DNA of 53,176 bases. Origin: a virus. Its lineage: Duplodnaviria; Heunggongvirae; Uroviricota; Caudoviricetes. The translations under genes and the position numbers were made by a program. Below are positions 1 to 53,176 of the stretch, piece after piece. The DNA lies in IMG/VR virus record IMGVR_UViG_2737471835_000006; one strand, 5' to 3'. Under the pieces are notes generated by a model, which did not search any database, was not told the DNA's origin, and saw only the letters and a program-made list of their open reading frames with translations. Numbering within the stretch: the first letter of the stretch is position 1; each line of letters begins with the position of its first letter.

Positions 1-1011
1 TCAATCATCATCAATGATCACGGGTATATAATATTTTTTATTTCCGTATGCAAAATAAAGTTTTTCGTCTCCGCTGATGAAGTAAAACGCGGTCTTAGGT
101 TCTGCTCCTGTGGGTAGTTTACTCACTACAGCTGCTGCGGGCGGGAGATGCCCATCATGAAATATTGATCGGGCAATCCTATCAGCCCCAACGTATTGCA
201 GACCATTTGCAGCACCGTAGGGAAAGTCAATTTTTAGGCTAGAGGCGTTGTGATCGTAAATCTGCAAATAAGAATTTTCCTTGCGTTCTATATATGCGTC
301 AGGAAATATTCCTCCGGGACTCCAAAATGCTAATTGACCGTTTTTTTTGACCCCGTCAACTGTAGTGGAATAAATTCGGACAGAACGACCGAAGTATAAA
401 TCAAAGTCAGTATAGCATGATGCTGTATTTGTGTTGCCTGCTGAATTTTTCCCTATCTGGATATTGTTATTAAATGTCGCCGGTGAGTCAAACGTGGCAC
501 CCAACAAAAATGTCGCCAATTTTTTGAATTTGTTTTTTTCCAGAAATTCATTTTCCTTATCGAGTTTTGCGAATTTTGACGAGTCAAGACTGGCGGCTGC
601 CGCTGCTGCTGCTGCTGCGCTGTTCGCGCTGTTAGTTTCAGATGTGTGCGCCGCACTGGCGCTGGCGTCTGCTGCTGCTGCAGCATTTTTCGCAGCCGAT
701 ACTAGCTCTTGAATCTCCGCCAACGCAGCTGGCGTCAGTTCGTCTGCGCTAAAATTAGTCAAATAGTCGTTTAACGTGCCGTCAACACTGTCCGGGTTAA
801 CGTTAATCACGCCGAGATATGCCGCACTAGCAGTGACAACGTAAACTCCGGGATTCATATCAAATTTGTACTCACCCGCCGCGCCTGTTTCTTGCTCTAC
901 AACAGTGGTCATTACTACGCGTGAACTCGTGACCCGTGCTGTTAATACTAACTGAACGCCGACAACGGGCTCGCCGACCCCATTTGCGTATGCACCCGAT
1001 ATTATTGCCAT
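1..1011 (-). CDS. Tail fiber protein with lambda Stf-like N-terminal domain and divergent AT-rich C-terminal domain
   Basis: Complete minus-strand ORF, stop codon at 1-3. N-terminal ~120 aa has the same layout as the N-terminus of the Stf fiber at 49720-53001, followed by an Ala-rich linker; the C-terminal half is AT-rich and unrelated. Confidence 0.5.
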   Translation of the reverse strand: MAIISGAYANGVGEPVVGVQLVLTARVTSSRVVMTTVVEQETGAAGEYKFDMNPGVYVVTASAAYLGVINVNPDSVDGTLNDYLTNFSADELTPAALAEIQELVSAAKNAAAAADASASAAHTSETNSANSAAAAAAAAASLDSSKFAKLDKENEFLEKNKFKKLATFLLGATFDSPATFNNNIQIGKNSAGNTNTASCYTDFDLYFGRSVRIYSTTVDGVKKNGQLAFWSPGGIFPDAYIERKENSYLQIYDHNASSLKIDFPYGAANGLQYVGADRIARSIFHDGHLPPAAAVVSKLPTGAEPKTAFYFISGDEKLYFAYGNKKYYIPVIIDDD

Positions 1012-1016
1012 TTCAT

Positions 1017-2060
1017 TTACTCCAGCGACAGTCGCGCAGAGAATCCGTTTTCAGCCAGCGTCAGCGTCAACGTATTGATTGTCCAGTCTCGGTCCTCCTC
1101 TGTCCCGAACCCTTGTGTTGTGACTTTGCATTCTGCAGTCAGCGATACTAAATCGAGCGTTGCTGGCGTTGTGTACGTCATGGAAAACTCTTTTTTAGCC
1201 GCACCGCCCTTGAGTCCTGGCGCAGCTTCTTTCGCTGCATCAAGCGACGGCTCCACTGCCGGCCACTCGATTACAGGATCGCCGCCACTGCCCGTACGCA
1301 ATTCTTTGATCTGCCCCGTTGCTGTATCGTGATATTTGATCAGATATGTTGGTTCCGCATTTTCGCCACCTCCGCCACTATCGCCGTTTTGTCCATTTCT
1401 CGAATAACCCCAGCTGGAGTTATCACGACGCGTGAGCGTGTAGTGCTGAAGCGGTGCTCCGCTAACAGATTCGCCCGCGCCGCGCGGCAGGAATATCCAG
1501 TACCCGCCCGCGGGTTTACTCACCGCATCGAATCTCGTTGCGAGCCGCGACATCAGGTGCATATCTGACTCGCCGACCTGATCGAGTTGCGTGATAACAT
1601 TGTTTGCAAACCGCTTTGATACGCGTGGTTTTAGCCCGTTATCACTCGCTATTGTCGCAACGATATCGCTGACGGTGACGTCGCTCCATGAGCGCGTCTT
1701 TTTGCTCTGAACTGTCGGAGAGCCCTTTGACGCGTTCATCGGAGCCGCTTTTGCTGTGAAATCAACTACCCGAGGTTCACCGCCACTGCTCGCCCCGTCG
1801 ACGATGTATATACCTTTATCGATTATCTGATTACCAAAACCGAGCCCAATGCTAATTTTCACTCCACGGGCCGGAATTTTCAGAGTTTCAGAAACTATTG
1901 CTACGCGGAGTTCGTCTGTCTGTTTACTGGAGCCGCCATAATCAGTCAGCGTGATATTGATCAGCCCTTTTCTTATTTTATCCGTGATGTTTTTATTATC
2001 AGCAGATATATAAAAATTAGGTTTCCACGCCTCCACGCCAGTATTTACGTAATCACCCAT
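1017..2060 (-). CDS. P2 gpD-like tail protein (late control D family)
   Basis: 347 aa; blocks such as TLTDYGGSSKQTDELRV and SWSDVTVSDIVATIASDNGLKP parallel P2 gpD; last gene of a P2-ordered tail cluster. Confidence 0.65.
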   Translation of the reverse strand: MGDYVNTGVEAWKPNFYISADNKNITDKIRKGLINITLTDYGGSSKQTDELRVAIVSETLKIPARGVKISIGLGFGNQIIDKGIYIVDGASSGGEPRVVDFTAKAAPMNASKGSPTVQSKKTRSWSDVTVSDIVATIASDNGLKPRVSKRFANNVITQLDQVGESDMHLMSRLATRFDAVSKPAGGYWIFLPRGAGESVSGAPLQHYTLTRRDNSSWGYSRNGQNGDSGGGGENAEPTYLIKYHDTATGQIKELRTGSGGDPVIEWPAVEPSLDAAKEAAPGLKGGAAKKEFSMTYTTPATLDLVSLTAECKVTTQGFGTEEDRDWTINTLTLTLAENGFSARLSLE

Positions 2061-2063
2061 TCA

Positions 2064-2276
2064 TCAATCCCATAATTGCGTTTCTTTTTTAACCGGTTCT
2101 GGTTCGATTTCTGGTAAAACAATTTTTTCTCCAGCACGAAACACGGCACACATATCAGTTACGCCGTAATTCGAAACCTGATATAAAACAGTCTCTGTCG
2201 TTTTTGACGCTCTCCCGTAGACCGCAAAGCAGATTTGATCGAGACGGTCACCGTCCCGCGTCGTATATGTAATCAT
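2064..2276 (-). CDS. P2 gpX-like tail protein X
   Basis: 70 aa; MITYTTRDGDRLDQICFAVYGR resembles the gpX N-terminus; sits between gpU-like and gpD-like genes. Confidence 0.55.
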   Translation of the reverse strand: MITYTTRDGDRLDQICFAVYGRASKTTETVLYQVSNYGVTDMCAVFRAGEKIVLPEIEPEPVKKETQLWD

Positions 2277-2513
2277 GATTATGAGGCCTCAAATGGAATT
2301 ATTTGCGTGGGTTATCGCTCTGTATATATGGTTAATGGCGAACCCGTTAATATCCATCATTTTATACGTAATACCGTTAGTAATTGCTCTAATAAGGGGA
2401 CATAAAAGCTGCGCAATGGTCGTTATTCTGAATATATTATTCGGATGGATATTTTTGATGTGGATCATTCTGTTGCTGTGGTCCGCTCTCGGTGATAAAA
2501 AACCGAAAGAAGT

Positions 2514-2942
2514 TCAATCCAGCGAAGCTCCGTAATATTCGAGCGTGAGTGAAAAGTCCTGCGATTTTGGGGTCCCTCCTTTCAGAAAACTGTTTTGCGT
2601 TTCTGTTAACTCCCTGATAACCCAGTACCCCTTCACCTCCCCGGTCCCCAGCACCAGTTGCTGGGGTTCTCCCGAGTTCCCCAGTGCCCGCAAATCTGTT
2701 AACAAGCCAATGCCGCACCCATCAAGGAATAAGGCATTTATTTTCCCATCGATCGTGATTGTGGGGTTCGGTCGTCCGGTTATCTGCAATGCGTCGTTTT
2801 TTCCGAACCGTGTTTGCTGAGCCCAGCGCCAGGCGTCACTACGTTGCAGTTTGTTGTACGCTATTGTTGATATAGCAAAAATGAAATCACCCAGGCCGAG
2901 CATAATGTCCTCAGCACCGTTTGTTGCATCACTCATTGTCAC
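2514..2942 (-). CDS. P2 gpU-like tail protein
   Basis: 142 aa; position immediately after the tape measure gene with 4-nt overlap; residue pattern similar to gpU. Confidence 0.55.
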   Translation of the reverse strand: MTMSDATNGAEDIMLGLGDFIFAISTIAYNKLQRSDAWRWAQQTRFGKNDALQITGRPNPTITIDGKINALFLDGCGIGLLTDLRALGNSGEPQQLVLGTGEVKGYWVIRELTETQNSFLKGGTPKSQDFSLTLEYYGASLD

Positions 2943-4579
2943 CCCGCCGCCGCTGGTTTATCAAACATTGCACCACGGTTGTACGAACTCGCAACTTGTC
3001 TCAGCCCGTCGAGCACACCCGATGCAGCAGCCTGCTGTGTTGATTGTGGATCTGCCGCTCCGATAATATTGATTTCAATTTTATTGTTTTGCTCTGGCGC
3101 TGGAGTTGCGACTGCCTGTCTCAGCGCGTCAATATTCAACGTTGCTGAGTTTTGTGATTCAGGCGTTGAGTCTTTATTTATTAATCCAGTAAACGGGTTA
3201 GCAAACGAGAGCATTGATTCAGCCTGTGATTTTGCACGAGCAAGACGTTCAGGGTGCCGCATATTATCGACGGCTTCGTCGGCTTTTGCTTTTGCTACAT
3301 TATCTGCTGCCAGTCCTGGGTTCGGTGAATATTTACCACCACTATCCATGAATTCCTGATACGCTTTATTATATTCTTCGTTATATACGCGCTGTTCCTC
3401 GTCTGTTTTCTCGTCTGGTATTAACCACTCCAGTTTTTTTACGACTGCCCAAATTATTTTTCCGAATTTAACGCACGCCTCGCCAAAACTGACTATCCCC
3501 TCCCACATTTTTTTCATATTTTCTGGCTTAACCCATTCTTTAATACTATCAACAACCCCCCCTTGATTCTCTTTAAACCAGGATGCCAGCCCGTCTCGCA
3601 TAGCGTCAAACGTCGGCGCGAGTTCCCCTCCGATTTTCCCGAGAGTATCTGCCAGCCCCGATGTGATTGCCCCCCACAGATTCGTGACGGATACGTGCGC
3701 GCGCGCTGCACCCTCAGCCCCTTCTTTCGTTAGCAGGTTTGATTTTTGAGCGTCCGACAGAGTCTGCTCCCAGCTTTTACCAGTCGCCCGCATATAAGTC
3801 ATTATTTTATTAGCTTCCCCCCCCATGAGCTGATCAGCCAGACTCGCCGCCTGTTGATCATCCTTCATTTCAGAGATACGCCGCATAACTTCATTGAACT
3901 GTTTTTCTCGATCCCATTTAGCCATCCGTTTTTTTGTCAGGCCAATTTGAAACAACATGGGGTTCAGGTTTTTTTCGTTTCCAACCTCCCCGATTTTATT
4001 AGTCAACTCCTCCGACAGATCTCCTACGTTTTCGCCATTCAGCCCTGCAGCTTTACCAATATTTTCCCACGCAGCGTATTTTTCGATGCCAACACCGTAG
4101 GACTTCGCCAGACCGAGTTTTTCTGACGTCTCTGCATTCATTGCCAACGCGCCAGCAGCCGCGCCGCCGAGCAGACCCACGGCCCCCAGCGTCCCCCATT
4201 TGATACCCCGTCCCGTGGCCCTCACCGCACCTGCGGCGGCTCGCCCTCCCCATTTTGCAGCACCTTTTGCGCGCCCCGTCCACTTCTCCAGCCGCTGTTT
4301 TTTGGCGAGCTGAGTATTCAGAGCTTCCTGGTCCTGTGTTGTCGCTTTTATCCGACGGTCCAGCTTTTGATACTGAGCAGATAAATCAGAAACGTCTTTA
4401 CCCGCCAGTTTCATTGCTGCGATTTTGTCTTTTAATTTATCCTGGCTTTTCGTTAATTTTCCGACAGTAGACGACGTCTGCCGAATTGCATCGTTGAGTT
4501 CTGTTGTACCGCGCCGAAACGACGGGTCTATTCTCCCCCCAAATACAACCTGCGTTTTAAAGTTTTGAGAAATAGCCAT
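2939..4579 (-). CDS. Tail tape measure protein
   Basis: 546 aa; coiled-coil N-terminal region, Gly/Ala-rich putative membrane segment (GTLGAVGLLGGAAAGALA), position between tail chaperone and gpU. Confidence 0.7.
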   Translation of the reverse strand: MAISQNFKTQVVFGGRIDPSFRRGTTELNDAIRQTSSTVGKLTKSQDKLKDKIAAMKLAGKDVSDLSAQYQKLDRRIKATTQDQEALNTQLAKKQRLEKWTGRAKGAAKWGGRAAAGAVRATGRGIKWGTLGAVGLLGGAAAGALAMNAETSEKLGLAKSYGVGIEKYAAWENIGKAAGLNGENVGDLSEELTNKIGEVGNEKNLNPMLFQIGLTKKRMAKWDREKQFNEVMRRISEMKDDQQAASLADQLMGGEANKIMTYMRATGKSWEQTLSDAQKSNLLTKEGAEGAARAHVSVTNLWGAITSGLADTLGKIGGELAPTFDAMRDGLASWFKENQGGVVDSIKEWVKPENMKKMWEGIVSFGEACVKFGKIIWAVVKKLEWLIPDEKTDEEQRVYNEEYNKAYQEFMDSGGKYSPNPGLAADNVAKAKADEAVDNMRHPERLARAKSQAESMLSFANPFTGLINKDSTPESQNSATLNIDALRQAVATPAPEQNNKIEINIIGAADPQSTQQAAASGVLDGLRQVASSYNRGAMFDKPAAAG

Positions 4580-4687
4580 CGGTTTTCATGACCTCGTTTA
4601 CATAGAAATTAAAAACCCGATACGGCAGGTCCATTTGCGTATCGGGCGGGATGGCAAGTTTTTTCGCAATAAACGGAATCAGAATTA

Positions 4688-4969
4688 CTATATCTGATGT
4701 CGGTCTTTCGGGTGCTTTACCAGTTCGTTAAACGCGGCCTCCAGTTGATCGTAATCGCACGCGGGGAGCGCATATAAATCCTCTCTCTCCAGATTTGCCA
4801 GGCGCGCCAGCATTGTCGCTGTCCGCTCTTCAAGACCGCTTTTATCGTTACTGAACATAATGCGGTCGCGTAATTTTGGTTCGCGAATAGTAATTGTATC
4901 GCAGCTCTCGCCCTTAATAATAAATGGTCGAGAGAGCGTAATAGTCATACTGTCTAATAATGATTCCAT
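4688..4969 (-). CDS. Tail assembly chaperone (P2 gpE position)
   Basis: 93 aa acidic protein between tail tube and tape measure genes; no obvious slippery heptamer for an E' frameshift was seen. Confidence 0.4.
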   Translation of the reverse strand: MESLLDSMTITLSRPFIIKGESCDTITIREPKLRDRIMFSNDKSGLEERTATMLARLANLEREDLYALPACDYDQLEAAFNELVKHPKDRHQI

Positions 4970-4981
4970 CTTACTTACCTT

Positions 4982-5494
4982 TTAATATACATGAAGGATT
5001 CGAGCGACGCCCGCAAGAACATCAACACCATTGATAACGCGTTTCATTTTTGCAGGATGAATTTCGTAAATAATTCGTCCATTTTGAACTCGTTTATAAT
5101 AGCTCGGCGCAATCGTTACTGATTGCCCCACTGACGATTTAGAATCAGTCCCCTGGGCATCATCAGTGATTGCTGTAATAAGCCCCTCATAGGTATCAAT
5201 GCGCTCAAAGTTTATTCCGTAAGAGTCTGTGTACGCACTACGAATTTCAAACCGCGTCTTCACTCCCGGTATTAACCCGAAATAGCTCATAACAGCAGAA
5301 TCAGAACCTGAAACTTTAAAACTGGCTGACATTTTCTCCATCCCCCCATCCAGAGTGATAGCTGTATCCATCGCGCCTGTTTTAAACTCGTCTTCGATTA
5401 TTTTCATATCTACTGGAGTATATTCAGTACAATTTAAAACCCGTTCGCCCTGCACGAATAGCGCAAACGCGCGGTAAGCGTTGCTGTCTGACAT
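4982..5494 (-). CDS. Contractile tail tube protein (P2 FII-like)
   Basis: 170 aa directly downstream of the sheath gene; C-terminal VINGVDVLAGVARIL resembles the tube C-terminus. Confidence 0.7.
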   Translation of the reverse strand: MSDSNAYRAFALFVQGERVLNCTEYTPVDMKIIEDEFKTGAMDTAITLDGGMEKMSASFKVSGSDSAVMSYFGLIPGVKTRFEIRSAYTDSYGINFERIDTYEGLITAITDDAQGTDSKSSVGQSVTIAPSYYKRVQNGRIIYEIHPAKMKRVINGVDVLAGVARILHVY

Positions 5495-5511
5495 ATTTAA
5501 TCTCCAAATTA

Positions 5512-7005
5512 TCAGGCTGTTTCTTTAAAAAGGGAGGCCAGTGCCTCAACTGTATAGTCATTATTAATACAGTACATTAACGTAATTGTTTGTGCCGGAG
5601 ATTTCGGACCAAAATCAACATTAATATAAAGATTGCCAGCGGCCAGACTTTCTTTTGTATTCAGCTCACCGTCTAACCACGCACGCCCTCCGTTAATCGC
5701 ACCCTGCTCCTCTAATTTGTGCAGATATGCGTTTATCGACTCGACAACGTCTGTTCCGAGATGCAGGTCTATCGGGCGATCAATAAAATCTGTCATCATT
5801 GCCCGGGCTATAGAATCTTCAATTACGTCAGCTGTCCGACGAACGCATTCAAACGACCATTGTGGATCCAGACTGCACAGATAGTTACCCCAGTGCCGGA
5901 ATCCATCGTAGCGAATAATGGTGCTGACCTGGCTGGCGTTCAGTAGGTTCGCTGTGCAGTTTGTCTCACCAATAATAAAATCGTCGATTTGTTCAAGCCC
6001 TGTTATTCCATAAATATTTTGATTCGACTTACTCCACCAAAACCCTTTTTCATTATCAATTCTGGCTCGTAAACCAGCGGCGATAGCTGAATATGGACGC
6101 GACAGATCACTGAGATCGCCAGCTGAAAACACACGCGGGCGTAGTATTTCCATGCGCGCGCTATATTTATGGCGGCGGTTAACGACGTCTGCGGGCGATG
6201 CCGTGCGTGGAGAATCAATATAGCCGACTCCACGTAATTTATTTGTGACTACCTCCAGCGCGGCAGCGACGTCGTCATTAGCACTGTAATCAGGTGCAAT
6301 CAAAATTCGTGGAGTCACCTGGTTTATCTGTCCCGATGTTAACATAGCGTTAATGCCGTTGATTACGTTCTCACGCTCTTTTGTCGCGTCTGTGTTTTCG
6401 TCTACGCGAACAACAACAATTAGCGCATCTGTCTGATTTAAAATATCAGTGATGGCTGCGGGGAGAGTGCCTGCTGCACCCAGGAGCGCCGCTTTTTTCT
6501 GACTACCTGCAATTAGTGTGGGTATGTTGACTGGAAATGGAGCGTCAGAACCGCCCGTCAGGCTCGTGACGGGCATCTGATAAACAATTCCATCATTTTT
6601 ACTGGCCTCATCCAACGCTACAAAAATATAATCCTCCGCGTTCCGTCCCTCATTGTGAGTCAGAACGTCTTGTGACAGCACCTCTGGCGTTGTTGTACTA
6701 TCTGTTCCGAGCGTTAATTTTATTGTCCCGTCCGGTAACGTGCTATATCCGTATTTAATTCCAGAAATGCCCTTCTTAATAATTTCAACTGCAAATTTAT
6801 TTCCGTAACTCCCTGAATAAACCGGGAGAAATGTCACCACATTATCTGACAAGGGTGACCCCCATGTTAATGAAGCTCTTCCTCCCAGCCCAACATCCGG
6901 TGCAGTACCAACAATCCCGATAACCGAAATATCTACCGCGCTGATCTCTTTTGTGCCGTCGTCGTATTCAAGCGTGCGGGGGCCGTGCAAAAAATTAGTG
7001 CTCAT
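5512..7005 (-). CDS. Contractile tail sheath protein (P2 FI-like)
   Basis: 497 aa; size, composition and position upstream of the tube gene typical of myovirus sheath proteins. Confidence 0.8.
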   Translation of the reverse strand: MSTNFLHGPRTLEYDDGTKEISAVDISVIGIVGTAPDVGLGGRASLTWGSPLSDNVVTFLPVYSGSYGNKFAVEIIKKGISGIKYGYSTLPDGTIKLTLGTDSTTTPEVLSQDVLTHNEGRNAEDYIFVALDEASKNDGIVYQMPVTSLTGGSDAPFPVNIPTLIAGSQKKAALLGAAGTLPAAITDILNQTDALIVVVRVDENTDATKERENVINGINAMLTSGQINQVTPRILIAPDYSANDDVAAALEVVTNKLRGVGYIDSPRTASPADVVNRRHKYSARMEILRPRVFSAGDLSDLSRPYSAIAAGLRARIDNEKGFWWSKSNQNIYGITGLEQIDDFIIGETNCTANLLNASQVSTIIRYDGFRHWGNYLCSLDPQWSFECVRRTADVIEDSIARAMMTDFIDRPIDLHLGTDVVESINAYLHKLEEQGAINGGRAWLDGELNTKESLAAGNLYINVDFGPKSPAQTITLMYCINNDYTVEALASLFKETA

Positions 7006-7010
7006 TAATT

Positions 7011-7244
7011 TTACTCTCCTGATTCGATTATAATTGGAGCCACATATTCAGCAACATCACCAAATTCACCGCAAGCGGCGCGCTCGTATAACTCTCGGCC
7101 ATATAATGTGGAGTCTGTCTTAGATGCAGTAAATAAAATAGCATTACCGATCCCTTGTATGTCACAGACAATATCAATACTGTTATTCGATGCGCTGGAA
7201 TAGCGCTGTGTTTTTATATTTGAAAAGTTATCAATTGTTATCAT
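7011..7244 (-). CDS. Hypothetical protein in tail fiber assembly (gpG) position
   Basis: 77 aa ORF between fiber and sheath genes; no recognisable motif. Confidence 0.3.
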   Translation of the reverse strand: MITIDNFSNIKTQRYSSASNNSIDIVCDIQGIGNAILFTASKTDSTLYGRELYERAACGEFGDVAEYVAPIIIESGE

Positions 7245-7249
7245 TTGTT

Positions 7250-8212
7250 TTACGCTATCCTCGTGAAATTAGTTGCAAATTTGCCAGTATAGATATCTTC
7301 ACCAGCCCCGGAAGATGGCTCATAGCTCTGGGGGATCAGTCCGCACAATTGCCAAATACCAGGCAATGGCTCACTTCCAAAAGTTAGCGTAAGCGTGGCT
7401 TCGCTCATAGAGCCGACACCTCCGGTATATTTCCATTGAATGCATGCAGGGGAAATTATCGAACCTTGTAACTGATCACCAGGTTTATAGTGCATTACAG
7501 TAGAGTTATCGAATGTAAATCCAGCATAAACAACTGAGCCGACAGCTGCAAACGCAGGCACCGCCGGTGCAGGGTCATCGTTAGCATCAATTAAATCATC
7601 AACGTCTTCTTTGGTGTAATAATTATCAAGATTTACGCCGATATTTTCTCGCGCCGTTTTTTGCGCCACCGTGCCTTTATCTTTAATTTCAGATAAATTT
7701 TTACCTATCTGCAAATATCGTTTATCGGCATCTGCCTGGCTCATTCCGCTACTGTTATCAATAACAACGTTAACAGTAGACGTGCTGGACACCGCGAGAG
7801 TGTATTTATACGTGATTGAAATCAGCGCGCCGTTGCTGTCCGTAGGTTTTAAAATATCCGGTGAACGTGCAACTGAGTACAGTTCCCCTTTATCTGTTAA
7901 TATCCCCACCTCGCGGATGGTATAACCGCCGGTTTCCGGCGGTACGTACAGTGTAAAAATGACCTGATTACCGCTATTTTCTGACGATTTAATATCTCCG
8001 CGATACGTCTCGTGAATTAATGCCGTTCTGGCCGGGTCTGGTGTTACGTCGTCATTTCCGTTCGCGTCACCAATAACGAATTTATTTAGCACTACCGGCA
8101 CGCCTGACGCCAGCGCCGCAGCTTCTAATTGCGCGCCACGGTCTGTCAGCACCGCATAAACTTGGCTCGCGTTAGCTTTCAGATTTGATTTTAATTTAGC
8201 CATTGGGTCCAA
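7250..8212 (-). CDS. Tail fiber protein, P2 gpH-like N-terminal domain
   Basis: 320 aa; N-terminal region (RTALIHETYRGD ... YVPPETGGYTIREVGILTDKGELYSVA) parallels the gpH N-terminal baseplate-attachment domain; C-terminus unique. Confidence 0.7.
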   Translation of the reverse strand: MDPMAKLKSNLKANASQVYAVLTDRGAQLEAAALASGVPVVLNKFVIGDANGNDDVTPDPARTALIHETYRGDIKSSENSGNQVIFTLYVPPETGGYTIREVGILTDKGELYSVARSPDILKPTDSNGALISITYKYTLAVSSTSTVNVVIDNSSGMSQADADKRYLQIGKNLSEIKDKGTVAQKTARENIGVNLDNYYTKEDVDDLIDANDDPAPAVPAFAAVGSVVYAGFTFDNSTVMHYKPGDQLQGSIISPACIQWKYTGGVGSMSEATLTLTFGSEPLPGIWQLCGLIPQSYEPSSGAGEDIYTGKFATNFTRIA

Positions 8213-8828
8213 TCTCCACTAACAGACTCACGATTGGCGAGCCTGATATATATAATCCGCCATTTAATTTCACGCCACCATCACCATCTGCCGGTATATT
8301 TACGCCTATTTTTGTGTAAGGAGTTCCAGCTATAAAAAATTCCCCTTCCACACCTGTTTCGAAATTTATTTCTTTTAATAAAGAGCGACAATTTTTTGCA
8401 TCAAATATTTGTGCAATAAATGTATTCAATAGCTCTAAATCTAACCCCATATTTTTTAGCAGATATATTTTAATTGCGAATGTATACGGGTCGTCCCTGG
8501 GCGCGGCTTCGAACCACTCTCTCATTTTGCTCTCAAATCCAACTGTTAATAACGCTCGTTCAACAGCTCCACGCGTTCCGCGGTGCTTGTTCTGCCACGC
8601 AGCTGCTTTAATAATTTCGCGTTTTTGCTGCTCGCTCCAGTCGGGGTTCCAGTAGGTGACGGCGTATTCCCACGCAAGCCACGGCAACAGATTTGCAGGA
8701 CACAAATCGGGATTCTTAATAATTCGAATATCGCCAGGCAGATCGCCGACGTGAGATAAAACGGCTTCCAGCGCTCTTTCTGGTGTTACTGCGTTAGGAG
8801 GCAGTACACTCTGGCTCGTCATTGTCAC
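8196..8828 (-). CDS. Baseplate/tail protein, P2 gpI-like
   Basis: 210 aa; conserved NPDLCPANLLPWLAWEYAV motif as in gpI. Confidence 0.7.
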   Translation of the reverse strand: MTMTSQSVLPPNAVTPERALEAVLSHVGDLPGDIRIIKNPDLCPANLLPWLAWEYAVTYWNPDWSEQQKREIIKAAAWQNKHRGTRGAVERALLTVGFESKMREWFEAAPRDDPYTFAIKIYLLKNMGLDLELLNTFIAQIFDAKNCRSLLKEINFETGVEGEFFIAGTPYTKIGVNIPADGDGGVKLNGGLYISGSPIVSLLVEIGPNG

Positions 8829-9745
8829 CCCATCTGTACGCTGAGTTTAATTTCGGTGCAATATGGTGCCTGTCCGACACCTGCAATGACGTCCTCTGTC
8901 GGCGATATCAGAATCACACGTTCGGTGCCGTCACGATGTATTGCGTCGTAAATTCCCGACAGGGCTGCTGTTGCCCCGATTTTATGTTGCGTGGTCACGT
9001 AGACCGCCAGGTCGCTCTGCGCGCCGTTGAGTAATACGTTCTGGTCGGGACCGAGCCCCGCTACGATAACGGCCTCAACCCGGTAATTCAGGTTCGACGC
9101 AGGTTTTACGGTCACGAAATCAGTTAGTGGCCGAGTGTCGTCAGGAGACAGGGCCGCATTCACTGTATTCAGTAGTGATTGCGGGGGTACACCGTCGCCT
9201 GTCCGGGACAAAACGTACATATCGACGTACCCTGGCTGAGTCACAGGCGGGCCGTATGCCTGCGCTGACAGAACATCGGGATCACTCGATAGCGCGAAAT
9301 AGTTATACGCGTTTGTACTGCCGGCAGTATTACGCGCGTACCATGATAGTTGTATGCGATGACGATACTCGTCGTCACTCTCGTAAACCGCTTCAGTCGG
9401 GGGGACTGAGTCGGGATTAGCTGGCGTTATCAACAGCCGCAGGCAGTCAAAATTAGCGCCAATCTGGTCGAGGTCAGTCCCTTTTGCAAACGCGAGCAAT
9501 ACAGCGAGCATCCCCTGATTTACCCGAGCTGTAATAATGATTTCTCTGTATGCAACTATTTCCAGCAGTTTAACTGCCGGGTCTGACTCCAGGAGTGCGT
9601 TAAATTGTGGATATAATATCTGCAGCTCTGACAGTAGATTAGATTTAACATCTGAAAATAACGGGGTTTTAACGAATGCTGGCGGCGGCAGCAGACTCAT
9701 ATCAATAGTTTTCACTATCGAGTTCTGAACTGTTGATGTTATCAA
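8825..9745 (-). CDS. Baseplate protein, P2 gpJ-like
   Basis: 306 aa; size and position between gpW-like and gpI-like genes; 4-nt overlaps on both sides. Confidence 0.7.
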   Translation of the reverse strand: MITSTVQNSIVKTIDMSLLPPPAFVKTPLFSDVKSNLLSELQILYPQFNALLESDPAVKLLEIVAYREIIITARVNQGMLAVLLAFAKGTDLDQIGANFDCLRLLITPANPDSVPPTEAVYESDDEYRHRIQLSWYARNTAGSTNAYNYFALSSDPDVLSAQAYGPPVTQPGYVDMYVLSRTGDGVPPQSLLNTVNAALSPDDTRPLTDFVTVKPASNLNYRVEAVIVAGLGPDQNVLLNGAQSDLAVYVTTQHKIGATAALSGIYDAIHRDGTERVILISPTEDVIAGVGQAPYCTEIKLSVQMG

Positions 9746-10131
9746 AATATCAGCTCCATATTATTAAACTCTAATCGCTGTTGTGTTTCGATATCTGTTG
9801 CGATAATTAATATTGTTATTTTCCCGATATCCACTGCTAACACATTTATTCTGTCAATTCTGACGCGTGGTTCCCAGCGTGCTATTGCGCCAGCACTTTC
9901 CATGATTATCCGTATAGCCAGTGATGGATCTGTGGGATTATCAACGAGGTCAAATAATTTGCTCCCATATTCCGGCAGCATTACACGGGTTCCCAGCGGG
10001 GTCGTTAAAATATCAACGATAGACTGACAAATGTGGTCAACCCCGGATAAAGGTTTACCAGTGTTACGGTCCATTCCAAGCATATTTACGCCATTGGTTG
10101 GTTCGGTTGTTGTGTTTCCCCGTCCGGGCAT
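9742..10131 (-). CDS. Baseplate wedge protein, P2 gpW / gp25-like
   Basis: Region MLGMDRNTGKPLSGVDHICQSIVDILTTPLGTRVMLPEYGSKL matches the gpW/gp25 signature; true start may be the internal Met at about 10083, just after the gpV stop. Confidence 0.7.
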   Translation of the reverse strand: MPGRGNTTTEPTNGVNMLGMDRNTGKPLSGVDHICQSIVDILTTPLGTRVMLPEYGSKLFDLVDNPTDPSLAIRIIMESAGAIARWEPRVRIDRINVLAVDIGKITILIIATDIETQQRLEFNNMELIF

Positions 10132-11003
10132 GTATGAGTGTGTCCGTTATACGTTGTGCGGACTTCAGTTATTGTGCCTTGTCGATCCTGCACCTCTTGT
10201 CCTGCTAACACACTACCGCGAGTTGTGATATTACCTGTTCCACCGTTATCTCCAGTGACAGAAATATCGTTACGGAATGTCGCTAATTTATCTACAATTA
10301 ATGTCTCGGTGATATGCGTTGGACCAGCTAGTGTTATCCCACCCGGAGCCCACGCACTGATTGTTTGAGCTGTCAGCGATATTCTGTTCGCAGCAGTAAC
10401 ACTAACAGAACTCGTTGCTATAACGTTCACTAAATCAGCATGTGCGTTAATTGTGTCAGTTGCTGTCACATTAATAATGTCAGCGTCTGCGTTAATTAAT
10501 TTTCCACCATGAATATTGACAACGTTTTCGCTATTAATAGTAACGTCTGCACGTCCGAATATTTCTATTTCAGACTCACCGAGTATTTTTACTACGCCGT
10601 CCGGTACGCCCTGCCATGTCAGAGTGTGATTTTTTGTGTTATACGTCATCGTAGCCCCGTCACAGTATGCAGTGACATGATCATGGGGGTCATTACTGGG
10701 CGGAGCTTTGTTGTCAATGTGCAGCCCGAGCATAACTACGCCGTTCCGCGTGTCCCCGCCCTCAGAAACAACGGTAACGGGATCACCCACTGATGGAGCG
10801 CTCCAATCCACTCGTTCCGATGTCGCGTGCGTGAACCACTGCAGCCAGCCTGACTGGTGCTCGCCGCCAAATGAGACGCGGCAGCGAGGAGGATTCATTT
10901 TAACTGCAGCTATCGTGCCGCGTTTAACTGCGTCACGCAGCCGGCGCGCGTTCTCCGCTGCAGCATATTCATCGTCCGATTGGGCCATAGTAGTCGCCCT
11001 CAT
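10086..11003 (-). CDS. Baseplate spike/assembly protein, P2 gpV-like with C-terminal extension
   Basis: 305 aa; first gene of the V-W-J-I-H block. Confidence 0.6.
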   Translation of the reverse strand: MRATTMAQSDDEYAAAENARRLRDAVKRGTIAAVKMNPPRCRVSFGGEHQSGWLQWFTHATSERVDWSAPSVGDPVTVVSEGGDTRNGVVMLGLHIDNKAPPSNDPHDHVTAYCDGATMTYNTKNHTLTWQGVPDGVVKILGESEIEIFGRADVTINSENVVNIHGGKLINADADIINVTATDTINAHADLVNVIATSSVSVTAANRISLTAQTISAWAPGGITLAGPTHITETLIVDKLATFRNDISVTGDNGGTGNITTRGSVLAGQEVQDRQGTITEVRTTYNGHTHTCPDGETQQPNQPMA

Positions 11004-11505
11004 GTTCTGCGCCGATATCTGGCGCTATTCCGACATATAAATTTTTCAGGGTTCCCTGTGATGGGTAATCGAAAATATCGGGACCAACGCCGACAACCTG
11101 CGTGAACGACACGCACTGAACTGAATGCGAACCGACTGACTGCCCGTTTTTAATCCAGTCACACGGTTCCGCGTCGCTGAATTTTGCCGGTTTAGTTCCG
11201 GGACCGAACATTCGCCCATCAATCCAGCTCGTCATATAGAGCGCTGCATTCTGCGATTTCAGTCCGTACCGATCCGCAGCAAACTCACGCAGCAAATACA
11301 AATTACACGACAGCTCGACTGACTGAATTGAGCCTGGAACCGATTCGTCACTCTGTGACCAGTTGCTGATTTCCAGGAACAGAGCTGGCGTTTCAAATCC
11401 TGCCGGAATTTCTGGATAAATTCCGAATGTTTTGATGAACGGTATTTGTAAAACCGCGCCTTTAACGCGATCAAGATATTCGTCAAATGCATCCAGTCCG
11501 CTCAT
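10969..11505 (-). CDS. Hypothetical virion protein (tail completion position)
   Basis: 178 aa between head-completion genes and baseplate genes; no motif recognised. Confidence 0.4.
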   Translation of the reverse strand: MSGLDAFDEYLDRVKGAVLQIPFIKTFGIYPEIPAGFETPALFLEISNWSQSDESVPGSIQSVELSCNLYLLREFAADRYGLKSQNAALYMTSWIDGRMFGPGTKPAKFSDAEPCDWIKNGQSVGSHSVQCVSFTQVVGVGPDIFDYPSQGTLKNLYVGIAPDIGAEHEGDYYGPIGR

Positions 11506-12182
11506 AATCGTTTACCTGTTTTAGGGTCTACGTGAACGCGTCCTTTCACTCGACCGCGCAAATCTTTCTCAAAAAAGCCCATGAAAACAGGGCCAATGTT
11601 TTCAAAAATATAATCATCGATAGCATCCTCAAGCGCGTCGTGCACAGGTACGCGAGCCTCTTCGATTCCTCCGCGAGCCAGTCGAATCCAGACGCTTTTC
11701 GCACCGTAGCGTTTCGCTACGAATGAATCTGGCCAACTAATCATCGCCAGCCCTGCACTTTTGGGCGTAAAAGTTGCCCCTCGAGCGCCTTTTTTTGTTT
11801 TCAAAAATTGACCGGTCTCTGGATTGCGAGGCTGCTTCTGCTTCCTGGGATTTTGTAATTGCCCCTTTAGCTCAGATACACGGAAATCGTTCAGGCCGTA
11901 CCAGAGTTTTACGCTACTCAGATCTCCTGCCCCTTCTTTTGTAAAATTGCGGCGCTTAATGAACGGTTTGATTCGTTTATTTACGGCCTTATGATTTTTA
12001 GCTGCCAGTGCAGTCAAAATCATTCCTGCTGAAATTCGGTGCATATGCTTTGCAGTTCGGTTCAGCGCTCTGTTGTATGCCATCAGCATCTGATGTTGCG
12101 TCGCGCTGATTTCGACTCTGAGCTGCTCCAGCGCCGAAACATCGATATCGAACATCTGCGCGTTACTACGTAAATCGGCCAC
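11502..12182 (-). CDS. Putative virion morphogenesis / tail completion protein
   Basis: 226 aa basic protein; position equivalent to P2 R/S. Confidence 0.4.
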   Translation of the reverse strand: MADLRSNAQMFDIDVSALEQLRVEISATQHQMLMAYNRALNRTAKHMHRISAGMILTALAAKNHKAVNKRIKPFIKRRNFTKEGAGDLSSVKLWYGLNDFRVSELKGQLQNPRKQKQPRNPETGQFLKTKKGARGATFTPKSAGLAMISWPDSFVAKRYGAKSVWIRLARGGIEEARVPVHDALEDAIDDYIFENIGPVFMGFFEKDLRGRVKGRVHVDPKTGKRL

Positions 12183-12213
12183 GGTTCCCCCTTAAGTGGG
12201 ACCGCGGTCCCAC

Positions 12214-12594
12214 TTAGTATTTTGAATACTCGCTGTTTTCGCTGGACGTGTGAGGCTCTAAAAAAATATTCGTGAGACCGATGCCATCCGGTTGAGGCTC
12301 TTTAACCACGTAATCGGTCCAGTCAGACCAGGTAACAGAGCCGTCAGCAGCGATACTGCGCTGCTTTGGGACCTGGACAACGTCACGCGCAACAACGCCA
12401 GCGACGTCGTCTGAAAGCGCTGTCAGGCTCGTTACTGTACCGGTAATAAAACCAGCGTGAGGAACGTCAACGCGCGCGTAAGGCTCGTTGAAAATAGCGA
12501 TAATAGGGTCGGTTTTACCGCGTAATTTAACGGGCCATCCCCACTCACGGATCATCTCCTCGTCGCCAGCCCGGAGGTCATCGTAGTAGCTCAT
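12214..12594 (-). CDS. Head-tail connector protein (lambda FII position)
   Basis: 126 aa directly after the FI-like gene with 4-nt overlap. Confidence 0.5.
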   Translation of the reverse strand: MSYYDDLRAGDEEMIREWGWPVKLRGKTDPIIAIFNEPYARVDVPHAGFITGTVTSLTALSDDVAGVVARDVVQVPKQRSIAADGSVTWSDWTDYVVKEPQPDGIGLTNIFLEPHTSSENSEYSKY

Positions 12595-12998
12595 AGCGCG
12601 TAAACGTGATCAGCTGCGATGAGGTCTGCAACCTCCGGTGAATCAACAACAATTTCCCGGCCAGCAGCAACAATCTCGCGAACGCGACGCCCGTTCACGT
12701 AGTGATAAACGTCCAGCGTGTTACGCAGTCTGACGCGGCGCGTGGCGGGGGACAGTTCTGGTTGTGACGTCGTGCTCGCGATTGACGGTTGTTCGGCACC
12801 GTCACCATCATCTGATGCGCTTGCATTAGTGTCGGCATCACTCTCGTCGCCGGATTGCTCGTTCAGAATATCGAGCTCTGACTCAGCGCCGGCGACGATT
12901 GATTCCAGTTCCGCAATAGTCCCGCTACGCGGTAATTCGCGACCAAGCTGGGCGCTCAGATCATCGATGCGCGCCAGCAATTCTGTTTTTGTGCTCAT
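12591..12998 (-). CDS. DNA packaging protein, lambda FI-like
   Basis: 135 aa; N-terminal MSTKTELLARIDDLSAQLGREL parallels lambda FI; acidic middle region. Confidence 0.55.
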   Translation of the reverse strand: MSTKTELLARIDDLSAQLGRELPRSGTIAELESIVAGAESELDILNEQSGDESDADTNASASDDGDGAEQPSIASTTSQPELSPATRRVRLRNTLDVYHYVNGRRVREIVAAGREIVVDSPEVADLIAADHVYAL

Positions 12999-13028
12999 GT
13001 TGATTCCTTAAAAAGAGCCTTTCGGCTC

Positions 13029-14063
13029 TTACGCGATTTTTACGACGACGAATGCATCAGCGTCCGTGAGCACCATTGCTGGCGCGGATTGAGTCATTGT
13101 CTGCGTCACTGCCGGATCACCGGTCGTCGTCCAGACTTTTGGATAGCGCGTGGCCTCGCAGATCCCCTCTTTCAGCGCGTCTTCGTCCTGAATCGCGCCA
13201 TACGTGCGGAGTCCGCGATTTTTTGTGTTGCCCAGGATCATCGTGTTATCCGGCATATAACGCGTTTCAATGCCTGTTACAGGGTCAATATATTGCCCCT
13301 TGTAAACGAACAGCGCCGTGTCGCCGTAATAGCCCTTAAAGCTAACGACATCGCCCAGGTTTTTCAGCGCGACTTCGAGCTGGCTGTTTGAGCCACGGCG
13401 CGTATCCAGTGCCGTCCAGAATTTTTTAAAGCGCTTCAACTGCTTCCAGGCTTTACCGTCCATGATGATCACGTTAACAGCACCGGAGGCGAGGTCTGCA
13501 TAGGATTCGATATCGTCGCTCGGGTCATACGTTTCCGCGTCCTGAGTAGACCAGGCTGTCGAACCGGACTGAGTGACGTTATTCGTCGCGCTGCGGCTCA
13601 TATCGATCTCATAGGTCTCGATATTGCTGCCGGAGACTGTGTATTTACCGTACAGAACCGCCTGCACTGCCTGGAACTCTTCGAGCTGACTGATGCTGAG
13701 TTCCTCGTCGAGCAGGTTCTGCATGATGATTTTTGCACGACGTTCGACCGGCGTTTCCGGCTGACCAATTTGCTCACCGGCGGCGCGCTTAATGCTCATA
13801 TTCGGATTGATCGTGTGTTTCGGCTTCGTGTAACCCGGTTTGAAATAGTTCGTTGAATAGCCGCGAGTGCGGTCAACTTTGCCGGTGATCATCGGCGCGC
13901 AATATACCGCCATATTGACTTTGCCCGGGATTTTATCCAGAAAAACCTCTTCGCTCGTAAACGTGTAGGTCTCACGGAAAAACAATCTTAAAAACAACGG
14001 ATTGAACTTAAATACCTGCTGCGTTGCGGTAATCAGTTCTGACGTAGTAAACGAATCGCTCAT
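13029..14063 (-). CDS. Major capsid protein, lambda gpE family
   Basis: 344 aa; FKFNPLFLRLFFRETYTF, GNTKNRGLRTYGAIQD and TTGDPA blocks match lambda gpE closely. Confidence 0.9.
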   Translation of the reverse strand: MSDSFTTSELITATQQVFKFNPLFLRLFFRETYTFTSEEVFLDKIPGKVNMAVYCAPMITGKVDRTRGYSTNYFKPGYTKPKHTINPNMSIKRAAGEQIGQPETPVERRAKIIMQNLLDEELSISQLEEFQAVQAVLYGKYTVSGSNIETYEIDMSRSATNNVTQSGSTAWSTQDAETYDPSDDIESYADLASGAVNVIIMDGKAWKQLKRFKKFWTALDTRRGSNSQLEVALKNLGDVVSFKGYYGDTALFVYKGQYIDPVTGIETRYMPDNTMILGNTKNRGLRTYGAIQDEDALKEGICEATRYPKVWTTTGDPAVTQTMTQSAPAMVLTDADAFVVVKIA

Positions 14064-14083
14064 TTATATATCCTGTATAAAAA

Positions 14084-14120
14084 AACCGCCCGGAGGCGGC
14101 TTGTTTTGAGTTTTTTTTTT
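14084..14120. terminator. GC hairpin (CCGCC-CGGA-GGCGG) flanked by an A-run and a T10 run
   Basis: Read directly: aaaaaccgcccggaggcggcttgttttgagtttttttttt; lies between the decoration and capsid genes. Confidence 0.4.
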
Positions 14121-14124
14121 GCTA

Positions 14125-14454
14125 TCAGCCAACGCTGACTGGCGTACCAGCAAACGCTGATTTGCGTTTAGCGACGTCAGTAACCGTACCCCAGTTAATC
14201 GCCGTATAACGAAACGATCCTGATTTGTAGTACGAGCAGTCTGCAGAACTGGAGCCTGTATTAACTGCTGTGGCTGTGAGACCAACCGCCTTACCAATTG
14301 AGCCGTCCCAGACTTTAAACGTCCCGGCAGTAGCGTCGAGCATAATCGGTGTCAGCCGGGGTACGTTGATCCCGCCCTGAAAATGACCGACGGTCGTCAC
14401 AACAAGATCGGGTCCCAGAATAAAATCATCCGGGCTATACGTTTCTGTGGTCAT
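14125..14454 (-). CDS. Head decoration protein, lambda gpD family
   Basis: 109 aa; PIMLDATAGTFKVWDG and KRKSAFAGTPVSV match lambda gpD. Confidence 0.85.
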   Translation of the reverse strand: MTTETYSPDDFILGPDLVVTTVGHFQGGINVPRLTPIMLDATAGTFKVWDGSIGKAVGLTATAVNTGSSSADCSYYKSGSFRYTAINWGTVTDVAKRKSAFAGTPVSVG

Positions 14455-15764
14455 TATTCATCCCCTAAAATTGAACGCCCTGCCGCGACCAGCATCGAGA
14501 CGTTTGCGGTTGTTCCTGTTGCCGTGGTGCTGCCGGCATCCTGAATAGTTTCCGGTGATTCAGTGCTCATGAGTGTATCGAGCGCCGTTTCTGTCCGCGC
14601 CTGCGCTGTTTGCGGTGCTGCCGCGAGGACAGCCTGCGCCTGCCCGACCGTCATCCCGGGGACGGCAGCGAGCGCTTTTGCCTGCGCCTCGCGCCCAACA
14701 GCTTCGGGACAGTTGATGATGGCCATCACGCGTGCCAGTTCGCTCGATGCGGCGTCCGCGCGAATCTGCTCCGCGTTGGACTCAACCGGCGCGACCGTAG
14801 TCGTAGCCGCGGTTTGTTCTGTGGTCGTGGTCTCCGCCGTGGTTTCTGTTGTACCTGGCATAAATCGCTCCGTTTTTGGTTTCAGTGCGTCGGCCATCAC
14901 TGCGATAGCGTCCGCGTAATTAACGAGTTGATCAGCGAGACCAGATTTAATCGCGTCCGCGCCGATAAATACTGCGGCCTCTGTGGCCAGCACCCTGGAT
15001 TTTTTCAGCCCGGTATAATCCGAGACTTTTTGCGCGAACTGCTCGCGTGTGCTGTTAATACTCAGCTGGAATTCGTCGCGAACGTCGTCGGGCAGCTGGG
15101 AATACGGGTTCCCGTCGACTTTGTGCGCGCCGGCGTAAATCAGCGTCACGTCAACGCCGGCAATCTCCAGCGCCTTTTCGACGCAGCGGTGAGCCATCAG
15201 GACACCGATTGAACCAACCGTGCCGGTCTGCGTTATCAGCCGGCGCGAACACGCTGACGCCAGCAAATATGCGGCGCTGCAGGCCGTATCGCTGGCCAGC
15301 GCCCACACCGGTTTTTGCTCTCGCGCCCGGGCGATTAAATCAGCGGTATCAAACGCGCCGGCGACCTCACCGCCAGGGGAATCAATATCCAGCAGGATCC
15401 CCTTAACATCGGGATCAGAAATCGCCTGCTGCAGGCGTTTTGCGATTCCGTCGTAACCACTCATCCCGCTGACCGGATTGATATAACCCAATTTATGAAC
15501 CAGCGTCCCGGTAACCGGCAGAACGGCTATACCACGCTCCACGCGATACGATTTCTGGCGTGTTCGCTCGCTGCTGTCCCACCCCATCGCGAGCGCGTTC
15601 ATTTCGTCGCTGTTCATTACCTCTCCTGACGCTGTATCAATCAGTCGCCCGGTACCGAACCGGTCGCTCAGCGCAGAAAAAAATACCCGCGCGTAGGCGG
15701 GCTCCAGCAAAAGCGGTTGATTGAACGCCCTAGCGGCGAGGTGCGGAAAATTGTTCCACGGCAT
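14454..15764 (-). CDS. Head maturation protease / scaffold, lambda gpC (S49 peptidase) family
   Basis: 436 aa; SppA-type peptidase core with Ala/Thr-rich C-terminal scaffold-like region; directly after portal. Confidence 0.85.
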   Translation of the reverse strand: MPWNNFPHLAARAFNQPLLLEPAYARVFFSALSDRFGTGRLIDTASGEVMNSDEMNALAMGWDSSERTRQKSYRVERGIAVLPVTGTLVHKLGYINPVSGMSGYDGIAKRLQQAISDPDVKGILLDIDSPGGEVAGAFDTADLIARAREQKPVWALASDTACSAAYLLASACSRRLITQTGTVGSIGVLMAHRCVEKALEIAGVDVTLIYAGAHKVDGNPYSQLPDDVRDEFQLSINSTREQFAQKVSDYTGLKKSRVLATEAAVFIGADAIKSGLADQLVNYADAIAVMADALKPKTERFMPGTTETTAETTTTEQTAATTTVAPVESNAEQIRADAASSELARVMAIINCPEAVGREAQAKALAAVPGMTVGQAQAVLAAAPQTAQARTETALDTLMSTESPETIQDAGSTTATGTTANVSMLVAAGRSILGDE

Positions 15765-17335
15765 CAGTTACCTCCCCAGCCGTTATCGTTGGTATTTGAG
15801 GGGTGAGATACTGACCAGGATGGTTCGCTCAGCTCCATTTCGCGCCGGCGCTGAATTTCGTATTCCTGTTGTTCCATGACCTCCTCGTAGTCCTGCCCCT
15901 GCAGCGCGAGTTCGTTCTGATACGTGCTGAGGCCAGTCGTGATGCGCATGGCGCTCTCCTGAACCTCTTTCAGCCCATCAATCGCCATGCGACCAGCGCC
16001 GATCCAGAGCGCGTTCGTCCAGGAGTTCCGCGCTTCATAAAACGACCGGACCGCTGAGCGTGGCAGGGTGATAACTCCGCGCGCCAGAGCTTCCTCAAAC
16101 CAGCAGCAGAACATCAGTGACGCCTGTCGTGCGGCGATAAAACGTCGACGGCCCATGAAAAAACGCCAGCTCACGTTTGCGCTGGCCCGCGCGCTGGAGT
16201 AACTGACCTGGCTGTAGTCCCGACTCAGTTCCTCATATGACGCGCCGACGCCAGCGGCAACGTAACGCAGGAGTGATTTTTCCAGCGAACTGAAACCAGC
16301 ATCAGCATTCTGAGCGGTCTGTAAACTGAGTTTGTCGCCGGGATGCAGGTGGGGAACTTTCACACCACCGAGCTTGATATTTGCGCCGTTGTAGTACGTC
16401 ACGTAACTCTGAATAAACGAACTCAGCGGGTTCGAGTCGATATCAGTACCCGCGCCGGCGATATATTCAAACGCCTGCTGGCTGTCGAGCTCTGATTCGA
16501 TTGTGGCGGCGTACATCGCCTTCACGATGGCGCTCTGCAGCTGTGTTTGCTGCAGCGTATCGAGCATTTTCAGCCGCTCCATTACGCTGTAAAAAATGTT
16601 ATCTCCGCGGGTTTGTCCGTCCTCGAGCGGCTCGAATATGTGAATGAATGCGTGTCTGCCGCTGCTGAGTTTTGCTGGTATGCGCCGGCATTTACCAACT
16701 CCGCCGAGGGGATAGGTATCCTCGGCTATCCAGTACCCAACCGCGGCCCCGTTTTTATCGATATCAACACCGGCGCGGCGAAATTGAGTGTCAGCTGCGT
16801 AGCCAGGATTTCGAATTCGTTTCGGTGAGACCATTTTGAATCGCGTCCGAAAAACGCTGCCGGCGCAGCTCTCCCACACCGGTTGTACGCAGGTTTCACC
16901 GTTGAACGCGTGAGTGGCCACGCCTTCGCGAATCATCATTGTGAACGTCCGTTTCCGCTCGATATCAATCGTGCAGTGAGGGTCCTCGGCGTATTCAGTC
17001 CACGCGACCTCAACGTCACGCGCCAGCGCCCTGGCGTCCTCGCGAGATATCCCGATGTAACGCCAGTTAGGGCGATAACTCAACTTAAACAGATTGCCGA
17101 CGATATGATCCTGATGCAGCTGCACGGCGTTCGACGCGACGCCGTTATTACGAACGAGATCGTCTGCTCGCGCGTTACCGCGATAAAAATTAGGCAGCAG
17201 TGCCGCATCGGCGCTTTGCTGTGGTGCATTCCAGTCAATCAGCTGGCCACCGAAGCCGGGACCGCCGCCGTTATACCCCGCGTAACGGCGTAGTGGCGTT
17301 TTACCGTCAGGCCCGAGCAACTGCTGAGCAGTCAT
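15764..17335 (-). CDS. Portal protein, lambda gpB family
   Basis: 523 aa; long collinear blocks with lambda gpB (LLPNFYRGNARADDLVRNNG, KRTFTMMIREGV, YSVMERLKMLDTLQ, IDGLKEVQE). Confidence 0.9.
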   Translation of the reverse strand: MTAQQLLGPDGKTPLRRYAGYNGGGPGFGGQLIDWNAPQQSADAALLPNFYRGNARADDLVRNNGVASNAVQLHQDHIVGNLFKLSYRPNWRYIGISREDARALARDVEVAWTEYAEDPHCTIDIERKRTFTMMIREGVATHAFNGETCVQPVWESCAGSVFRTRFKMVSPKRIRNPGYAADTQFRRAGVDIDKNGAAVGYWIAEDTYPLGGVGKCRRIPAKLSSGRHAFIHIFEPLEDGQTRGDNIFYSVMERLKMLDTLQQTQLQSAIVKAMYAATIESELDSQQAFEYIAGAGTDIDSNPLSSFIQSYVTYYNGANIKLGGVKVPHLHPGDKLSLQTAQNADAGFSSLEKSLLRYVAAGVGASYEELSRDYSQVSYSSARASANVSWRFFMGRRRFIAARQASLMFCCWFEEALARGVITLPRSAVRSFYEARNSWTNALWIGAGRMAIDGLKEVQESAMRITTGLSTYQNELALQGQDYEEVMEQQEYEIQRRREMELSEPSWSVSHPSNTNDNGWGGN

Positions 17336-17565
17336 AATCGAACTCCCACGGGACGGCGGCGTCCCGTACTCAGACCGAGCTGTGATTTCAGCTCGATAAT
17401 GTACGTTCGGAGCTGTTCAATACTCGCCTGTGAGTATTGATAGCTCCGGTTATTTCCCGCTGAATCGCCGTGAGACAGCGATACAGTCGATCTACCCGTT
17501 AATAATTTGTGCAGGGCAATTTCAGCTTCCAGCAGCCGTTCTGTTAAAACCTCGCGCGACATCAT
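17332..17565 (-). CDS. Head-tail joining protein, lambda gpW family
   Basis: 77 aa; ALHKLLTGRSTVSL ... LRTYIIELKSQLG parallels lambda W; 4-nt overlaps with terminase and portal. Confidence 0.8.
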   Translation of the reverse strand: MMSREVLTERLLEAEIALHKLLTGRSTVSLSHGDSAGNNRSYQYSQASIEQLRTYIIELKSQLGLSTGRRRPVGVRL

Positions 17566-19526
17566 GAGCTCCCTCCGAGCATTCTGGCCATCTCCTCGAG
17601 AGACAGTTTGTTTTGTGATTTTTTCCGTTGCTCAGCGAGCGTCTCGAGATTGAGCTGGAAACGAATTTTACTGATACGTAGCGCTGCCAGCGCGTATACC
17701 CAGCAGTCGAGCGCCTCATTTCGCCGGCCCTGGTTGTCCCAGCGATAAACGACGCGACCGTTAATCAGTTTCGGGATCAGAACTTCAGAGACGAGCTGTT
17801 TTGCCTCTGTCGTGCCGAATATTTCGTCGTCGTTGGGAAAATGAATCGCACTTGGTGTCGCCGATTTAGAATCGGGTTCCAGCGGCAGGCGCATTGCGAG
17901 CAAATCTTTTGCCGTATCAGTACCGATTAACGACAAATAGACTTTATTCGCGTTACGTGTACGCGGCATATTTACGACTGGCTGACCGTATGAACTCGCA
18001 CCTTTAATTGGAATGACCCACAGCGGACCGAGTTTCAGCGAGCGGTTATAAACGACCTGCGCATCTATACCACCGGTATCCCACGCCCAGCGACTGACGC
18101 CGATTGTGGTCCCGTCGCTGCGCCGGTATTGTTTGCGAATCACTCCGTCGACGCGCTGCAGCGTGTCCTCCTCGTCGTAGCGACCGAGGACGATTGTTTT
18201 ATCAATCAGCCAGCACTCCTCCTCCACTCCCCAGCCCCACACGTAACACTCGTAGCGACCGGACGTCTGAGAGTCGATGCCGCCGGTCAGATAAACAACA
18301 CCGTCAGGAACCTGGCTGGCGTATTTTTCCCGGCGATTAACCAGAATATCGTGCTCCAGCTGCTCGCTGGCTACGTCACTCCAGAGTTCGCCGAGCGTCG
18401 TGTTATGAAACGTCTTTTCTTTGAGCGGATCGCCCTTCGCTTTCAGCCACTCGCTGACAATCTCGCCCCAGCCGTCGAGATTCAGCGAATACATGGCGTT
18501 TATCACGATCGCCGCGTGTTTCGGCGCGCGAACGACACCACCGTCGTGATCAAAAAAACGAATACCGTCCCGCGTCCAGGTGCAGTCCTCTGCTATCCAG
18601 CGCCCCGCGAGCTCCATTTTTTCGAGATCGCGATAGTAAAAATGCTCAGGACAGTGGCAGCACTGGTAATACGCGGACGACGATTTCGCCTCATTTGTCT
18701 GCAGGCTATTATCCCATTTGAGGCCATATTCGATGCCGTCGAAACCAAATACCAGGACCTGCTCCTCGCCACAATGCGGACATTTCAGGTAAAAACGAAA
18801 CGTCAGGTCAGCGGCATCCTCCAGCATTTCAATATGACTTTTTCCGGTGACGGTTGGCGTCGAGCCGAAAATCGCCTTCGGGTACGCTGCCCCTTTAATT
18901 CGAACGAGCGCCAGTTCGATGGGCGAGCCCTCGCCTTTGCCTTTTTTGGCAACTTCCAGCGGCCAGCCGTCAACTTCGTCACCCTCGACAACCTGTTTCG
19001 TTAGTCGCCGGAAATTTCCTGGTGCACTCGCGCCGCGAAAATCAATAATCGCGCCGCTCATTTCTTTACGCTGGAGATTGTTACGCTCGTTGCTTTTATC
19101 CCAGTCGGGGAAAATTTTCTGAATCACCGGCATTTCGGCGATAGCGGGGTCAACCTCGTCGGCAACAAATCCATCCGATTCGTCATCGATAGGCTGATAG
19201 ACCACGGCACTACGTTTTTTGTGCTCAGCGAAATAGAGCAGCGCCGCGACGAGTATTTTTGTATAACCGAGACGAGCTGATTTGCGAACAGACACGATTT
19301 TTATCGCGTCGTTAGTCATCATATTGAGCATCACTACCTGGACCGGCTGAGTCGTCCAGTGGCCAGCGATGTGGCTGGAGCCCTCAGGGAGATAAAAATA
19401 TTTATCAGCCCACTCAACCCCCGTCATCGGTATCGTCACGCGCAAGGGATTCAACCCTGTCGAGATCGCGTTCGATATCGCTGACATCGTAATCGCTGAA
19501 GTCGACTCGTATGTCTGCCAGTTCAT
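17562..19526 (-). CDS. Terminase large subunit, lambda gpA family
   Basis: 654 aa; VEWADKYFYLP, CPHCGEEQ, KTFHNTTLGELW and VIPIKGAS blocks match lambda gpA; start may be a downstream Met, reducing the overlap with the small subunit. Confidence 0.9.
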   Translation of the reverse strand: MNWQTYESTSAITMSAISNAISTGLNPLRVTIPMTGVEWADKYFYLPEGSSHIAGHWTTQPVQVVMLNMMTNDAIKIVSVRKSARLGYTKILVAALLYFAEHKKRSAVVYQPIDDESDGFVADEVDPAIAEMPVIQKIFPDWDKSNERNNLQRKEMSGAIIDFRGASAPGNFRRLTKQVVEGDEVDGWPLEVAKKGKGEGSPIELALVRIKGAAYPKAIFGSTPTVTGKSHIEMLEDAADLTFRFYLKCPHCGEEQVLVFGFDGIEYGLKWDNSLQTNEAKSSSAYYQCCHCPEHFYYRDLEKMELAGRWIAEDCTWTRDGIRFFDHDGGVVRAPKHAAIVINAMYSLNLDGWGEIVSEWLKAKGDPLKEKTFHNTTLGELWSDVASEQLEHDILVNRREKYASQVPDGVVYLTGGIDSQTSGRYECYVWGWGVEEECWLIDKTIVLGRYDEEDTLQRVDGVIRKQYRRSDGTTIGVSRWAWDTGGIDAQVVYNRSLKLGPLWVIPIKGASSYGQPVVNMPRTRNANKVYLSLIGTDTAKDLLAMRLPLEPDSKSATPSAIHFPNDDEIFGTTEAKQLVSEVLIPKLINGRVVYRWDNQGRRNEALDCWVYALAALRISKIRFQLNLETLAEQRKKSQNKLSLEEMARMLGGSS

Positions 19527-19980
19527 TCAGGGCTATCGCCAGCTCCTCTCGTAAAACACTGCTCGCCTCCTGCGGCATTTCAGGCCACACCTTTTTCAAC
19601 CGTGGTGGCCACGATTCGACACGGGTACGTAATTCAACTGCGACGCGAGATACAGCGACGCTGATTAATTCAATTGGCGCGTAGCGTTTAGCAAGAATGC
19701 GGCGTTTCACGCGAGCCATCAGGATTCGCTCCTGTCGTTCCTCATTTTTCAGCCACTGCTCGCGATTTTTTTCGGGAGAATTGTCCCCCACTTCCGGTTC
19801 GTCAGTACCAACTGTGTCGCGTCTATTACTCCGGAGATAATGAATATAGAAATGGCGCCAGGCGTCTAGCTCCCAATCACCACGTCCTTGTGGGACTGGT
19901 GCTCCCGGAAGTTTTGCGAGATCGCGCAGACGACGATCTGATAGCAGTAAATGTGCTGCGACCTCAGCCTGACTTGCCAT
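19414..19980 (-). CDS. Terminase small subunit (Nu1-position, N-terminal HTH)
   Basis: 188 aa immediately upstream of and overlapping the large subunit; N-terminal helix-turn-helix-like segment, acidic C-terminus. Confidence 0.55.
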   Translation of the reverse strand: MASQAEVAAHLLLSDRRLRDLAKLPGAPVPQGRGDWELDAWRHFYIHYLRSNRRDTVGTDEPEVGDNSPEKNREQWLKNEERQERILMARVKRRILAKRYAPIELISVAVSRVAVELRTRVESWPPRLKKVWPEMPQEASSVLREELAIALNELADIRVDFSDYDVSDIERDLDRVESLARDDTDDGG

Positions 19981-20352
19981 TAAAAATCCTCACCGGAACC
20001 GGAAATACATAAAATGAAAAAATACTAAAAATGAGTGAGTTTTTGCGCGTCTACCGACCCTCGGTGTTTTGAATTTCGGAAAGGACCCGCGACCAGGGGG
20101 GCTATATCCCTTTCAGGACAGGAATCGGGGGCTCGCATCAGGTTCATCAAACTCGACTGTAGCCTCGCGGCGTACTTGTTTGCATACATCAGCTTTGTGT
20201 ATCTCATTATCAGCGTAAGCTTTCACTTTGGCAGCGAGCCATCCTTTTGCGCTGTATCGATAGACTACCGAACAAAGTTTTCCCTATGTGTATATATCTT
20301 GAAATTATTGATATTCTTACAGAAAAGCAACAACCATGAGCACACAAAAAAA

Positions 20353-20598
20353 ATGAACAAAGAAAAAATCGAAGCCTTAATGAGCGTAATATTAAAAGAA
20401 GCTGACCCCAAAAAATTTCCTGAGAAGTTATCAGAGGACGCCATCGTATCTTTTTATCGTGCGAACTCCTCTTACCTACATTGTCCAACTTTAAGAGAAT
20501 GGTTAAGCGGCGAAGCAGAGCCTTCAGATGAGATACTTGAGGAGATTATGATTCAGAACAACTGGCGTGCAACTAAATGGTCAAATCGGTTACCTTAA
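20353..20598 (+). CDS. Hypothetical small protein (moron-like, AT-rich)
   Basis: 81 aa from the internal ATG of the 187-aa six-frame ORF (an upstream ATG is followed by an in-frame stop); followed by a hairpin terminator. Confidence 0.3.
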   Translation: MNKEKIEALMSVILKEADPKKFPEKLSEDAIVSFYRANSSYLHCPTLREWLSGEAEPSDEILEEIMIQNNWRATKWSNRLP

Positions 20599-20612
20599 CC
20601 TGTTGAATGTGT

Positions 20613-20645
20613 GCCGCCTTAAAACAAAAAGGCGGCCTCTCGTTT
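20613..20645 (+). terminator. Rho-independent terminator candidate
   Basis: 8-bp stem GCCGCCTT/AAGGCGGC with 8-nt loop, followed by a moderately T-rich tract. Confidence 0.45.
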
Positions 20646-20866
20646 AAGTAAAGCGTCTCTTTCATCAGCCACCAGCTCTTTGGCACATTGCGCAGTTGTT
20701 TTTTATACGTCGGCGAGCTGTTGCGAAGCTCAGTCCCTGCGCGTCACACCATTCTTTCGGTGATACACATGATTTGACGTACTCGGACAGGAATCGCTTC
20801 TGAAGCTCAAGCCCAGTCCCGGTTAGCTCATGTAATTAAATCCTACTGTATTCTCATGGTGCCCAG

Positions 20867-21208
20867 ATGTCGTCTATGCTTTTAACTCGAACATTCAATG
20901 AAGAGAAATGCTCTATGGTTATTGGTATGCAGGAATCAAAAAATTGCCCTGTATGCGGCTCTGATGCCACATGGACAAATCACGATACGTGCTGGAAAAT
21001 TCATTGCAGTGGTTTTTGCGGTGATTTTTTAATCACAACCATTACGATAAATTATCTGAAGGGCGATGCACTAAGGCGTCTTGATGCCATCGATCTATTA
21101 AAAGAGCCAACAACACTCAAGACACCTTTAACAAACAAAATCCTTGCTGAATATGCACGTACAAAACATCCCGTGCACATCTTTGAAGGTCACTATCCGG
21201 GCTATTAG
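20867..21208 (+). CDS. Hypothetical Cys-rich protein
   Basis: 113 aa with CPVCGS ... HCSGFCGD spacing suggestive of a zinc-binding fold; no SD seen. Confidence 0.3.
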   Translation: MSSMLLTRTFNEEKCSMVIGMQESKNCPVCGSDATWTNHDTCWKIHCSGFCGDFLITTITINYLKGDALRRLDAIDLLKEPTTLKTPLTNKILAEYARTKHPVHIFEGHYPGY

Positions 21209-21483
21209 TCAGTGCTAGTAACTTTCGAAATAGGAGAAATTTTAGATGTGTGATAATTCATCTCGTCGATAGTCTGAGGAATTAACTCACTCGCGCCATT
21301 TGCAACTGCAACGCGATAATGCGGTCCATTCCATCGACTAAAATCGGAGCGTTCATAAATTACTACCTCATCCCCCACAGAAACCCTTAACTCCGTGCTA
21401 CCTACGGGTTCAATAGCGGAATTAGAATAAATGTCTTCAACACGACCGTGAAAAGGCCCACCAACGAACAAAAACTGTGACAT
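21205..21483 (-). CDS. Hypothetical protein
   Basis: 92 aa ORF downstream of the lysis cassette; no motif recognised. Confidence 0.3.
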   Translation of the reverse strand: MSQFLFVGGPFHGRVEDIYSNSAIEPVGSTELRVSVGDEVVIYERSDFSRWNGPHYRVAVANGASELIPQTIDEMNYHTSKISPISKVTSTD

Positions 21484-21621
21484 ATAATTTCCTATTAAAA
21501 AATACCCAGTTAAATCGGCATTTAAAAATATGTCATATTTATGATTCTGTCTTTAGCACCTTTGTGTGGTCAGGTTGCCTGGGCCAAATGACCAATCGTC
21601 AATTCATTAAGATAAATTACC

Positions 21622-21816
21622 CTATTTTCCAACGGGGCATGAAGCCACTGCCCCGGTTGAATCAATACAACCACCGTTCGCTGTTGTAATCTTCGTACCC
21701 GGCGCGATCGTCACGTGTTTAATACTGCTGTCGTCAGCGCGAGTCGCTTCGGTGTATGTCGAATGTGTGCAGCCTGCCAGCGTGAAGAACGCGACAGCTA
21801 AGAGAAGTTTTTTCAC
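21622..21816 (-). CDS. Small lipoprotein at the end of the lysis cassette (Rz1/Bor position)
   Basis: 64 aa; signal peptide with lipobox LAGC; immediately downstream of the endolysin gene. Confidence 0.5.
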   Translation of the reverse strand: MKKLLLAVAFFTLAGCTHSTYTEATRADDSSIKHVTIAPGTKITTANGGCIDSTGAVASCPVGK

Positions 21817-21823
21817 GTTTTAC

Positions 21824-22303
21824 CTACGCTTCTGAGATAGATTTCTCAGCATTCACGAATGGAAGTGATTGTGGAACATCAGTTTGGCCTGCTGGCCAGC
21901 GGTAGCCTGTTACGCGGGAACGAGGAAAAGCTTTGATATTTACTTCATCTGCCTGGTTACCACCCAAAATCATTAAATCCCCGGCGGCATTTTTCCCGAC
22001 AACAAAGCCAACGTGACCACCGCCAGACCGAGACAGAATAGCAATGCATCCATAGGCGGGTTCCTTCAGTTCATTACCCCAATCGAGATAAGAATTCGCA
22101 GACTCAAAACGCGTTGAGCGAATACCTACACGTTCCAGCATTGCTCCGGTGAAGGCAGCGCACCACGGGGTTTCATCATCCTTAATGCCGCCGCGTTTGA
22201 TATCTTTCCAGTACTGCACAATTTCTGCAGCATGTTGCTTCCCTTTCATTTCCCGAATGCCGAGATTTTTTCGTGCCTCAATTAGCCATTTAGGATCGGT
22301 CAT
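21824..22303 (-). CDS. Endolysin, NlpC/P60-CHAP-like cell-wall peptidase
   Basis: 159 aa; Cys-His catalytic pair in DETPWCAAF ... GGGHVGFVVG typical of phage peptidase-type endolysins; overlaps the upstream membrane gene by 14 nt. Confidence 0.7.
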   Translation of the reverse strand: MTDPKWLIEARKNLGIREMKGKQHAAEIVQYWKDIKRGGIKDDETPWCAAFTGAMLERVGIRSTRFESANSYLDWGNELKEPAYGCIAILSRSGGGHVGFVVGKNAAGDLMILGGNQADEVNIKAFPRSRVTGYRWPAGQTDVPQSLPFVNAEKSISEA

Positions 22304-22574
22304 ACCTGTCTCCTGTTATTTTTGAAATATTCCCTCGTGCCCGCCAGACAGCAATACAGATGGTGAGATTGAGAAAGAACTCTGCGGGATCAACCTGCGT
22401 GTATTTCCCGTAAAAAATTCGTAGGGCTATCCACGCAGCAGACAGAATCGCCAGGTAAGCAGTTAGTGAGATGAAAAAACGATAGCGGCCTGTTTTTTGA
22501 AAAAACATCAACCGCAGTGCCAGCATCAGACAGATAATTGCATTGGCATTAATGAGGACAGAGTGCAGGGTCAT
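22290..22574 (-). CDS. Lysis-cassette membrane protein (holin/antiholin-like)
   Basis: 94 aa with about three hydrophobic helices; coupled to neighbours by overlapping stop/start. Confidence 0.5.
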   Translation of the reverse strand: MTLHSVLINANAIICLMLALRLMFFQKTGRYRFFISLTAYLAILSAAWIALRIFYGKYTQVDPAEFFLNLTICIAVWRARGNISKITGDRYDRS

Positions 22575-22957
22575 TATTTCATCCCCTTATCTGATTTCCA
22601 TAAACGAGCTTGTGACATGATCCGCAACAGTGATGTAACGCTGATTACTGATGCAACCAGTGCACCAATGGCGGGAGAGACTTTTACTGTTACGGGAGGG
22701 TTCAGGTGACTCAGCACCGCGTTCAGAATACCGGTAATGATGGCTGACGCTGTCTCAGCGCAATACACACCGCCAACAAACGAAATGAGTGCGAAAATAA
22801 CCTGCTTCCAGAATCGATGCTGCCCGGACGACAACACATAGAGAGCTGCGCCAGCCAGCGCACAGATCATCACTGCAGGTGTTGCCTCAGGAAATAACGC
22901 AGCAAACGTCACCCCCGCCGAGCCAGCAGCAACGCCAGCGGTTAGAGGTTCAGACAT
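22574..22957 (-). CDS. Putative holin
   Basis: 127 aa, multiple transmembrane segments, charged C-terminus; first gene after the putative late promoter/terminator. Confidence 0.55.
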   Translation of the reverse strand: MSEPLTAGVAAGSAGVTFAALFPEATPAVMICALAGAALYVLSSGQHRFWKQVIFALISFVGGVYCAETASAIITGILNAVLSHLNPPVTVKVSPAIGALVASVISVTSLLRIMSQARLWKSDKGMK

Positions 22958-22965
22958 GATTTTTC

Positions 22966-23066
22966 CTGATTCAGAAACGACAAAACCCCGCCGTGGCGAG
23001 GTTCTTAGAAATTTGGCAACATACCAAATTAGCGTTTAATATGGCCTGTTTTGTTCGGTTTTGCAA
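22966..23066 (-). promoter_or_regulatory. Putative late promoter pR' with downstream tR' terminator (Q antitermination target)
   Basis: Minus strand: TTGCAA, 17-18 nt, CATATT/ATATTA just after the Q stop, then hairpin CCUCGCC-ACG-GCGGGG followed by UUUUGUCGUUU immediately before the holin start. Confidence 0.4.
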
Positions 23067-23069
23067 GCA

Positions 23070-23741
23070 TTATACGCAAACGTCGTCTAAATGGTTTTGA
23101 TAATGATGCAAAGTTGCAAGAAGTGCCATTTCATCAAGTGCTCTCACCGCCTCTTTCATTCCTACCCAGTGCGGGGAGTATGTTTCGCACCAGGTGGAAC
23201 GAGAAACAGACAACATTCCAGCTAGCGCAGATCCAGCCATCTCCTTAAAATCCTCGCGTTTATTTGCTGCTGCAACCGCCTGCACGGACAACCACACCAA
23301 CGAAAGCAGACGCTTAGCTACTTTTCTCTGAGTTGACGCGGGGATGTGTCCTTTATAGCGACTCCAGACAGCCTCACAAATAGCTGTTTGGTGTTTGAAC
23401 GCCAGGTGACCACCGTAGCAATAGCGCAACCACGCCTGCTGGCTAACGTCGAGCGAATTCACGGCGCGGCGCCACGATGAATCAGCGAATTCATAATCAT
23501 TCATCGGCGGCGCGGGACGACGTCTGCTGAAACTTTCCAGGGCATAAACTGGCGTAACCAGAGCATCAACGGTCCGGTCCTCCAGTTGCACACGATGAAT
23601 ATGTTTGCGTGGGTATGCGTTTTTATCTGCTGGCGGGTGCTCACACAATGCTTCCAGTTGCCCCTTAGAACCACCAGACAAATCCCGTAATGCAGCGCGC
23701 AGTTTTATGCGGGTATATTCCAATAAATACTCGTTACTCAT
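23070..23741 (-). CDS. Late-gene antiterminator, Q family
   Basis: 223 aa; position directly upstream of the late promoter and lysis genes; composition typical of the long Q-type antiterminators. Confidence 0.6.
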   Translation of the reverse strand: MSNEYLLEYTRIKLRAALRDLSGGSKGQLEALCEHPPADKNAYPRKHIHRVQLEDRTVDALVTPVYALESFSRRRPAPPMNDYEFADSSWRRAVNSLDVSQQAWLRYCYGGHLAFKHQTAICEAVWSRYKGHIPASTQRKVAKRLLSLVWLSVQAVAAANKREDFKEMAGSALAGMLSVSRSTWCETYSPHWVGMKEAVRALDEMALLATLHHYQNHLDDVCV

Positions 23742-24034
23742 CAGATAAACTCCTCATCGCGCCAGATAGCCAGTGTTCTGAAAACTCCCTCAGCGTGCAT
23801 CAACAACAATGAGTCGTGCTCGTAATCCGTTTTTGTACGTCCGTCGATGGCATCGTGACACGCACTGCAGGCGATAGCGCCCTGCATATCGTGAGGTTTG
23901 ATGGCTGTGCCGCACGTTCCGGCGAGACGATAATGAGCCAGTACGCTGGTTTCAGGATTGTGATTGCACACACCGGGGATACGCACAGTACAAGCGCGAC
24001 CACGTGCAGCTTTTCTCAGGTCGATTTTTTTCAT
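23741..24034 (-). CDS. YbcO-like (DUF1364-type) Cys-rich putative nuclease
   Basis: 97 aa; LRKAARGRACTVRIPGVCNHNPETSVLAH ... ACSACHD resembles the DLP12 YbcO family; nin-region position before Q. Confidence 0.5.
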   Translation of the reverse strand: MKKIDLRKAARGRACTVRIPGVCNHNPETSVLAHYRLAGTCGTAIKPHDMQGAIACSACHDAIDGRTKTDYEHDSLLLMHAEGVFRTLAIWRDEEFI

Positions 24035-24627
24035 GATGTGTAATCCAACAGCTGCGCGGCAGCATTTTCAGCGGCCTCCTGAGAGGCAAACGTGCGGAAC
24101 AAAATATAATTCCACAGCACATCTAAAACGGCTGAATACAGTTGACCGAACTCAAGATCGTCCATCGCAGCAAACGAGATTGAACGAGGTACACGCATCA
24201 AACTACCATCTGGCATCTGATGAACGTCATAAAATCCAGATTCCATAGTCGCCCAGGCGCGAAACGCCTCGAACGACTTCACCGCACTGATATTCCCCGC
24301 GCGCTTTTCCGACTCATCGAGAAGATACTGATCAGCCAGCTCAGCCATGACATCACCATGCCCACCGTAATACGCCAGTAACTTAACGTAGCCGTGGACC
24401 AGTTCTCGCTCCGCAGGAGAAATAGCCCCTCCGGACGGATGCCAGTAATCAAAGCCCAGGTTGAGAAGTGAGAAAAATTTACGGTGAAACGCGGGATTAC
24501 GTGCCTGTTTGAAATCTGCATACACAACAGCACCTGGTTTGACTCGTTCAGTCAACCAGCGTTGCGTGTCTGGTGTCGCGGGTATTAGCGAACCGCCGGA
24601 TACCCTGATAAATGAATGCTGCGCCAT
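24031..24627 (-). CDS. Hypothetical nin-region protein
   Basis: 198 aa; 4-nt overlap with the downstream gene. Confidence 0.45.
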   Translation of the reverse strand: MAQHSFIRVSGGSLIPATPDTQRWLTERVKPGAVVYADFKQARNPAFHRKFFSLLNLGFDYWHPSGGAISPAERELVHGYVKLLAYYGGHGDVMAELADQYLLDESEKRAGNISAVKSFEAFRAWATMESGFYDVHQMPDGSLMRVPRSISFAAMDDLEFGQLYSAVLDVLWNYILFRTFASQEAAENAAAQLLDYTS

Positions 24628-24704
24628 GTTTAACTCCAGGTGGCGCGGCAGTGTTCAGAAAATGGTGCCGGGTGTTCAATCCAGCACCGATATTATACCG
24701 TGTT

Positions 24705-24884
24705 TTACGCGTCAGGGGGTGTAATAGTATATCCAGCTATTTCTGCCAACTCGAGAAACGCCATCAGGCTGGCAATCCGTTCATCATCGGTCAGAACACG
24801 CACACCAACGATGTGTCCGTCCTTACGCTTGATAACAGCCCGGCATGTTTCCGGTAGTTCGCCTATAGATTCTTGAATATTCAT
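24705..24884 (-). CDS. Small protein behind a LexA-box promoter; candidate SOS-induced antirepressor
   Basis: 59 aa ORF (MNIQESIGELPETCRAVIKRKDGHIVGVRVLTDDERIASLMAFLELAEIAGYTITPPDA), too short for the six-frame track; SD GGGGGAAG 4-6 nt before the ATG. Confidence 0.45.
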   Translation of the reverse strand: MNIQESIGELPETCRAVIKRKDGHIVGVRVLTDDERIASLMAFLELAEIAGYTITPPDA

Positions 24885-24904
24885 GTCTTCCCCCTAACGC
24901 CATT

Positions 24905-24942
24905 ACCTGTACATTTATACAGTATTTTATGGCATTTGTCAT
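24905..24942 (-). promoter_or_regulatory. Sigma70-like promoter with overlapping LexA (SOS) box
   Basis: Minus strand reads ATGACA, 17 nt, TATAAA; the 20-mer TACTGTATAAATGTACAGGT (CTGT-N8-ACAG) overlaps the -10 element. Confidence 0.6.
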
Positions 24943-25035
24943 AACGCCAGATACAATGAGGGAATAATGAACAATTATATTCACGTCGTGAATTTTATTA
25001 AACGGTTTTATAGGAGATTAAACCGTTTATGGTCA

Positions 25036-25677
25036 TTATTTATCACTCCTGTAAATTGAAATTAACCATTTTCTAATCGTCGACGCTGCAGGTGGGTCAG
25101 AGTATTTCGCCACAAAAATACCGGATATGTATTGCACACCACGCGATAATGGCGCTGTCGGGTTTTCAGTAAAAAAACGATCAGCCAGTTCAATGGCTTC
25201 GCTTTTTAATCTGTGCTGTGGTCGTCCTCCGCCCTTAGTGCCAAGGTAGCGCGCCAGTTGTTTGAAACGGTAGGCGATGATCAACGGTCGCATCATCATA
25301 TTGAAAAAATCGCGGGCATCGTTGTCAGCGCCTTGCGCTAGCAACAGTGCAAAAAACAGATACGGGATTGTGTACACTTCAGGAGATATACGAACCCGTT
25401 CACAAGTTGGTGGAGCCAACTCAATAAGTAAGTCAGCCAGCGGATTCCCCTTTTCTCCACGTTTGTAATAGCGATACAGCGGCCCGATATCAAGTTCACT
25501 CACGTCGATTTCAGGATGCCCGGCAACGGCTGTACGTATCTCTTCTGCCAGAGCGTCAAATATTGCCCCGGTCCGCTCAAGATAGAGCCTCCGGGTCGAG
25601 CCGCGATCATCCAGAGCTCGTAACATATCTAATCGGCTAACGAAAGTTTCAGGCCAGTCCTCATAGAAGGTTTTCAT
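25036..25677 (-). CDS. Hypothetical protein
   Basis: Start placed at MKTFYEDW, which has SD GAGGT 5 nt upstream; the six-frame ORF begins at an upstream TTG (25713). Confidence 0.4.
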   Translation of the reverse strand: MKTFYEDWPETFVSRLDMLRALDDRGSTRRLYLERTGAIFDALAEEIRTAVAGHPEIDVSELDIGPLYRYYKRGEKGNPLADLLIELAPPTCERVRISPEVYTIPYLFFALLLAQGADNDARDFFNMMMRPLIIAYRFKQLARYLGTKGGGRPQHRLKSEAIELADRFFTENPTAPLSRGVQYISGIFVAKYSDPPAASTIRKWLISIYRSDK

Positions 25678-25756
25678 AATTACCTCGAATAATAAAAACT
25701 GCATTATTTGCAAAATTTATTATTCGTTTTCACATCGCAGGGTTCTATAAAAAAGA

Positions 25757-25776
25757 AAACCCGCCGAAGCGGGTTA
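25757..25776 (-). terminator. Rho-independent terminator candidate
   Basis: Stem ACCCGC/GCGGGT with CGAA loop; T-rich tract follows on the minus strand, directly after the stop of the 25796-26074 gene. Confidence 0.5.
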
Positions 25777-25795
25777 GTTATTCATTTGCACCAGA

Positions 25796-26074
25796 TTATG
25801 AGGCCATACCGTAGGCTTTTTTATGCATCCCATGGTCATAGCCCATATTATATGCTTCAAAAGCATCTTTATGACGGACATGCCCAGCCTGGCTTTCGGG
25901 TAAATCACCTAAAACAGAGTCATCAACCGCACGCGGAACGCCGATTAATGCATGCCACATACCTTTATCATAGGCACATCCACAACACTTGTGCCGCCCA
26001 ACGTTACCCTGATTTGCAGAAAGAACATCAAACATACTGTCGTGACGATGTGACTTTTTACAGATGTGTTTCAT
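25796..26074 (-). CDS. Hypothetical His/Cys-rich small protein
   Basis: 92 aa with many His and a CCGC motif; followed by a hairpin terminator. Confidence 0.35.
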   Translation of the reverse strand: MKHICKKSHRHDSMFDVLSANQGNVGRHKCCGCAYDKGMWHALIGVPRAVDDSVLGDLPESQAGHVRHKDAFEAYNMGYDHGMHKKAYGMAS

Positions 26075-26542
26075 TCATTGACCTATATCATTTTCGGTAA
26101 TGAATGCTTTACACGGGATCCCGGTTGAGGTAATCTCCCAAACCGAGATCTCAACGAAAGCATTAACCGATGTTTTTGTATGGCCCTGACAGTTGGCGCT
26201 GTCAGGGCTTTCCCTTTGATGCGACTCTAAAAACTTCGCAACCTCCAGATCCTATCCAGGACCAAGAAAAACTTCAATGAAAAGATCAAGTTAGATCTGT
26301 ATTTTTTTACAGATGTAATAAATCACACATGTAATAGCCTTCCCTTTCCGTTCTCATCTGGCCTCTTGTGGCATCCATTTTTTTAAGAAACATATGGACG
26401 CTTAAAAAACCACTAATGTCATGATTATCATGTATGTTTTTACTGGAAACATTGAGCCATCCACAATGCAGCGTAAAAAGCAAGCAATTCACAAGATTTT
26501 AAAGTGATTTATCTGGAAGACTTTACTACTAACAGTTAATAT

Positions 26543-26587
26543 CGTACCAGAAGTGCAGAATTTGCACTTTCACAGGAAAGTGGTACG
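26543..26587. promoter_or_regulatory. Nested inverted repeats upstream of the ImmA-like gene (candidate operator)
   Basis: CGTACCA ... TGGTACG arms enclosing GTGCAGAATTTGCAC, about 55 bp upstream of the 26642 start. Confidence 0.35.
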
Positions 26588-26641
26588 GAACATGTTGTCT
26601 ATATTTCGACCAACAATCGTAATGCAGTAACTGGAGGAGCT

Positions 26642-27130
26642 ATGGCTACCAACCCAAGAGAGCACGCCCGGCGAGTGCTGGACACGTTCTGGTGCGGGCG
26701 TGGTTTCCCTGTTGATCCAGCGAAAATTGCTCACGACATGGGATTAGATGTTTTTATTACCGATCTTCCTGGGAAAGTTTCTGGCGCACTGATTAAACAA
26801 AAAGATCAAGATCCAGCGATCTTTCTAAACAGTGATGACAACAAAGTTCGTCAACGTTTTTCATGTGGGCATGAGTTGGGGCATTACATCGCCCGGCAAG
26901 CATCGCATAGTGATGAATATGAGTACGTTGATTTACGTGGCGAAACCGCAAGCGCCGGAACGCATCCTGATGAAATTTTTGCGAACAAGTTCGCAGCAGA
27001 ACTTCTGATGCCGGTTGATGAGGTCAGAAAACTGCACGCTGACGGCCAACCAAGTTATATAATGGCGCATTATTTTGGCGTATCTGACGATGCGATGACT
27101 TATCGTTTAAAGAACTTGAGGTTGGGGTAA
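26642..27130 (+). CDS. ImmA/IrrE-family zinc metallopeptidase
   Basis: 162 aa; HEXXH motif in CGHELGHY; strong SD GGAGGAG. Confidence 0.7.
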   Translation: MATNPREHARRVLDTFWCGRGFPVDPAKIAHDMGLDVFITDLPGKVSGALIKQKDQDPAIFLNSDDNKVRQRFSCGHELGHYIARQASHSDEYEYVDLRGETASAGTHPDEIFANKFAAELLMPVDEVRKLHADGQPSYIMAHYFGVSDDAMTYRLKNLRLG

Positions 27131-27139
27131 CGCTTTAGA

Positions 27140-27745
27140 ATGCCATCGGATGACGATTTTAACAGCCGTTTCAAACAGGAAGTTGCACGCCGACTGAAGG
27201 ATTCCCTCAACCTACACCGTCAGTTAGCAGAAGAGGTTGAGCCGGGGGACGATGAAACCCCGGTTCAGTCTCCTGACGAAACTTCACCTCAGCCAAAGGT
27301 TTCGCACGCCCCCAAAAAAACGGCTGTCCGTATTCGCGGAATAGCCAGAAAAAGAGCTGCCGAAGCTCGCAAAATGGCTGTAGCTGCGTCTAGCAAAAGA
27401 ATTCCAACTGTTACACCCTCTCAACAAGTCACCCGTACTGAGAGTAAAATCTTGACCGAGTTCACATCTGTGAAACAGGTGAATTCACTTGATACCGAGC
27501 ATGAGCGCAAACAACTCAACAACAAAGATTTTGAAGCAGAAATCGCTCTAAAAAAACGATACGGGAAATGGTTCCTGATTATCCTTGCTTGCCAACTTCT
27601 GATAATGAATGGTGTATTTATTGCCGACGGCGCAGGTAAGCTGGAATTTGAGGATTTAACACTACAGTTGTACATGGGCGGTACTTTGACAGAGGTATTC
27701 GGCCTCGTGCTGGTCGTGACAAAATACCTTTTTAAACGCAAGTAA
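27140..27745 (+). CDS. Membrane protein with disordered N-terminus and two C-terminal TM helices
   Basis: 201 aa; starts 10 nt after the ImmA-like stop; C-terminal WFLIILACQLLIMNGVFIA and GGTLTEVFGLVLVVTKYLF hydrophobic segments. Confidence 0.5.
   Translation: MPSDDDFNSRFKQEVARRLKDSLNLHRQLAEEVEPGDDETPVQSPDETSPQPKVSHAPKKTAVRIRGIARKRAAEARKMAVAASSKRIPTVTPSQQVTRTESKILTEFTSVKQVNSLDTEHERKQLNNKDFEAEIALKKRYGKWFLIILACQLLIMNGVFIADGAGKLEFEDLTLQLYMGGTLTEVFGLVLVVTKYLFKRK
27667..27745 (+). repeat. Direct repeat copy 1 (3' end of the 27140-27745 gene)
   Basis: About 75 bp nearly identical to 31269-31346 (one indel, about four mismatches). Confidence 0.85.
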
Positions 27746-27854
27746 CTCTCTCTATGGAACAGACTTTAGTCGATTTAATGGAGAAGACCAGCAACCCCAA
27801 ATGACCAAGTAACAAGTGCTGGCCTTATAGACGATTACTGAGTGTGTTCGAGTG

Positions 27855-28259
27855 CTATCGTTGTACAATTCGTCCGTTGGGATCCAGCCACATCCCATCA
27901 GAAAGATACACCATTTCCCTGGGTTCATCCGTTACCTGCAGGTCATGGTAAATTGAAGTAAGTTCATTTTTAGGTGAAGGAGTGATATCTTCGCTTCCAA
28001 AGATCATATCTTGGTATTGTGCCCAATTTTGGCGAATTTCGAAATACATATCAACATCATAATCCTGCCCTCTTAGTTCATCATCTGAAGATATATTCAA
28101 TGTCTTTTTGAGACCGATGATGTTAAAGATCCACTTCTTACCACCTTTAATGAAGTATGCCCCAGTATATGCCTCTTCATCTGGTACAGCCTCATAACCT
28201 AAATTTAATGCTAATTGTATCTGTTCTGCTAATGTAAAAGGCTCTTTCCATCCACTCAT
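27855..28259 (-). CDS. Hypothetical protein (AT-rich cassette)
   Basis: 134 aa acidic protein with ATG start; no motif recognised. Confidence 0.4.
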   Translation of the reverse strand: MSGWKEPFTLAEQIQLALNLGYEAVPDEEAYTGAYFIKGGKKWIFNIIGLKKTLNISSDDELRGQDYDVDMYFEIRQNWAQYQDMIFGSEDITPSPKNELTSIYHDLQVTDEPREMVYLSDGMWLDPNGRIVQR

Positions 28260-28579
28260 AGCTTATTACCTACCTGTGAACCTGTTTGCTGCATGAAAAA
28301 CAATATAATAAAGCGTTATTGAAGACTATGATCCAAGTAAATTTAATCAAATACGTTTATAACGTATTTGCCTAAACAACTTCCAACGTATGATCCGCTT
28401 CTCGCTCTCAGCAGACCTTTATCTGCAGGTGCTTGTCTGCTGTGTTCCAGAAGCAGATATTATTATATAACTCTTTAACCCATGTATGACAAAATATTCT
28501 TGGAGCTTATTAAAACTTCATACGTCTAAATCACCTCTTCATTAGTGAATCAATAATTGTATAGTTAAAATGTAACACT

Positions 28580-29245
28580 TTATTTTTTATGATTAACTTG
28601 CTTTGCTAAAGAGCTATAAATCATATCAACCAAAACATATTTTTCGCATTCCCAAGGTTCACTAATAGATGGGTTTACTAAGTCTGGCTTCCCCCCCATT
28701 AGTGTATGAACATGCGAATAAATACCTATTCTTTCTGCGAGCTGCATTATTTTTATTTGATGTTCTGGTGGGAGCATTTTGTTTTTAAACCATGTTGTAA
28801 ATATATGCTTGGTAAGTTCCTTAGTACAAACAAACCATTCACCTTGACGTCTTTCGTTGCTAAATTTTTCATGAAGATAGTTTTCTTTTTCTGAACCACC
28901 TGGTTCCAAAGCGTGTAATATTAATTGACCAAATGCACCTGTCTGCAGGTTAGACAACCTTTTTAGCACATTATTGGAACGCCCTATTTTCACATAAAGT
29001 CCCGAGTAAGGGTTATTTTTATCTGAAGAACCGGCCCAAGTATCAGGCACTTGTAAAATATAATAAATACTACTTACTTTCCCACTCGATACATTATTTG
29101 CCCAAATCTGCCATTCTTCCATCCAGCTTTTTGCATCTTCTCTCGTGTCAAAGGCATGACTTGTATAGTAAAATTCACCAGTATCCAAGAACATATCGAA
29201 AACATATTTGCCATTCTCTATAATTCTTAAGTTGTCGGCTTTCAT
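28580..29245 (-). CDS. T5orf172 / GIY-YIG-superfamily domain protein
   Basis: 221 aa; central GLYVKIGRSNNVLKRLSNLQTG ... ENYLHEKFSNERRQGEWF matches the T5orf172 (Mug113-like) signature; AT-rich gene with large AT-rich upstream region. Confidence 0.55.
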   Translation of the reverse strand: MKADNLRIIENGKYVFDMFLDTGEFYYTSHAFDTREDAKSWMEEWQIWANNVSSGKVSSIYYILQVPDTWAGSSDKNNPYSGLYVKIGRSNNVLKRLSNLQTGAFGQLILHALEPGGSEKENYLHEKFSNERRQGEWFVCTKELTKHIFTTWFKNKMLPPEHQIKIMQLAERIGIYSHVHTLMGGKPDLVNPSISEPWECEKYVLVDMIYSSLAKQVNHKK

Positions 29246-29449
29246 GGAAGTTTCTCACAAAGTTACAGGAATATATAAAAACTTTACTACGCTTAGTATA
29301 TATTACCACCTGATTATGTATTATTTGATTTACACAACTTATTGCTAGTAATAACGGTTTTGATGTAATCTTCTCATCCCAAACTAACCTTCAAAATAGA
29401 TTTAATCTAAATTATATCAAAATATGCTCTCAGTTAAGATGGCTTATTT

Positions 29450-29647
29450 TTAATCAGTTAGAGGATCAACCTGATTTTCTCTAATAAGATTTCGTAACGC
29501 AGTACGAGCAGCCGCGACTTCTGTCATTCCATTTAGAACCACGCTGGAATGCCCTCCTCTAACCCCAAAGACTGTGACCATATCCTCTTCACGGAAGTAT
29601 TCTGCTTCATACTGAAGGCCATCTTTCTCTACGCGAATATATGACAT
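29450..29647 (-). CDS. Hypothetical small protein
   Basis: 65 aa ORF upstream of the T5orf172 gene on the same strand. Confidence 0.3.
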   Translation of the reverse strand: MSYIRVEKDGLQYEAEYFREEDMVTVFGVRGGHSSVVLNGMTEVAAARTALRNLIRENQVDPLTD

Positions 29648-30273
29648 AACAACCTCATTTTATTATCTTTTGTTTGAATGATATATCCACAAAATAATTT
29701 AAGCAATCTCGCCCAAGACGGTACGCCAAGCTTGCCTTGTAAGTATACTGTAAATATTCCGATAAAACTAATCATTCGCTTTTAGCGCATGTCCAAAAAA
29801 TGGTTCAGGTATCCTATCGTGCCAATATTCGCTCCTCACTCATAGCGGCTTTCAGGCAAGTTAACTAGTCCGCTCGGTGCCATATAGAGCCATGGTTATT
29901 AACAGCAGGGAATAATTCCACACTGAAATTAAATGTCTACCTTTTACAGTAGAAATAGTTCCTCCAGGACACTATCCATTGCCGGGCACAATCACTCGGG
30001 GTATAACGATATAAAATATGTTCATGATAGTGCAGGTTCGTATATTAAGTTCAGCAGCGAAAACATGCCTTACAGGTTTCCGGTTTTGGGAGCGTCGTTA
30101 CAGGATCCTGTGCATACCGTTCCCATCTGTTGAATTAAAGGTTTCACAGCCTTTGCCGATATCACCTTTTACCTTGCCTGTGATGCGTTCAGTGCTCAGC
30201 GTTGTTTACTGTAGCTCTCGGAACTGATTACAGACCGCGTCTTAAAAACCAATCCTTACTCTAAAGGGAATTC

Positions 30274-31197
30274 ATGAGATTAAAATACTCAGTACTCTTA
30301 CTCGCCATTGCCCTTACAGGCTGTGATAACAAAAAAGATGAGATCGGTTGTTCTTCGGAAATGACCCAATCAGCTCTCATGGATTTATTAAAAAAATCTG
30401 CTTATGAAGGACTCTCTGAACAGGTCGATAAATACCCTGATGTCACTAATCAGACCAAACGAAGCACACTGGACAAGATCAAACTAGCCGTCTCTGAAAT
30501 CTCCACAACATCAAGTGACACGGGCAGCACAATGAAAACTTGTGAAGGGACCGTGACGATGACTCTACCTGCGAACGAGTACGTCCAGCTTTCTGATGCT
30601 TACAGAAAGAATTTTAATCGTAATCTCGATAAGCAAATGGAAAATCTGTTTTTGGAGAACAACGCAAACGCCTTTTCAAAACGTATCACCTACACCGTGC
30701 AGGCGACCGACGATCAGAAAAACGTTTTTGTAAAAACCTCTTCTGATAATCCGATATCAGTGGGCGCCGCTTTACTGACATCGCTTTCCATTATCAACCC
30801 GATCGTTGAGCAGCAGAAAATCCAGCAGGCTAAGGATGCCCAACAGAGTCAAATTGAAGCGGAACAACAGGTGCAACTCAGGGCACAGGAACAGGCCAGG
30901 TATGAGGCGGAGAAGCAAATAGAGAGGCAGGCACAACTTCAGCCGCAAAAAGCTGAAAGCCTTGATCAGTCCCGAATGGCATTTGCGAATGCTGACTCTG
31001 ATTTGAATACAGTCTGGGGCAGGTTAACGCCGGCGAAGAAAAAAGAGTTGCTGCCTTCTCAGCGTCAGTGGATCAAAACTAAGGATGCTATGTGCGGTAA
31101 AGTTTCAATGCAGGGAACAGATGCTGAAGTCAAGAAAATGGTCGACTGCCAGACGCAAATGACCCTTTCAAGAATCGCTTTCCTCAGAAACCAATAA
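30274..31197 (+). CDS. Lipoprotein with C-terminal DUF1311 (LprI-like) domain
   Basis: 307 aa; signal peptide and lipobox LTGC; Gln-rich coiled-coil middle; C-terminal NTVWGRLTPAKKKELLPSQRQWIKTKDAMC pattern. Confidence 0.5.
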   Translation: MRLKYSVLLLAIALTGCDNKKDEIGCSSEMTQSALMDLLKKSAYEGLSEQVDKYPDVTNQTKRSTLDKIKLAVSEISTTSSDTGSTMKTCEGTVTMTLPANEYVQLSDAYRKNFNRNLDKQMENLFLENNANAFSKRITYTVQATDDQKNVFVKTSSDNPISVGAALLTSLSIINPIVEQQKIQQAKDAQQSQIEAEQQVQLRAQEQARYEAEKQIERQAQLQPQKAESLDQSRMAFANADSDLNTVWGRLTPAKKKELLPSQRQWIKTKDAMCGKVSMQGTDAEVKKMVDCQTQMTLSRIAFLRNQ

Positions 31198-31268
31198 CTG
31201 AAGTTTCCTTCAAGCTGGCGCCTGGTGTTAACCTGGTGCCAGCTTAGTCATCAAGTACATACGTAACA

Positions 31269-31346
31269 GTTTTACATGGGCGGTACTTTGACAGAGTATT
31301 CGGCCTCGTGCTGGTTGTGACTAAATACCTTTTTAAGCGCAAATAG
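31269..31346 (+). repeat. Direct repeat copy 2 (degenerate duplicate of the 27140-27745 gene end)
   Basis: Matches 27667-27745 but carries a 1-nt deletion, so is out of frame; lies just downstream of the antirepressor-like gene stop. Confidence 0.85.
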
Positions 31347-31374
31347 AGTATAACCGCGCCAAACATTCAACCTG

Positions 31375-32169
31375 TCAAAATGCTGAATCAGCAACGGATA
31401 CAACCGACTTTTTCCCCATTACCATCAATTTATCCAGCGTCATACTTCGCAGGTTGTCGCTGTGGATCACCAGATACCCTGCCCGCTCAGCGATCTCTTT
31501 GAAAGCGTCAAACGTCATCAGATGTTCGCCTTTGGCAACATGGCGCATCCTGGTCACTTTTCCATTTTTGATAGTGGTGATAAAAGAAAAATCTGGAATG
31601 GTTGGCTGATTTTCATCGAGTAGCAGGCAGTGGATGTATTCAATCGCCTCTAACATTTGCGTCTGTGACAGTTGTTCTATGTGAGAGACGGCGAAGCGTT
31701 GATGAATCATGGTGTAGGCATCGGGATACATCATGCCTTTCTTACCGACCAGCATATTAACGGCATCACGTAAGGGAGTACGGTCATCGGTAGTTGTACT
31801 CCGCCTCTCTGGACGCTGTCTAAAATAACAATCTTCCAGCTTTTCGAAAACTTCCCAGGCCTGTTCTGTTTCCAGCATTTTGGCATGGCGAGCTGCGCCG
31901 CATTCTGTCCAGAGGATGAGAGAGCGGACATTTCTGGCGATTTTCACAGGAGGTCTTAAAGACATGCTGTGCTTAAATTCGCGCAACTCCTCACCTTCGA
32001 GCAAAAAGTAATGCTTCCCGACCACGAATCGCTCTGAGTTCCGGTTATGGTTTTTACGAATGTAATCCGGCTCTGTGCCATAGAGGTTCGCGAGTAATTC
32101 GGTGGTGAGGACGGGAAGTTGGTTGTGGATAATCGGGGAGATGGCTGCTGCGGATACTTGAGTTGTCAT
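31375..32169 (-). CDS. Phage antirepressor-like protein (ORF6N-type N-terminal domain)
   Basis: 264 aa; N-terminal LLANLYGTEPDYIRKNHNRNSERFVVGKHYFLLEGEELREFK resembles the ORF6N domain. Confidence 0.55.
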   Translation of the reverse strand: MTTQVSAAAISPIIHNQLPVLTTELLANLYGTEPDYIRKNHNRNSERFVVGKHYFLLEGEELREFKHSMSLRPPVKIARNVRSLILWTECGAARHAKMLETEQAWEVFEKLEDCYFRQRPERRSTTTDDRTPLRDAVNMLVGKKGMMYPDAYTMIHQRFAVSHIEQLSQTQMLEAIEYIHCLLLDENQPTIPDFSFITTIKNGKVTRMRHVAKGEHLMTFDAFKEIAERAGYLVIHSDNLRSMTLDKLMVMGKKSVVSVADSAF

Positions 32170-32441
32170 AGCGATTTCCTTTTAGTCGGATAATCACCCC
32201 CCTCAGGTGCAAATCTTTGGGTGGTGAGACATGCAGGGTTTGCACTACCGGCTAAAAGGACCCGGCGAGCCTTTCGACTCCCCTACACGCCCCACCATAA
32301 ATCGCGGATGTGGCTGTGCGCACGACAATAAAAAAGACGCTGGCGCGTCGTTGTCGCCTTTTAGATATCCGGGGTGCAAATCCCGGCAACCGATTTTGCG
32401 GCTGCGCGGAAACTATAGCCCCGGGCTTTTTCTAAGTCAAT

Positions 32442-32663
32442 TCAATCAACTTCAAACCTCCGGTGTTCACATTCCATACACTCAACGGGAACATCATCGC
32501 GATGCAAGTCCACATATCCGACCCGCTTATACAACTCAATAATGTCCGGTAACGTGACCAGATGTTTTTCCGGTTCCAACACCTCAGCCTTGGTTACTTT
32601 GTAATCTGAAATATAGAGCACTATCCGCCCGTTCCGTGGTAACTCCAGTTTATCGCCAAACAT
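32442..32663 (-). CDS. Hypothetical protein
   Basis: 73 aa ORF in the nin-like region. Confidence 0.3.
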   Translation of the reverse strand: MFGDKLELPRNGRIVLYISDYKVTKAEVLEPEKHLVTLPDIIELYKRVGYVDLHRDDVPVECMECEHRRFEVD

Positions 32664-32850
32664 GTCCTTTCCCTCCGGGAAACCAATGATATTGACGATA
32701 TTACACCCACAACGATTCGTTTTACGTCACTCCGCAATCACCATACATACGTACCAATCCGTACATTCCCACCACAAAAATGGCATTCGGCGGGCACTGG
32801 TAATGGATTTTTAACGCGTGCTATTGCCTTGCGACGTATTTTCAATTCAC

Positions 32851-33075
32851 TCATACAGCCTCCCTGCTCTCAAACGGGCGAATATTTGTTGGTTCTCCAC
32901 ACGGAATGGCCCAACCCAGCCAGGTGAATATTTTCAGGTCACACATCGCGTCATACTGCTCACCGGGGATAATGTCGATCATGCTGCATACAATTTCGTA
33001 TTGATCATTAACGGCACTCAACGCCACTTTGTCGTTAATAAATCGTGGAATAAATGCGAGTAAAATTTCGTTCAT
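32851..33075 (-). CDS. Hypothetical protein
   Basis: 74 aa; 4-nt overlap with the upstream gene. Confidence 0.3.
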   Translation of the reverse strand: MNEILLAFIPRFINDKVALSAVNDQYEIVCSMIDIIPGEQYDAMCDLKIFTWLGWAIPCGEPTNIRPFESREAV

Positions 33076-33305
33076 TTTTCTCGTTCCCCTCTCCAGTAAT
33101 TCAGTCGGTCCCTGAAAAACTCCCGGTAATTATCAGGAGTATTTTTCAACGCCTCTGTAACCGTGCCGCGTGGTATTCGTTTTTCGTATAACTGGCGAAT
33201 CAGCCCGGCGGCGCGCAAATCGTAATGTTCCAGTATTTGATACTCCTGCGGCCATGCTGCCCTGTTGTGTGGCAACCCAGCCGGGAGATAATCTGCGCCA
33301 GTCAT
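33072..33305 (-). CDS. Hypothetical protein
   Basis: 77 aa; overlapping stop/start with the upstream gene. Confidence 0.35.
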   Translation of the reverse strand: MTGADYLPAGLPHNRAAWPQEYQILEHYDLRAAGLIRQLYEKRIPRGTVTEALKNTPDNYREFFRDRLNYWRGEREK

Positions 33306-33706
33306 TATTTTTTGCCCTTCTTCCTGATGGGCTTCACGGTGTCGAGTAACAACCGGGTGCTGCCTGATGCGCCTAAGCGGTAACCTGTTTTTTTATCGTA
33401 GTTCTCCCTTACACCCGCAGACCACGCAGTCGCTGTTTCGCGGAGTTTTACTGTGCGCTCGCCAGTATTTTTAATAACAACGCCGGTATGTGTTTTGGCG
33501 GTCCCTGAGGTTATTTCTGCCGGGCGAATAACTGCTACGTGCTCAGGTTTTGCAATTACCACAACGTCAGTGTTTTTAGGTGGCGGGCAATATGTCGAGC
33601 GGGTACGTGCTCGCGCGGCTGCGTTCATGTGCCACAGAATTGAATCCAGGTAGTTTTTACCGTCGTCACTATAGTGTGCACTCGTGTGGTTAATTAATTG
33701 GGTCAT
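33305..33706 (-). CDS. Hypothetical nin-region protein
   Basis: 133 aa directly downstream of the helicase gene. Confidence 0.4.
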   Translation of the reverse strand: MTQLINHTSAHYSDDGKNYLDSILWHMNAAARARTRSTYCPPPKNTDVVVIAKPEHVAVIRPAEITSGTAKTHTGVVIKNTGERTVKLRETATAWSAGVRENYDKKTGYRLGASGSTRLLLDTVKPIRKKGKK

Positions 33707-33744
33707 TGGTCTTTCCTCGGTTATTTCACGCTGGTCAGGCGTGG

Positions 33745-35136
33745 TTAAAATGGGTCCGTATTAAAGTTTTTGTTTGAACACCGTTTTTCACGTTTTCTCG
33801 GTTGCTCTGCCTCCTTCTGGATGCGTATTTTTTCGCGCGCTACGTGTTGATCAACTGGCAGGAAATGCCCATTCCTGAATTCCTGATAAATAATTTCACC
33901 TGCCCCGCCAGAACGGTTTTTACCAATAATCACCTCAGCGATACCCTTTGCAGGTGAATCAGGTGTGTAAACGTCATCGCGATACAAAAACAAAATGCTG
34001 TCAGCATCCTGCTCAACACTGCCGGAATCGCGCAGGTCCGACATCACCGGGCGACGCTGGCCAGCAGGTCGAGAATCCACCTGGCGGGAAAGCTGGCTAA
34101 GAGCAAAAACAGGGGTATGCAGACGCATGGCCATAGTCTTCATGTTGCGGGAGATATGCCCCACAGCGAGATCGTGGCGCTCGGCCTTCGGTTTTTTGAT
34201 CAGGCCCATGTAATCAACACCAATCAGCTTCAGGTGCGGATAACGGCGTTTATGAGTCTCTGCAATGGCGCGGATCTGCTCAATCGTCAAATCAGTGGCA
34301 TCAACAATCCAGATATCGCGATCCTGCATGATTGCAAGCGCGGCGGTTAATCGAGACCAGTCCTCATCGTCCATTTCTTTTGGATTACGCAGACGCGATG
34401 AGGACATATTCCCAGCCCCGGCAACGGTACGTTCAACAATCTGCTGAGCGCCCATTTCCATGCTGAAAAACAGTGCGCCGCCACCATCTGCGGTAACGCC
34501 ATCGATAATCTTCAGGGTAAATTCCGTTTTCCCCATGCCTGGACGACCGGCAACCACAACAAGGTCGGTCATGTTGATACCGCCCAGGGCGACATCCAGA
34601 TCCTCGACTCCGGTTTTCAGCATCATTTCCTGCGCGTCACCAGACATCCGTTTATCAACGGTGTCAATGTAGAGCGGTAACAGCTCTTTGATGTGTACCG
34701 GCTGGACTGTGCCGGTAGCGGCGCTCATATCCAGCACCTGAGCAACATGAGATTCAATAACCTCATCACGCTGACTCTGGTTTACAGCGTTACGGATACC
34801 ATCCGCGCCAGATTGCAACAATGCCGCCATTTTGCGGCTCCGCCATGCCCGCACCATTTTCCCGGCATAGCCTTTCAGATTCGGTACCGTTGCCGGGATC
34901 CGGGATATTTGAGACAGATCCGCAAGGCTGGAACCGCCCAGCGCTTCGCTGATAAACAACATGTCGATCATGCCGTTCGCCAGTGCCTGCTTTTTGATTT
35001 CGCTGAAAGCGCGACGGTGAAACACGATGCTGAAGGCTTCCTCCGGAGTAGTGGCAATCACATCAAACGCGTCAGGCGTCGCGCCACCGTTAATCAGACC
35101 AGCGAGAACGATCGCTTCCAGTTCTTCTGGATTCAT
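33745..35136 (-). CDS. Replicative DNA helicase, DnaB family
   Basis: 463 aa; Walker A GRPGMGKT and DnaB C-terminal blocks (GVDYMGLI, SQLSR, DADSILFLYRDDVY). Confidence 0.85.
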   Translation of the reverse strand: MNPEELEAIVLAGLINGGATPDAFDVIATTPEEAFSIVFHRRAFSEIKKQALANGMIDMLFISEALGGSSLADLSQISRIPATVPNLKGYAGKMVRAWRSRKMAALLQSGADGIRNAVNQSQRDEVIESHVAQVLDMSAATGTVQPVHIKELLPLYIDTVDKRMSGDAQEMMLKTGVEDLDVALGGINMTDLVVVAGRPGMGKTEFTLKIIDGVTADGGGALFFSMEMGAQQIVERTVAGAGNMSSSRLRNPKEMDDEDWSRLTAALAIMQDRDIWIVDATDLTIEQIRAIAETHKRRYPHLKLIGVDYMGLIKKPKAERHDLAVGHISRNMKTMAMRLHTPVFALSQLSRQVDSRPAGQRRPVMSDLRDSGSVEQDADSILFLYRDDVYTPDSPAKGIAEVIIGKNRSGGAGEIIYQEFRNGHFLPVDQHVAREKIRIQKEAEQPRKREKRCSNKNFNTDPF

Positions 35137-36233
35137 AATGCTCCTTCCCTGGTTTTACGCAGTGTTTCTGGCTTCATCAGGTAATCAAACCCTGCCCGCC
35201 AGCCGGTGCGATATTCGCCGCCGAAATAGAAGTCTGGGGCGTTATCGCGGAATTTTTCGAAGTAGCCGATAAATGCGCCAAGAGTTTGCGTGCGCATATG
35301 TGCCAGCAGGCGCAGGATTGCCCGACGGCGGTCAGTATCAATTTCAGCTATAGGTAGCAGGTCGCCCAGAATCTCGTTGTAGCCCTTCACAACTTCAGCA
35401 GGGTCAACGGCAGCCTCAGCAGTGGCCCACGCCTCAGCGTCAGCCAGATATCCGTCAAACCGGTTTACGCGGCAAATGTTCGCAGGTTTCGGCACGCTTC
35501 CGCTACGACGGCGCCATGTCGCAATAACCCAACGAATTACTAACTGAATCTCAGCCACGCTGTAACCAGCGCGGGTGGTGGTGGCAGTCAGCAGCATGAC
35601 AAACGGTTTAACGTCGCGGCAGCGTGTACCGACTTTCTCGTTGTAGTAGTTCAGAGCTTTTTGAGCGTCAGCGAGAATGATTTCCTCGCCCTCCCCCTTT
35701 TGGGGGTAAGGGGGATCTTTTATCTCTGTAGTACTCTCTGTTGTATTCTCTGTAAGAGATTGGGTCATTTTGACCCTAGCGCATGGGTCAACTTGACCTG
35801 ATGCTTGGGTCACATTGACCTCTTCGATTGGGTCAACTTGACCTAATCGATTGGCCACAGGGAATGTTGTCTCTTCAATCTTACATAACTGGGCATAATT
35901 GATTGAATACCACTTGGTTTTATCCCAGGCATCACTGTTAAAGTTCCCAGTAAATACCACATTCAATTTTTCCAGATTGGCCAGCACGCGTTTTATTGTC
36001 GACTCGCTCCAGAACGGGAATTGTTCTTGCCAATCGGTCACACTGTTGTACACCCAGTGGCGATTTTCGAAGAAATTTTGAGATGAATTCAGCCAGTAGT
36101 GGATTTGCTGTAGAACGATGGCTTCATTCAACCCTATAGTGCATGCCAACGTGGGCAGGACCTGAAGGGGGTTTTCGTTAATCAGCAAACGACTCATACT
36201 CAGATCTCCAGAGCTTCGGCTATCTGACGACAA
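35133..36233 (-). CDS. Replication initiator (lambda O-like replisome organiser) containing the origin
   Basis: 366 aa; iteron array lies within the coding sequence; 4-nt overlap with the helicase gene. An alternative start at 36197 (MSRLL) sits 2 nt after the stop of the upstream small ORF. Confidence 0.65.
   Translation of the reverse strand: MSSDSRSSGDLSMSRLLINENPLQVLPTLACTIGLNEAIVLQQIHYWLNSSQNFFENRHWVYNSVTDWQEQFPFWSESTIKRVLANLEKLNVVFTGNFNSDAWDKTKWYSINYAQLCKIEETTFPVANRLGQVDPIEEVNVTQASGQVDPCARVKMTQSLTENTTESTTEIKDPPYPQKGEGEEIILADAQKALNYYNEKVGTRCRDVKPFVMLLTATTTRAGYSVAEIQLVIRWVIATWRRRSGSVPKPANICRVNRFDGYLADAEAWATAEAAVDPAEVVKGYNEILGDLLPIAEIDTDRRRAILRLLAHMRTQTLGAFIGYFEKFRDNAPDFYFGGEYRTGWRAGFDYLMKPETLRKTREGAL
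35761..35843. repeat. Origin iterons: four copies of TGGGTCA-N3-TGACC at about 22 bp spacing
   Basis: Read directly: tgggtcattttgaccc / tgggtcaacttgacc / tgggtcacattgacc / tgggtcaacttgacc inside the O-like gene. Confidence 0.7.
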
Positions 36234-36424
36234 CCGGCTTCATAGTCCGCATTGCTCAGCCCTTTGTCGCGCAACTCGACCTTCCTGGATTCATACTGCT
36301 CCCACACCGAAAGCGCGGCAGCCATACGCCCATCAAAAATAGGTTGGATCTCTGCAACATGTGCCGGGCGCCCATTCAGGTGCCAGCCGTTACGCCAGGT
36401 AATGCGGTCAATATGTCTTAACAT
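36200..36424 (-). CDS. Hypothetical small protein upstream of the initiator
   Basis: 74 aa; stop lies 2 nt before the alternative O start. Confidence 0.35.
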   Translation of the reverse strand: MLRHIDRITWRNGWHLNGRPAHVAEIQPIFDGRMAAALSVWEQYESRKVELRDKGLSNADYEAGCRQIAEALEI

Positions 36425-36463
36425 CGGTCTTTCCTCGGTATAAGTTAAACGCTGGTCAGGCGC

Positions 36464-36940
36464 TCATGCATGGTGGTCTTGCGCAGTGCGTATCACTGCT
36501 CCTCGCGTCGCTACCAGCGCCGCTATTGCTTCGTCAATTTCCTGGATAGTTAACTCTGGCGCGAAGTGGAGATGTACAGCGTTAATCGCTTCCACCCCTT
36601 CTTTTGCCGCCAGCGTTGCCAGCAAAACGGGATCGCCCGGCGACTCCAGACGCGCCCGCCGTTCTGCGGGTAGCACGGCTTTCATCACACTGGCCAGCAC
36701 CTGAGTTTTTCGGCGCGCCGCCGTTGTCTCGCCACGTAACCAGCGAAAGATTTTCTGCCGATTGTTGTTGATGGCTCTCCAGTCCACATTGCCGTCCGCG
36801 TCCTCAAATTCATGTAGTCTCAACTCATCATTGCGTCCCTGACTGAACCAGGCCCGGCAGATTTCAATCGTGACGAGTTCCTGCCCAGCCCTTGCCGCCC
36901 AGGTCAAAATCTCTTTTCGTAATTCCTCTGGGTTTTCCAT
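36464..36940 (-). CDS. Early-right operon protein (cII position; possibly YdaT-like)
   Basis: 158 aa between cro-like and replication genes; contains QKIFRWL, recalled from YdaT-type proteins, but this is uncertain. Confidence 0.4.
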   Translation of the reverse strand: MENPEELRKEILTWAARAGQELVTIEICRAWFSQGRNDELRLHEFEDADGNVDWRAINNNRQKIFRWLRGETTAARRKTQVLASVMKAVLPAERRARLESPGDPVLLATLAAKEGVEAINAVHLHFAPELTIQEIDEAIAALVATRGAVIRTAQDHHA

Positions 36941-36999
36941 AGCGTCTCCTGTCGCTAAAAATTGATTACGCTTAATCAGATGTAATAAGCCGCCCTTTG

Positions 37000-37197
37000 C
37001 TAAGCTTTTTCATGTTTTGGAACATCGTAAAAAGTCGGGTCATATTTCAGTGCTCCGTTAGTGATATGGTCGAGTCGAGCAGCTCGCTTTTCAGGAACTG
37101 TTGCCCCCCAACGAGTAACCGCCACTTGAGATATACCCAGCACCTTGGCTGTGGCTGTCTTTGAACCAAAAAAACTAATAACCGTCTCTGTTTTCAT
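37000..37197 (-). CDS. Cro-like HTH regulator
   Basis: 65 aa; HTH segment TATAKVLGISQVAVTRW; strong SD GGAGGG; divergent from the repressor gene. Confidence 0.6.
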   Translation of the reverse strand: MKTETVISFFGSKTATAKVLGISQVAVTRWGATVPEKRAARLDHITNGALKYDPTFYDVPKHEKA

Positions 37198-37209
37198 AAT
37201 CCCTCCACG

Positions 37210-37260
37210 TAACTTTTGTTAGCAAAATAAATACTAACGAAAGTTATGTCAAGTTAACTT
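37210..37260. promoter_or_regulatory. Operator region of the repressor/cro switch
   Basis: 15-bp inverted repeat TAACTTTTGTTAGCA / TACTAACGAAAGTTA separated by 7 bp, plus palindrome AAGTTAACTT. Confidence 0.55.
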
Positions 37261-37265
37261 ATATT

Positions 37266-37679
37266 ATGAGGATGAAGAATTTGATGCTTAGCGACCGTTT
37301 ATCTCAAAGACGCAAACAGCTTGGTCTAACCCAACAACAGCTTGCTGATATGGTTGGAAGATCGAGTGTGAGCGTTTTTAAATGGGAAAGCGGACAAAAT
37401 GAACCAAAAGGTCAGAACTTGCTGGCTTTGGCCAATGCACTTAAGTGTTCTGCCACATGGCTGCTTTTTGGTGACGAAGACCAGGCGCCAACTCCGGTAG
37501 ACGAATTACCAACAGAGCTGGATTCACGTCAAAAAAGATTGTTAGAGTTATTTGATTCATTACCCGAGTCAGAAAAAGAAAAGCAACTAATTGAATTAGA
37601 AGATAAAGTTGAAAACTTTAATCGTTTATTTGAAGAGTTACTGGTTACCAGAAAGAAACTAACCCCCATCAAAAAATAA
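37266..37679 (+). CDS. XRE-family HTH repressor (CI-like) lacking a LexA-type peptidase domain
   Basis: 137 aa; HTH LTQQQLADMVGRSSVSVFKWESG; acidic C-terminus; start codon choice among the first three Met is uncertain. Confidence 0.7.
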   Translation: MRMKNLMLSDRLSQRRKQLGLTQQQLADMVGRSSVSVFKWESGQNEPKGQNLLALANALKCSATWLLFGDEDQAPTPVDELPTELDSRQKRLLELFDSLPESEKEKQLIELEDKVENFNRLFEELLVTRKKLTPIKK

Positions 37680-37682
37680 AAT

Positions 37683-37718
37683 AAAGGCAATGTTTTCAAT
37701 GCATTGCCTTTATTTTTA
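37683..37718 (+). terminator. Rho-independent terminator after the repressor gene
   Basis: 10-bp stem AAAGGCAATG/CATTGCCTTT followed by ATTTTT. Confidence 0.7.
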
Positions 37719-37858
37719 CCCCAAATACTAACTTTTGTTATAAAACACCTTGCGCATAAAATTACCTTTAGTTATATTCATTCCATCAACAACGCTTACC
37801 CAGCGGCAGTTGTTCAGAAAAACGTTCCGCTACCCGGCGTTAAGGGAAAGGAGAAGAG

Positions 37859-38083
37859 ATGGAACTTCGTAAGGTTTCAATTGCGGCAGGAAGTGCCGTT
37901 GGTCCAGTAGCTTTGGCCTTGGTCGAGAATCTTCGCAAGATCTCAGGTGAACTCAACGCTAAGGATGCAGGTGATGTTCTTGCGATATTAAGTGGCGCCA
38001 TCGATAAGTTTGATGGCGCGCAAATGGATGAGGCTACTTTCTGGGAATCGGTTTGTAATCAGTTACTAGAAGCAACTTATTGA
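37859..38083 (+). CDS. Hypothetical small protein
   Basis: 74 aa; strong SD AAGGAGAAGAG upstream of the ATG. Confidence 0.4.
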   Translation: MELRKVSIAAGSAVGPVALALVENLRKISGELNAKDAGDVLAILSGAIDKFDGAQMDEATFWESVCNQLLEATY

Positions 38084-38267
38084 ATATTCCCAGGCTGAAA
38101 TCATCACCCGGATAAAGCTCTGATTTAGCTTTTGCAACATGCTTTGATAGGTCGGATTTCTCCTCGTAGCTCATACGACCAACCAACGCAGACAGTATTA
38201 CCTGGTGAGACTTTAGCTCCTTTTTAAGTAAAGCCAGTTCATCTTTAAGTTGTTCAAGCTCTGACAT
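38034..38267 (-). CDS. Hypothetical coiled-coil small protein
   Basis: 77 aa; convergent with and overlapping the 37859-38083 ORF by about 50 bp, so at most one of the pair may be real. Confidence 0.3.
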   Translation of the reverse strand: MSELEQLKDELALLKKELKSHQVILSALVGRMSYEEKSDLSKHVAKAKSELYPGDDFSLGIFNKLLLVTDYKPIPRK

Positions 38268-39005
38268 AAGAAAATCCTTTTTTGTTGTGTGGGCATTAAA
38301 GGTAGCACGACCGGGCGTGTTGAAAAATCCCGGAACTTAATTCTTCGGGTCGCCGACAGCACGATGACAGAGGGAAAGACTTCACCGGCATATGGCACAT
38401 GTGTCGAAGCGGTCTGGATGGAAGCGGAGCCTTAACGCGTTGTCTCCATAGCAGGTAGCCGGAATGTGCAAGCCACAGCCAGGTATGAGCGATTGATTCA
38501 CCATCAAGGCGATACGGTGTGACCACCAGGGAAGAGTCCTGGCTACAACACGAGAGCGCACTTCATCGACTCAACTTTGAGCTTTGTCGTTAAATTTTGA
38601 AATGGCGGAGTGCGCTCCCGGTTGTGGTGAACAGGTGTTTAACGGGAACTCCCTGCCCGTTACCCGGTTCGATTCCGGGCGCCCATCATCAATTTGCTGT
38701 GTTTAGTCTTTGCCCAGTCCGCACGATGGGCCATTTTTTCACACAGCCAGGTTTTATCGCTGTGCCTGAGTCCCCAACAGGAGAGGCCAAACCCGCAGCG
38801 TGACACCAGGGAAAGACCGGAGGAAGCACCACGCCTGACCAGCGTTGACCATGAGCCTGACCAGCTCAAAACAGGAAAGACCAGCCCCGTACGGTCGTGA
38901 TGGAAACATAACGACGCCGGAAACGTAACCGGCACCCTTTAGATAGCAAAAGACCCGCACAAGGCGGGCCAGTTACCCCGAACGGCGACCAAACCATTCG
39001 GATTT

Positions 39006-39029
39006 ATCACAAGTGACCAAACTTGTGAT
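39006..39029. promoter_or_regulatory. Perfect 9-bp inverted repeat ATCACAAGT-N6-ACTTGTGAT
   Basis: Read directly; lies upstream of the early-left operon. Confidence 0.4.
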
Positions 39030-39113
39030 GAGGAAAGACCAACGACACTGACGCTATGGAAGCTGATCAATATTCGCTGATCGGTCCCGAGTATACATTA
39101 CCAAGGAGTCGCT

Positions 39114-39434
39114 ATGGAAGCGCGCACCATCCCAGTAACACTCTTTATTCATTATGCAACTTCAACTTTCAGCCATGAAAAGCTGCTTATTGCGACGGTT
39201 GATATGTCAAAAAATTTTCCAGACAGGTACATCCTTATGGAAAGCCGCGAAATTGAAATTACCGTCAACCAGCCCCAGCCAATCGACATCATCGGTTTAC
39301 AGGTTCAGCAGCTGCGTGAGCAAAAACAGAAAACAGCCGCCGACGCCCAACAGCGTATTGCTGCTATCGATGACAAAATCCAGCAGTTACTTTGCATCGA
39401 ATACACGCCAGATACCGTTGAAATCCCCTACTAA
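39114..39434 (+). CDS. Hypothetical protein (first gene of early-left operon)
   Basis: 106 aa; SD AAGGAG 6 nt upstream. Confidence 0.45.
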   Translation: MEARTIPVTLFIHYATSTFSHEKLLIATVDMSKNFPDRYILMESREIEITVNQPQPIDIIGLQVQQLREQKQKTAADAQQRIAAIDDKIQQLLCIEYTPDTVEIPY

Positions 39435-39464
39435 AGACCACTGACCTGTAATGAGGAAAGACCA

Positions 39465-41681
39465 ATGACCATTTTTAACGGCTTGTTAGAAGCGAAAAAA
39501 GGTGCGCTCAAAAACGGCGCGATCCCGGCGCTGGCCATCGCCATCGACGCCCCTAACAAAAAAGTTGCCGAGAACATCATCATCGGCAAATTGTGGGAAG
39601 CCTACCCTGACCACGGCGACAACTATTTCAAACCTAAAATCTGGGAAGATGCCCCGGGCCAACCGCGCCCAGGCGTCGGTGAGTTTGATGAGACGTTTGC
39701 CACAGAACACAGTTTTGATGGCGAGAGATGGGTAGTTAACACTCCTGTTGATTCAGGTTGCAGTTCAGCAGATATCTCACAGGTTAGCGACCTGATGAAA
39801 CTGCCTGCTCGTGAACGCTTCGCCGCCGTCCTGCTGTTCAGCCACGATGCCAACGAAGTCGACAGTGAATTGCTTGCGCAGACGCGTGAATACCTGGAGA
39901 TGCTCGACAACAGTGATACTGACAGTGAGGATGAGGTTGACGCGTTTAACCGCATCGTTCTTGATGCCATGGTGGCGTGTAAGCCCATCGAGTACATGCA
40001 TATTGCTGGATTGAATAATCTGGTACATGCAATTTTGGCAAGTTGCGATACCCAGGAACAAAACCCGACCAGTTGGACTATCTCCAAATTTATAAAAAAA
40101 TGGGTAGAGAATCCCGGTAAACGCGATGAAATGCTGCCGGAGGTAAAACCAGAAACAGCATCCGCACGTCCTTACCAACAGACTCACGCCACACTGGATC
40201 GTGAAATTGCCTGCGCCCTGTTACCCGTTGGCCCGGAAAAAATCACCCCCAGCATCCTGAAAGCGGCAGACGAAATAATCAGTCAGGACAGGGAAGATTT
40301 TAAACGCTGGTCAATGGCCTTGCGCACAACGGATCAGATCCTTGCCTATGACCGTGCATCAGTATTCGGTGTTATTCAGAGCGCCCCCGCAAAAGACACG
40401 TACCACTTCCCACAATCCCTGCGCAGTCACATCGACAACTGGCTGCAAGCTAACGGGCAGCGTGATGCAAATGCTGTTGAAGAGAAGCCAAAGGAAGCAG
40501 CACCAAAGGATGATGTAAAAGTCACCAACCACGGCGGCGGACGATTCTCAATTGATGGGATGATGTCAGAAACACCCTCAAATCAGGGCGAAAAAAGCGA
40601 AGCTGCAAATGCTGGAGAACGTAGTTTGCAGCAGTTGCGTGAGCAGTTTGTCACGCCTCGCCATGTGTATGACGTACCTGAAAATAACGCCGTATCACAG
40701 AGGGAACCTGCAGCAATTACCCTGGCAGAAGAGACTCCTCCACAAGAAAAACTTAGCGAGCAGGTAAAGGATCTGGTGCAGAACGTTGACGCGCTGGTTG
40801 AGCGGGTCCATACCGAAGAGCACAAGCGGCAGAATGCAATCTCAGCTATCGAAACGGAGTTAAAGGACTCCGACGACACAGATAACCTGGCATTGTGGAA
40901 GAACGTATTCAAAACCGATGAGCGCTTCACCAGTGCTTTCTCTCAGAACGGCGGCGGCACATCCATCAACGGCACTTATATAGCGATGAAAGCGACTCGC
41001 GAATTTGGGCCGTTTGGTATTGGCTGGGGTGTAGAGGTGGTGGAAGAGCGTTTTGATAAAGGCGCACCGATAGTTCGCAAAAAACAGGTTGGTGAAAAAA
41101 TAGAATGGGATCTGATTCAAGACGGTGTTGGCGGGTACCTATGTGAAATGCACCACACCATGAAAGTTAGAGTCTGGTACATATTGAATGGAGTGCGCGG
41201 TGAGTCCGAGGCTTACGGATGCACACCTTATATCTACGACACTAAATACGGACCAACAAGCGACGGCGAAGCGCCGAAGAAATCCTGGACGGATGCTGTT
41301 AAGAAAGCGCTATCCCCTCTCGGATTCAGCGCCGATATTTTCATGGGCCTGTACGACAATCCGGAATACCGCCAGAGGAATAAAGCTGAGTTTGATATCA
41401 AGAATGCCAGCGAAAATGCGGAAGATGCTACCCGTCTGCGTAAGGAACTGGATGAGAAGCTTATCAACGTTGCCAATACGCTGGCCGCCGCGGTAACCGC
41501 CAACGAAGTAAACAAGGTATTTGGCCTCATCGCCCGCGAAGTGGATGTACACAGGAAAGCAGCGGAAGCCAAAGGCGATAAAGAATATTCATCGTATCTG
41601 GGATCACGTCTGCGCCGTATCAGCGACATCAAAACCGAACGCCTCGCCGCTCTCGCCGCCGCACAGGAGCAAACAGCATGA
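39465..41681 (+). CDS. Large early-left protein with C-terminal Rad52/Sak-like single-strand annealing domain
   Basis: 738 aa; C-terminal REFGPFGIGWGVEV ... EAYGCTPYIYD ... KKSWTDAVKKALSPLGFSADIF resembles Rad52-family SSAP motifs; acidic N-terminal half of unknown function. Confidence 0.45.
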   Translation: MTIFNGLLEAKKGALKNGAIPALAIAIDAPNKKVAENIIIGKLWEAYPDHGDNYFKPKIWEDAPGQPRPGVGEFDETFATEHSFDGERWVVNTPVDSGCSSADISQVSDLMKLPARERFAAVLLFSHDANEVDSELLAQTREYLEMLDNSDTDSEDEVDAFNRIVLDAMVACKPIEYMHIAGLNNLVHAILASCDTQEQNPTSWTISKFIKKWVENPGKRDEMLPEVKPETASARPYQQTHATLDREIACALLPVGPEKITPSILKAADEIISQDREDFKRWSMALRTTDQILAYDRASVFGVIQSAPAKDTYHFPQSLRSHIDNWLQANGQRDANAVEEKPKEAAPKDDVKVTNHGGGRFSIDGMMSETPSNQGEKSEAANAGERSLQQLREQFVTPRHVYDVPENNAVSQREPAAITLAEETPPQEKLSEQVKDLVQNVDALVERVHTEEHKRQNAISAIETELKDSDDTDNLALWKNVFKTDERFTSAFSQNGGGTSINGTYIAMKATREFGPFGIGWGVEVVEERFDKGAPIVRKKQVGEKIEWDLIQDGVGGYLCEMHHTMKVRVWYILNGVRGESEAYGCTPYIYDTKYGPTSDGEAPKKSWTDAVKKALSPLGFSADIFMGLYDNPEYRQRNKAEFDIKNASENAEDATRLRKELDEKLINVANTLAAAVTANEVNKVFGLIAREVDVHRKAAEAKGDKEYSSYLGSRLRRISDIKTERLAALAAAQEQTA

Positions 41682-42247
41682 GCACCGCTATCGCTATTGC
41701 AAAAGAATACGCCAGCCTGATTGACCTGCTGGAAACCTCCGACGAACTGACGCCAGAGATGATCGCCGACACACTTGAAGGTATGGAAGGAGAACTGGGA
41801 GACAAACTGGACGCCATGATGGTCATCTGCCGCAATTTACAGGGCAATGCCAGTACCTGCGCTGAAGAAATGTCTCGCCTGGCTACCCGTAAGACGTCCT
41901 TTGAAGGCAAGGAAAAAGCAATTCGGAAGCATATGCTCGCCTGCCAGCAAGCTGCTGGCCTGGATAAACTAAAAACCGCAAAAAACACATTTACTGATGC
42001 ACAGGGGGCTATCCGGGTAATTATCGATAGCAAAGATAAGATCCCGGATGAGTATGAAGGCGTGTCACTTGTTGATGTAGAAACGGTTATTACACCAAAC
42101 AAGCGAGCCATTAAAGAAGTGATTGAATCTGCGGAGGCGGTTGCCGCCGAAATACTGGCGCGTGGAGAAACACCACCAGCCGAGTTATTAAACCCGGTAC
42201 CAGGCGCACATCTGGAACGCGGCGAACGTTCGCTGAGGGTACGCTAA
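41678..42247 (+). CDS. Hypothetical protein coupled to the recombination protein
   Basis: 189 aa; ATGA overlap with the upstream gene; helical, acidic. Confidence 0.4.
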   Translation: MSTAIAIAKEYASLIDLLETSDELTPEMIADTLEGMEGELGDKLDAMMVICRNLQGNASTCAEEMSRLATRKTSFEGKEKAIRKHMLACQQAAGLDKLKTAKNTFTDAQGAIRVIIDSKDKIPDEYEGVSLVDVETVITPNKRAIKEVIESAEAVAAEILARGETPPAELLNPVPGAHLERGERSLRVR

Positions 42248-42429
42248 TGCTTAAACTCACATTAAAGCGTGGTGACGCGGTTCACCTGGTACTTGCCGAT
42301 GGTACCAATGGCATTATTGAAGCACGGAGTCGCTGCGAACTTGGGCTACACCTGCCAGAAAACATTAAGGTCACGCGGGAGAAATCGGCATTCCCCCCAC
42401 CAGAACTGATTACGCCTAATCAGAAATAA
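42247..42429 (+). CDS. Small beta-rich protein with CsrA-like sequence pattern
   Basis: 60 aa; TAATG overlap with the upstream gene; MLKLTLKRGD ... LGLHLPENIKVTREK loosely parallels CsrA. Confidence 0.3.
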   Translation: MLKLTLKRGDAVHLVLADGTNGIIEARSRCELGLHLPENIKVTREKSAFPPPELITPNQK

Positions 42430-42478
42430 AAACTCACCATCGCTAGCATTGCGATTCACCAGTAACAGGAGGATCACA

Positions 42479-42673
42479 ATGCTGCGATGGCAACCGGGAG
42501 CAACTCTGCTCTCCGCATTTGATATCAAAATTGGCCGACTGTCGGCCAGCGTCAGGAAACAGGCCTTGACCGAGTCTGATATTGCCCGTGCCTGCCATGT
42601 GGCAGATGACGCAATAAGCTACATAATGAGGAAAGACCATGAACGATCTGTTAAACGACGAGGAACTGGTTGA
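42479..42673 (+). CDS. Hypothetical small protein
   Basis: 64 aa from the Met preceded by SD AGGAGG (7-nt spacer); the six-frame ORF starts 30 nt upstream. Confidence 0.35.
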   Translation: MLRWQPGATLLSAFDIKIGRLSASVRKQALTESDIARACHVADDAISYIMRKDHERSVKRRGTG

Positions 42674-42854
42674 ACTGACCGGCTACCAGTTCCCGTCAAA
42701 ACAATGCGGCGCCCTGACCCGTGCCGGGATCTCTTATGTAAAACGCCGCGATGGGCGACCTCGCGTCACATGGACGCATGTAAACGCTGCGCTGTCCGGA
42801 GCAAGGTCCGTGCAGATTGCCGAAGAAGAACAACCAAATTTTGATGCAATCTGA
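42639..42854 (+). CDS. Putative excisionase / recombination directionality factor
   Basis: 71 aa immediately upstream of the integrase with overlapping stop/start. Confidence 0.4.
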   Translation: MNDLLNDEELVELTGYQFPSKQCGALTRAGISYVKRRDGRPRVTWTHVNAALSGARSVQIAEEEQPNFDAI

Positions 42855-43882
42855 TGAGCAGAACACGAAAAAGCGCGGAAGATAATAAGCTGCCACCCCG
42901 CGTTTATAAAAACAAATACAGCTATTATTTCAAACCAACGCCCCGAGAGTGTATTACGCTGGGTAAAATTAATGATCTGTCAATTGCTCAGGTATGGGTG
43001 AAATACGAAGAGATCCTGAATGATGCTATTGATGTCATGACGTTCAGTAAACTCTGGAACAAATTTCTCAACAGCACCTACTATCTGGAACTCGGTCAGC
43101 GTACACAAAAGGATTATCTGCAGCACCAGAAGAAATTACTCGCCGCGTTCGGGAAAATGAAAGCCGACAACATAAAACCTGCTCACGTGCGGCTGTATAT
43201 GGACAAGCGGGGGCTGAAAAGCAAAACACAGGCGAACCATGAAAAAGCCAGTATGTCGCGAGTATTCCGCTGGGGATACGAACGCGGATACGTAAAAGGG
43301 AATCCATGCCAGGGCGTCAGTAAATTTTCCCTCAAGCCCCGCGACTACTATTTCACGGACGAGGAATATATCGCAATTTATCAGGAGGCATCTCCCGTTT
43401 TACAGTGCGCGATGGAGATCGCCTATCTGTGCGCCACGCGGATCGGCGATATACGAAAGCTGACGTGGGATCAGGTTATGAGTAAGGGTTTGTTTATCCA
43501 ACAGGGTAAGACTGGCAAAAAGCAGATCAAACAGTATTCAGAGCGACTGACGTTCGCACTTGAGCAGGCGAAATCGTTGGGAGGACAACATTTCGTGGTC
43601 TGTAACAAATATGGCGGGCAATACAGTTATACCGGATTTAACGATATCTGGCGTAAAGCCAGGGCGGCGGCAAGTGAAAAGCTGGGCTACCCGATTACGG
43701 GAACGTTTCACGATTTAAAAGCGAAGGGGATCTCAGACTACGACGGAAGCAGTAAAGAAAAGCAGTTGTTCTCTGGTCACAAAACTGAGGCGCAGGTGCT
43801 GACGTATGATCGCAAACCTGCAGTTTCTCCGACTCTGGATATTCCGGTGCTGGATGTCACAGTTCTGAGCAGAAACCCGTGA
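42854..43882 (+). CDS. Tyrosine site-specific integrase
   Basis: 342 aa; phage-integrase architecture with C-terminal catalytic region (HDLKAKGISDY ... LFSGHK ... LTYDRK); adjacent to a tRNA-derived att core. Confidence 0.8.
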   Translation: MSRTRKSAEDNKLPPRVYKNKYSYYFKPTPRECITLGKINDLSIAQVWVKYEEILNDAIDVMTFSKLWNKFLNSTYYLELGQRTQKDYLQHQKKLLAAFGKMKADNIKPAHVRLYMDKRGLKSKTQANHEKASMSRVFRWGYERGYVKGNPCQGVSKFSLKPRDYYFTDEEYIAIYQEASPVLQCAMEIAYLCATRIGDIRKLTWDQVMSKGLFIQQGKTGKKQIKQYSERLTFALEQAKSLGGQHFVVCNKYGGQYSYTGFNDIWRKARAAASEKLGYPITGTFHDLKAKGISDYDGSSKEKQLFSGHKTEAQVLTYDRKPAVSPTLDIPVLDVTVLSRNP

Positions 43883-43967
43883 CGGTCTAATTCTAAGTGA
43901 ATATTCTAAGTCCGTTCTAACAGGGGGATCGACGGTGAAAAGTGAGTGACGTAAGTCATTGATAAAG

Positions 43968-44037
43968 TGGCGGAGAGAGGGGGATTTGAACCCCCGGTAG
44001 AGTTGCCCCTACTCCGGTTTTCGAGACCGGCCCGTTC
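43968..44037 (-). tRNA. tRNA-Ser (anticodon CGA) 3' fragment; att core copy, not a complete gene
   Basis: Minus strand reads anticodon arm CCGGT-CTCGAAA-ACCGG, long variable arm, T-arm GGGGG-TTCAAAT-CCCCC, acceptor 3' strand TCTCTCC and CCA; no complementary 5' acceptor strand exists upstream. Confidence 0.6.
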
Positions 44038-44163
44038 ATCAAACAAAACAGCAACTTAGCTCACATTATGAGGAAAAGTATCTTTTTTGTACTATGTAAA
44101 TTCAAAGGGTTAGCCTCATTTCCCAGATGGTTTTCTCAACACTATTAGTTGTGAGCCCTTGCA

Positions 44164-45266
44164 ATGTTCATTAATATACACCACACAAATAATTCACAGA
44201 TATTGCAAAATGCTCAGGTCAAAAATAAAATAAAACGTGTTGATCGTCTGCTCGGTAATGAATCTCTTCATCACGACATCCCCCTGATTTTCATAAACAT
44301 TATTTCCATGCTGACGAGCAAGCTGTCACTGTGTGTCATCGCCGTTGACTGGAGTGGATACCCCTCTCAGGAGTATCACGTACTCCGCGCCAGCCTGATT
44401 TGCGATGGACGTTCGATTCCATTGCTGAGTTGGATAGTTCCTTCGGAAAAACAGCAAAATGCTAAGATACAGCAAGCCTTTCTTAATACTCTTTCCGAAG
44501 CGGTAAACCCAAAAGCAAGGGTAATCATCGTCGCGGATGCAGGGTTTCAGAATGCCTGGTTTCGGCACGTAAAATCACTCGGCTCGGATTTTATTGGCCG
44601 GATACGAGGCAATAAACAACTACATCTGGCAAGAAAAGGGGAATGCTGGTTCAGGCGTCAGGAATTACAGGCCAGTAACAAACCTGAATATCTGGGGCCG
44701 GGGACGCTTTCCCGGGCGGAATACGCCCGTTGCGATGGTCATTTTTATTTGCACAAAAAAGAGCCGAAAGGCCGGAGAAATAAACGTTCGCGTTGTGGTA
44801 TAGCCAGACCATCACAGATAAAAGATGCCAGGTCGGCGGCAAAAGAACCATGGTTAATATTCAGCAGCACAGATGACTTTAAACCGCGAGAAATCATGAA
44901 GTTATACAGCCACCGAATGCAGATTGAGCAAAACTTCAGGGATGAAAAAAGTGAGCGTTTTGGGTTCGGTCTGCGAGCCAGTTGCAGCTGTTCGGCAGGA
45001 AGAATGCTGGTACTGAGCCTGCTGGCAACACTGAGCACAATAGTGCTGTGGCTTATTGGCTATCACGCTGAAAATCAAGGAGATATCAGGCCAACAGCAT
45101 TAAAACGCAGCGGGTAATCTCGCATCTGACGTTAGCGGAGAATGTCTTACGACACTCCCCGCTAATTTTAAAACGAACGGTGCTAAGCACCATTCTTAAT
45201 CACCTCGCCAGAACCTACCAGAATATGGTGTTGGTTTATTAGCGCTGATTTATGGGGATCCCTCAG
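44164..45266 (+). mobile_element. IS4-family (IS10-like) insertion sequence remnant with disrupted transposase
   Basis: 317-aa ORF 44164-45117 collinear with the IS10 transposase core (KRVDRLLGN, VIIVADAGF, SAAKEPWL, YSHRMQIEQNFRDEKS) but short at both ends; terminal repeat CTGAGGGATCCCCATAAAT (reverse strand) at 45248-45266; no left end found. Confidence 0.6.
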
Positions 45267-45407
45267 CGCTTATGCGGGCTTTTTCATCTACTTAAATTAC
45301 GGTGTTTAATACATCCCCCTCAACGGGTATCATTCTTTTCTTTCATCGATCCAAACTTTCCACCATAAAAATGAATCCCCATATGATCTAGAAGCGAATA
45401 TCGATTA

Positions 45408-47111
45408 CTATGTGGGGTCGACCAACCAACCTTCAATATAATGGAAAGGAACTGGGTATCGGTAACAGCGACACGCTGTAAGAACTAATGGTGCATACCC
45501 TTTAATCACGGCTGACATTCTCTTAAACGAATCTGCATTATTACACTCTTGTGCAATGTGTTTTATTGCTAATTCGCCATTCATCGGGAAATCTGTTGAC
45601 GCTGAGCCATGTGTATCTGAGTTCGAGTACATATATTGTTCACTGTATTGATTTGGATACCAATACTGTAGCGTGCTATGTGCCAGTTTTTCAGTAGCAA
45701 ACTCTTCCAAATCTTTGCTTAAAGAGTCTAATTTATACAGAGAGCAAAAGACTGTTAACAGAGGATATAAAATACTAGCCTCAGTAACCTTATTCTTATA
45801 AATCTTGTCAGTTTTATCTTTATTCCTATGTTCAATCAGTTTTTCGTAAGTTTCATATATAATTGGATACATTCCATTGATCTCAAAAGAGAATATACAT
45901 CTATTAACCATTTCCGATAGCCAACTTTTCACAAACTCATCGAGCTCTGAATTATTTGAGAGTAACATTAGAGCTAACCCAATATCTATCGCCTGAGAAT
46001 CTTTTTGCGGTGAGAGCAGAACCGGATTGTTGATAACTAATAGACGAATTGACTTTGTTATTTTCCTGAGATGTATACATAACCTTTCTTGTTCTTTGCT
46101 CTCTCCATCAATTGGTGGGTTCTCTGCATAATTCTTAGACAACAAATCTAAAATCCAGTGTCCCTTGACGGATAAACGACCTAGCACATCAAAAAGCTTA
46201 AAGTTTATATCAATAGAGCACGGGGAGCGAACAGCATGAGATAAAGCATATTTAAATTCAACATACGGAATTAAACAACGTTCAATATAGCAATCAGTAA
46301 TTTGCTGGTAGGTATCTAAAATGCTATCAAATGACTTTGAAGGCCTATTCTTTCCGGTATAGTGTTCTTTTACTTTATCCCAAGCTAACAGCAATGCTCG
46401 TTCTGATGAAAGATATGCTGATTCTAAATTCCCGCCATCACGACACCAAGCAAATAAAACCCATAGACAAACATTTATCCGTGTTATCGATGAGGCAACA
46501 GAATCTGAATCTGTAGCGTTTTTCAGAACATCATTAATCAATAGAAAGAAGTAATTGCTAGAAGTCTCTGGTTCTTCAAGTAAAGCCAAAGATTTTCTTA
46601 ATAAGGTCTGGCTGGAACTAGGTAGTAATTCTTCTTTCAACAAATGCTGCTGGATAAGCTCAGATATTTTATCACCATTCCACTCTTCAAAAGAAATATT
46701 ACCTTGAGTATTTCGTGTTTCATACCCAGACACCTCTTGCCTGATCCCTGAGCTAACATCTCCACCAAAGCATAAGCAAATAACTATTTTTTTATCTCTA
46801 TGTTCGGGCGGTAAACGACTTGGTATAAATGAATCTTGAATCTCATCTAACGAAGGTCTAAGAGCCTGATCTGCGTTTCCATTCCATGTCTCACGAGTAA
46901 GGTTTCCAGATTTAACAGAAAATAAATAGACTTTTGTCTCTTCACCATTTATTTGGCCTACAGCCGCTATATCTACTCCATACTCTTTCACTCCACGGGT
47001 TGGCGAAATAAACACATTCATCCCCATACTGCTCAACAAATCTGGCAGTATAGCATCTAACTCTGCTCGTTCTTTTAATGAAGCCAAGTATTGCTTAAGA
47101 ATTAATTTCAT
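45408..47111 (-). CDS. Uncharacterised large protein with Mrr-type restriction-endonuclease-like N-terminal domain
   Basis: ATG start at 47111 lies 1 nt after the upstream gene's stop (the track's 47126 start is a GTG). N-terminal SPTRGVKEYGVDIAAV ... KVYLFSVKSG resembles the Mrr catalytic-domain pattern; rest helical; AT-rich. Confidence 0.5.
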   Translation of the reverse strand: MKLILKQYLASLKERAELDAILPDLLSSMGMNVFISPTRGVKEYGVDIAAVGQINGEETKVYLFSVKSGNLTRETWNGNADQALRPSLDEIQDSFIPSRLPPEHRDKKIVICLCFGGDVSSGIRQEVSGYETRNTQGNISFEEWNGDKISELIQQHLLKEELLPSSSQTLLRKSLALLEEPETSSNYFFLLINDVLKNATDSDSVASSITRINVCLWVLFAWCRDGGNLESAYLSSERALLLAWDKVKEHYTGKNRPSKSFDSILDTYQQITDCYIERCLIPYVEFKYALSHAVRSPCSIDINFKLFDVLGRLSVKGHWILDLLSKNYAENPPIDGESKEQERLCIHLRKITKSIRLLVINNPVLLSPQKDSQAIDIGLALMLLSNNSELDEFVKSWLSEMVNRCIFSFEINGMYPIIYETYEKLIEHRNKDKTDKIYKNKVTEASILYPLLTVFCSLYKLDSLSKDLEEFATEKLAHSTLQYWYPNQYSEQYMYSNSDTHGSASTDFPMNGELAIKHIAQECNNADSFKRMSAVIKGYAPLVLTACRCYRYPVPFHYIEGWLVDPT

Positions 47112-47112
47112 T

Positions 47113-48837
47113 TTACATTCTCTCACTACGACATGTTATCAAAAAATAATCTAGTAACACGGGATCTAAAGCATCCAACCTTGGCATTTCAGTAGAGTGA
47201 GAAAAAGTCTGCATTTGCATTTCCTGTCGTATGGATTCCCCATCACCTTGATGTATATAATAAATAGAACTGTTCCCGTATAATAAAATTTTAGGTTTCG
47301 AGAACATTCTAAATAAAGAAAATTCCGATGCTTCTTCGATAGCTTTTTGCATACTTCTGTCAACATTTTTCCAATAAATGCTTAAATTTTCGCTGGGTGC
47401 TTTTAGTTCATTAAGTTCAGATACTTTTTCAATACCAGTCTGATGGAGTTTATACTTTGCAAGCAATCGCTCACATAGATGTTCCTGGATGCCGCTATCA
47501 ATGCATGATTGAAAGAAGCGTTTAAGTTCTCCAGGGTAACTTAAAAGCAAAGGGAAGTACAAAATACCCTCAAGCTTTTCAATTGTGTTTTCCGAAGCCA
47601 CATCTGCAATAGAAAGAATAAATTTTGCAGTTTCAACTGGCCGTGTAAATAACCATCCTATAGCCTTACGACTAATAAAAACTTGCTTTATATCATTATC
47701 CAATAAATCCAATTCCGCCTTTAGTTCAATTTCCTCACCCGTAGCATCATGAAGTAAATCTAAAATACCATGACAAAATTGTTTTTCTCCACCCAGAAGC
47801 CATTTTGTAATGATGTGATTAAGTAGTTCTTGATGCTTACTTATTAATTCATTAGAAAAATAGTCCAGCGATTTAAATGTAACACCTGCTATTAAAGTTG
47901 ACTCCAATAATTCCACAGCAAGCGAGTACTTACTTTTCTCAGCTAACATGACCAATATATAATCAATATTACCTATAATACCTTTATGATCACAGGACAC
48001 ATTAGTTAATTTCTTAAGCATGATATACAGAATACTATCTGGAAGAATCTCCGATTGAAATGCAACAATACTTGAAATTATCTGAAGAACCTCTGTAGAT
48101 TCTCTCTTAACAAAAGCAATTAAAAACTCTTCTATTTGCGGCCAGTAAGATGGAAACCTTTTCCCAAATTGGAGTGCAGACATCAATATCGACGCACAAC
48201 AATCATTATCACTCTCGCTAACACCATTGTTTCTAATTTGCTCCCAAATTAAGTTAGCCTTTGTCTCATCAATATCTAACTGTCCCAAAGTAAAATAGCC
48301 TTGATTTCTGATCATTGCATTTCTATTAGAAATGAGTCTTTCTGTCATCTGGATAGCTGTTATGACACTATCTGCGTCGTAAGCAAGGAGCGAGCTTGAA
48401 AGAAAAGGGGCATATGCATTCAAATCACTTTGTGCAAGGATAAACTCAACACTATCTCTAGAGCGAGATGCTTTCACACTACAGTAACGCTCATAGGCTT
48501 TATAGATTGTACCAATAGTTGCCCCTCTCCCGACCTGTTGCACCAATTGAACCAGACAATGTAGAACATCCTCAATTCTTGCATCTATCAAAGGTAGCGC
48601 TTCTTCAAACGTTTGTAGAATAGTAAAAAAATTACTACCGTAGGATTTTTTATCAATACCTTTTACCATTTTGAGGATATCAATCACACCAGTGTTGTGG
48701 AGTTCAGCTAGCGCTAATGCTAAACTTCTTTCTTCGGTATGTAATTCTTGAGCATATAAATCACAAACTAGAGCAAGCAGATCTTCTGCCGTTTCACTTG
48801 CATTCAGCAACTGGCCTCTTGTTTCTTCTAACGACAT
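47113..48837 (-). CDS. Uncharacterised large alpha-helical protein, first gene of a two-gene operon
   Basis: Start placed at ATG 48837 (MSLEETRGQ) with GAGG about 9 nt upstream; the track's 48852 start is a GTG. No P-loop or other catalytic motif seen; AT-rich. Confidence 0.5.
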   Translation of the reverse strand: MSLEETRGQLLNASETAEDLLALVCDLYAQELHTEERSLALALAELHNTGVIDILKMVKGIDKKSYGSNFFTILQTFEEALPLIDARIEDVLHCLVQLVQQVGRGATIGTIYKAYERYCSVKASRSRDSVEFILAQSDLNAYAPFLSSSLLAYDADSVITAIQMTERLISNRNAMIRNQGYFTLGQLDIDETKANLIWEQIRNNGVSESDNDCCASILMSALQFGKRFPSYWPQIEEFLIAFVKRESTEVLQIISSIVAFQSEILPDSILYIMLKKLTNVSCDHKGIIGNIDYILVMLAEKSKYSLAVELLESTLIAGVTFKSLDYFSNELISKHQELLNHIITKWLLGGEKQFCHGILDLLHDATGEEIELKAELDLLDNDIKQVFISRKAIGWLFTRPVETAKFILSIADVASENTIEKLEGILYFPLLLSYPGELKRFFQSCIDSGIQEHLCERLLAKYKLHQTGIEKVSELNELKAPSENLSIYWKNVDRSMQKAIEEASEFSLFRMFSKPKILLYGNSSIYYIHQGDGESIRQEMQMQTFSHSTEMPRLDALDPVLLDYFLITCRSERM

Positions 48838-49086
48838 ATTCCTTAACCTCACAAAACTGACATTAGATCAATCCGTACTTTGTAAGATTAGAAGAAACAG
48901 GTCAATTGTAACCTCCCCATTTCATACATCTTGATGTTCGCAACTTCCGCCACAGTTCTCGAATCAATGCCATACTGTCATGAAGTTTTGGTAGAAAGAT
49001 ATTTAGGTTCACTCATACCAGAATACGGCAAAATTGATAACGACTATAAATCATTCAATACTCGCACTATCAGAAGTTCACCAGCC

Positions 49087-49131
49087 AACCGCGGCACGTC
49101 CTGCATAGGACGTGTCTGCGGTTTTTCTTTT
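49087..49131 (+). terminator. Strong plus-strand rho-independent terminator with no obvious plus-strand gene
   Basis: Extended stem around CACGTCC-TGCATA-GGACGTG followed by TTTTTCTTTTT. Confidence 0.5.
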
Positions 49132-49135
49132 TCGC

Positions 49136-49720
49136 TTACATTGTGTCTGGTTCTTCCGGCCACTCAATATCAGGTGCAGTTGTTGTATTAACACGGTTCA
49201 GCAACACCCGATACTTCTTCCAGGCTTCCAGCAACGAGGTTTCTTCCTCCGTTGCAATTTCCAGATCTGCAGCATCCTGAAGCGGCGCAATATGCTCACT
49301 GGCTACCTGCATCAGGCTGTTTTTTGTTTCTTCCGCCTCCCGGATCCGGAACAGTTTTTCTGCTTCTGCATCTTTCACCCAGGCTGTGCCGTTCCACTTC
49401 TGATATTCCCCTCCCGGCGACAACCAGGTAACATTTTCCGGTAACGGACCGAGTTCAGAAATAAATAACGCGTCGCCGGAAGCCACGTCATAAACCGTTT
49501 TACCCCGATGGTCTTCAACGAGATGCCACGATGCCTCATCACTGTTGAAAACAGCCACAAAGCCAGCAGGAATATCTGGTGGTGCAATATCGGTACTGTT
49601 TGCTGGCAGACCTGTATGAGGCGGAATATATGCGTCACCTTCACCAATAAATTCATTAGTCCCGACCAGCAGATTATAAATTTTTATGGTCCGTGGTTGT
49701 TCACTCATTCTGAATGCCAT
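49136..49720 (-). CDS. tfa: Tail fiber assembly protein, lambda Tfa
   Basis: 194 aa, near-identical over its length to lambda Tfa as recalled ([18 protein letters not shown] ... [51 protein letters not shown]). Confidence 0.85.
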
Positions 49721-52700
49721 TATGCAAGCCTCACAATATAGTTAAATGCGATGTTTTTGACGGTGTTTTCCGCATTACCAGCAGCGTTAACGGTGATGGT
49801 GTGTCCATGTGAACCAATCGCAACGGAGTGCGTATGAGCACCAATACCGACAGTATGCGCGTGTGCACCTGCAGATGCTGCTGTGCCGGACAGTGAGTGG
49901 CTATGATTACCATCTGTACTGGTATTAGCTAACCACCCCGTAGACATACCTACTGAGCCTTGTACACCCCAGGTATTTTGACCTGAGCTTGTATAACCAT
50001 ATTGATAAGTATCTTTAAAAACACTGGGGTTAAATCGACGGCCATCTCTATGGCTGTGATTACCAGCTGCATTCGTGCTGCCACTTAAACTATGAGTATG
50101 CGCACCAGTGTTATTCGTGGATTTAGTGCCGTAATCAAACGATGATGTGGTTTTCGTACCCAAATCCGTACTGGATACGCTGGCGCTGTGGGTGTGCGAT
50201 TTAATGCCGTCCTGTTCCTGAGACAATACGGCACGACCACTGGCGGGCTTGCCCTTAATCGTCCAGCCACGCATATCAGGGATCACGCCTGACGGATAAG
50301 CGGCTGCAAGTTTCGGGTAAGCAGATTTGTCAAAAGTCTGCCCCTGCATCAGGGCATAACCAGACGGAACGGTATCTGATGGCCACGGGATTGGTGCGCC
50401 GACTGGGTAGCTTTCTGGTGGAAGATTTTTCGAGGTATAAACTTCTGCCCAGTCTTCCTCAAAACCATAACCGTCTCTTGAAGAACGGTAGAACAGACCA
50501 CCATTTCTGTAATGCGCCTTCATCTGCAGGGTCCGGCAACTTCCGACTCCGGTATAGAAGTTAACCAGAATATAGCTGTCGCCAGAGCGGGTGACATTGT
50601 AAGCGCCTGATTCGGCATTCCATGGAACGCCCCCATCCGCATCGGCATATGTATCCGTTGCCCTTCTGGCAAAAGCAGCCACATGCGCGGCGGTTAAAGT
50701 GATATCAGTAGAACCATCAAATGGAACACCGGATATTTTTCTTGCAGTCTGAAGTTTTGTAGCAGTTGCAGCATTACCAGTGGTGTTCTGATTACCCGTA
50801 GTGTTTACACCTGGAAGGTTAATATTTGCAGAACCGTCGAAAACAACTCCACCGATAGATCTTGCCGTCTGCAATTTCGTGGCTGTACTTGCATTACCAT
50901 TCAATGAACCAGTTAATCCACCTGTAACAGACAACGGACCTGAAACTGTTCCTCCGGTTGTTGGCAGTGCTCCAATATCTGATGGTGTAGGTTTCTGATG
51001 TGAGCTATACATCGTATAAACAACACCATAGGTAACGCTGGAAGGCTTACTCACTGAATATGTTGGCGAGGTATAAACAGAAACTGACGCATTTGCAGTA
51101 CAATCCCAATGGATATTTACACTCGTCGCATAATTGCCAATCTCAACGTAAATATCATATGTATCGCCGGATGTGTTGATCCAGGCGAAATTCGTTAATC
51201 CGACGGCTGTACGCTTCCACAAAGCCCCGGTAATTCCTTTGGGGTTTCCATTGCCTGCTCGTAGAACCAGTTCTGAAATGCCTGCCTGATGTGGGGAGCC
51301 GACGTTGTAACCAGCGCCACCAATCAATGCGATGTAAACGATGGAACTCGCTTGTGGCATGGTAACCGTAGCCAGTTTGAACCACCCAGCCCCGCCAGAG
51401 AAAGACATCGTTACTGAATTTAAAGTACCAATATCTTTCGGCGTTAATGTTATATCCGCAGTCAGTGCTTTTCCGTTAACTTTTCGGTTAGATGGCACCC
51501 TGCTATTCGCATTGTCATTGGCTGCTTTAACTGCTTTTGGCGTTGCGGCCAGCGATTCACTGGTGCTATCAACAGCACTGCTAAGTTTCACAACACCTTT
51601 AGTTGTAAGGCTTGCGTCTTCCATCGCAACTGCACCGGCAATCTCTTCAGCACGATCAGCAGCAGTTTCCGCACGGGTCGCAGCGGATTCAGCAGCAGTT
51701 TTGCTCTGAGATGCTGCCGTCGCACTGCCTGCCGCCTCTGTTGCTTTCGTGGATGCCGTCGCGGCGCTGCCCTTCGCTGCTGACGCCTGTCTGGTCGCCT
51801 CATCTTTTGAAGCAGACGCAGATGATGCCGATGACGCCGCCGAACTGGCGGACGATGCGGCAGCCGTTTTTGAGGATTCTGCGCTGGTTTCCGACGCTTT
51901 CGCGTTCGTCTCGGATGTCTTCGCTGCGGAAGCAGACCTCGCTGCTGCGCTGGCCTGTACAGCGGCTTCGCCAGCCTTCGTTGTGGCTGTTGAAGCGGAC
52001 GATGCAGCACTTTCTGCCGATTTTCCGGCGGCGGTGGCACTGGCTGAGGCCTGCCCGGCACTTGTTGACGCGGCACTGGCAGACGACGCAGCCGCTGTTT
52101 TTGAGCCTGCCGCAGCTGAGGCACTCTGTCCCGCTGCCGTTTCAGAAGCCTTGGCGTTCGTCTCGGACGTTTTTGCCGCCTTCGCAGAATTTGCTGTCGC
52201 CGTTGCCGAGGAAGCTGCGCTGCTGGCGCTCGAGGCTGCGCTCGTTTCTGATGATTTTGCCGCCTCTTTTGAAGCCGACGCATCCCGGGCTGAGGTGGCA
52301 GCTTCTGACGCTTTCGTGGTCGCGGTGGATGCTGAAGTGGCTGCTGATTGTTGTGACGCTGCCGCATTCGTTTCTGACGTTTTTGCCGCAGCGGCACTGG
52401 TGGCCGCCGCGCTTTTTGAGGACTCTGCAGCGGCAGCACTTTTTGATGCTTCAGTGGCCTTTGCTGATGCCGTTCCTGCGCTGGAAGACGCTGACTGAGC
52501 CGACGAAGCGGCCTGTCCGGCTGACGTGCTGGCTGCGCGTGCTGAGCCTGCAGCATCAGTCGCATGGGTTGCCGCCTCACGGGCTGATGTGCTGGCATCG
52601 CCGGCTGACTTCTTCGCGGCTGCCGTGTTCTGTGCCACCGCGGACGCGTTACGCGCCACCTCTTCCACCATCAGTTCAAAACGGCGCAGTGCCTCAGGAC

Positions 52701-52995
52701 GGGCATCATCCTCCGTCATGGCACCGAGAAAATCATTCAGCGTACCGGGTCGGGAATCTTCATACACGGTGATGGTCCCGGCATGTGACGGCGGGAATCC
52801 TTCCACCAACAGAATAACGCTGTACTGACCGTACTCAACGTCCATGCTGTAACGCCCGGCTTCATCCGGATTTTCTGAGGCCAGCGTGTTCACCACCACC
52901 GTGGTGCTGTTACGTTTTGCTTTCAGCTGGATTGTGCAGTTCTGTACCGGTTTTCCTGTGCCGTCTTTCAGTACACCTGAAATCTTTACTGCCAT
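49720..52995 (-). CDS. stf: Side tail fiber protein, lambda Stf family (long form)
   Basis: [27 protein letters not shown]-terminus, Ala/Ser-rich repeats, and His/Gly-rich C-terminal region ending [11 protein letters not shown] as in lambda Stf; ATG start placed 6 nt inside the track ORF (first codon there is GTG). Confidence 0.9.
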
Positions 52996-53003
52996 ATTCA
53001 CCC

Positions 53004-53033
53004 CACAAAAAAGCCCGCCTGAACCGGCGGGCT
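53004..53033 (-). terminator. Rho-independent terminator between lom and stf
   Basis: Stem AGCCCGCC/GGCGGGCT with 6-nt loop; on the minus strand it is followed by UUUUUUG. Confidence 0.5.
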
Positions 53034-53059
53034 GTCATAACACTGTGTTACCTGGCTAA

Positions 53060-53176
53060 TCAGAACTTATAACCGACACCCACGATGAAACCGTCAGTGC
53101 GCCAGTCGCCACTGCCGGAGCCTTCATAAGCAATATCAATGGCCACGGATTCGGTCGGGTTAAACTGCACGCCAGC
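53060..53176 (-). CDS. lom: Lom/Ail/PagC-family outer membrane protein, C-terminal fragment (continues beyond window)
   Basis: Minus-strand translation ends ...AGVQFNPTESVAIDIAYEGSGSGDWRTDGFIVGVGYKF-stop, matching the lambda Lom C-terminus; lies upstream of stf as in lambda. Confidence 0.7.
   Translation of the reverse strand, partial: AGVQFNPTESVAIDIAYEGSGSGDWRTDGFIVGVGYKF

Follow-up and report, generated by a model that had tools for sequence, protein, structure and literature searches.

The 281-bp region between an integrase gene and an IS remnant, in the 53,176-nt stretch of DNA analysed here (the window), is very probably the internal hybrid att site of two prophages arrayed in tandem at serU, the E. 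coli gene for tRNA-Ser(CGA). It lies between the stop of an ORF of 342 aa (42854–43882, +) and the ATG of the ORF at 44164, and it holds a displaced 3' part of serU flanked by the integrase-side arm of one prophage (A) and the distal arm of another (B). A tandem-prophage junction had been proposed for this place in a first-pass annotation, and the comparisons described below support that reading: each half of the junction is exactly the att site of a single lysogen. Both prophages are likely to use the same tRNA site, serU; the locus is not certain because the same fragment-bearing module is also found at thrW prophages. The features of the window are listed here from left to right.

1–42638: body of prophage A, with P2-like contractile tail, lambda-like head, lysis genes, Q, replication, cro/cI region and early genes (from the match to E. 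coli E62 and annotation)
42639–42854, + strand: DUF4224 gene, putative excisionase or directionality factor of A (Pfam PF13986, E 1.5e-16)
42854–43882, + strand: int_A, a serU-specific tyrosine integrase of 342 aa (Pfam Phage_integrase, Phage_int_M and SAM_3)
43883–43951, no strand: integrase-proximal att arm of A (P'-type), 69 bp, the same as the arm beside intact serU in E62
43952–43967, no strand: 16-bp spacer TAAGTCATTGATAAAG, directly 3' of the tRNA (from the alignments)
43968–44038, − strand: displaced 3' fragment of serU, nt 20–90, 71 nt (from the serU alignment; no tRNA by ARAGORN or Rfam)
44039–44208, no strand: distal att arm of B (P-type), about 170 bp of non-IS DNA (from identity to B ends in other genomes)
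44209–45282, + strand: IS4-family transposase remnant, frameshifted and incomplete, inside the end of B (from DNA homology to plasmid-borne IS4-family elements)
45408–48837, − strand: Olokun anti-phage defence operon, with oloB at 45408–47111 and oloA at 47113–48837 (PADLOC)
49136–53176, − strand: tail-end genes of B, with tfa at 49136–49720, stf at 49720–53001 and the last 38 codons of lom at 53060–53176 (Pfam Caudo_TAP, phage_tail_N and Collar)

The displaced serU fragment and the composition of the junction

To place the fragment on the tRNA gene, we aligned the window to the annotated serU of K-12 and E62. Positions 43968–44038 (− strand) correspond to nt 20–90 of the 90-nt tRNA, with 70 of the 71 bases matching: nt 28–90 are exact (63 nt, 43968–44030), the sole mismatch falls at nt 27 (A>G, window 44031), and nt 20–26 match again. 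The 5' 19 nt, comprising the 5' strand of the acceptor stem and most of the D arm, are missing, and unrelated sequence stands in their place. The anticodon CGA is at 44021–44023. The 63-mer occurs once in the window and in none of 100 shuffles. Over the whole 53-kb window ARAGORN reported 0 tRNAs and 0 tmRNAs, and Rfam at its gathering threshold found no tRNA in the window (its matches were IS009, isrK and C4 RNAs elsewhere); with a relaxed threshold, Rfam gave one sub-threshold partial match to the tRNA clan, at 43979–44049 (− strand). The alignment and both programs thus bear out the earlier claim that only the 3' part of a tRNA-Ser(CGA) is present, and re-analysis with ARAGORN and Rfam yielded no complete tRNA fold. 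The earlier coordinates, 43968–44037, were right to within 1 nt, as the fragment reaches 44038, and its description as running from the anticodon arm onward was accurate as far as it went, 8 further nt from the 3' side of the D arm being present as well. Its 3' end faces the integrase gene, as had been stated, with the CCA at 43968 directed toward the integrase stop codon at 43880–43882. Judged by its sequence, which matches only the 3' part of serU, the fragment is the att scar of a tRNA-integrating element and not a gene.

The composition of the junction becomes apparent when five sites are compared:

K-12 attB: host spacer, 16 bp, intact serU
E62, left: host spacer, 16 bp, nt 30–90, distal arm of A
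E62, right: integrase arm of A, 16 bp, intact serU
E-ge-1 and GPEC657, left: host spacer, 16 bp, nt 20–90 (G27), distal arm of B
Window: integrase arm of A, 16 bp, nt 20–90 (G27), distal arm of B

The window junction is the integrase-side site of A fused, base for base, to the distal site of B via a common core. The core together with the sequence to its left is exactly what E62, S42 and D217-5 have as the att site of A next to its integrase, where the tRNA is intact and followed by mtfA, while the core together with its right flank recurs exactly in E-ge-1, F3 and GPEC657 as the far-end att site of B. The single copy of the serU core in the window is that of B. Its boundary and its nt-27 mismatch are the same in GPEC657 and E-ge-1, both of which have intact serU at the other end of B. 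The spacer TAAGTCATTGATAAAG is common to the host attB flank and the attP of A and is absent from the serU-proximal arm of B; the BLAST boundary of the B-only genomes falls at 43952. The block of identity between A and the host comprises the 16 bp of the spacer and 61 nt of the tRNA, 77 bp in all, and that of B comprises the tRNA part only (nt 20–90, with G at nt 27). Strand exchange must have fallen within 43968–44028 (nt 30–90, 61 nt), since this is the sole stretch common to attB and the attPs of both A and B.

The two prophages

Prophage A is a 44-kb element that takes up positions 1–43951, with its integrase gene at its end. Window 1–44038 aligns without gaps, over 44,038 bp, to a prophage in E. 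coli E62; there are 7 mismatches, of which one is the tRNA difference at nt 27. The order in E62 is yodB, host spacer, 16 bp plus serU nt 30–90, A through int_A, 16 bp, intact serU, mtfA, asnT; other E. coli with prophage A alone at serU show yodB, fragment, A, int, intact serU, mtfA. Window position 1 lies ~332 bp inside the distal end of A (it corresponds to position 15776 of locus L005, where the distal att site of A spans 15367–15443), which places A's own serU fragment, as judged from A lysogens, ~332–410 bp to the left of the window start. According to the annotation of E62, the early, Q, lysis, terminase and head genes of A are lambda-like and its contractile tail is P2-like. The term lambdoid therefore fits A only loosely: it suits the regulation and the head genes but not the tail. 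In the early region of A, a C4 antisense RNA and the Hfq-binding RNA isrK adjoin each other (32217–32405, − strand; Rfam, above gathering score).

In a contig look-up of the exact Int_A protein, intact serU and mtfA followed in 10 of the 10 contexts listed. Int_A and Int_B are 57% identical over their whole length, and the pairing of a DUF4224 gene with the integrase gene recurs in B. The DUF4224 gene is a putative xis, given its position and the "excisionase" annotation of its match in phage ZF40. At the H-x-x-R box of lambda-type integrases both proteins read HDLKAKG (residues ~285–292 of Int_A, window 43700–43760), that is, Lys replaces the second catalytic Arg in each; since both keep it, the substitution is probably a trait of their subfamily. 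The arm of A contains a 9-bp direct repeat, ATTCTAAGT, at 43890 and 43903, with a degenerate third copy, GTTCTAAC, at ~43914. By their likeness to lambda P'1–P'3, these repeats might be candidates for arm-type Int binding sites. A repeat search of the two arms of A found no 8-mer common to both. In B, TTTTCTCAA is present at 44131–44139 in the distal arm and again in the serU-proximal arm and is the only 9-mer that the two arms have in common, which hints that it may be a candidate arm-type site of B.

From 44039 onward the window holds the distal end of the lambdoid prophage B, consisting of att arm, IS4 remnant, Olokun, tfa, stf and lom. Rightward from 43952, its identity to complete E. coli genomes reaches 100% within the aligned stretch. 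In GPEC657, B is complete: a lambdoid prophage of 48 kb, bounded by the serU fragment and intact serU, in which lom is followed by J, tail, head, terminase, lysis, Q, cro/cI, DUF4224, int_B, three hypothetical genes, intact serU and mtfA. The B part of the window is collinear with it at 97.4–98.9% identity. The right-hand region is thus a second prophage, as had been supposed, and not host DNA; the lambda-type gene order is seen in GPEC657, and the window includes only the tfa, stf and lom end of it. A decayed B with the same two ends is found in E-ge-1. In the B-only genomes (E-ge-1, F3 and GPEC657) the host DNA to the left of the core is zinT, yodB and the yodB–serU spacer. GPEC657 itself lacks yodB (L003 7451–7674), positions 3027–4021 of the K-12 locus L004 being absent between zinT and the spacer downstream of serU.

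Among complete genomes, 10 have a distal B end that is 98.9–99.7% identical to window 43952–44300, the closest of them differing at a single base. The B arm is present in four GPEC genomes as well; their overall identity is 92.4% since the match extends into a diverged host integrase relic. The B arm of the window has a private SNP, A at 44045, where the aligned B-arm copies have G. The ORF at 44164–45117 has a Pfam DDE_Tnp_1 match and is annotated as a pseudogene in RefSeq. Truncation of the tRNA by this IS was considered and rejected, as the first position with IS homology is 44209, which leaves 170 bp between it and the fragment. The PADLOC models match both proteins along their full length, OloB over aa 1–562 of 567 (E 3e-207) and OloA over aa 9–573 of 574 (E 3e-110), and neither protein has a Pfam domain. 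What had been described as a two-gene operon is, by these matches, the Olokun defence system, carried by B as cargo behind its att arm. In the assembly collection, 1,279 blocks are indexed for this exact OloB protein. All right-hand genes had been said to read toward the tRNA fragment, which holds for OloB, OloA, tfa, stf and lom (all − strand) but not for the IS-remnant ORF (+ strand), which reads away from it. An IS009 RNA (49179–49377, − strand; Rfam, above gathering score) overlaps tfa.

The lom gene is cut by the window end, and its C-terminus is identical to that of GPEC657 Lom. While int_A is within the window, int_B is seen in other B-carrying genomes only, as the window ends at lom. 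By comparison with other genomes, intact serU, int_B and A's own fragment would lie beyond the window edges, intact serU some 40 kb past the right one. In GPEC657 (L006 8074–10325), the three hypothetical genes between int_B and intact serU encode proteins of 350, 143 and 265 aa. This is an unusual place for cargo, which here parts the integrase from its att arm. PADLOC found no match for these three genes, and in E-ge-1 the first of them is interrupted by IS1.

Other settings of the fragment-bearing module and alternative readings

A block made up of the serU 3' fragment and 278 bp of the K-12 yodB–serU spacer (96–97% identity) is also present at the distal end of thrW prophages (Ceylon31, L030 ~41200–43200; EDL933, L029 19739–20087; also L020, L022, L024 and L027). 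This copy adjoins an AraC-family gene and paoD and forms a second serU-type pseudo-attachment site ~1.7 Mb from serU; beyond the fragment lie the IS4 remnant and Olokun in Ceylon31 and a GIY-YIG gene in EDL933. Prophage A could have integrated, by way of its own integrase, at the pseudo-attB of a thrW prophage (~0.3 Mb) and not at the serU locus. In that case the array would run AraC, relic, core, A, int_A, core, module, prophage, thrW and would end without an intact serU. Such a pseudo-site holds the full 77-bp identity block that A needs. The order in Ceylon31 is proA, thrW, int through pinE, Olokun, IS4 remnant, serU fragment, relic, AraC, paoD; EDL933 has fragment and relic in the same thrW island; the 278-bp relic is a 96–97% copy of K-12 L004 positions 4191–4468; and locus L020 unites lom, stf and Olokun with the AraC context. 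However, of 8 distinct contexts recorded for the exact IS-remnant ORF, 7 show zinT/yodB, which marks the true serU locus, where every Int_A context seen also lies, and the whole B part with tfa, stf and lom is matched only in genomes that have it at serU (98% coverage, 98.7–98.8% identity). We consider integration at thrW unlikely.

The slot just inside the att arm of B (window 44039–45407) is a variable cargo position, occupied here by the IS4 remnant and Olokun. In other B-family prophages with different cargo the arm is ~86% conserved, and the same slot (EDL933, L029 20001–21031; PM4; STEC1575) holds a gene for a LEM-3-like GIY-YIG nuclease. The identical end made up of Olokun, IS4 remnant and serU fragment occurs with no fewer than three unrelated types of tail module: lambda-like stf/tfa accompanied by lom, a tail fibre of the S74-peptidase type, and a Mu/e14-like baseplate that comes with the Pin recombinase and invertible fibre genes (loci L018, L023, L024, L026 and L027 were compared with L021 and L025 and with L019 and L020). 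A third context is provided by two draft genomes (L018 and L023, ~9100–13700): after a fragment with only 92% identity (over 91 bp), yodB/zinT give way to umuD, umuC and genes for a cold-shock protein, a ymcF-like product and a porin. Because the distal module (serU fragment, arm, IS4 remnant and Olokun) joins at least three unrelated tail modules and occurs at both serU and thrW, it might be read as a resident, att-anchored cargo block beside which phage bodies are swapped, though we find this decidedly unlikely. If it were true, tandem arrays would be intermediates, and excision between non-cognate cores would swap the bodies and leave or move the defence cargo.

We also searched for the A–B junction elsewhere. 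It was found in 0 of 5,426 complete E. coli genomes and was absent from GTDB species representatives, JGI metagenome contigs and IMG/VR; look-ups of the exact Int_A, OloB and IS-remnant proteins led, among the contigs sampled, to single-lysogen contexts only, with no A–B junction. Four records that covered at least 80% of the junction proved to be B-only genomes, in which the host flank with its diverged integrase relic gives 92.4% identity. A 105-bp extra match in GPEC strains (43847–43951) was rejected as an int_A remnant left after deletion of A, as K-12 has the same ~75%-similar relic. In K-12 MG1655 this relic (L004 ~4340–4468, downstream of serU) resembles the last ~40 bp of int_A plus the att arm at ~75%. 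Since the K-12 yodB–serU spacer holds it, prophage-free E. coli carry an old scar of a serU-type integrase. The 79-bp core was found at 7,169 places in 5,422 complete E. coli genomes, with up to 4 per genome, so that extra core copies are common. GenBank phages yielded only distant relatives of the integrase and the serU phage SerU-LTIIb, and a search of IMG/VR for free attP forms turned up neither that of A nor that of B.

With each half present alone at ~100% identity in other genomes, and the join in no public genome or collection searched, the junction could in principle be an assembly chimera, in which reads from A and B lysogens in a mixed culture or metagenome were joined via the identical 79 bp (43952–44030). 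Against this, the join has the composition and the orientation, set by the tRNA, that site-specific recombination predicts; ordinary reads, and the k-mers with which assemblies usually finish, are longer than a 79-bp repeat; and the private SNP at 44045 argues that the B arm is not a mere copy of a known B lysogen. A chimera is thus very unlikely. Finally, the IS4-family remnant near the fragment could suggest that a non-specific event (IS4 insertion or deletion) cut serU beside one prophage and that the right-hand genes are a random remnant, which is barely credible given that the inner boundary at 44038 and the nt-27 mismatch are the same in all B-only genomes examined that keep intact serU, and that B is a complete prophage in GPEC657.

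Probable tandem integration at serU

The array at serU very probably arose as follows. The attP of each phage carries the 3' part of the tRNA, nt 30–90 plus 16 bp downstream in A and nt 20–90 with one mismatch in B, and the tyrosine integrase exchanges strands inside the common 61-nt block. Islander describes blocks that run from the 3' end through the anticodon stem as an "anticodon-centred" class (PMC4383910). From the extent of the block and by analogy with that class, to whose attPs the fragment length seen here (61–71 nt) conforms, the crossover is probably centred in or near the anticodon loop. Integration rebuilds the tRNA at the integrase end and leaves a displaced 3' fragment at the other, and a second phage can then use either copy of the core. 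In a B lysogen, A could have entered the displaced fragment; in an A lysogen, B could have entered the rebuilt serU. Each of these routes would lead to (yodB), fragment, A, int_A, [P' arm of A / core / P arm of B], B, int_B, intact serU, (mtfA). As the product is identical, the window fits either order of arrival equally. The fragment in the window would then be a recombination scar that is still usable as a substrate. Together with the outer sites, it would be expected to allow independent excision of the two prophages, since neither has lost an arm (69 bp on the side of A, ~170 bp of non-IS DNA on that of B).

In tandem polylysogens of lambda the internal junctions are attP-like (P'-core-P), and the prophages excise singly by Int/Xis between neighbouring sites. 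Those arrays consist of copies of one phage, whereas the core described here is flanked by arms of different phages, whose integrases are 57% identical. Tandem arrays of integrative elements that share a tRNA or tmRNA gene are known from the Islander database, in which tRNA integration yields a regenerated gene and a displaced fragment, each tandem member has its own integrase and fragment, and 125 tandems were counted among 3,919 islands (PMC4383910). In those arrays, as would be expected here, a regenerated tDNA stands at one end, there is one displaced 3' fragment per element, the fragments follow the orientation of the tDNA, and each element has its own tyrosine integrase near its tDNA-proximal end (PMC4383910). 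As Islander expects of a tandem, the internal junction consists of the integrase-proximal arm of A, the core and the distal arm of B; unlike in the Islander arrays, only this junction falls within the window, and it is other genomes that point to the intact tDNA, to one of the fragments and to one of the integrases. A close parallel is Sp10, which integrated in tandem with Rac in E. coli K-12 by using the Rac attR as attB (Asadulghani et al. 2009, PMC2669165). There too the incoming phage uses the core at the end of the resident, giving two prophages head to tail with a hybrid internal att; the Rac site, however, is not serU, and that lysogen was made experimentally.

As a target, serU is a recurrent, variable and often replaced site of prophages and islands in STEC O145:H28 (PMC7067040) and O121:H19 (PMC8767318). 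In O121:H19 lineage 3 a prophage and an integrative element are both at serU, and the same study found four sites with two prophages in tandem (PMC8767318). A phage, SerU-LTIIb (GenBank KU052038), is named for the gene. These elements have the same tRNA target as A and B, but the present pair, a contractile-tailed A and an Olokun-carrying lambdoid B, was joined in no genome searched.

Tandem arrays at tRNA genes are well documented, and the A–B junction is a further instance, a real product of ordinary site-specific integration that raises no new question. Its value for annotation is that the fragment marks the exact boundary between A and B: the "prophage region" of ~90 kb is to be split at 43952–44038, after which each element has its own integrase and cargo, that of B being the Olokun operon, and the fragment should be annotated neither as a tRNA gene nor as a pseudogene of unknown origin. 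The junction also adds an example of serU as a contested integration site in E. coli, and of displaced tRNA fragments that stay usable as secondary att sites.

Follow-up and report, generated by a model that had tools for sequence, protein, structure and literature searches.

The minus strand of positions 45408-48837 in the 53,176-nt virus sequence analysed here (IMG/VR record IMGVR_UViG_2737471835_000006; hereafter the window) is quite likely to carry a prophage-borne copy of Olokun in its common subtype, which consists of a ~575-aa OloA and a ~567-aa OloB with an N-terminal nuclease domain. Judged from sequence, the gene pair is Olokun by catalogue definition (Millman et al. 2022, Table S15, and PADLOC). 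Anti-phage defence is the best reading of the cassette, and it is very likely that the pair belongs to the Olokun family, functions in defence, and has a nuclease as its effector.

Identification of the Olokun cassette

The PADLOC assignment rests on HMM profile matches of both proteins. OloB matched the OloB profile PDLC03926 with E 3.2e-207 (residues 1-562 on positions 1-553 of 556), and OloA matched the OloA profile PDLC03925 with E 2.9e-110 (residues 9-573 on positions 10-593 of 596). The sub-domains of both proteins matched the expected profile segments. Moreover, four of the contigs that Table S15 assigns to Olokun carry relatives of the window subtype (loci L034, L040, L060, and L022): Psychrobacter phenylpyruvicus G561DRAFT_scaffold00043.43, Desulfobacter curvatus B147DRAFT_scaffold_2.3, Shewanella waksmanii L865DRAFT_scaffold00004.4, and Enterobacter sp. 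Bisph1 contig 48/148. The initial annotation had regarded the pair as undescribed and matching no named system; the full-length profile matches and the catalogued relatives overturn this view. The cassette is a known system, which standard defence-finder models already name Olokun. Searches of Pfam, NCBIfam, and PHROGs gave nothing significant for OloA or OloB.

The searches gave 141 OloA homologues (49-73% identity outside the E. coli cluster) and 1668 OloB homologues, with 734 clusters at 50% identity and E ≤ 1e-3. The window subtype, comprising at least 734 sequence clusters, extends from Proteobacteria to Firmicutes, Chloroflexi, Planctomycetes, and an archaeal MAG. A chance origin is excluded for both frames by their length of ~570 codons at 36% GC and their hundreds of full-length homologues across phyla. 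In all 77 related loci that had room upstream, drawn from many phyla, oloA preceded oloB and the overlap was kept. No conserved third gene was found among 133 immediate neighbours; the neighbours of the related loci included type I R-M, OLD/GajA-like ATPases, Fic, Mrr, and integrases. Of the 180 relatives, the majority were chromosomal and outside phage contexts, and their neighbours varied.

Gene organization and genomic context

The features of the cassette and its flanks are summarized in Table 1.

Table 1. Coordinates of the Olokun cassette and flanking features in the window.
Feature	Position (nt)	Strand	Details
oloA-like gene	47113..48837, stop codon included	-	574 aa, 65.2 kDa, pI 5.0; ORF and PADLOC OloA
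HEAT/ARM-like alpha-solenoid, OloA residues 1-470	47428..48837	-	AF2 model, Foldseek, profile match
Conserved C-terminal tail, OloA residues 471-574	47116..47427	-	A1 alignment
Gene junction TAA-a-ATG (translational coupling)	47109..47115	-	...AGA ATG TAA a ATG AAA...
oloB-like gene	45408..47111, stop codon included	-	567 aa, 64.6 kDa; ORF and PADLOC OloB
Predicted PD-(D/E)xK nuclease domain, OloB residues 1-160	46632..47111	-	
OloB catalytic candidates	E14 47070-47072; D47 46971-46973; K67 46911-46913	-	
OloB Ser65 at the usual acidic position	46917-46919	-	
All-helical domain, function unassigned, OloB residues 165-567	45411..46619	-	
Upstream intergenic region	48838..49135	-	purine-rich SD-like GAGGTTAAGG at 48841-48850
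tfa (Caudo_TAP)	49136-49720		upstream of the cassette, with stf
IS4-family DDE transposase remnant	44164..45117	+	Pfam DDE_Tnp_1 E 1.2e-17; between att core and oloB
att core, 50-nt tRNA-Ser (serU) 3' fragment	43968..44017	-	single match in the window
Tyrosine integrase	42854-43882		downstream of the cassette

The ORF listing of the window confirmed both AT-rich ORFs on the minus strand, and the junction sequence bears out the earlier description of two coupled genes, with 1 nt between the oloA stop and the oloB ATG. The oloA frame (stop at 47115-47113) is open to an alternative GTG at 48852. The ATG at 48837 is supported by homologues that begin with the same MSLEET.... The oloB frame runs from the ATG at 47111 to the stop at 45410-45408. 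In relatives, the OloA frame extends 4 or 17 nt into oloB, and the consensus C-terminus of OloA is ...ERMKNExNS. These results indicate that the window oloA has an early TAA at the position of the relatives' Lys codon, which shortens the window OloA by six residues. A consensus promoter scan of 48838..49135 gave no convincing minus-strand promoter 5' of oloA; the cassette promoter presumably lies within this region.

The GC content of 45408-48852 was 0.364 versus 0.486 in the rest of the window, and was lower than that of every one of 429 equal-length segments elsewhere (minimum 0.390, mean 0.485, sd 0.039). The GC3 values of the cassette genes were 0.29-0.31 versus 0.44-0.45 for tfa and stf. 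Furthermore, the slot between tfa and the attachment site is ≤0.5 kb in related prophages. Both the marked AT-richness and the proposal of separately acquired cargo in this slot are thus upheld. The segment at ~49030-49126 is conserved 3' of tfa in prophages without the cassette, which locates the cargo boundary there. The cassette is rare and patchy (14 of 5426 complete E. coli genomes), and the phage database search gave no copy of it. The oloAB genes share their strand with the late tail-fibre genes and lie directly 3' of them.

The slot had also been likened to the b region of lambda. The location between tfa and att stands, and the likeness is an analogy of position only: the phage is myovirus-like, encodes a tail sheath, and has ~92% identity to an E. 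coli myovirus. A lambda-like identity of the phage was ruled out by the tail sheath and the resemblance to E. coli myoviruses. No complete tRNA was found in the window. The att core occurs twice in the E. coli E-ge-1 chromosome, beside yodB and within a tRNA-Ser gene, and the two copies bracket a prophage remnant. The IS4 transposase remnant is outside the Olokun system, and its counterpart in the chromosome carries the annotation of an IS4 transposase that is partial and frameshifted.

Predicted structures of OloA and OloB

Structure prediction, which the initial annotation had proposed as a check, gave a HEAT-like solenoid in OloA and a nuclease fold in OloB. OloA residues 1-470 were modelled as all helical with pLDDT mostly >85 (AF2 model m3042f1d6cb17). 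Foldseek comparison of this model with the PDB gave PP2A PR65, importins, CAND1, and the AP1 adaptor (E 2e-4 to 5e-3), and the OloA profile matched the HEAT protein YibA (1oyz) with E 3.6e-4; Pfam Adaptin_N did not match OloA. A Walker A motif was absent from OloA and OloB. The upstream protein is therefore helical and has no recognizable catalytic motif, as described earlier, and ATP cannot drive any licensing step through OloA, which has no NTPase motif. The tail of OloA contains many invariant residues, and conservation in the A1 alignment peaks at residues 541-570 (0.85 column identity). In the monomer model the tail has pLDDT <50; it is probably an interface for contact with OloB.

In regards to OloB, the N-terminal domain was modelled with a PD-(D/E)xK fold at high confidence, and its structural neighbours are restriction enzymes. 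The E14/D47/K67 triad is invariant in the OloB family. The middle position of the nuclease motif is occupied by Ser, Thr, or Val, and the canonical acidic residue is missing family-wide, so the putative catalysis would depend on E14 as a substitute. The N-terminal segment had been likened to the Mrr-type nuclease fold, with a Ser where Glu or Gln is usual. The fold and Ser65 agree with this description; a Pfam match does not accompany them, since Mrr_cat (PF04471) did not match the window OloB at E ≤ 1, and among 38 homologous N-terminal domains one reached E 0.002. In the models, the resemblance of OloB to Mrr is confined to the level of the fold. PDB sequence searches with OloB and with the N-terminal-domain profile gave chance-level matches only and no solved Olokun structure.

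The window subtype and the verified Olokun of E. coli

For the Olokun of E. coli 3-020-07_S4_C3, the discovery paper gives the status 'Verified' (bioRxiv 10.1101/2022.05.11.491447, Tables S2 and S15); in Table S15 this status belongs to a subtype other than that of the window. The verified system (SG196) has in common with the window the gene order, a helical-repeat partner, a PD-(D/E)xK effector, the absence of an NTPase, and a location in a mobile island adjoining an integrase. The proteins differ in length and layout. OloA has 857 aa in SG196 and 574 aa in the window. The SG196 OloB has 490 aa, carries a canonical nuclease at its C-terminus (D396...E405-x-K407), and also matches LmuA, whereas the window OloB has 567 aa and an N-terminal E...D...SxK nuclease, which is the opposite domain order. 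No similarity was detectable between the window and SG196 proteins (BLASTP E > 0.3; hhalign probability 0.1-0.2%; HMM cross-search E > 1), and the window did not contain the DNA that had been cloned for the verified Olokun. In related loci, which were searched with the closer alignment A4, verified-type OloB was found in 0 of 80. The PADLOC Olokun models score both subtypes and thus behave as composites. Profile positions 1-163 score the nuclease domain of the window type and also the helical N terminus of the verified type; a mixed seed alignment is the sole arrangement that permits such scores.

These observations raise the possibility that 'Olokun' is a classification artefact, merging two unrelated, convergent two-gene systems, in which case the defence role of the window pair would be borrowed from an unrelated verified type. 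We give this reading a little less than an even chance. It is favoured by the lack of similarity between the window families (A2, A1) and the verified type (A3), by the nuclease being at opposite ends of OloB, and by the mixed seed alignment, yet the Millman family table itself contains the window subtype, and the two types agree in gene order, in partner type, and in effector class. Moreover, defence and mobile neighbours, carriage as prophage cargo, and the patchy distribution independently favour defence for the window subtype. PfOlokun may itself be of the window subtype, because its measured mass of 278 kDa, which falls between the predictions for the two types, is nearer to the 260 kDa (259.6) predicted for a 2:2 complex of the window type than to the 306 kDa of the verified type. 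The fuller claim, that the catalogued 'Olokun' consists of two evolutionarily unrelated systems and that the window has the much commoner one, with a FokI-like nuclease joined to a novel helical domain, a fast-evolving HEAT solenoid, and no ATPase, appears rather doubtful. In any case, the Olokun label spans two layouts that have no detectable homology, and it was the less common of them that the discovery paper verified.

Proposed mechanism and alternative explanations

PfOlokun co-purifies as a ~278 kDa 2:2 OloA-OloB complex; it degrades the DNA of T7, SECphi17, and SPO1, whereas its action on plasmid stops at nicking and E. coli DNA is left intact (bioRxiv 10.1101/2025.07.10.664194). Its activity depends on the nuclease active site and required 1 uM protein, and nuclease-site mutations in PfOloB break complex formation (bioRxiv 10.1101/2025.07.10.664194).

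For the preferred reading of the window cassette as Olokun defence, we propose the following mechanism. The coupled genes would yield both proteins at a fixed ratio, and OloA and OloB would form a hetero-oligomer, of ~260 kDa if 2:2 as in PfOlokun, that pairs two nuclease domains. OloB would be the effector, with its FokI/Mrr-like PD-(D/E)xK domain (E14, D47, K67) followed by a helical domain of 400 residues. OloA, which has no enzymatic motif and combines a HEAT/ARM-like solenoid with a conserved tail at the C-terminus, would be the partner, regulator, or specificity subunit. The complex may nick or cut incoming phage DNA and spare host DNA, and the lysogen, hence the prophage, would be shielded from superinfection. 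OloB was more conserved than OloA in all 70 loci, with a mean gap of 18 points. The faster evolution of OloA in these loci fits a sensor plus nuclease-effector architecture, in which OloA most likely sets the recognition target or the timing of nuclease licensing. The assignment of OloA as the sensor itself is tentative. Whether the system cleaves phage DNA directly or works through abortive infection is about evenly balanced.

An abortive, toxin-antitoxin-like mode, in which OloA restrains OloB until a phage cue or the loss of OloA leads to degradation of host and phage DNA and to cell death, seems unlikely. The tight 1:1 genetic coupling and the strict co-occurrence of oloA and oloB suit such logic; the PfOloB nuclease-site mutations that disrupt the complex link the active-site region to partner contact, and the 1 uM protein needed by PfOlokun suggests a restrained ground state. 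The slow evolution of OloB is, however, compatible with either mode. It is very improbable that the cassette serves something other than host defence, namely competition with mobile elements or plasmids, degradation of host DNA during lytic growth, or selfish carriage with no phenotype. Late read-through transcription is possible because the cassette is directly 3' of same-strand tail-fibre genes, and the promoter scan and the nicking of plasmid DNA by PfOlokun point the same way. A role in the phage life cycle cannot explain a family in which most of the 180 relatives are chromosomal and non-phage; furthermore, related prophages manage without the cassette, and the phage database has no copy.

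Comparison with known systems

The window provides a clean natural case of a temperate E. coli phage with Olokun in the tail-fibre-to-att slot, and offers a ready ~3.8 kb construct together with a natural host. The subtype matters where function is inferred from an Olokun annotation, or where the licensing of a nuclease by a HEAT-repeat partner that has no ATPase is of interest.

With Olokun as catalogued, the window pair shares the two-gene oloA-oloB order, an Adaptin_N/HEAT-like OloA, and a predicted-nuclease OloB. There is no difference at the catalogue level; the window instance is E. coli prophage cargo with OloA trimmed by six residues. PfOlokun is the working model here for the 2:2 assembly, the paired nuclease domains, the selective degradation of phage DNA, and the nicking of plasmid. 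Its OloB is described with an 'N-terminal helical domain', whereas the window OloB has its helical domain at the other end. In comparison with FokI/BspD6I and Mrr/MspJI-type nucleases, OloB lacks their DNA-recognition or methylation-reading domains, and its second acidic residue is replaced by Ser, Thr, or Val. Hachiman, Gabija, AbpAB, and Shedu/PD-T4-8 resemble Olokun in that a nuclease of the PD-(D/E)xK or a related type works in obligate association with an accessory subunit. In those systems this subunit is a helicase or an ATPase, whereas OloA has no NTPase motif.

Identification of the gene pair

The initial annotation described two large, translationally coupled, AT-rich genes beside the att core and proposed that they form an undescribed defence or exclusion system. 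ORF analysis located both genes on the minus strand at the positions claimed, and the sequence at their junction reads TAA-a-ATG, as had been described. An alternative GTG start of the oloA-like gene lies at 48852, and the ATG start at 48837 (MSLEET...) is common to 52 homologues. The GC content of the segment was 36.4% compared with 48.6% elsewhere in the window and was lower than that of every one of 429 windows of the same length from the remaining sequence. The GC3 value of the pair was approximately 0.30, whereas the values of the adjoining tail-fibre genes were 0.44–0.45. The anatomy first assigned to the pair was accurate, and its claimed novelty was not. The Pfam, NCBIfam, and PHROGs searches with both proteins gave no significant match; the standard PADLOC models already name the pair, with OloA matching the upstream protein (E 2.9e-110) and OloB the downstream protein (E 3.2e-207), both end to end. 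Moreover, four of the fetched loci lie on contigs named as Olokun in Table S15 of Millman et al. 2022, and the subtype in the window is a genuine part of that catalogue. These results identify the pair, at the sequence level, with Olokun as catalogued by Millman et al. 2022, a kind of system already known and found by standard models; they establish membership of the catalogue and not homology to the verified exemplar.

Features of the window at the gene pair, its flanks, and a second AT-rich islet
Feature	Position	Strand	Remarks
ORF at second AT-rich islet	28580-29245	minus	
ORF at second AT-rich islet	30274-31197	plus	
DUF4224 and tyrosine-integrase pair			downstream of the cassette
tRNA-Ser 3' fragment	43968-44017		50 nt; 86 bp after the integrase stop
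IS4-family DDE transposase remnant (DDE_Tnp_1)	44164-45117		between the att core and oloB
oloB-like	ATG 47111 to 45408	minus	567 aa
oloA-like	ATG 48837 to TAA 47115-47113	minus	574 aa
tfa			tail-fibre assembly gene (Caudo_TAP); upstream of the pair
stf	49720-53001		upstream of the pair

Distribution and evolution of the family

The word-indexed search gave 1668 OloB-like proteins, and clustering at 50% identity gave 734 groups; almost all members were full length (550–600 aa). Among species-representative genomes, a scan recovered 180 relatives, spread over Proteobacteria, Firmicutes, Chloroflexi, Planctomycetes, Nitrospirae, Cyanobacteria, Bacteroidales, and one archaeal MAG. An OloA-like ORF lay directly upstream of oloB on the same strand, abutting or overlapping it, in 77 of the 80 fetched loci, and the other three loci were cut by contig ends. 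No third gene was conserved among 133 immediate neighbours, whose 139 Pfam families each occurred in at most five members; recurrent neighbours were type I R-M subunits, OLD/GajA-like ATPases, Fic, Mrr, Schlafen-AlbA2, and integrases. The cassette was present in 14 of 5426 complete E. coli genomes, always on the chromosome and annotated as "hypothetical". In E. coli PSS-15 (NZ_AP027709.1), IS2 interrupts a pair of the window type.

In each of the 70 comparable loci, OloB was the more conserved of the two proteins; median identities to the window proteins were 42% for OloB and 26% for OloA, and in the Vibrio homologues the values were approximately 82% and 57%. The two genes overlap by 4 or 17 nt in relatives compared with the 1-nt gap in the window. 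The consensus of the relatives has a Lys codon in place of the window's TAA and continues for six residues (KNExNS), an extension that corresponds to the 17-nt overlap, which indicates that the gap is a local derivative. The E. coli lineage thus has a marginally shortened OloA compared with the 576–580 aa typical elsewhere.

Architecture of the proteins

The predicted structure of OloA (pLDDT 82) is a 470-residue α-solenoid resembling PP2A-A, importins, CAND1, and the AP1 adaptor, and its profile weakly matches the HEAT protein YibA. The last 100 residues contain the most conserved block, yet they were modelled poorly in isolation; this C-terminal region of approximately 100 residues may fold against a partner. 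In regards to OloB, comparison of 76 homologues with identities as low as 26% showed E14, D47, and K67 to be invariant, and position 65, usually D/E, was Ser, Thr, or Val. The N-terminal segment had been read as resembling the Mrr-type PD-(D/E)xK nuclease fold, with Ser at the acidic position; its fold and motif are borne out, whereas the Pfam Mrr_cat model was unmatched. Residues 165–567 form a confidently predicted all-helical domain, for which structural comparison gave no informative neighbour. Neither protein contains a Walker A motif.

Flanks and the phage

The tRNA-Ser fragment occurs once in the window, which has no complete tRNA, and twice in the E. coli E-ge-1 chromosome, on either side of a prophage remnant (10669-10718 and 24654-24703 of fetched locus L001). 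These occurrences indicate that the fragment is the att core and that the window represents a serU-integrating phage in its attP arrangement, either excised or circularly permuted. The phage has a tail sheath and is approximately 92% identical to the E. coli myovirus vB_EcoM-705R4 (structural region 1-25000: tail sheath, portal, and terminase), so a lambda-like identity was rejected despite the stf/tfa-type fibre genes. The comparison of the locus with the lambda b region therefore holds as a positional analogy only.

In lambdoid prophages having the approximately 100 bp after tfa in common with the window, the tfa–att interval is ≤0.5 kb, which indicates that the 3.4-kb pair is inserted cargo. 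A 10-bp GC-rich hairpin at 49093-49116, 20 nt past the tfa stop, carries a run of T on the plus strand and a run of A on its tfa side, and cassette-free prophages also retain the region of approximately 49030-49126 after tfa. The hairpin is likely a bidirectional terminator marking the cargo boundary. The chromosomal counterpart of the IS4-family remnant is annotated as a frameshifted, partial element; the remnant may have introduced the cassette or merely landed beside it. A second AT-rich islet (28501-30000, GC 0.36) is possibly also a region of cargo; its product has a MUG113/T5orf172 (GIY-YIG-like) domain, and the neighbouring ORF is lipoprotein-like and carries an LprI (lysozyme inhibitor) domain. 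Within stf, a long Ala/Ser/Thr-rich low-complexity stretch (51500-52800) has a GC content of 0.58–0.63, and the several long overlapping ORFs in its other frames and on its other strand are almost certainly artefacts.

Proposed mechanism

The sole Olokun biochemistry is that of the purified complex PfOlokun (bioRxiv 10.1101/2025.07.10.664194), a 2:2 OloA-OloB complex of approximately 278 kDa with adjacent nuclease domains, in which PfOloB is described with an N-terminal helical domain. PfOlokun degraded T7, SECphi17, and SPO1 DNA, nicked plasmid, and spared E. coli DNA; its activity depended on the nuclease active site, mutation of which disrupted the complex (bioRxiv 10.1101/2025.07.10.664194). 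The predicted 2:2 masses are 260 kDa for the window pair and 306 kDa for the verified type. Coupled translation would supply OloA and OloB in equimolar amounts and, by analogy with PfOlokun, the two proteins may assemble into a hetero-oligomer that pairs two FokI-like domains and cuts phage DNA as it enters. The fast-evolving OloA solenoid would provide specificity or licensing without ATP and may act as the sensor. The main functional alternative is abortive infection, in which OloA would restrain a toxic OloB nuclease.

Comparison with the verified Olokun

The only system "Verified" by Millman et al. 2022 is that of E. coli 3-020-07_S4_C3, the full proteins of which were recovered from a related genome (OloA, 857 aa; OloB, 490 aa). 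In E. coli ET826, the IS5-like ISKpn26 splits an oloA of this type (7070-8050 of fetched locus L002). BLASTP, profile-profile comparison, and HMM cross-search detected no similarity between the window and verified types, and no verified-type OloB was found in the 80 fetched loci. At the C terminus of the verified OloB lies a canonical and invariant D396...E405-x-K407 motif, in a segment that also matches LmuA, whereas the nuclease domain of the window OloB is N-terminal. Both types nevertheless score on the same PADLOC models (PDLC03925 and PDLC03926), and profile positions of approximately 1–163 score both the window nuclease domain and the helical N terminus of the verified OloB. That the same positions score two proteins unrelated in sequence suggests that the seed alignment behind the models was mixed. 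The commoner Olokun layout may itself be untested and may share no ancestry with the exemplar that Millman et al. 2022 verified, and the remaining interest of the pair lies in this relation.

What the first reader, a model, noticed from the sequence alone, without database searches (positions are those of the whole stretch)
49087..49131. Strong plus-strand terminator downstream of tfa with no plus-strand gene to serve
The hairpin and T-run are oriented to stop plus-strand transcription, but all flanking genes are on the minus strand. It may be the vestige of a gene convergent with tfa (as ea47 is in lambda) that was replaced by the two-gene operon, or the end of an unannotated small RNA starting within 48853-49086.
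Basis: seen in the sequence. Interest (0 to 1): 0.25.

Follow-up and report, generated by a model that had tools for sequence, protein, structure and literature searches.

The report
Orphaned terminator at prophage cargo-swap junction
The hairpin plus T-run next to the tail-fibre assembly gene is a real transcription terminator that in related prophages ends a small cargo gene pointing towards tfa; here that gene was swapped for an Olokun defence operon on the other strand, which left the terminator without a gene, an ordinary by-product of phage mosaicism.

Summary
Window 49087-49123 forms a 16-17 bp hairpin followed by TTTTTCTTTTT (49122-49132). It reads as a terminator on the + strand only, and it is the strongest terminator-like site in the 53 kb window. 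Both neighbours are on the minus strand: tfa, and a two-gene operon that I identify as the Olokun defence system (OloA/OloB).

Every relative with the same hairpin and T-run that was found without using Olokun DNA as the query has a + strand gene converging on tfa and ending just before the hairpin. This gene is usually a LexA-box-controlled DinI-like gene, and otherwise a GIY-YIG nuclease, a transposase or a hypothetical gene.

On one shared backbone, the slot left of the hairpin holds either GIY-YIG (+) or IS4'-OloB-OloA (-). This is a direct cargo swap.

The hairpin belongs to a CCGCAG...CTGCGG family. Members lie after tfa (in lambda itself, between tfa and ea47, without the T-run) and after pinE. 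Two pairs show compensatory changes, some copies have chimeric arms, and breakpoints cluster at the hairpin's edges.

The small-RNA alternative has no support: no promoter above chance, no Rfam family and no resemblance to DinR.

Verdict: an orphaned, probably still working terminator. Interest is low.

The parts
49087..49123 (+). Terminator hairpin. The 5' arm is 49087-49102, the loop GCAT is 49103-49106, and the 3' arm is 49107-49123 with a bulged T at 49115. The two outermost pairs are A-U pairs with the first two T of the T-run. It belongs to the CCGCAG...CTGCGG hairpin family.
   Evidence: Fold energies and z-scores. Strongest terminator-like site in the window. Across 12 family variants, 96.5% of cells are paired and 2 pairs show compensatory changes.
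49122..49132 (+). T-run TTTTTCTTTTT (a U tract on the + strand RNA). It ends 3 nt before the complement of the tfa stop codon (49136-49138).
   Evidence: The run is present in the DinI-linked, GIY-YIG-linked and Olokun-linked variants. It is absent from lambda-type variants, which read CATAAT/CATATC after the stem.
49030..49086 (+). 57-nt spacer homologous to the 3' untranslated region that follows DinI-like and other + strand cargo genes in relatives. Homology to DinI-type loci begins here. Homology to Salmonella phage SPF_0923 begins at 49008.
   Evidence: Alignment; flanks; blastn.
48838..49029 (-). Sequence specific to the Olokun block: the 5' untranslated and presumed promoter region of oloA. 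It has no homology to DinI-type relatives.
   Evidence: Found in only 14 of 5426 complete E. coli genomes. No promoter-like site at 9/12 or better was found on the minus strand here, so the promoter is inferred, not shown.
47113..48837 (-). oloA, Olokun defence system gene A. The RefSeq start is 48837; the ORF could start at a GTG at 48852.
   Evidence: PADLOC OloA, E 2.9e-110. RefSeq annotates identical copies as hypothetical protein.
45408..47111 (-). oloB, Olokun defence system gene B.
   Evidence: PADLOC OloB, E 3.3e-207. GC content is 33-39%, against about 50% in the phage backbone.
44164..45117 (+). IS4-family transposase fragment that accompanies the Olokun genes in every copy inspected. 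The shared block begins at about window 43846.
   Evidence: Pfam DDE_Tnp_1. RefSeq annotates it as a pseudogene. blastn boundaries.
49136..49720 (-). tfa, the tail fibre assembly gene, whose 3' flank carries the hairpin.
   Evidence: Pfam Caudo_TAP, E 7e-43.

Best explanation
This is an intrinsic (Rho-independent) terminator for rightward (+ strand) transcription. It belongs to a hairpin family that marks the outer edge of the tail-fibre module in lambdoid and e14-like prophages.

In relatives it ends a short cargo transcription unit that converges on tfa. Usually this is a DinI-like gene behind a LexA box, and otherwise a GIY-YIG nuclease or another cargo gene. The cargo slot to the left of the hairpin is exchanged by recombination, with breakpoints at or just outside the hairpin.

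In this lineage the + strand cargo was replaced by an AT-rich block, IS4 fragment-oloB-oloA, that points the other way. The 57-nt 3' UTR remnant, the hairpin and the T-run were kept because the joint lies to their left.

The terminator is therefore orphaned. No + strand gene needs it. It should still stop any + strand (antisense) RNA that arises inside the AT-rich Olokun DNA or reads through from the integrase/IS4 side, before that RNA enters tfa and stf.

Shown: the structure, its orientation, its homology, the neighbouring genes in relatives, and the swap. Inferred: that it actually terminates, and that it blocks antisense RNA today.
For: - Structure and strand asymmetry.
- Far beyond chance, and the strongest such site in the window.
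- A DinI-like gene (+) ends about 10 nt before the homology breakpoint in mEp460, O157:H7 strain 4276 and AST20. A perfect LexA box, TACTGTATACAAACACAGTA, lies upstream of it (read directly from the alignment).
- 25 of 31 informative IMG/VR loci carry the DinI-like gene. The rest carry GIY-YIG, a 252-aa ORF or a transposase, all on the + strand.
- 39 loci have a convergent neighbour, against 4 with a co-directional one; all 4 are this Olokun junction.
- 533 of 5426 complete E. coli genomes carry the spacer, hairpin and T-run together, and only 10 at 99% identity or more. Every one of those inspected had the Olokun block.
- Allelic swap: WP5-S17-ESBL-10 and O157 PA20 share a 98.2% identical left backbone that ends exactly where IS4' or GIY-YIG starts. 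The hairpin is the right boundary in both.
- The GIY-YIG gene with its hairpin occurs next to tfa (p4A) and next to pinE (PA20).
- Insertion between tfa and ea47 in lambda has no effect on growth or lysogenisation (PMC3945230).
Against: - There are no transcript data, so termination is predicted rather than observed.
- The orphaned copy has a more perfect stem than the in-service majority variant (-26.8 against -19.0 kcal/mol). This is not what decay of a useless element would give. However, all Olokun-linked copies are about 100% identical, so the junction is young.
- This exact spacer and hairpin variant is found only with Olokun, and it moved with Olokun to a pinE locus. It may therefore have a role for the block, or in its mobility.
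- The hairpin alone, without the T-run, is conserved in lambda-type loci. The stem may thus also serve the tfa-sense transcript.
Confidence: 0.75

Rival explanations
1. The hairpin works mainly for the minus strand. It would be the 3' stem-loop of the tfa/late transcript, protecting that mRNA from 3' exonucleases or partly terminating it. That would insulate the Olokun operon from tfa transcription, and the T-run would be incidental. This reading does not exclude the best explanation.
For: A hairpin of the same family follows tfa in lambda-type loci that have no T-run on the opposite strand. Those loci have U-rich tails on the tfa-sense strand instead (lambda UUAGUUAGUAUAUU; GIY-YIG type UUUAUGCUUAUC). 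Compensatory changes keep the stem paired across variants.
Against: In this window the tfa-sense tail is UUGGCUGGUGAA, with only two U next to the stem, and the minus-strand fold is weaker (z -2.5). The scan does not call the site on the minus strand. From general knowledge, late transcription under Q antitermination ignores intrinsic terminators anyway.
Confidence: 0.2
2. The region encodes a small RNA on the + strand. It would either have its own promoter in 48853-49086 or be a relic of a 3'-UTR-derived sRNA of the DinI-like gene, by analogy with DinR. The hairpin and U tail would serve as its Hfq-binding terminator.
For: There is a terminator hairpin with a long U tail preceded by a 57-nt segment that is conserved across different upstream genes. 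A promoter-like site, TTGATA-17-AATACT, lies at 49034-49062 and would give an RNA of about 60 nt. There is a precedent: DinR is cut from the 3' end of dinI mRNA in Klebsiella (PMC10907235).
Against: - The promoter-like site scores 9/12, and such sites occur at chance frequency (16 found, 15.9 expected). Its -35 element is not conserved in relatives (TCGGTA).
- No Rfam family matches the hairpin region.
- The spacer shows no resemblance, by inspection, to the 3' UTR of E. coli K-12 dinI, and it pairs with the ftsZ start region no better than shuffled sequence.
- In the window-versus-DinI-type comparison, the spacer is less conserved (about 84%) than the adjacent 3' part of tfa (about 95%).
- In this window the parental dinI-like mRNA no longer exists.
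- No paper contains the sequence.
Confidence: 0.07
3. The inverted repeat acts mainly at the DNA level. It would be a conserved boundary sequence at which cargo cassettes are exchanged between prophages, and its terminator activity would be secondary.
For: - The hairpin is the only sequence shared between otherwise unrelated flanks on both sides. To the right lie tfa or pinE; to the left lie DinI-like, GIY-YIG, methyltransferase, ea47 or Olokun.
- Left breakpoints are staggered at 49008, 49030, 49049, 49065, 49082 and 49087, all just outside the stem.
- Right breakpoints fall directly after the stem.
- Some copies have chimeric arms: PA20 has CCGCAG with CTACGG, strain 41 has CCGCGG with CTGTGG, and L127 has the matched pair CGTAG/CTACG.
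Against: About 35 bp of homology is short, and no recombinase site is known that resembles it. Breakpoints at gene ends are expected anyway, because only viable mosaics survive. Terminators are conserved for their own function.
Confidence: 0.15
4. The hairpin and T-run are a chance match with no biological meaning.
For: Lax consensus scans find terminator-like sites at about the chance rate in this region (9 found, 7.8 expected).
Against: This site is far stronger than any in 60 shuffled windows. It is conserved in more than 500 E. coli genomes, and its pairs show compensatory changes.
Confidence: 0.01

Closest known systems
Intrinsic terminators that close 'morons' (promoter-gene-terminator cassettes) in lambdoid phages, as described for HK97/HK022 (from my own knowledge of Juhala et al. 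2000)
   Same: In relatives, the DinI-like gene with its LexA-box promoter and this hairpin and T-run form such a self-contained cassette beside the late genes.
   Different: In this window only the terminator and 57 nt of 3' UTR remain. The promoter and gene are gone, and the neighbour is on the other strand.
The tfa-ea47 intergenic hairpin of phage lambda (NC_001416, about 22573-22606)
   Same: It occupies the same position, 15 nt from the tfa stop, between tfa and a convergent gene. Its outer stem CCGCAG/CTGCGG is identical, and its inner stem differs by compensatory changes.
   Different: Lambda has no T-run on the ea47-sense strand (CATATCAC follows the stem). Its only U-rich tail is on the tfa-sense strand. 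I found no described function for it.
Bidirectional intrinsic terminators between convergent genes (from my own knowledge, e.g. Ju et al. 2019)
   Same: One hairpin is shared by two converging transcription units. GIY-YIG-type copies have U-rich tails on both sides.
   Different: The copy here, and the DinI-type copies, have a U tract on one side only. In this window the genes do not converge.
DinR, an Hfq-dependent sRNA processed from the 3' end of chromosomal dinI mRNA in Klebsiella (PMC10907235)
   Same: It is a 3' UTR and terminator of a dinI-family gene under LexA control (in relatives of this window).
   Different: There is no evident sequence similarity to the E. coli dinI 3' UTR and no ftsZ complementarity above shuffled controls. 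The parental mRNA is absent here, and processing has not been tested.

Membership tests
Intrinsic (Rho-independent) terminator | Stable G+C-rich stem-loop | tested here: met
   16-17 bp stem with a GCAT loop; -27.7 kcal/mol, z -5.2. Strongest such site in the window.
Intrinsic (Rho-independent) terminator | U tract of about 7-9 nt directly 3' of the stem | tested here: met
   UUUUUCUUUUU on the + strand. Not met on the minus strand, where the tail is UUGGCUGG.
Intrinsic (Rho-independent) terminator | Lies at the end of a co-oriented transcription unit | tested here: not met
   There is no + strand gene within about 4 kb in the window. The feature is met in relatives: 39 loci have a + strand gene ending within 450 nt upstream of the hairpin (66 nt for the DinI-like gene).
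Intrinsic (Rho-independent) terminator | Transcript 3' ends map to the U tract | not testable with these tools
   No RNA data were available.
Bidirectional terminator of a convergent gene pair | Convergent genes on both sides and U-rich tails on both strands | tested here: not met
   The flanking genes are co-directional, and the tfa-sense tail has 2 U next to the stem. GIY-YIG-type relatives do meet the feature.
Moron cassette (promoter + gene + terminator) | Own promoter and gene upstream of the terminator | tested here: not met
   Homology to the DinI-like cassette starts only at 49030, after the gene's stop. The LexA-box promoter and coding sequence are absent from the window.
Hfq-type small RNA (independent, or 3'-UTR-derived like DinR) | Promoter or parental mRNA supplying the 5' end | tested here: inconclusive
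   There is only a 9/12 promoter-like site, at chance frequency and not conserved. No parental + strand gene is present.
Hfq-type small RNA (independent, or 3'-UTR-derived like DinR) | Match to a curated RNA family, or to the DinR / dinI 3' UTR | tested here: not met
   No Rfam hit at the hairpin other than noise (CssrB, 16.9 bits against a gathering score of 76). The spacer is unlike the K-12 dinI 3' UTR by inspection, and ftsZ pairing is no better than shuffles. The Klebsiella DinR sequence itself was not compared.
Olokun defence system (the neighbouring operon, not the hairpin) | Adjacent OloA and OloB genes | tested here: met
   PADLOC HMMs: OloA 2.9e-110 and OloB 3.3e-207, full length, with overlapping genes on the same strand. 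Defence activity was not tested.

The most novel reading that the evidence does not exclude
The CCGCAG...CTGCGG hairpin is a shared boundary element of a cargo hotspot at the outer edge of tail-fibre modules in two unrelated prophage types: lambdoid (after tfa) and e14/P2-like (after pinE). Its short conserved arms would themselves be the crossover points through which defence and SOS-related cassettes (DinI-like, GIY-YIG, methyltransferase, Olokun) are exchanged. On this reading the 'orphan' terminator is the portable right end of the Olokun block.
Probability: 0.25. Interest if true: 0.45.

Novelty: new member of a known kind. Interest (0 to 1): 0.2.

Why it matters
The main value is for annotation. 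The result explains a strong terminator that appears to serve no gene. It also identifies the unannotated 'hypothetical' two-gene operon beside tfa as an Olokun defence system, sitting in a prophage cargo slot that usually holds a LexA-controlled DinI-like gene.

The result also documents a recurrent hairpin at the edge of tail-fibre modules, present in lambda itself. That hairpin could be used to locate cargo and defence hotspots in prophages. If the orphan terminator still works, it would shield tfa and stf from antisense transcription coming out of AT-rich foreign DNA.

None of this changes current understanding of terminators or of phage mosaicism.

Tried and rejected
- Rfam search of 48600-49400 at a permissive threshold. 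Nothing matched the hairpin. The only real hit is IS009, inside tfa.
- DinR analogy. The K-12 dinI 3' UTR looks unrelated by inspection (no alignment was run). RNAduplex of the spacer against ftsZ -60..+30 was no better than shuffled sequence: -12.7 against a mean of -15.7 for the window, and -19.8 against -20.8 for mEp460. The duplex energies from this quick test are crude.
- Full-text search for the hairpin sequence in the paper library: 0 papers.
- Keyword searches on DinI-like genes, tail fibres and terminators, on ea47 terminators, and on Olokun found nothing about this element.
- Small + strand ORFs ending before the hairpin: none credible.
- G.U versus A.C asymmetry as a way to decide which strand's RNA is under selection. 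There were too few independent events, and some apparent ones were alignment artefacts, so I dropped this.
- My first orientation count for hairpins without a T-run was contaminated, because the near-palindromic pattern matched both orientations. Only the T-run class is used.
- Resemblance to invertase crossover sites (hix/gix) or to REP elements was considered from memory and rejected on sequence grounds. It was not formally tested.

Full report
**1. The observation**

Window 49087-49132 reads AACCGCGGCACGTCCT GCAT AGGACGTG T CTGCGGTT TTTCTTTTT.

- As + strand RNA, 49070-49140 folds at -27.7 kcal/mol, against -14.5 +/- 2.5 for dinucleotide shuffles (z -5.2, 0 of 200 as good). The stem has 16-17 pairs with one bulged U and a GCAU loop. 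It is followed directly by UUUUUCUUUUU.
- The complementary RNA folds less well, at -23.5 kcal/mol (z -2.5). It is followed by UUGGCUGGUGAA, which is not a U tract.
- The consensus scan calls the site on the + strand only.
- My stricter scan asked for at least 8 T in 11 bases directly after a hairpin of -15 kcal/mol or better. It found seven sites on both strands of the 53 kb window. This one is by far the strongest (-24.1 kcal/mol; the others range from -15.3 to -17.8). Sixty dinucleotide shuffles of the window gave 1.0 hits on average, and none reached -24.

The flanking genes are tfa (49136..49720, minus; Pfam Caudo_TAP, E 7e-43) and a 574-579 aa gene at 47113..48837/48852 (minus). No + strand ORF of 20 aa or more ends in front of the hairpin.

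**2. The neighbours**

The 'two-gene operon' is an Olokun defence system: OloA (47113..48837; PADLOC E 2.9e-110) and OloB (45408..47111; E 3.3e-207). RefSeq calls the identical proteins hypothetical. The block has 33-39% GC, against about 50% for the phage DNA around it. An IS4-family transposase fragment (44164..45117, +) accompanies it in every copy I inspected. An integrase gene (42854..43882, +) lies further left.

**3. Relatives with the same hairpin**

Homology between the window and phage mEp460, O157:H7 prophages and strain AST20 starts at about window 49030 and runs through the hairpin into tfa. Lambda itself matches only from 49158, inside tfa.

In those relatives, an 82-aa DinI-like gene lies on the + strand. 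It stops about 10 nt before the breakpoint and 66 nt before the hairpin. A perfect LexA box, TACTGTATACAAACACAGTA, lies upstream of it (read directly from the alignment). There the hairpin is simply the terminator of a small SOS-controlled cargo gene that converges on tfa.

An exact-pattern scan of IMG/VR for the 3' arm plus T-run gave 32 loci:

| Upstream + strand gene | Loci |
|---|---|
| DinI-like gene | 25 |
| 252-aa ORF | 3 |
| Transposase-type flank | 2 |
| GIY-YIG nuclease gene | 1 |
| Cut by the contig end | 1 |

Other E. coli genomes show GIY-YIG (p4A) and a Panacea-domain gene plus a hypothetical gene (PEC301), all on the + strand. A Salmonella prophage ends there next to the host gene sitD, also on the + strand.

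I counted all fetched loci with a T-run hairpin and at least 600 nt of flank. In 39 of them the longest ORF ending within 450 nt to the left is on the + strand. In 4 it is on the minus strand, and those four are the window and three copies of the same Olokun junction, which I had retrieved by similarity to the window. A few contigs were fetched twice.

In complete E. coli genomes, 533 of 5426 carry the spacer, hairpin and T-run together. Of these, 522 match at 90-95% identity, the band that includes the O157:H7/DinI-type copy I sampled. Only 10 match at 99% or more; the three of these I inspected all carry the Olokun block.

**4. Direct evidence for a swap**

Strain WP5-S17-ESBL-10 has the order AraC - IS4' - OloB - OloA - spacer - hairpin - tfa. 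O157:H7 PA20 has AraC - GIY-YIG (+) - hairpin - pinE. The two share a 98.2% identical left backbone that stops exactly where IS4' (L121 position 3183) or GIY-YIG (L126 position 1709) begins. The hairpin is the right boundary in both. The same slot therefore holds either a convergent + strand gene that uses the hairpin, or the oppositely oriented Olokun block that does not.

The tfa-ea47 gap of lambda is known to accept an inserted cassette with no effect on growth or lysogenisation (PMC3945230).

**5. The hairpin is a family, and it sits at mosaic joints**

Lambda has a homologous hairpin 15 nt from its tfa stop, between tfa and ea47 (NC_001416, about 22573-22606). It has the same outer stem CCGCAG/CTGCGG and a different inner stem (AACGTT/AACGTT). 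No T-run follows on the ea47-sense strand (CATATCAC), and the tfa-sense strand has the tail UUAGUUAGUAUAUU.

Tfa-anchored loci from IMG/VR show several variants of this hairpin, some other hairpins, and some loci with none. Twelve distinct variants keep 96.5% of cells paired. Two pairs show compensatory changes (C-G to A-U, and C-G to U-A), and slid controls pair at only 26-49%.

About 790 complete E. coli genomes have a hairpin of this family next to pinE of e14-like tail-fibre modules.

Breakpoints cluster at the edges of the hairpin:
- Left breakpoints fall at window 49008, 49030, 49049, 49065, 49082 and 49087.
- Right breakpoints fall directly after the stem. One class carries the window-type hairpin with a lambda-type right flank.
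- In strain 41, the whole IS4'-OloBA-spacer-hairpin block (99.8% identical) sits next to pinE instead of tfa. The sequence diverges after GGTTTT.

Some copies have chimeric arms. PA20 has CCGCAG paired with CTACGG, and strain 41 has CCGCGG paired with CTGTGG. L127 has the matched pair CGTAG/CTACG.

The exact spacer and hairpin variant of this window occurs only with Olokun; the next best match in complete genomes is 92.8% identical.

**6. How it most likely works**

Shown: the element has the anatomy of a strong intrinsic terminator for + strand transcription, and in relatives it sits where it would end a convergent cargo gene.

Inferred: after the swap it has no gene to serve, but it remains able to stop + strand RNA. 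The AT-rich Olokun DNA contains the best + strand promoter-like matches of the region, for example TTCTCA-16-TATAAT at 47936-47963. Any antisense RNA made there, or read-through from the integrase/IS4 side, would be stopped before it enters tfa and stf.

On the minus strand the hairpin lacks a U tract. It should therefore let late transcription run on into Olokun. At most it would act as a 3' stabilising stem for tfa mRNA.

One point sits uneasily with pure decay. The orphan copy has a better stem (-26.8 kcal/mol) than the majority variant that is in service (-19.0). However, all Olokun-linked copies are nearly identical, so the junction is recent and little decay would be expected.

**7. The small-RNA alternative**

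There is a precedent: DinR is cut from the 3' end of dinI mRNA in Klebsiella and represses ftsZ (PMC10907235). Here, however:
- the parental gene is gone;
- the only + strand promoter-like site (49034-49062, 9/12) is of a kind found at chance frequency, and its -35 element is not conserved;
- no Rfam family matches;
- the spacer looks unlike the K-12 dinI 3' UTR and pairs with the ftsZ start region no better than shuffled sequence;
- in the window-versus-DinI-type comparison, the spacer is less conserved than the adjacent 3' part of tfa (about 84% against about 95%).

I rate this alternative at about 7%. Whether DinI-bearing relatives release an sRNA from this 3' UTR remains untested.

**8. 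Comparison with what is known, and verdict**

The element works like the terminator of a lambdoid 'moron' cassette, and in GIY-YIG-type copies like a bidirectional terminator between convergent genes. In this window it fails the membership tests that need a co-oriented upstream gene, so it is best described as an orphaned terminator at a cargo-swap junction.

I found no paper that describes this hairpin, but the kind of element is well known. It is a new member of a known kind.

Interest is low (0.2). The most novel reading still open is that the hairpin arms are themselves the crossover points of a cargo hotspot shared by lambdoid and e14-like prophages. I give that a probability of about 0.25 and moderate interest if true.

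Noticed in passing
window 45408-48852 (minus strand): The two 'hypothetical' genes downstream of tfa are an Olokun defence system (OloA and OloB, by PADLOC HMMs). The block is AT-rich (33-39% GC) and is always accompanied by an IS4 transposase fragment (44164-45117). Only 14 of 5426 complete E. coli genomes carry this variant.
   Followed up: partly
window 49179-49377 (minus strand), inside tfa: A full-length Rfam match to IS009 (RF02111; 227 bits against a gathering score of 117). IS009 is a candidate sRNA family, but here it coincides with the 3' part of an intact tfa coding sequence. The family may simply describe tfa fragments of cryptic prophages.
   Followed up: no
L040 674-707 (phage lambda NC_001416, about 22573-22606): Lambda itself has a homologous hairpin between tfa and ea47. 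It has the same outer stem, a compensated inner stem, and no T-run on the ea47 strand. I found no described function for it.
   Followed up: partly
L126 about 2501-2537, L127 about 2558-2592, L124 5088-5125: Hairpins of the same family lie just 3' of pinE in about 790 complete E. coli genomes. Some have chimeric arms (CCGCAG with CTACGG, CCGCGG with CTGTGG) and one has a matched compensated pair (CGTAG/CTACG). This suggests crossovers inside or at the hairpin.
   Followed up: partly
L124 (E. coli strain 41) 210-5125: The whole IS4'-OloB-OloA-spacer-hairpin block, 99.8% identical to the window, sits next to pinE of an e14-like tail-fibre module instead of next to tfa. The breakpoint is directly after the hairpin.
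   Followed up: yes
L001 2678-2742 and L002 2700-2742: The prophage DinI-like gene that normally uses this terminator has a perfect LexA box (TACTGTATACAAACACAGTA) over its promoter. The displaced cargo was therefore SOS-controlled.
   Followed up: partly
window 53012-53033 (minus strand): A second clear terminator, AGCCCGCC-GGTTCA-GGCGGGCT followed by TTTTTGTGGG, lies between the lom-like gene at the window end and the start of stf (53001).
   Followed up: no
window 1-20000 compared with 42854-53176: The structural genes at the left of the window (no J-sized or H-sized ORFs) do not look like the lambda-type J-lom-stf-tfa end at the right. An integrase (42854-43882) lies between them, and homology to the Olokun-bearing loci starts at 43846. 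The window may span two adjacent prophage elements.
   Followed up: no
window about 51600-52800: The 1093-aa Stf has a long Ala/Ser/Thr-rich low-complexity stretch. GC content there is 0.60-0.62, and the stretch generates long spurious ORFs in other frames.
   Followed up: no
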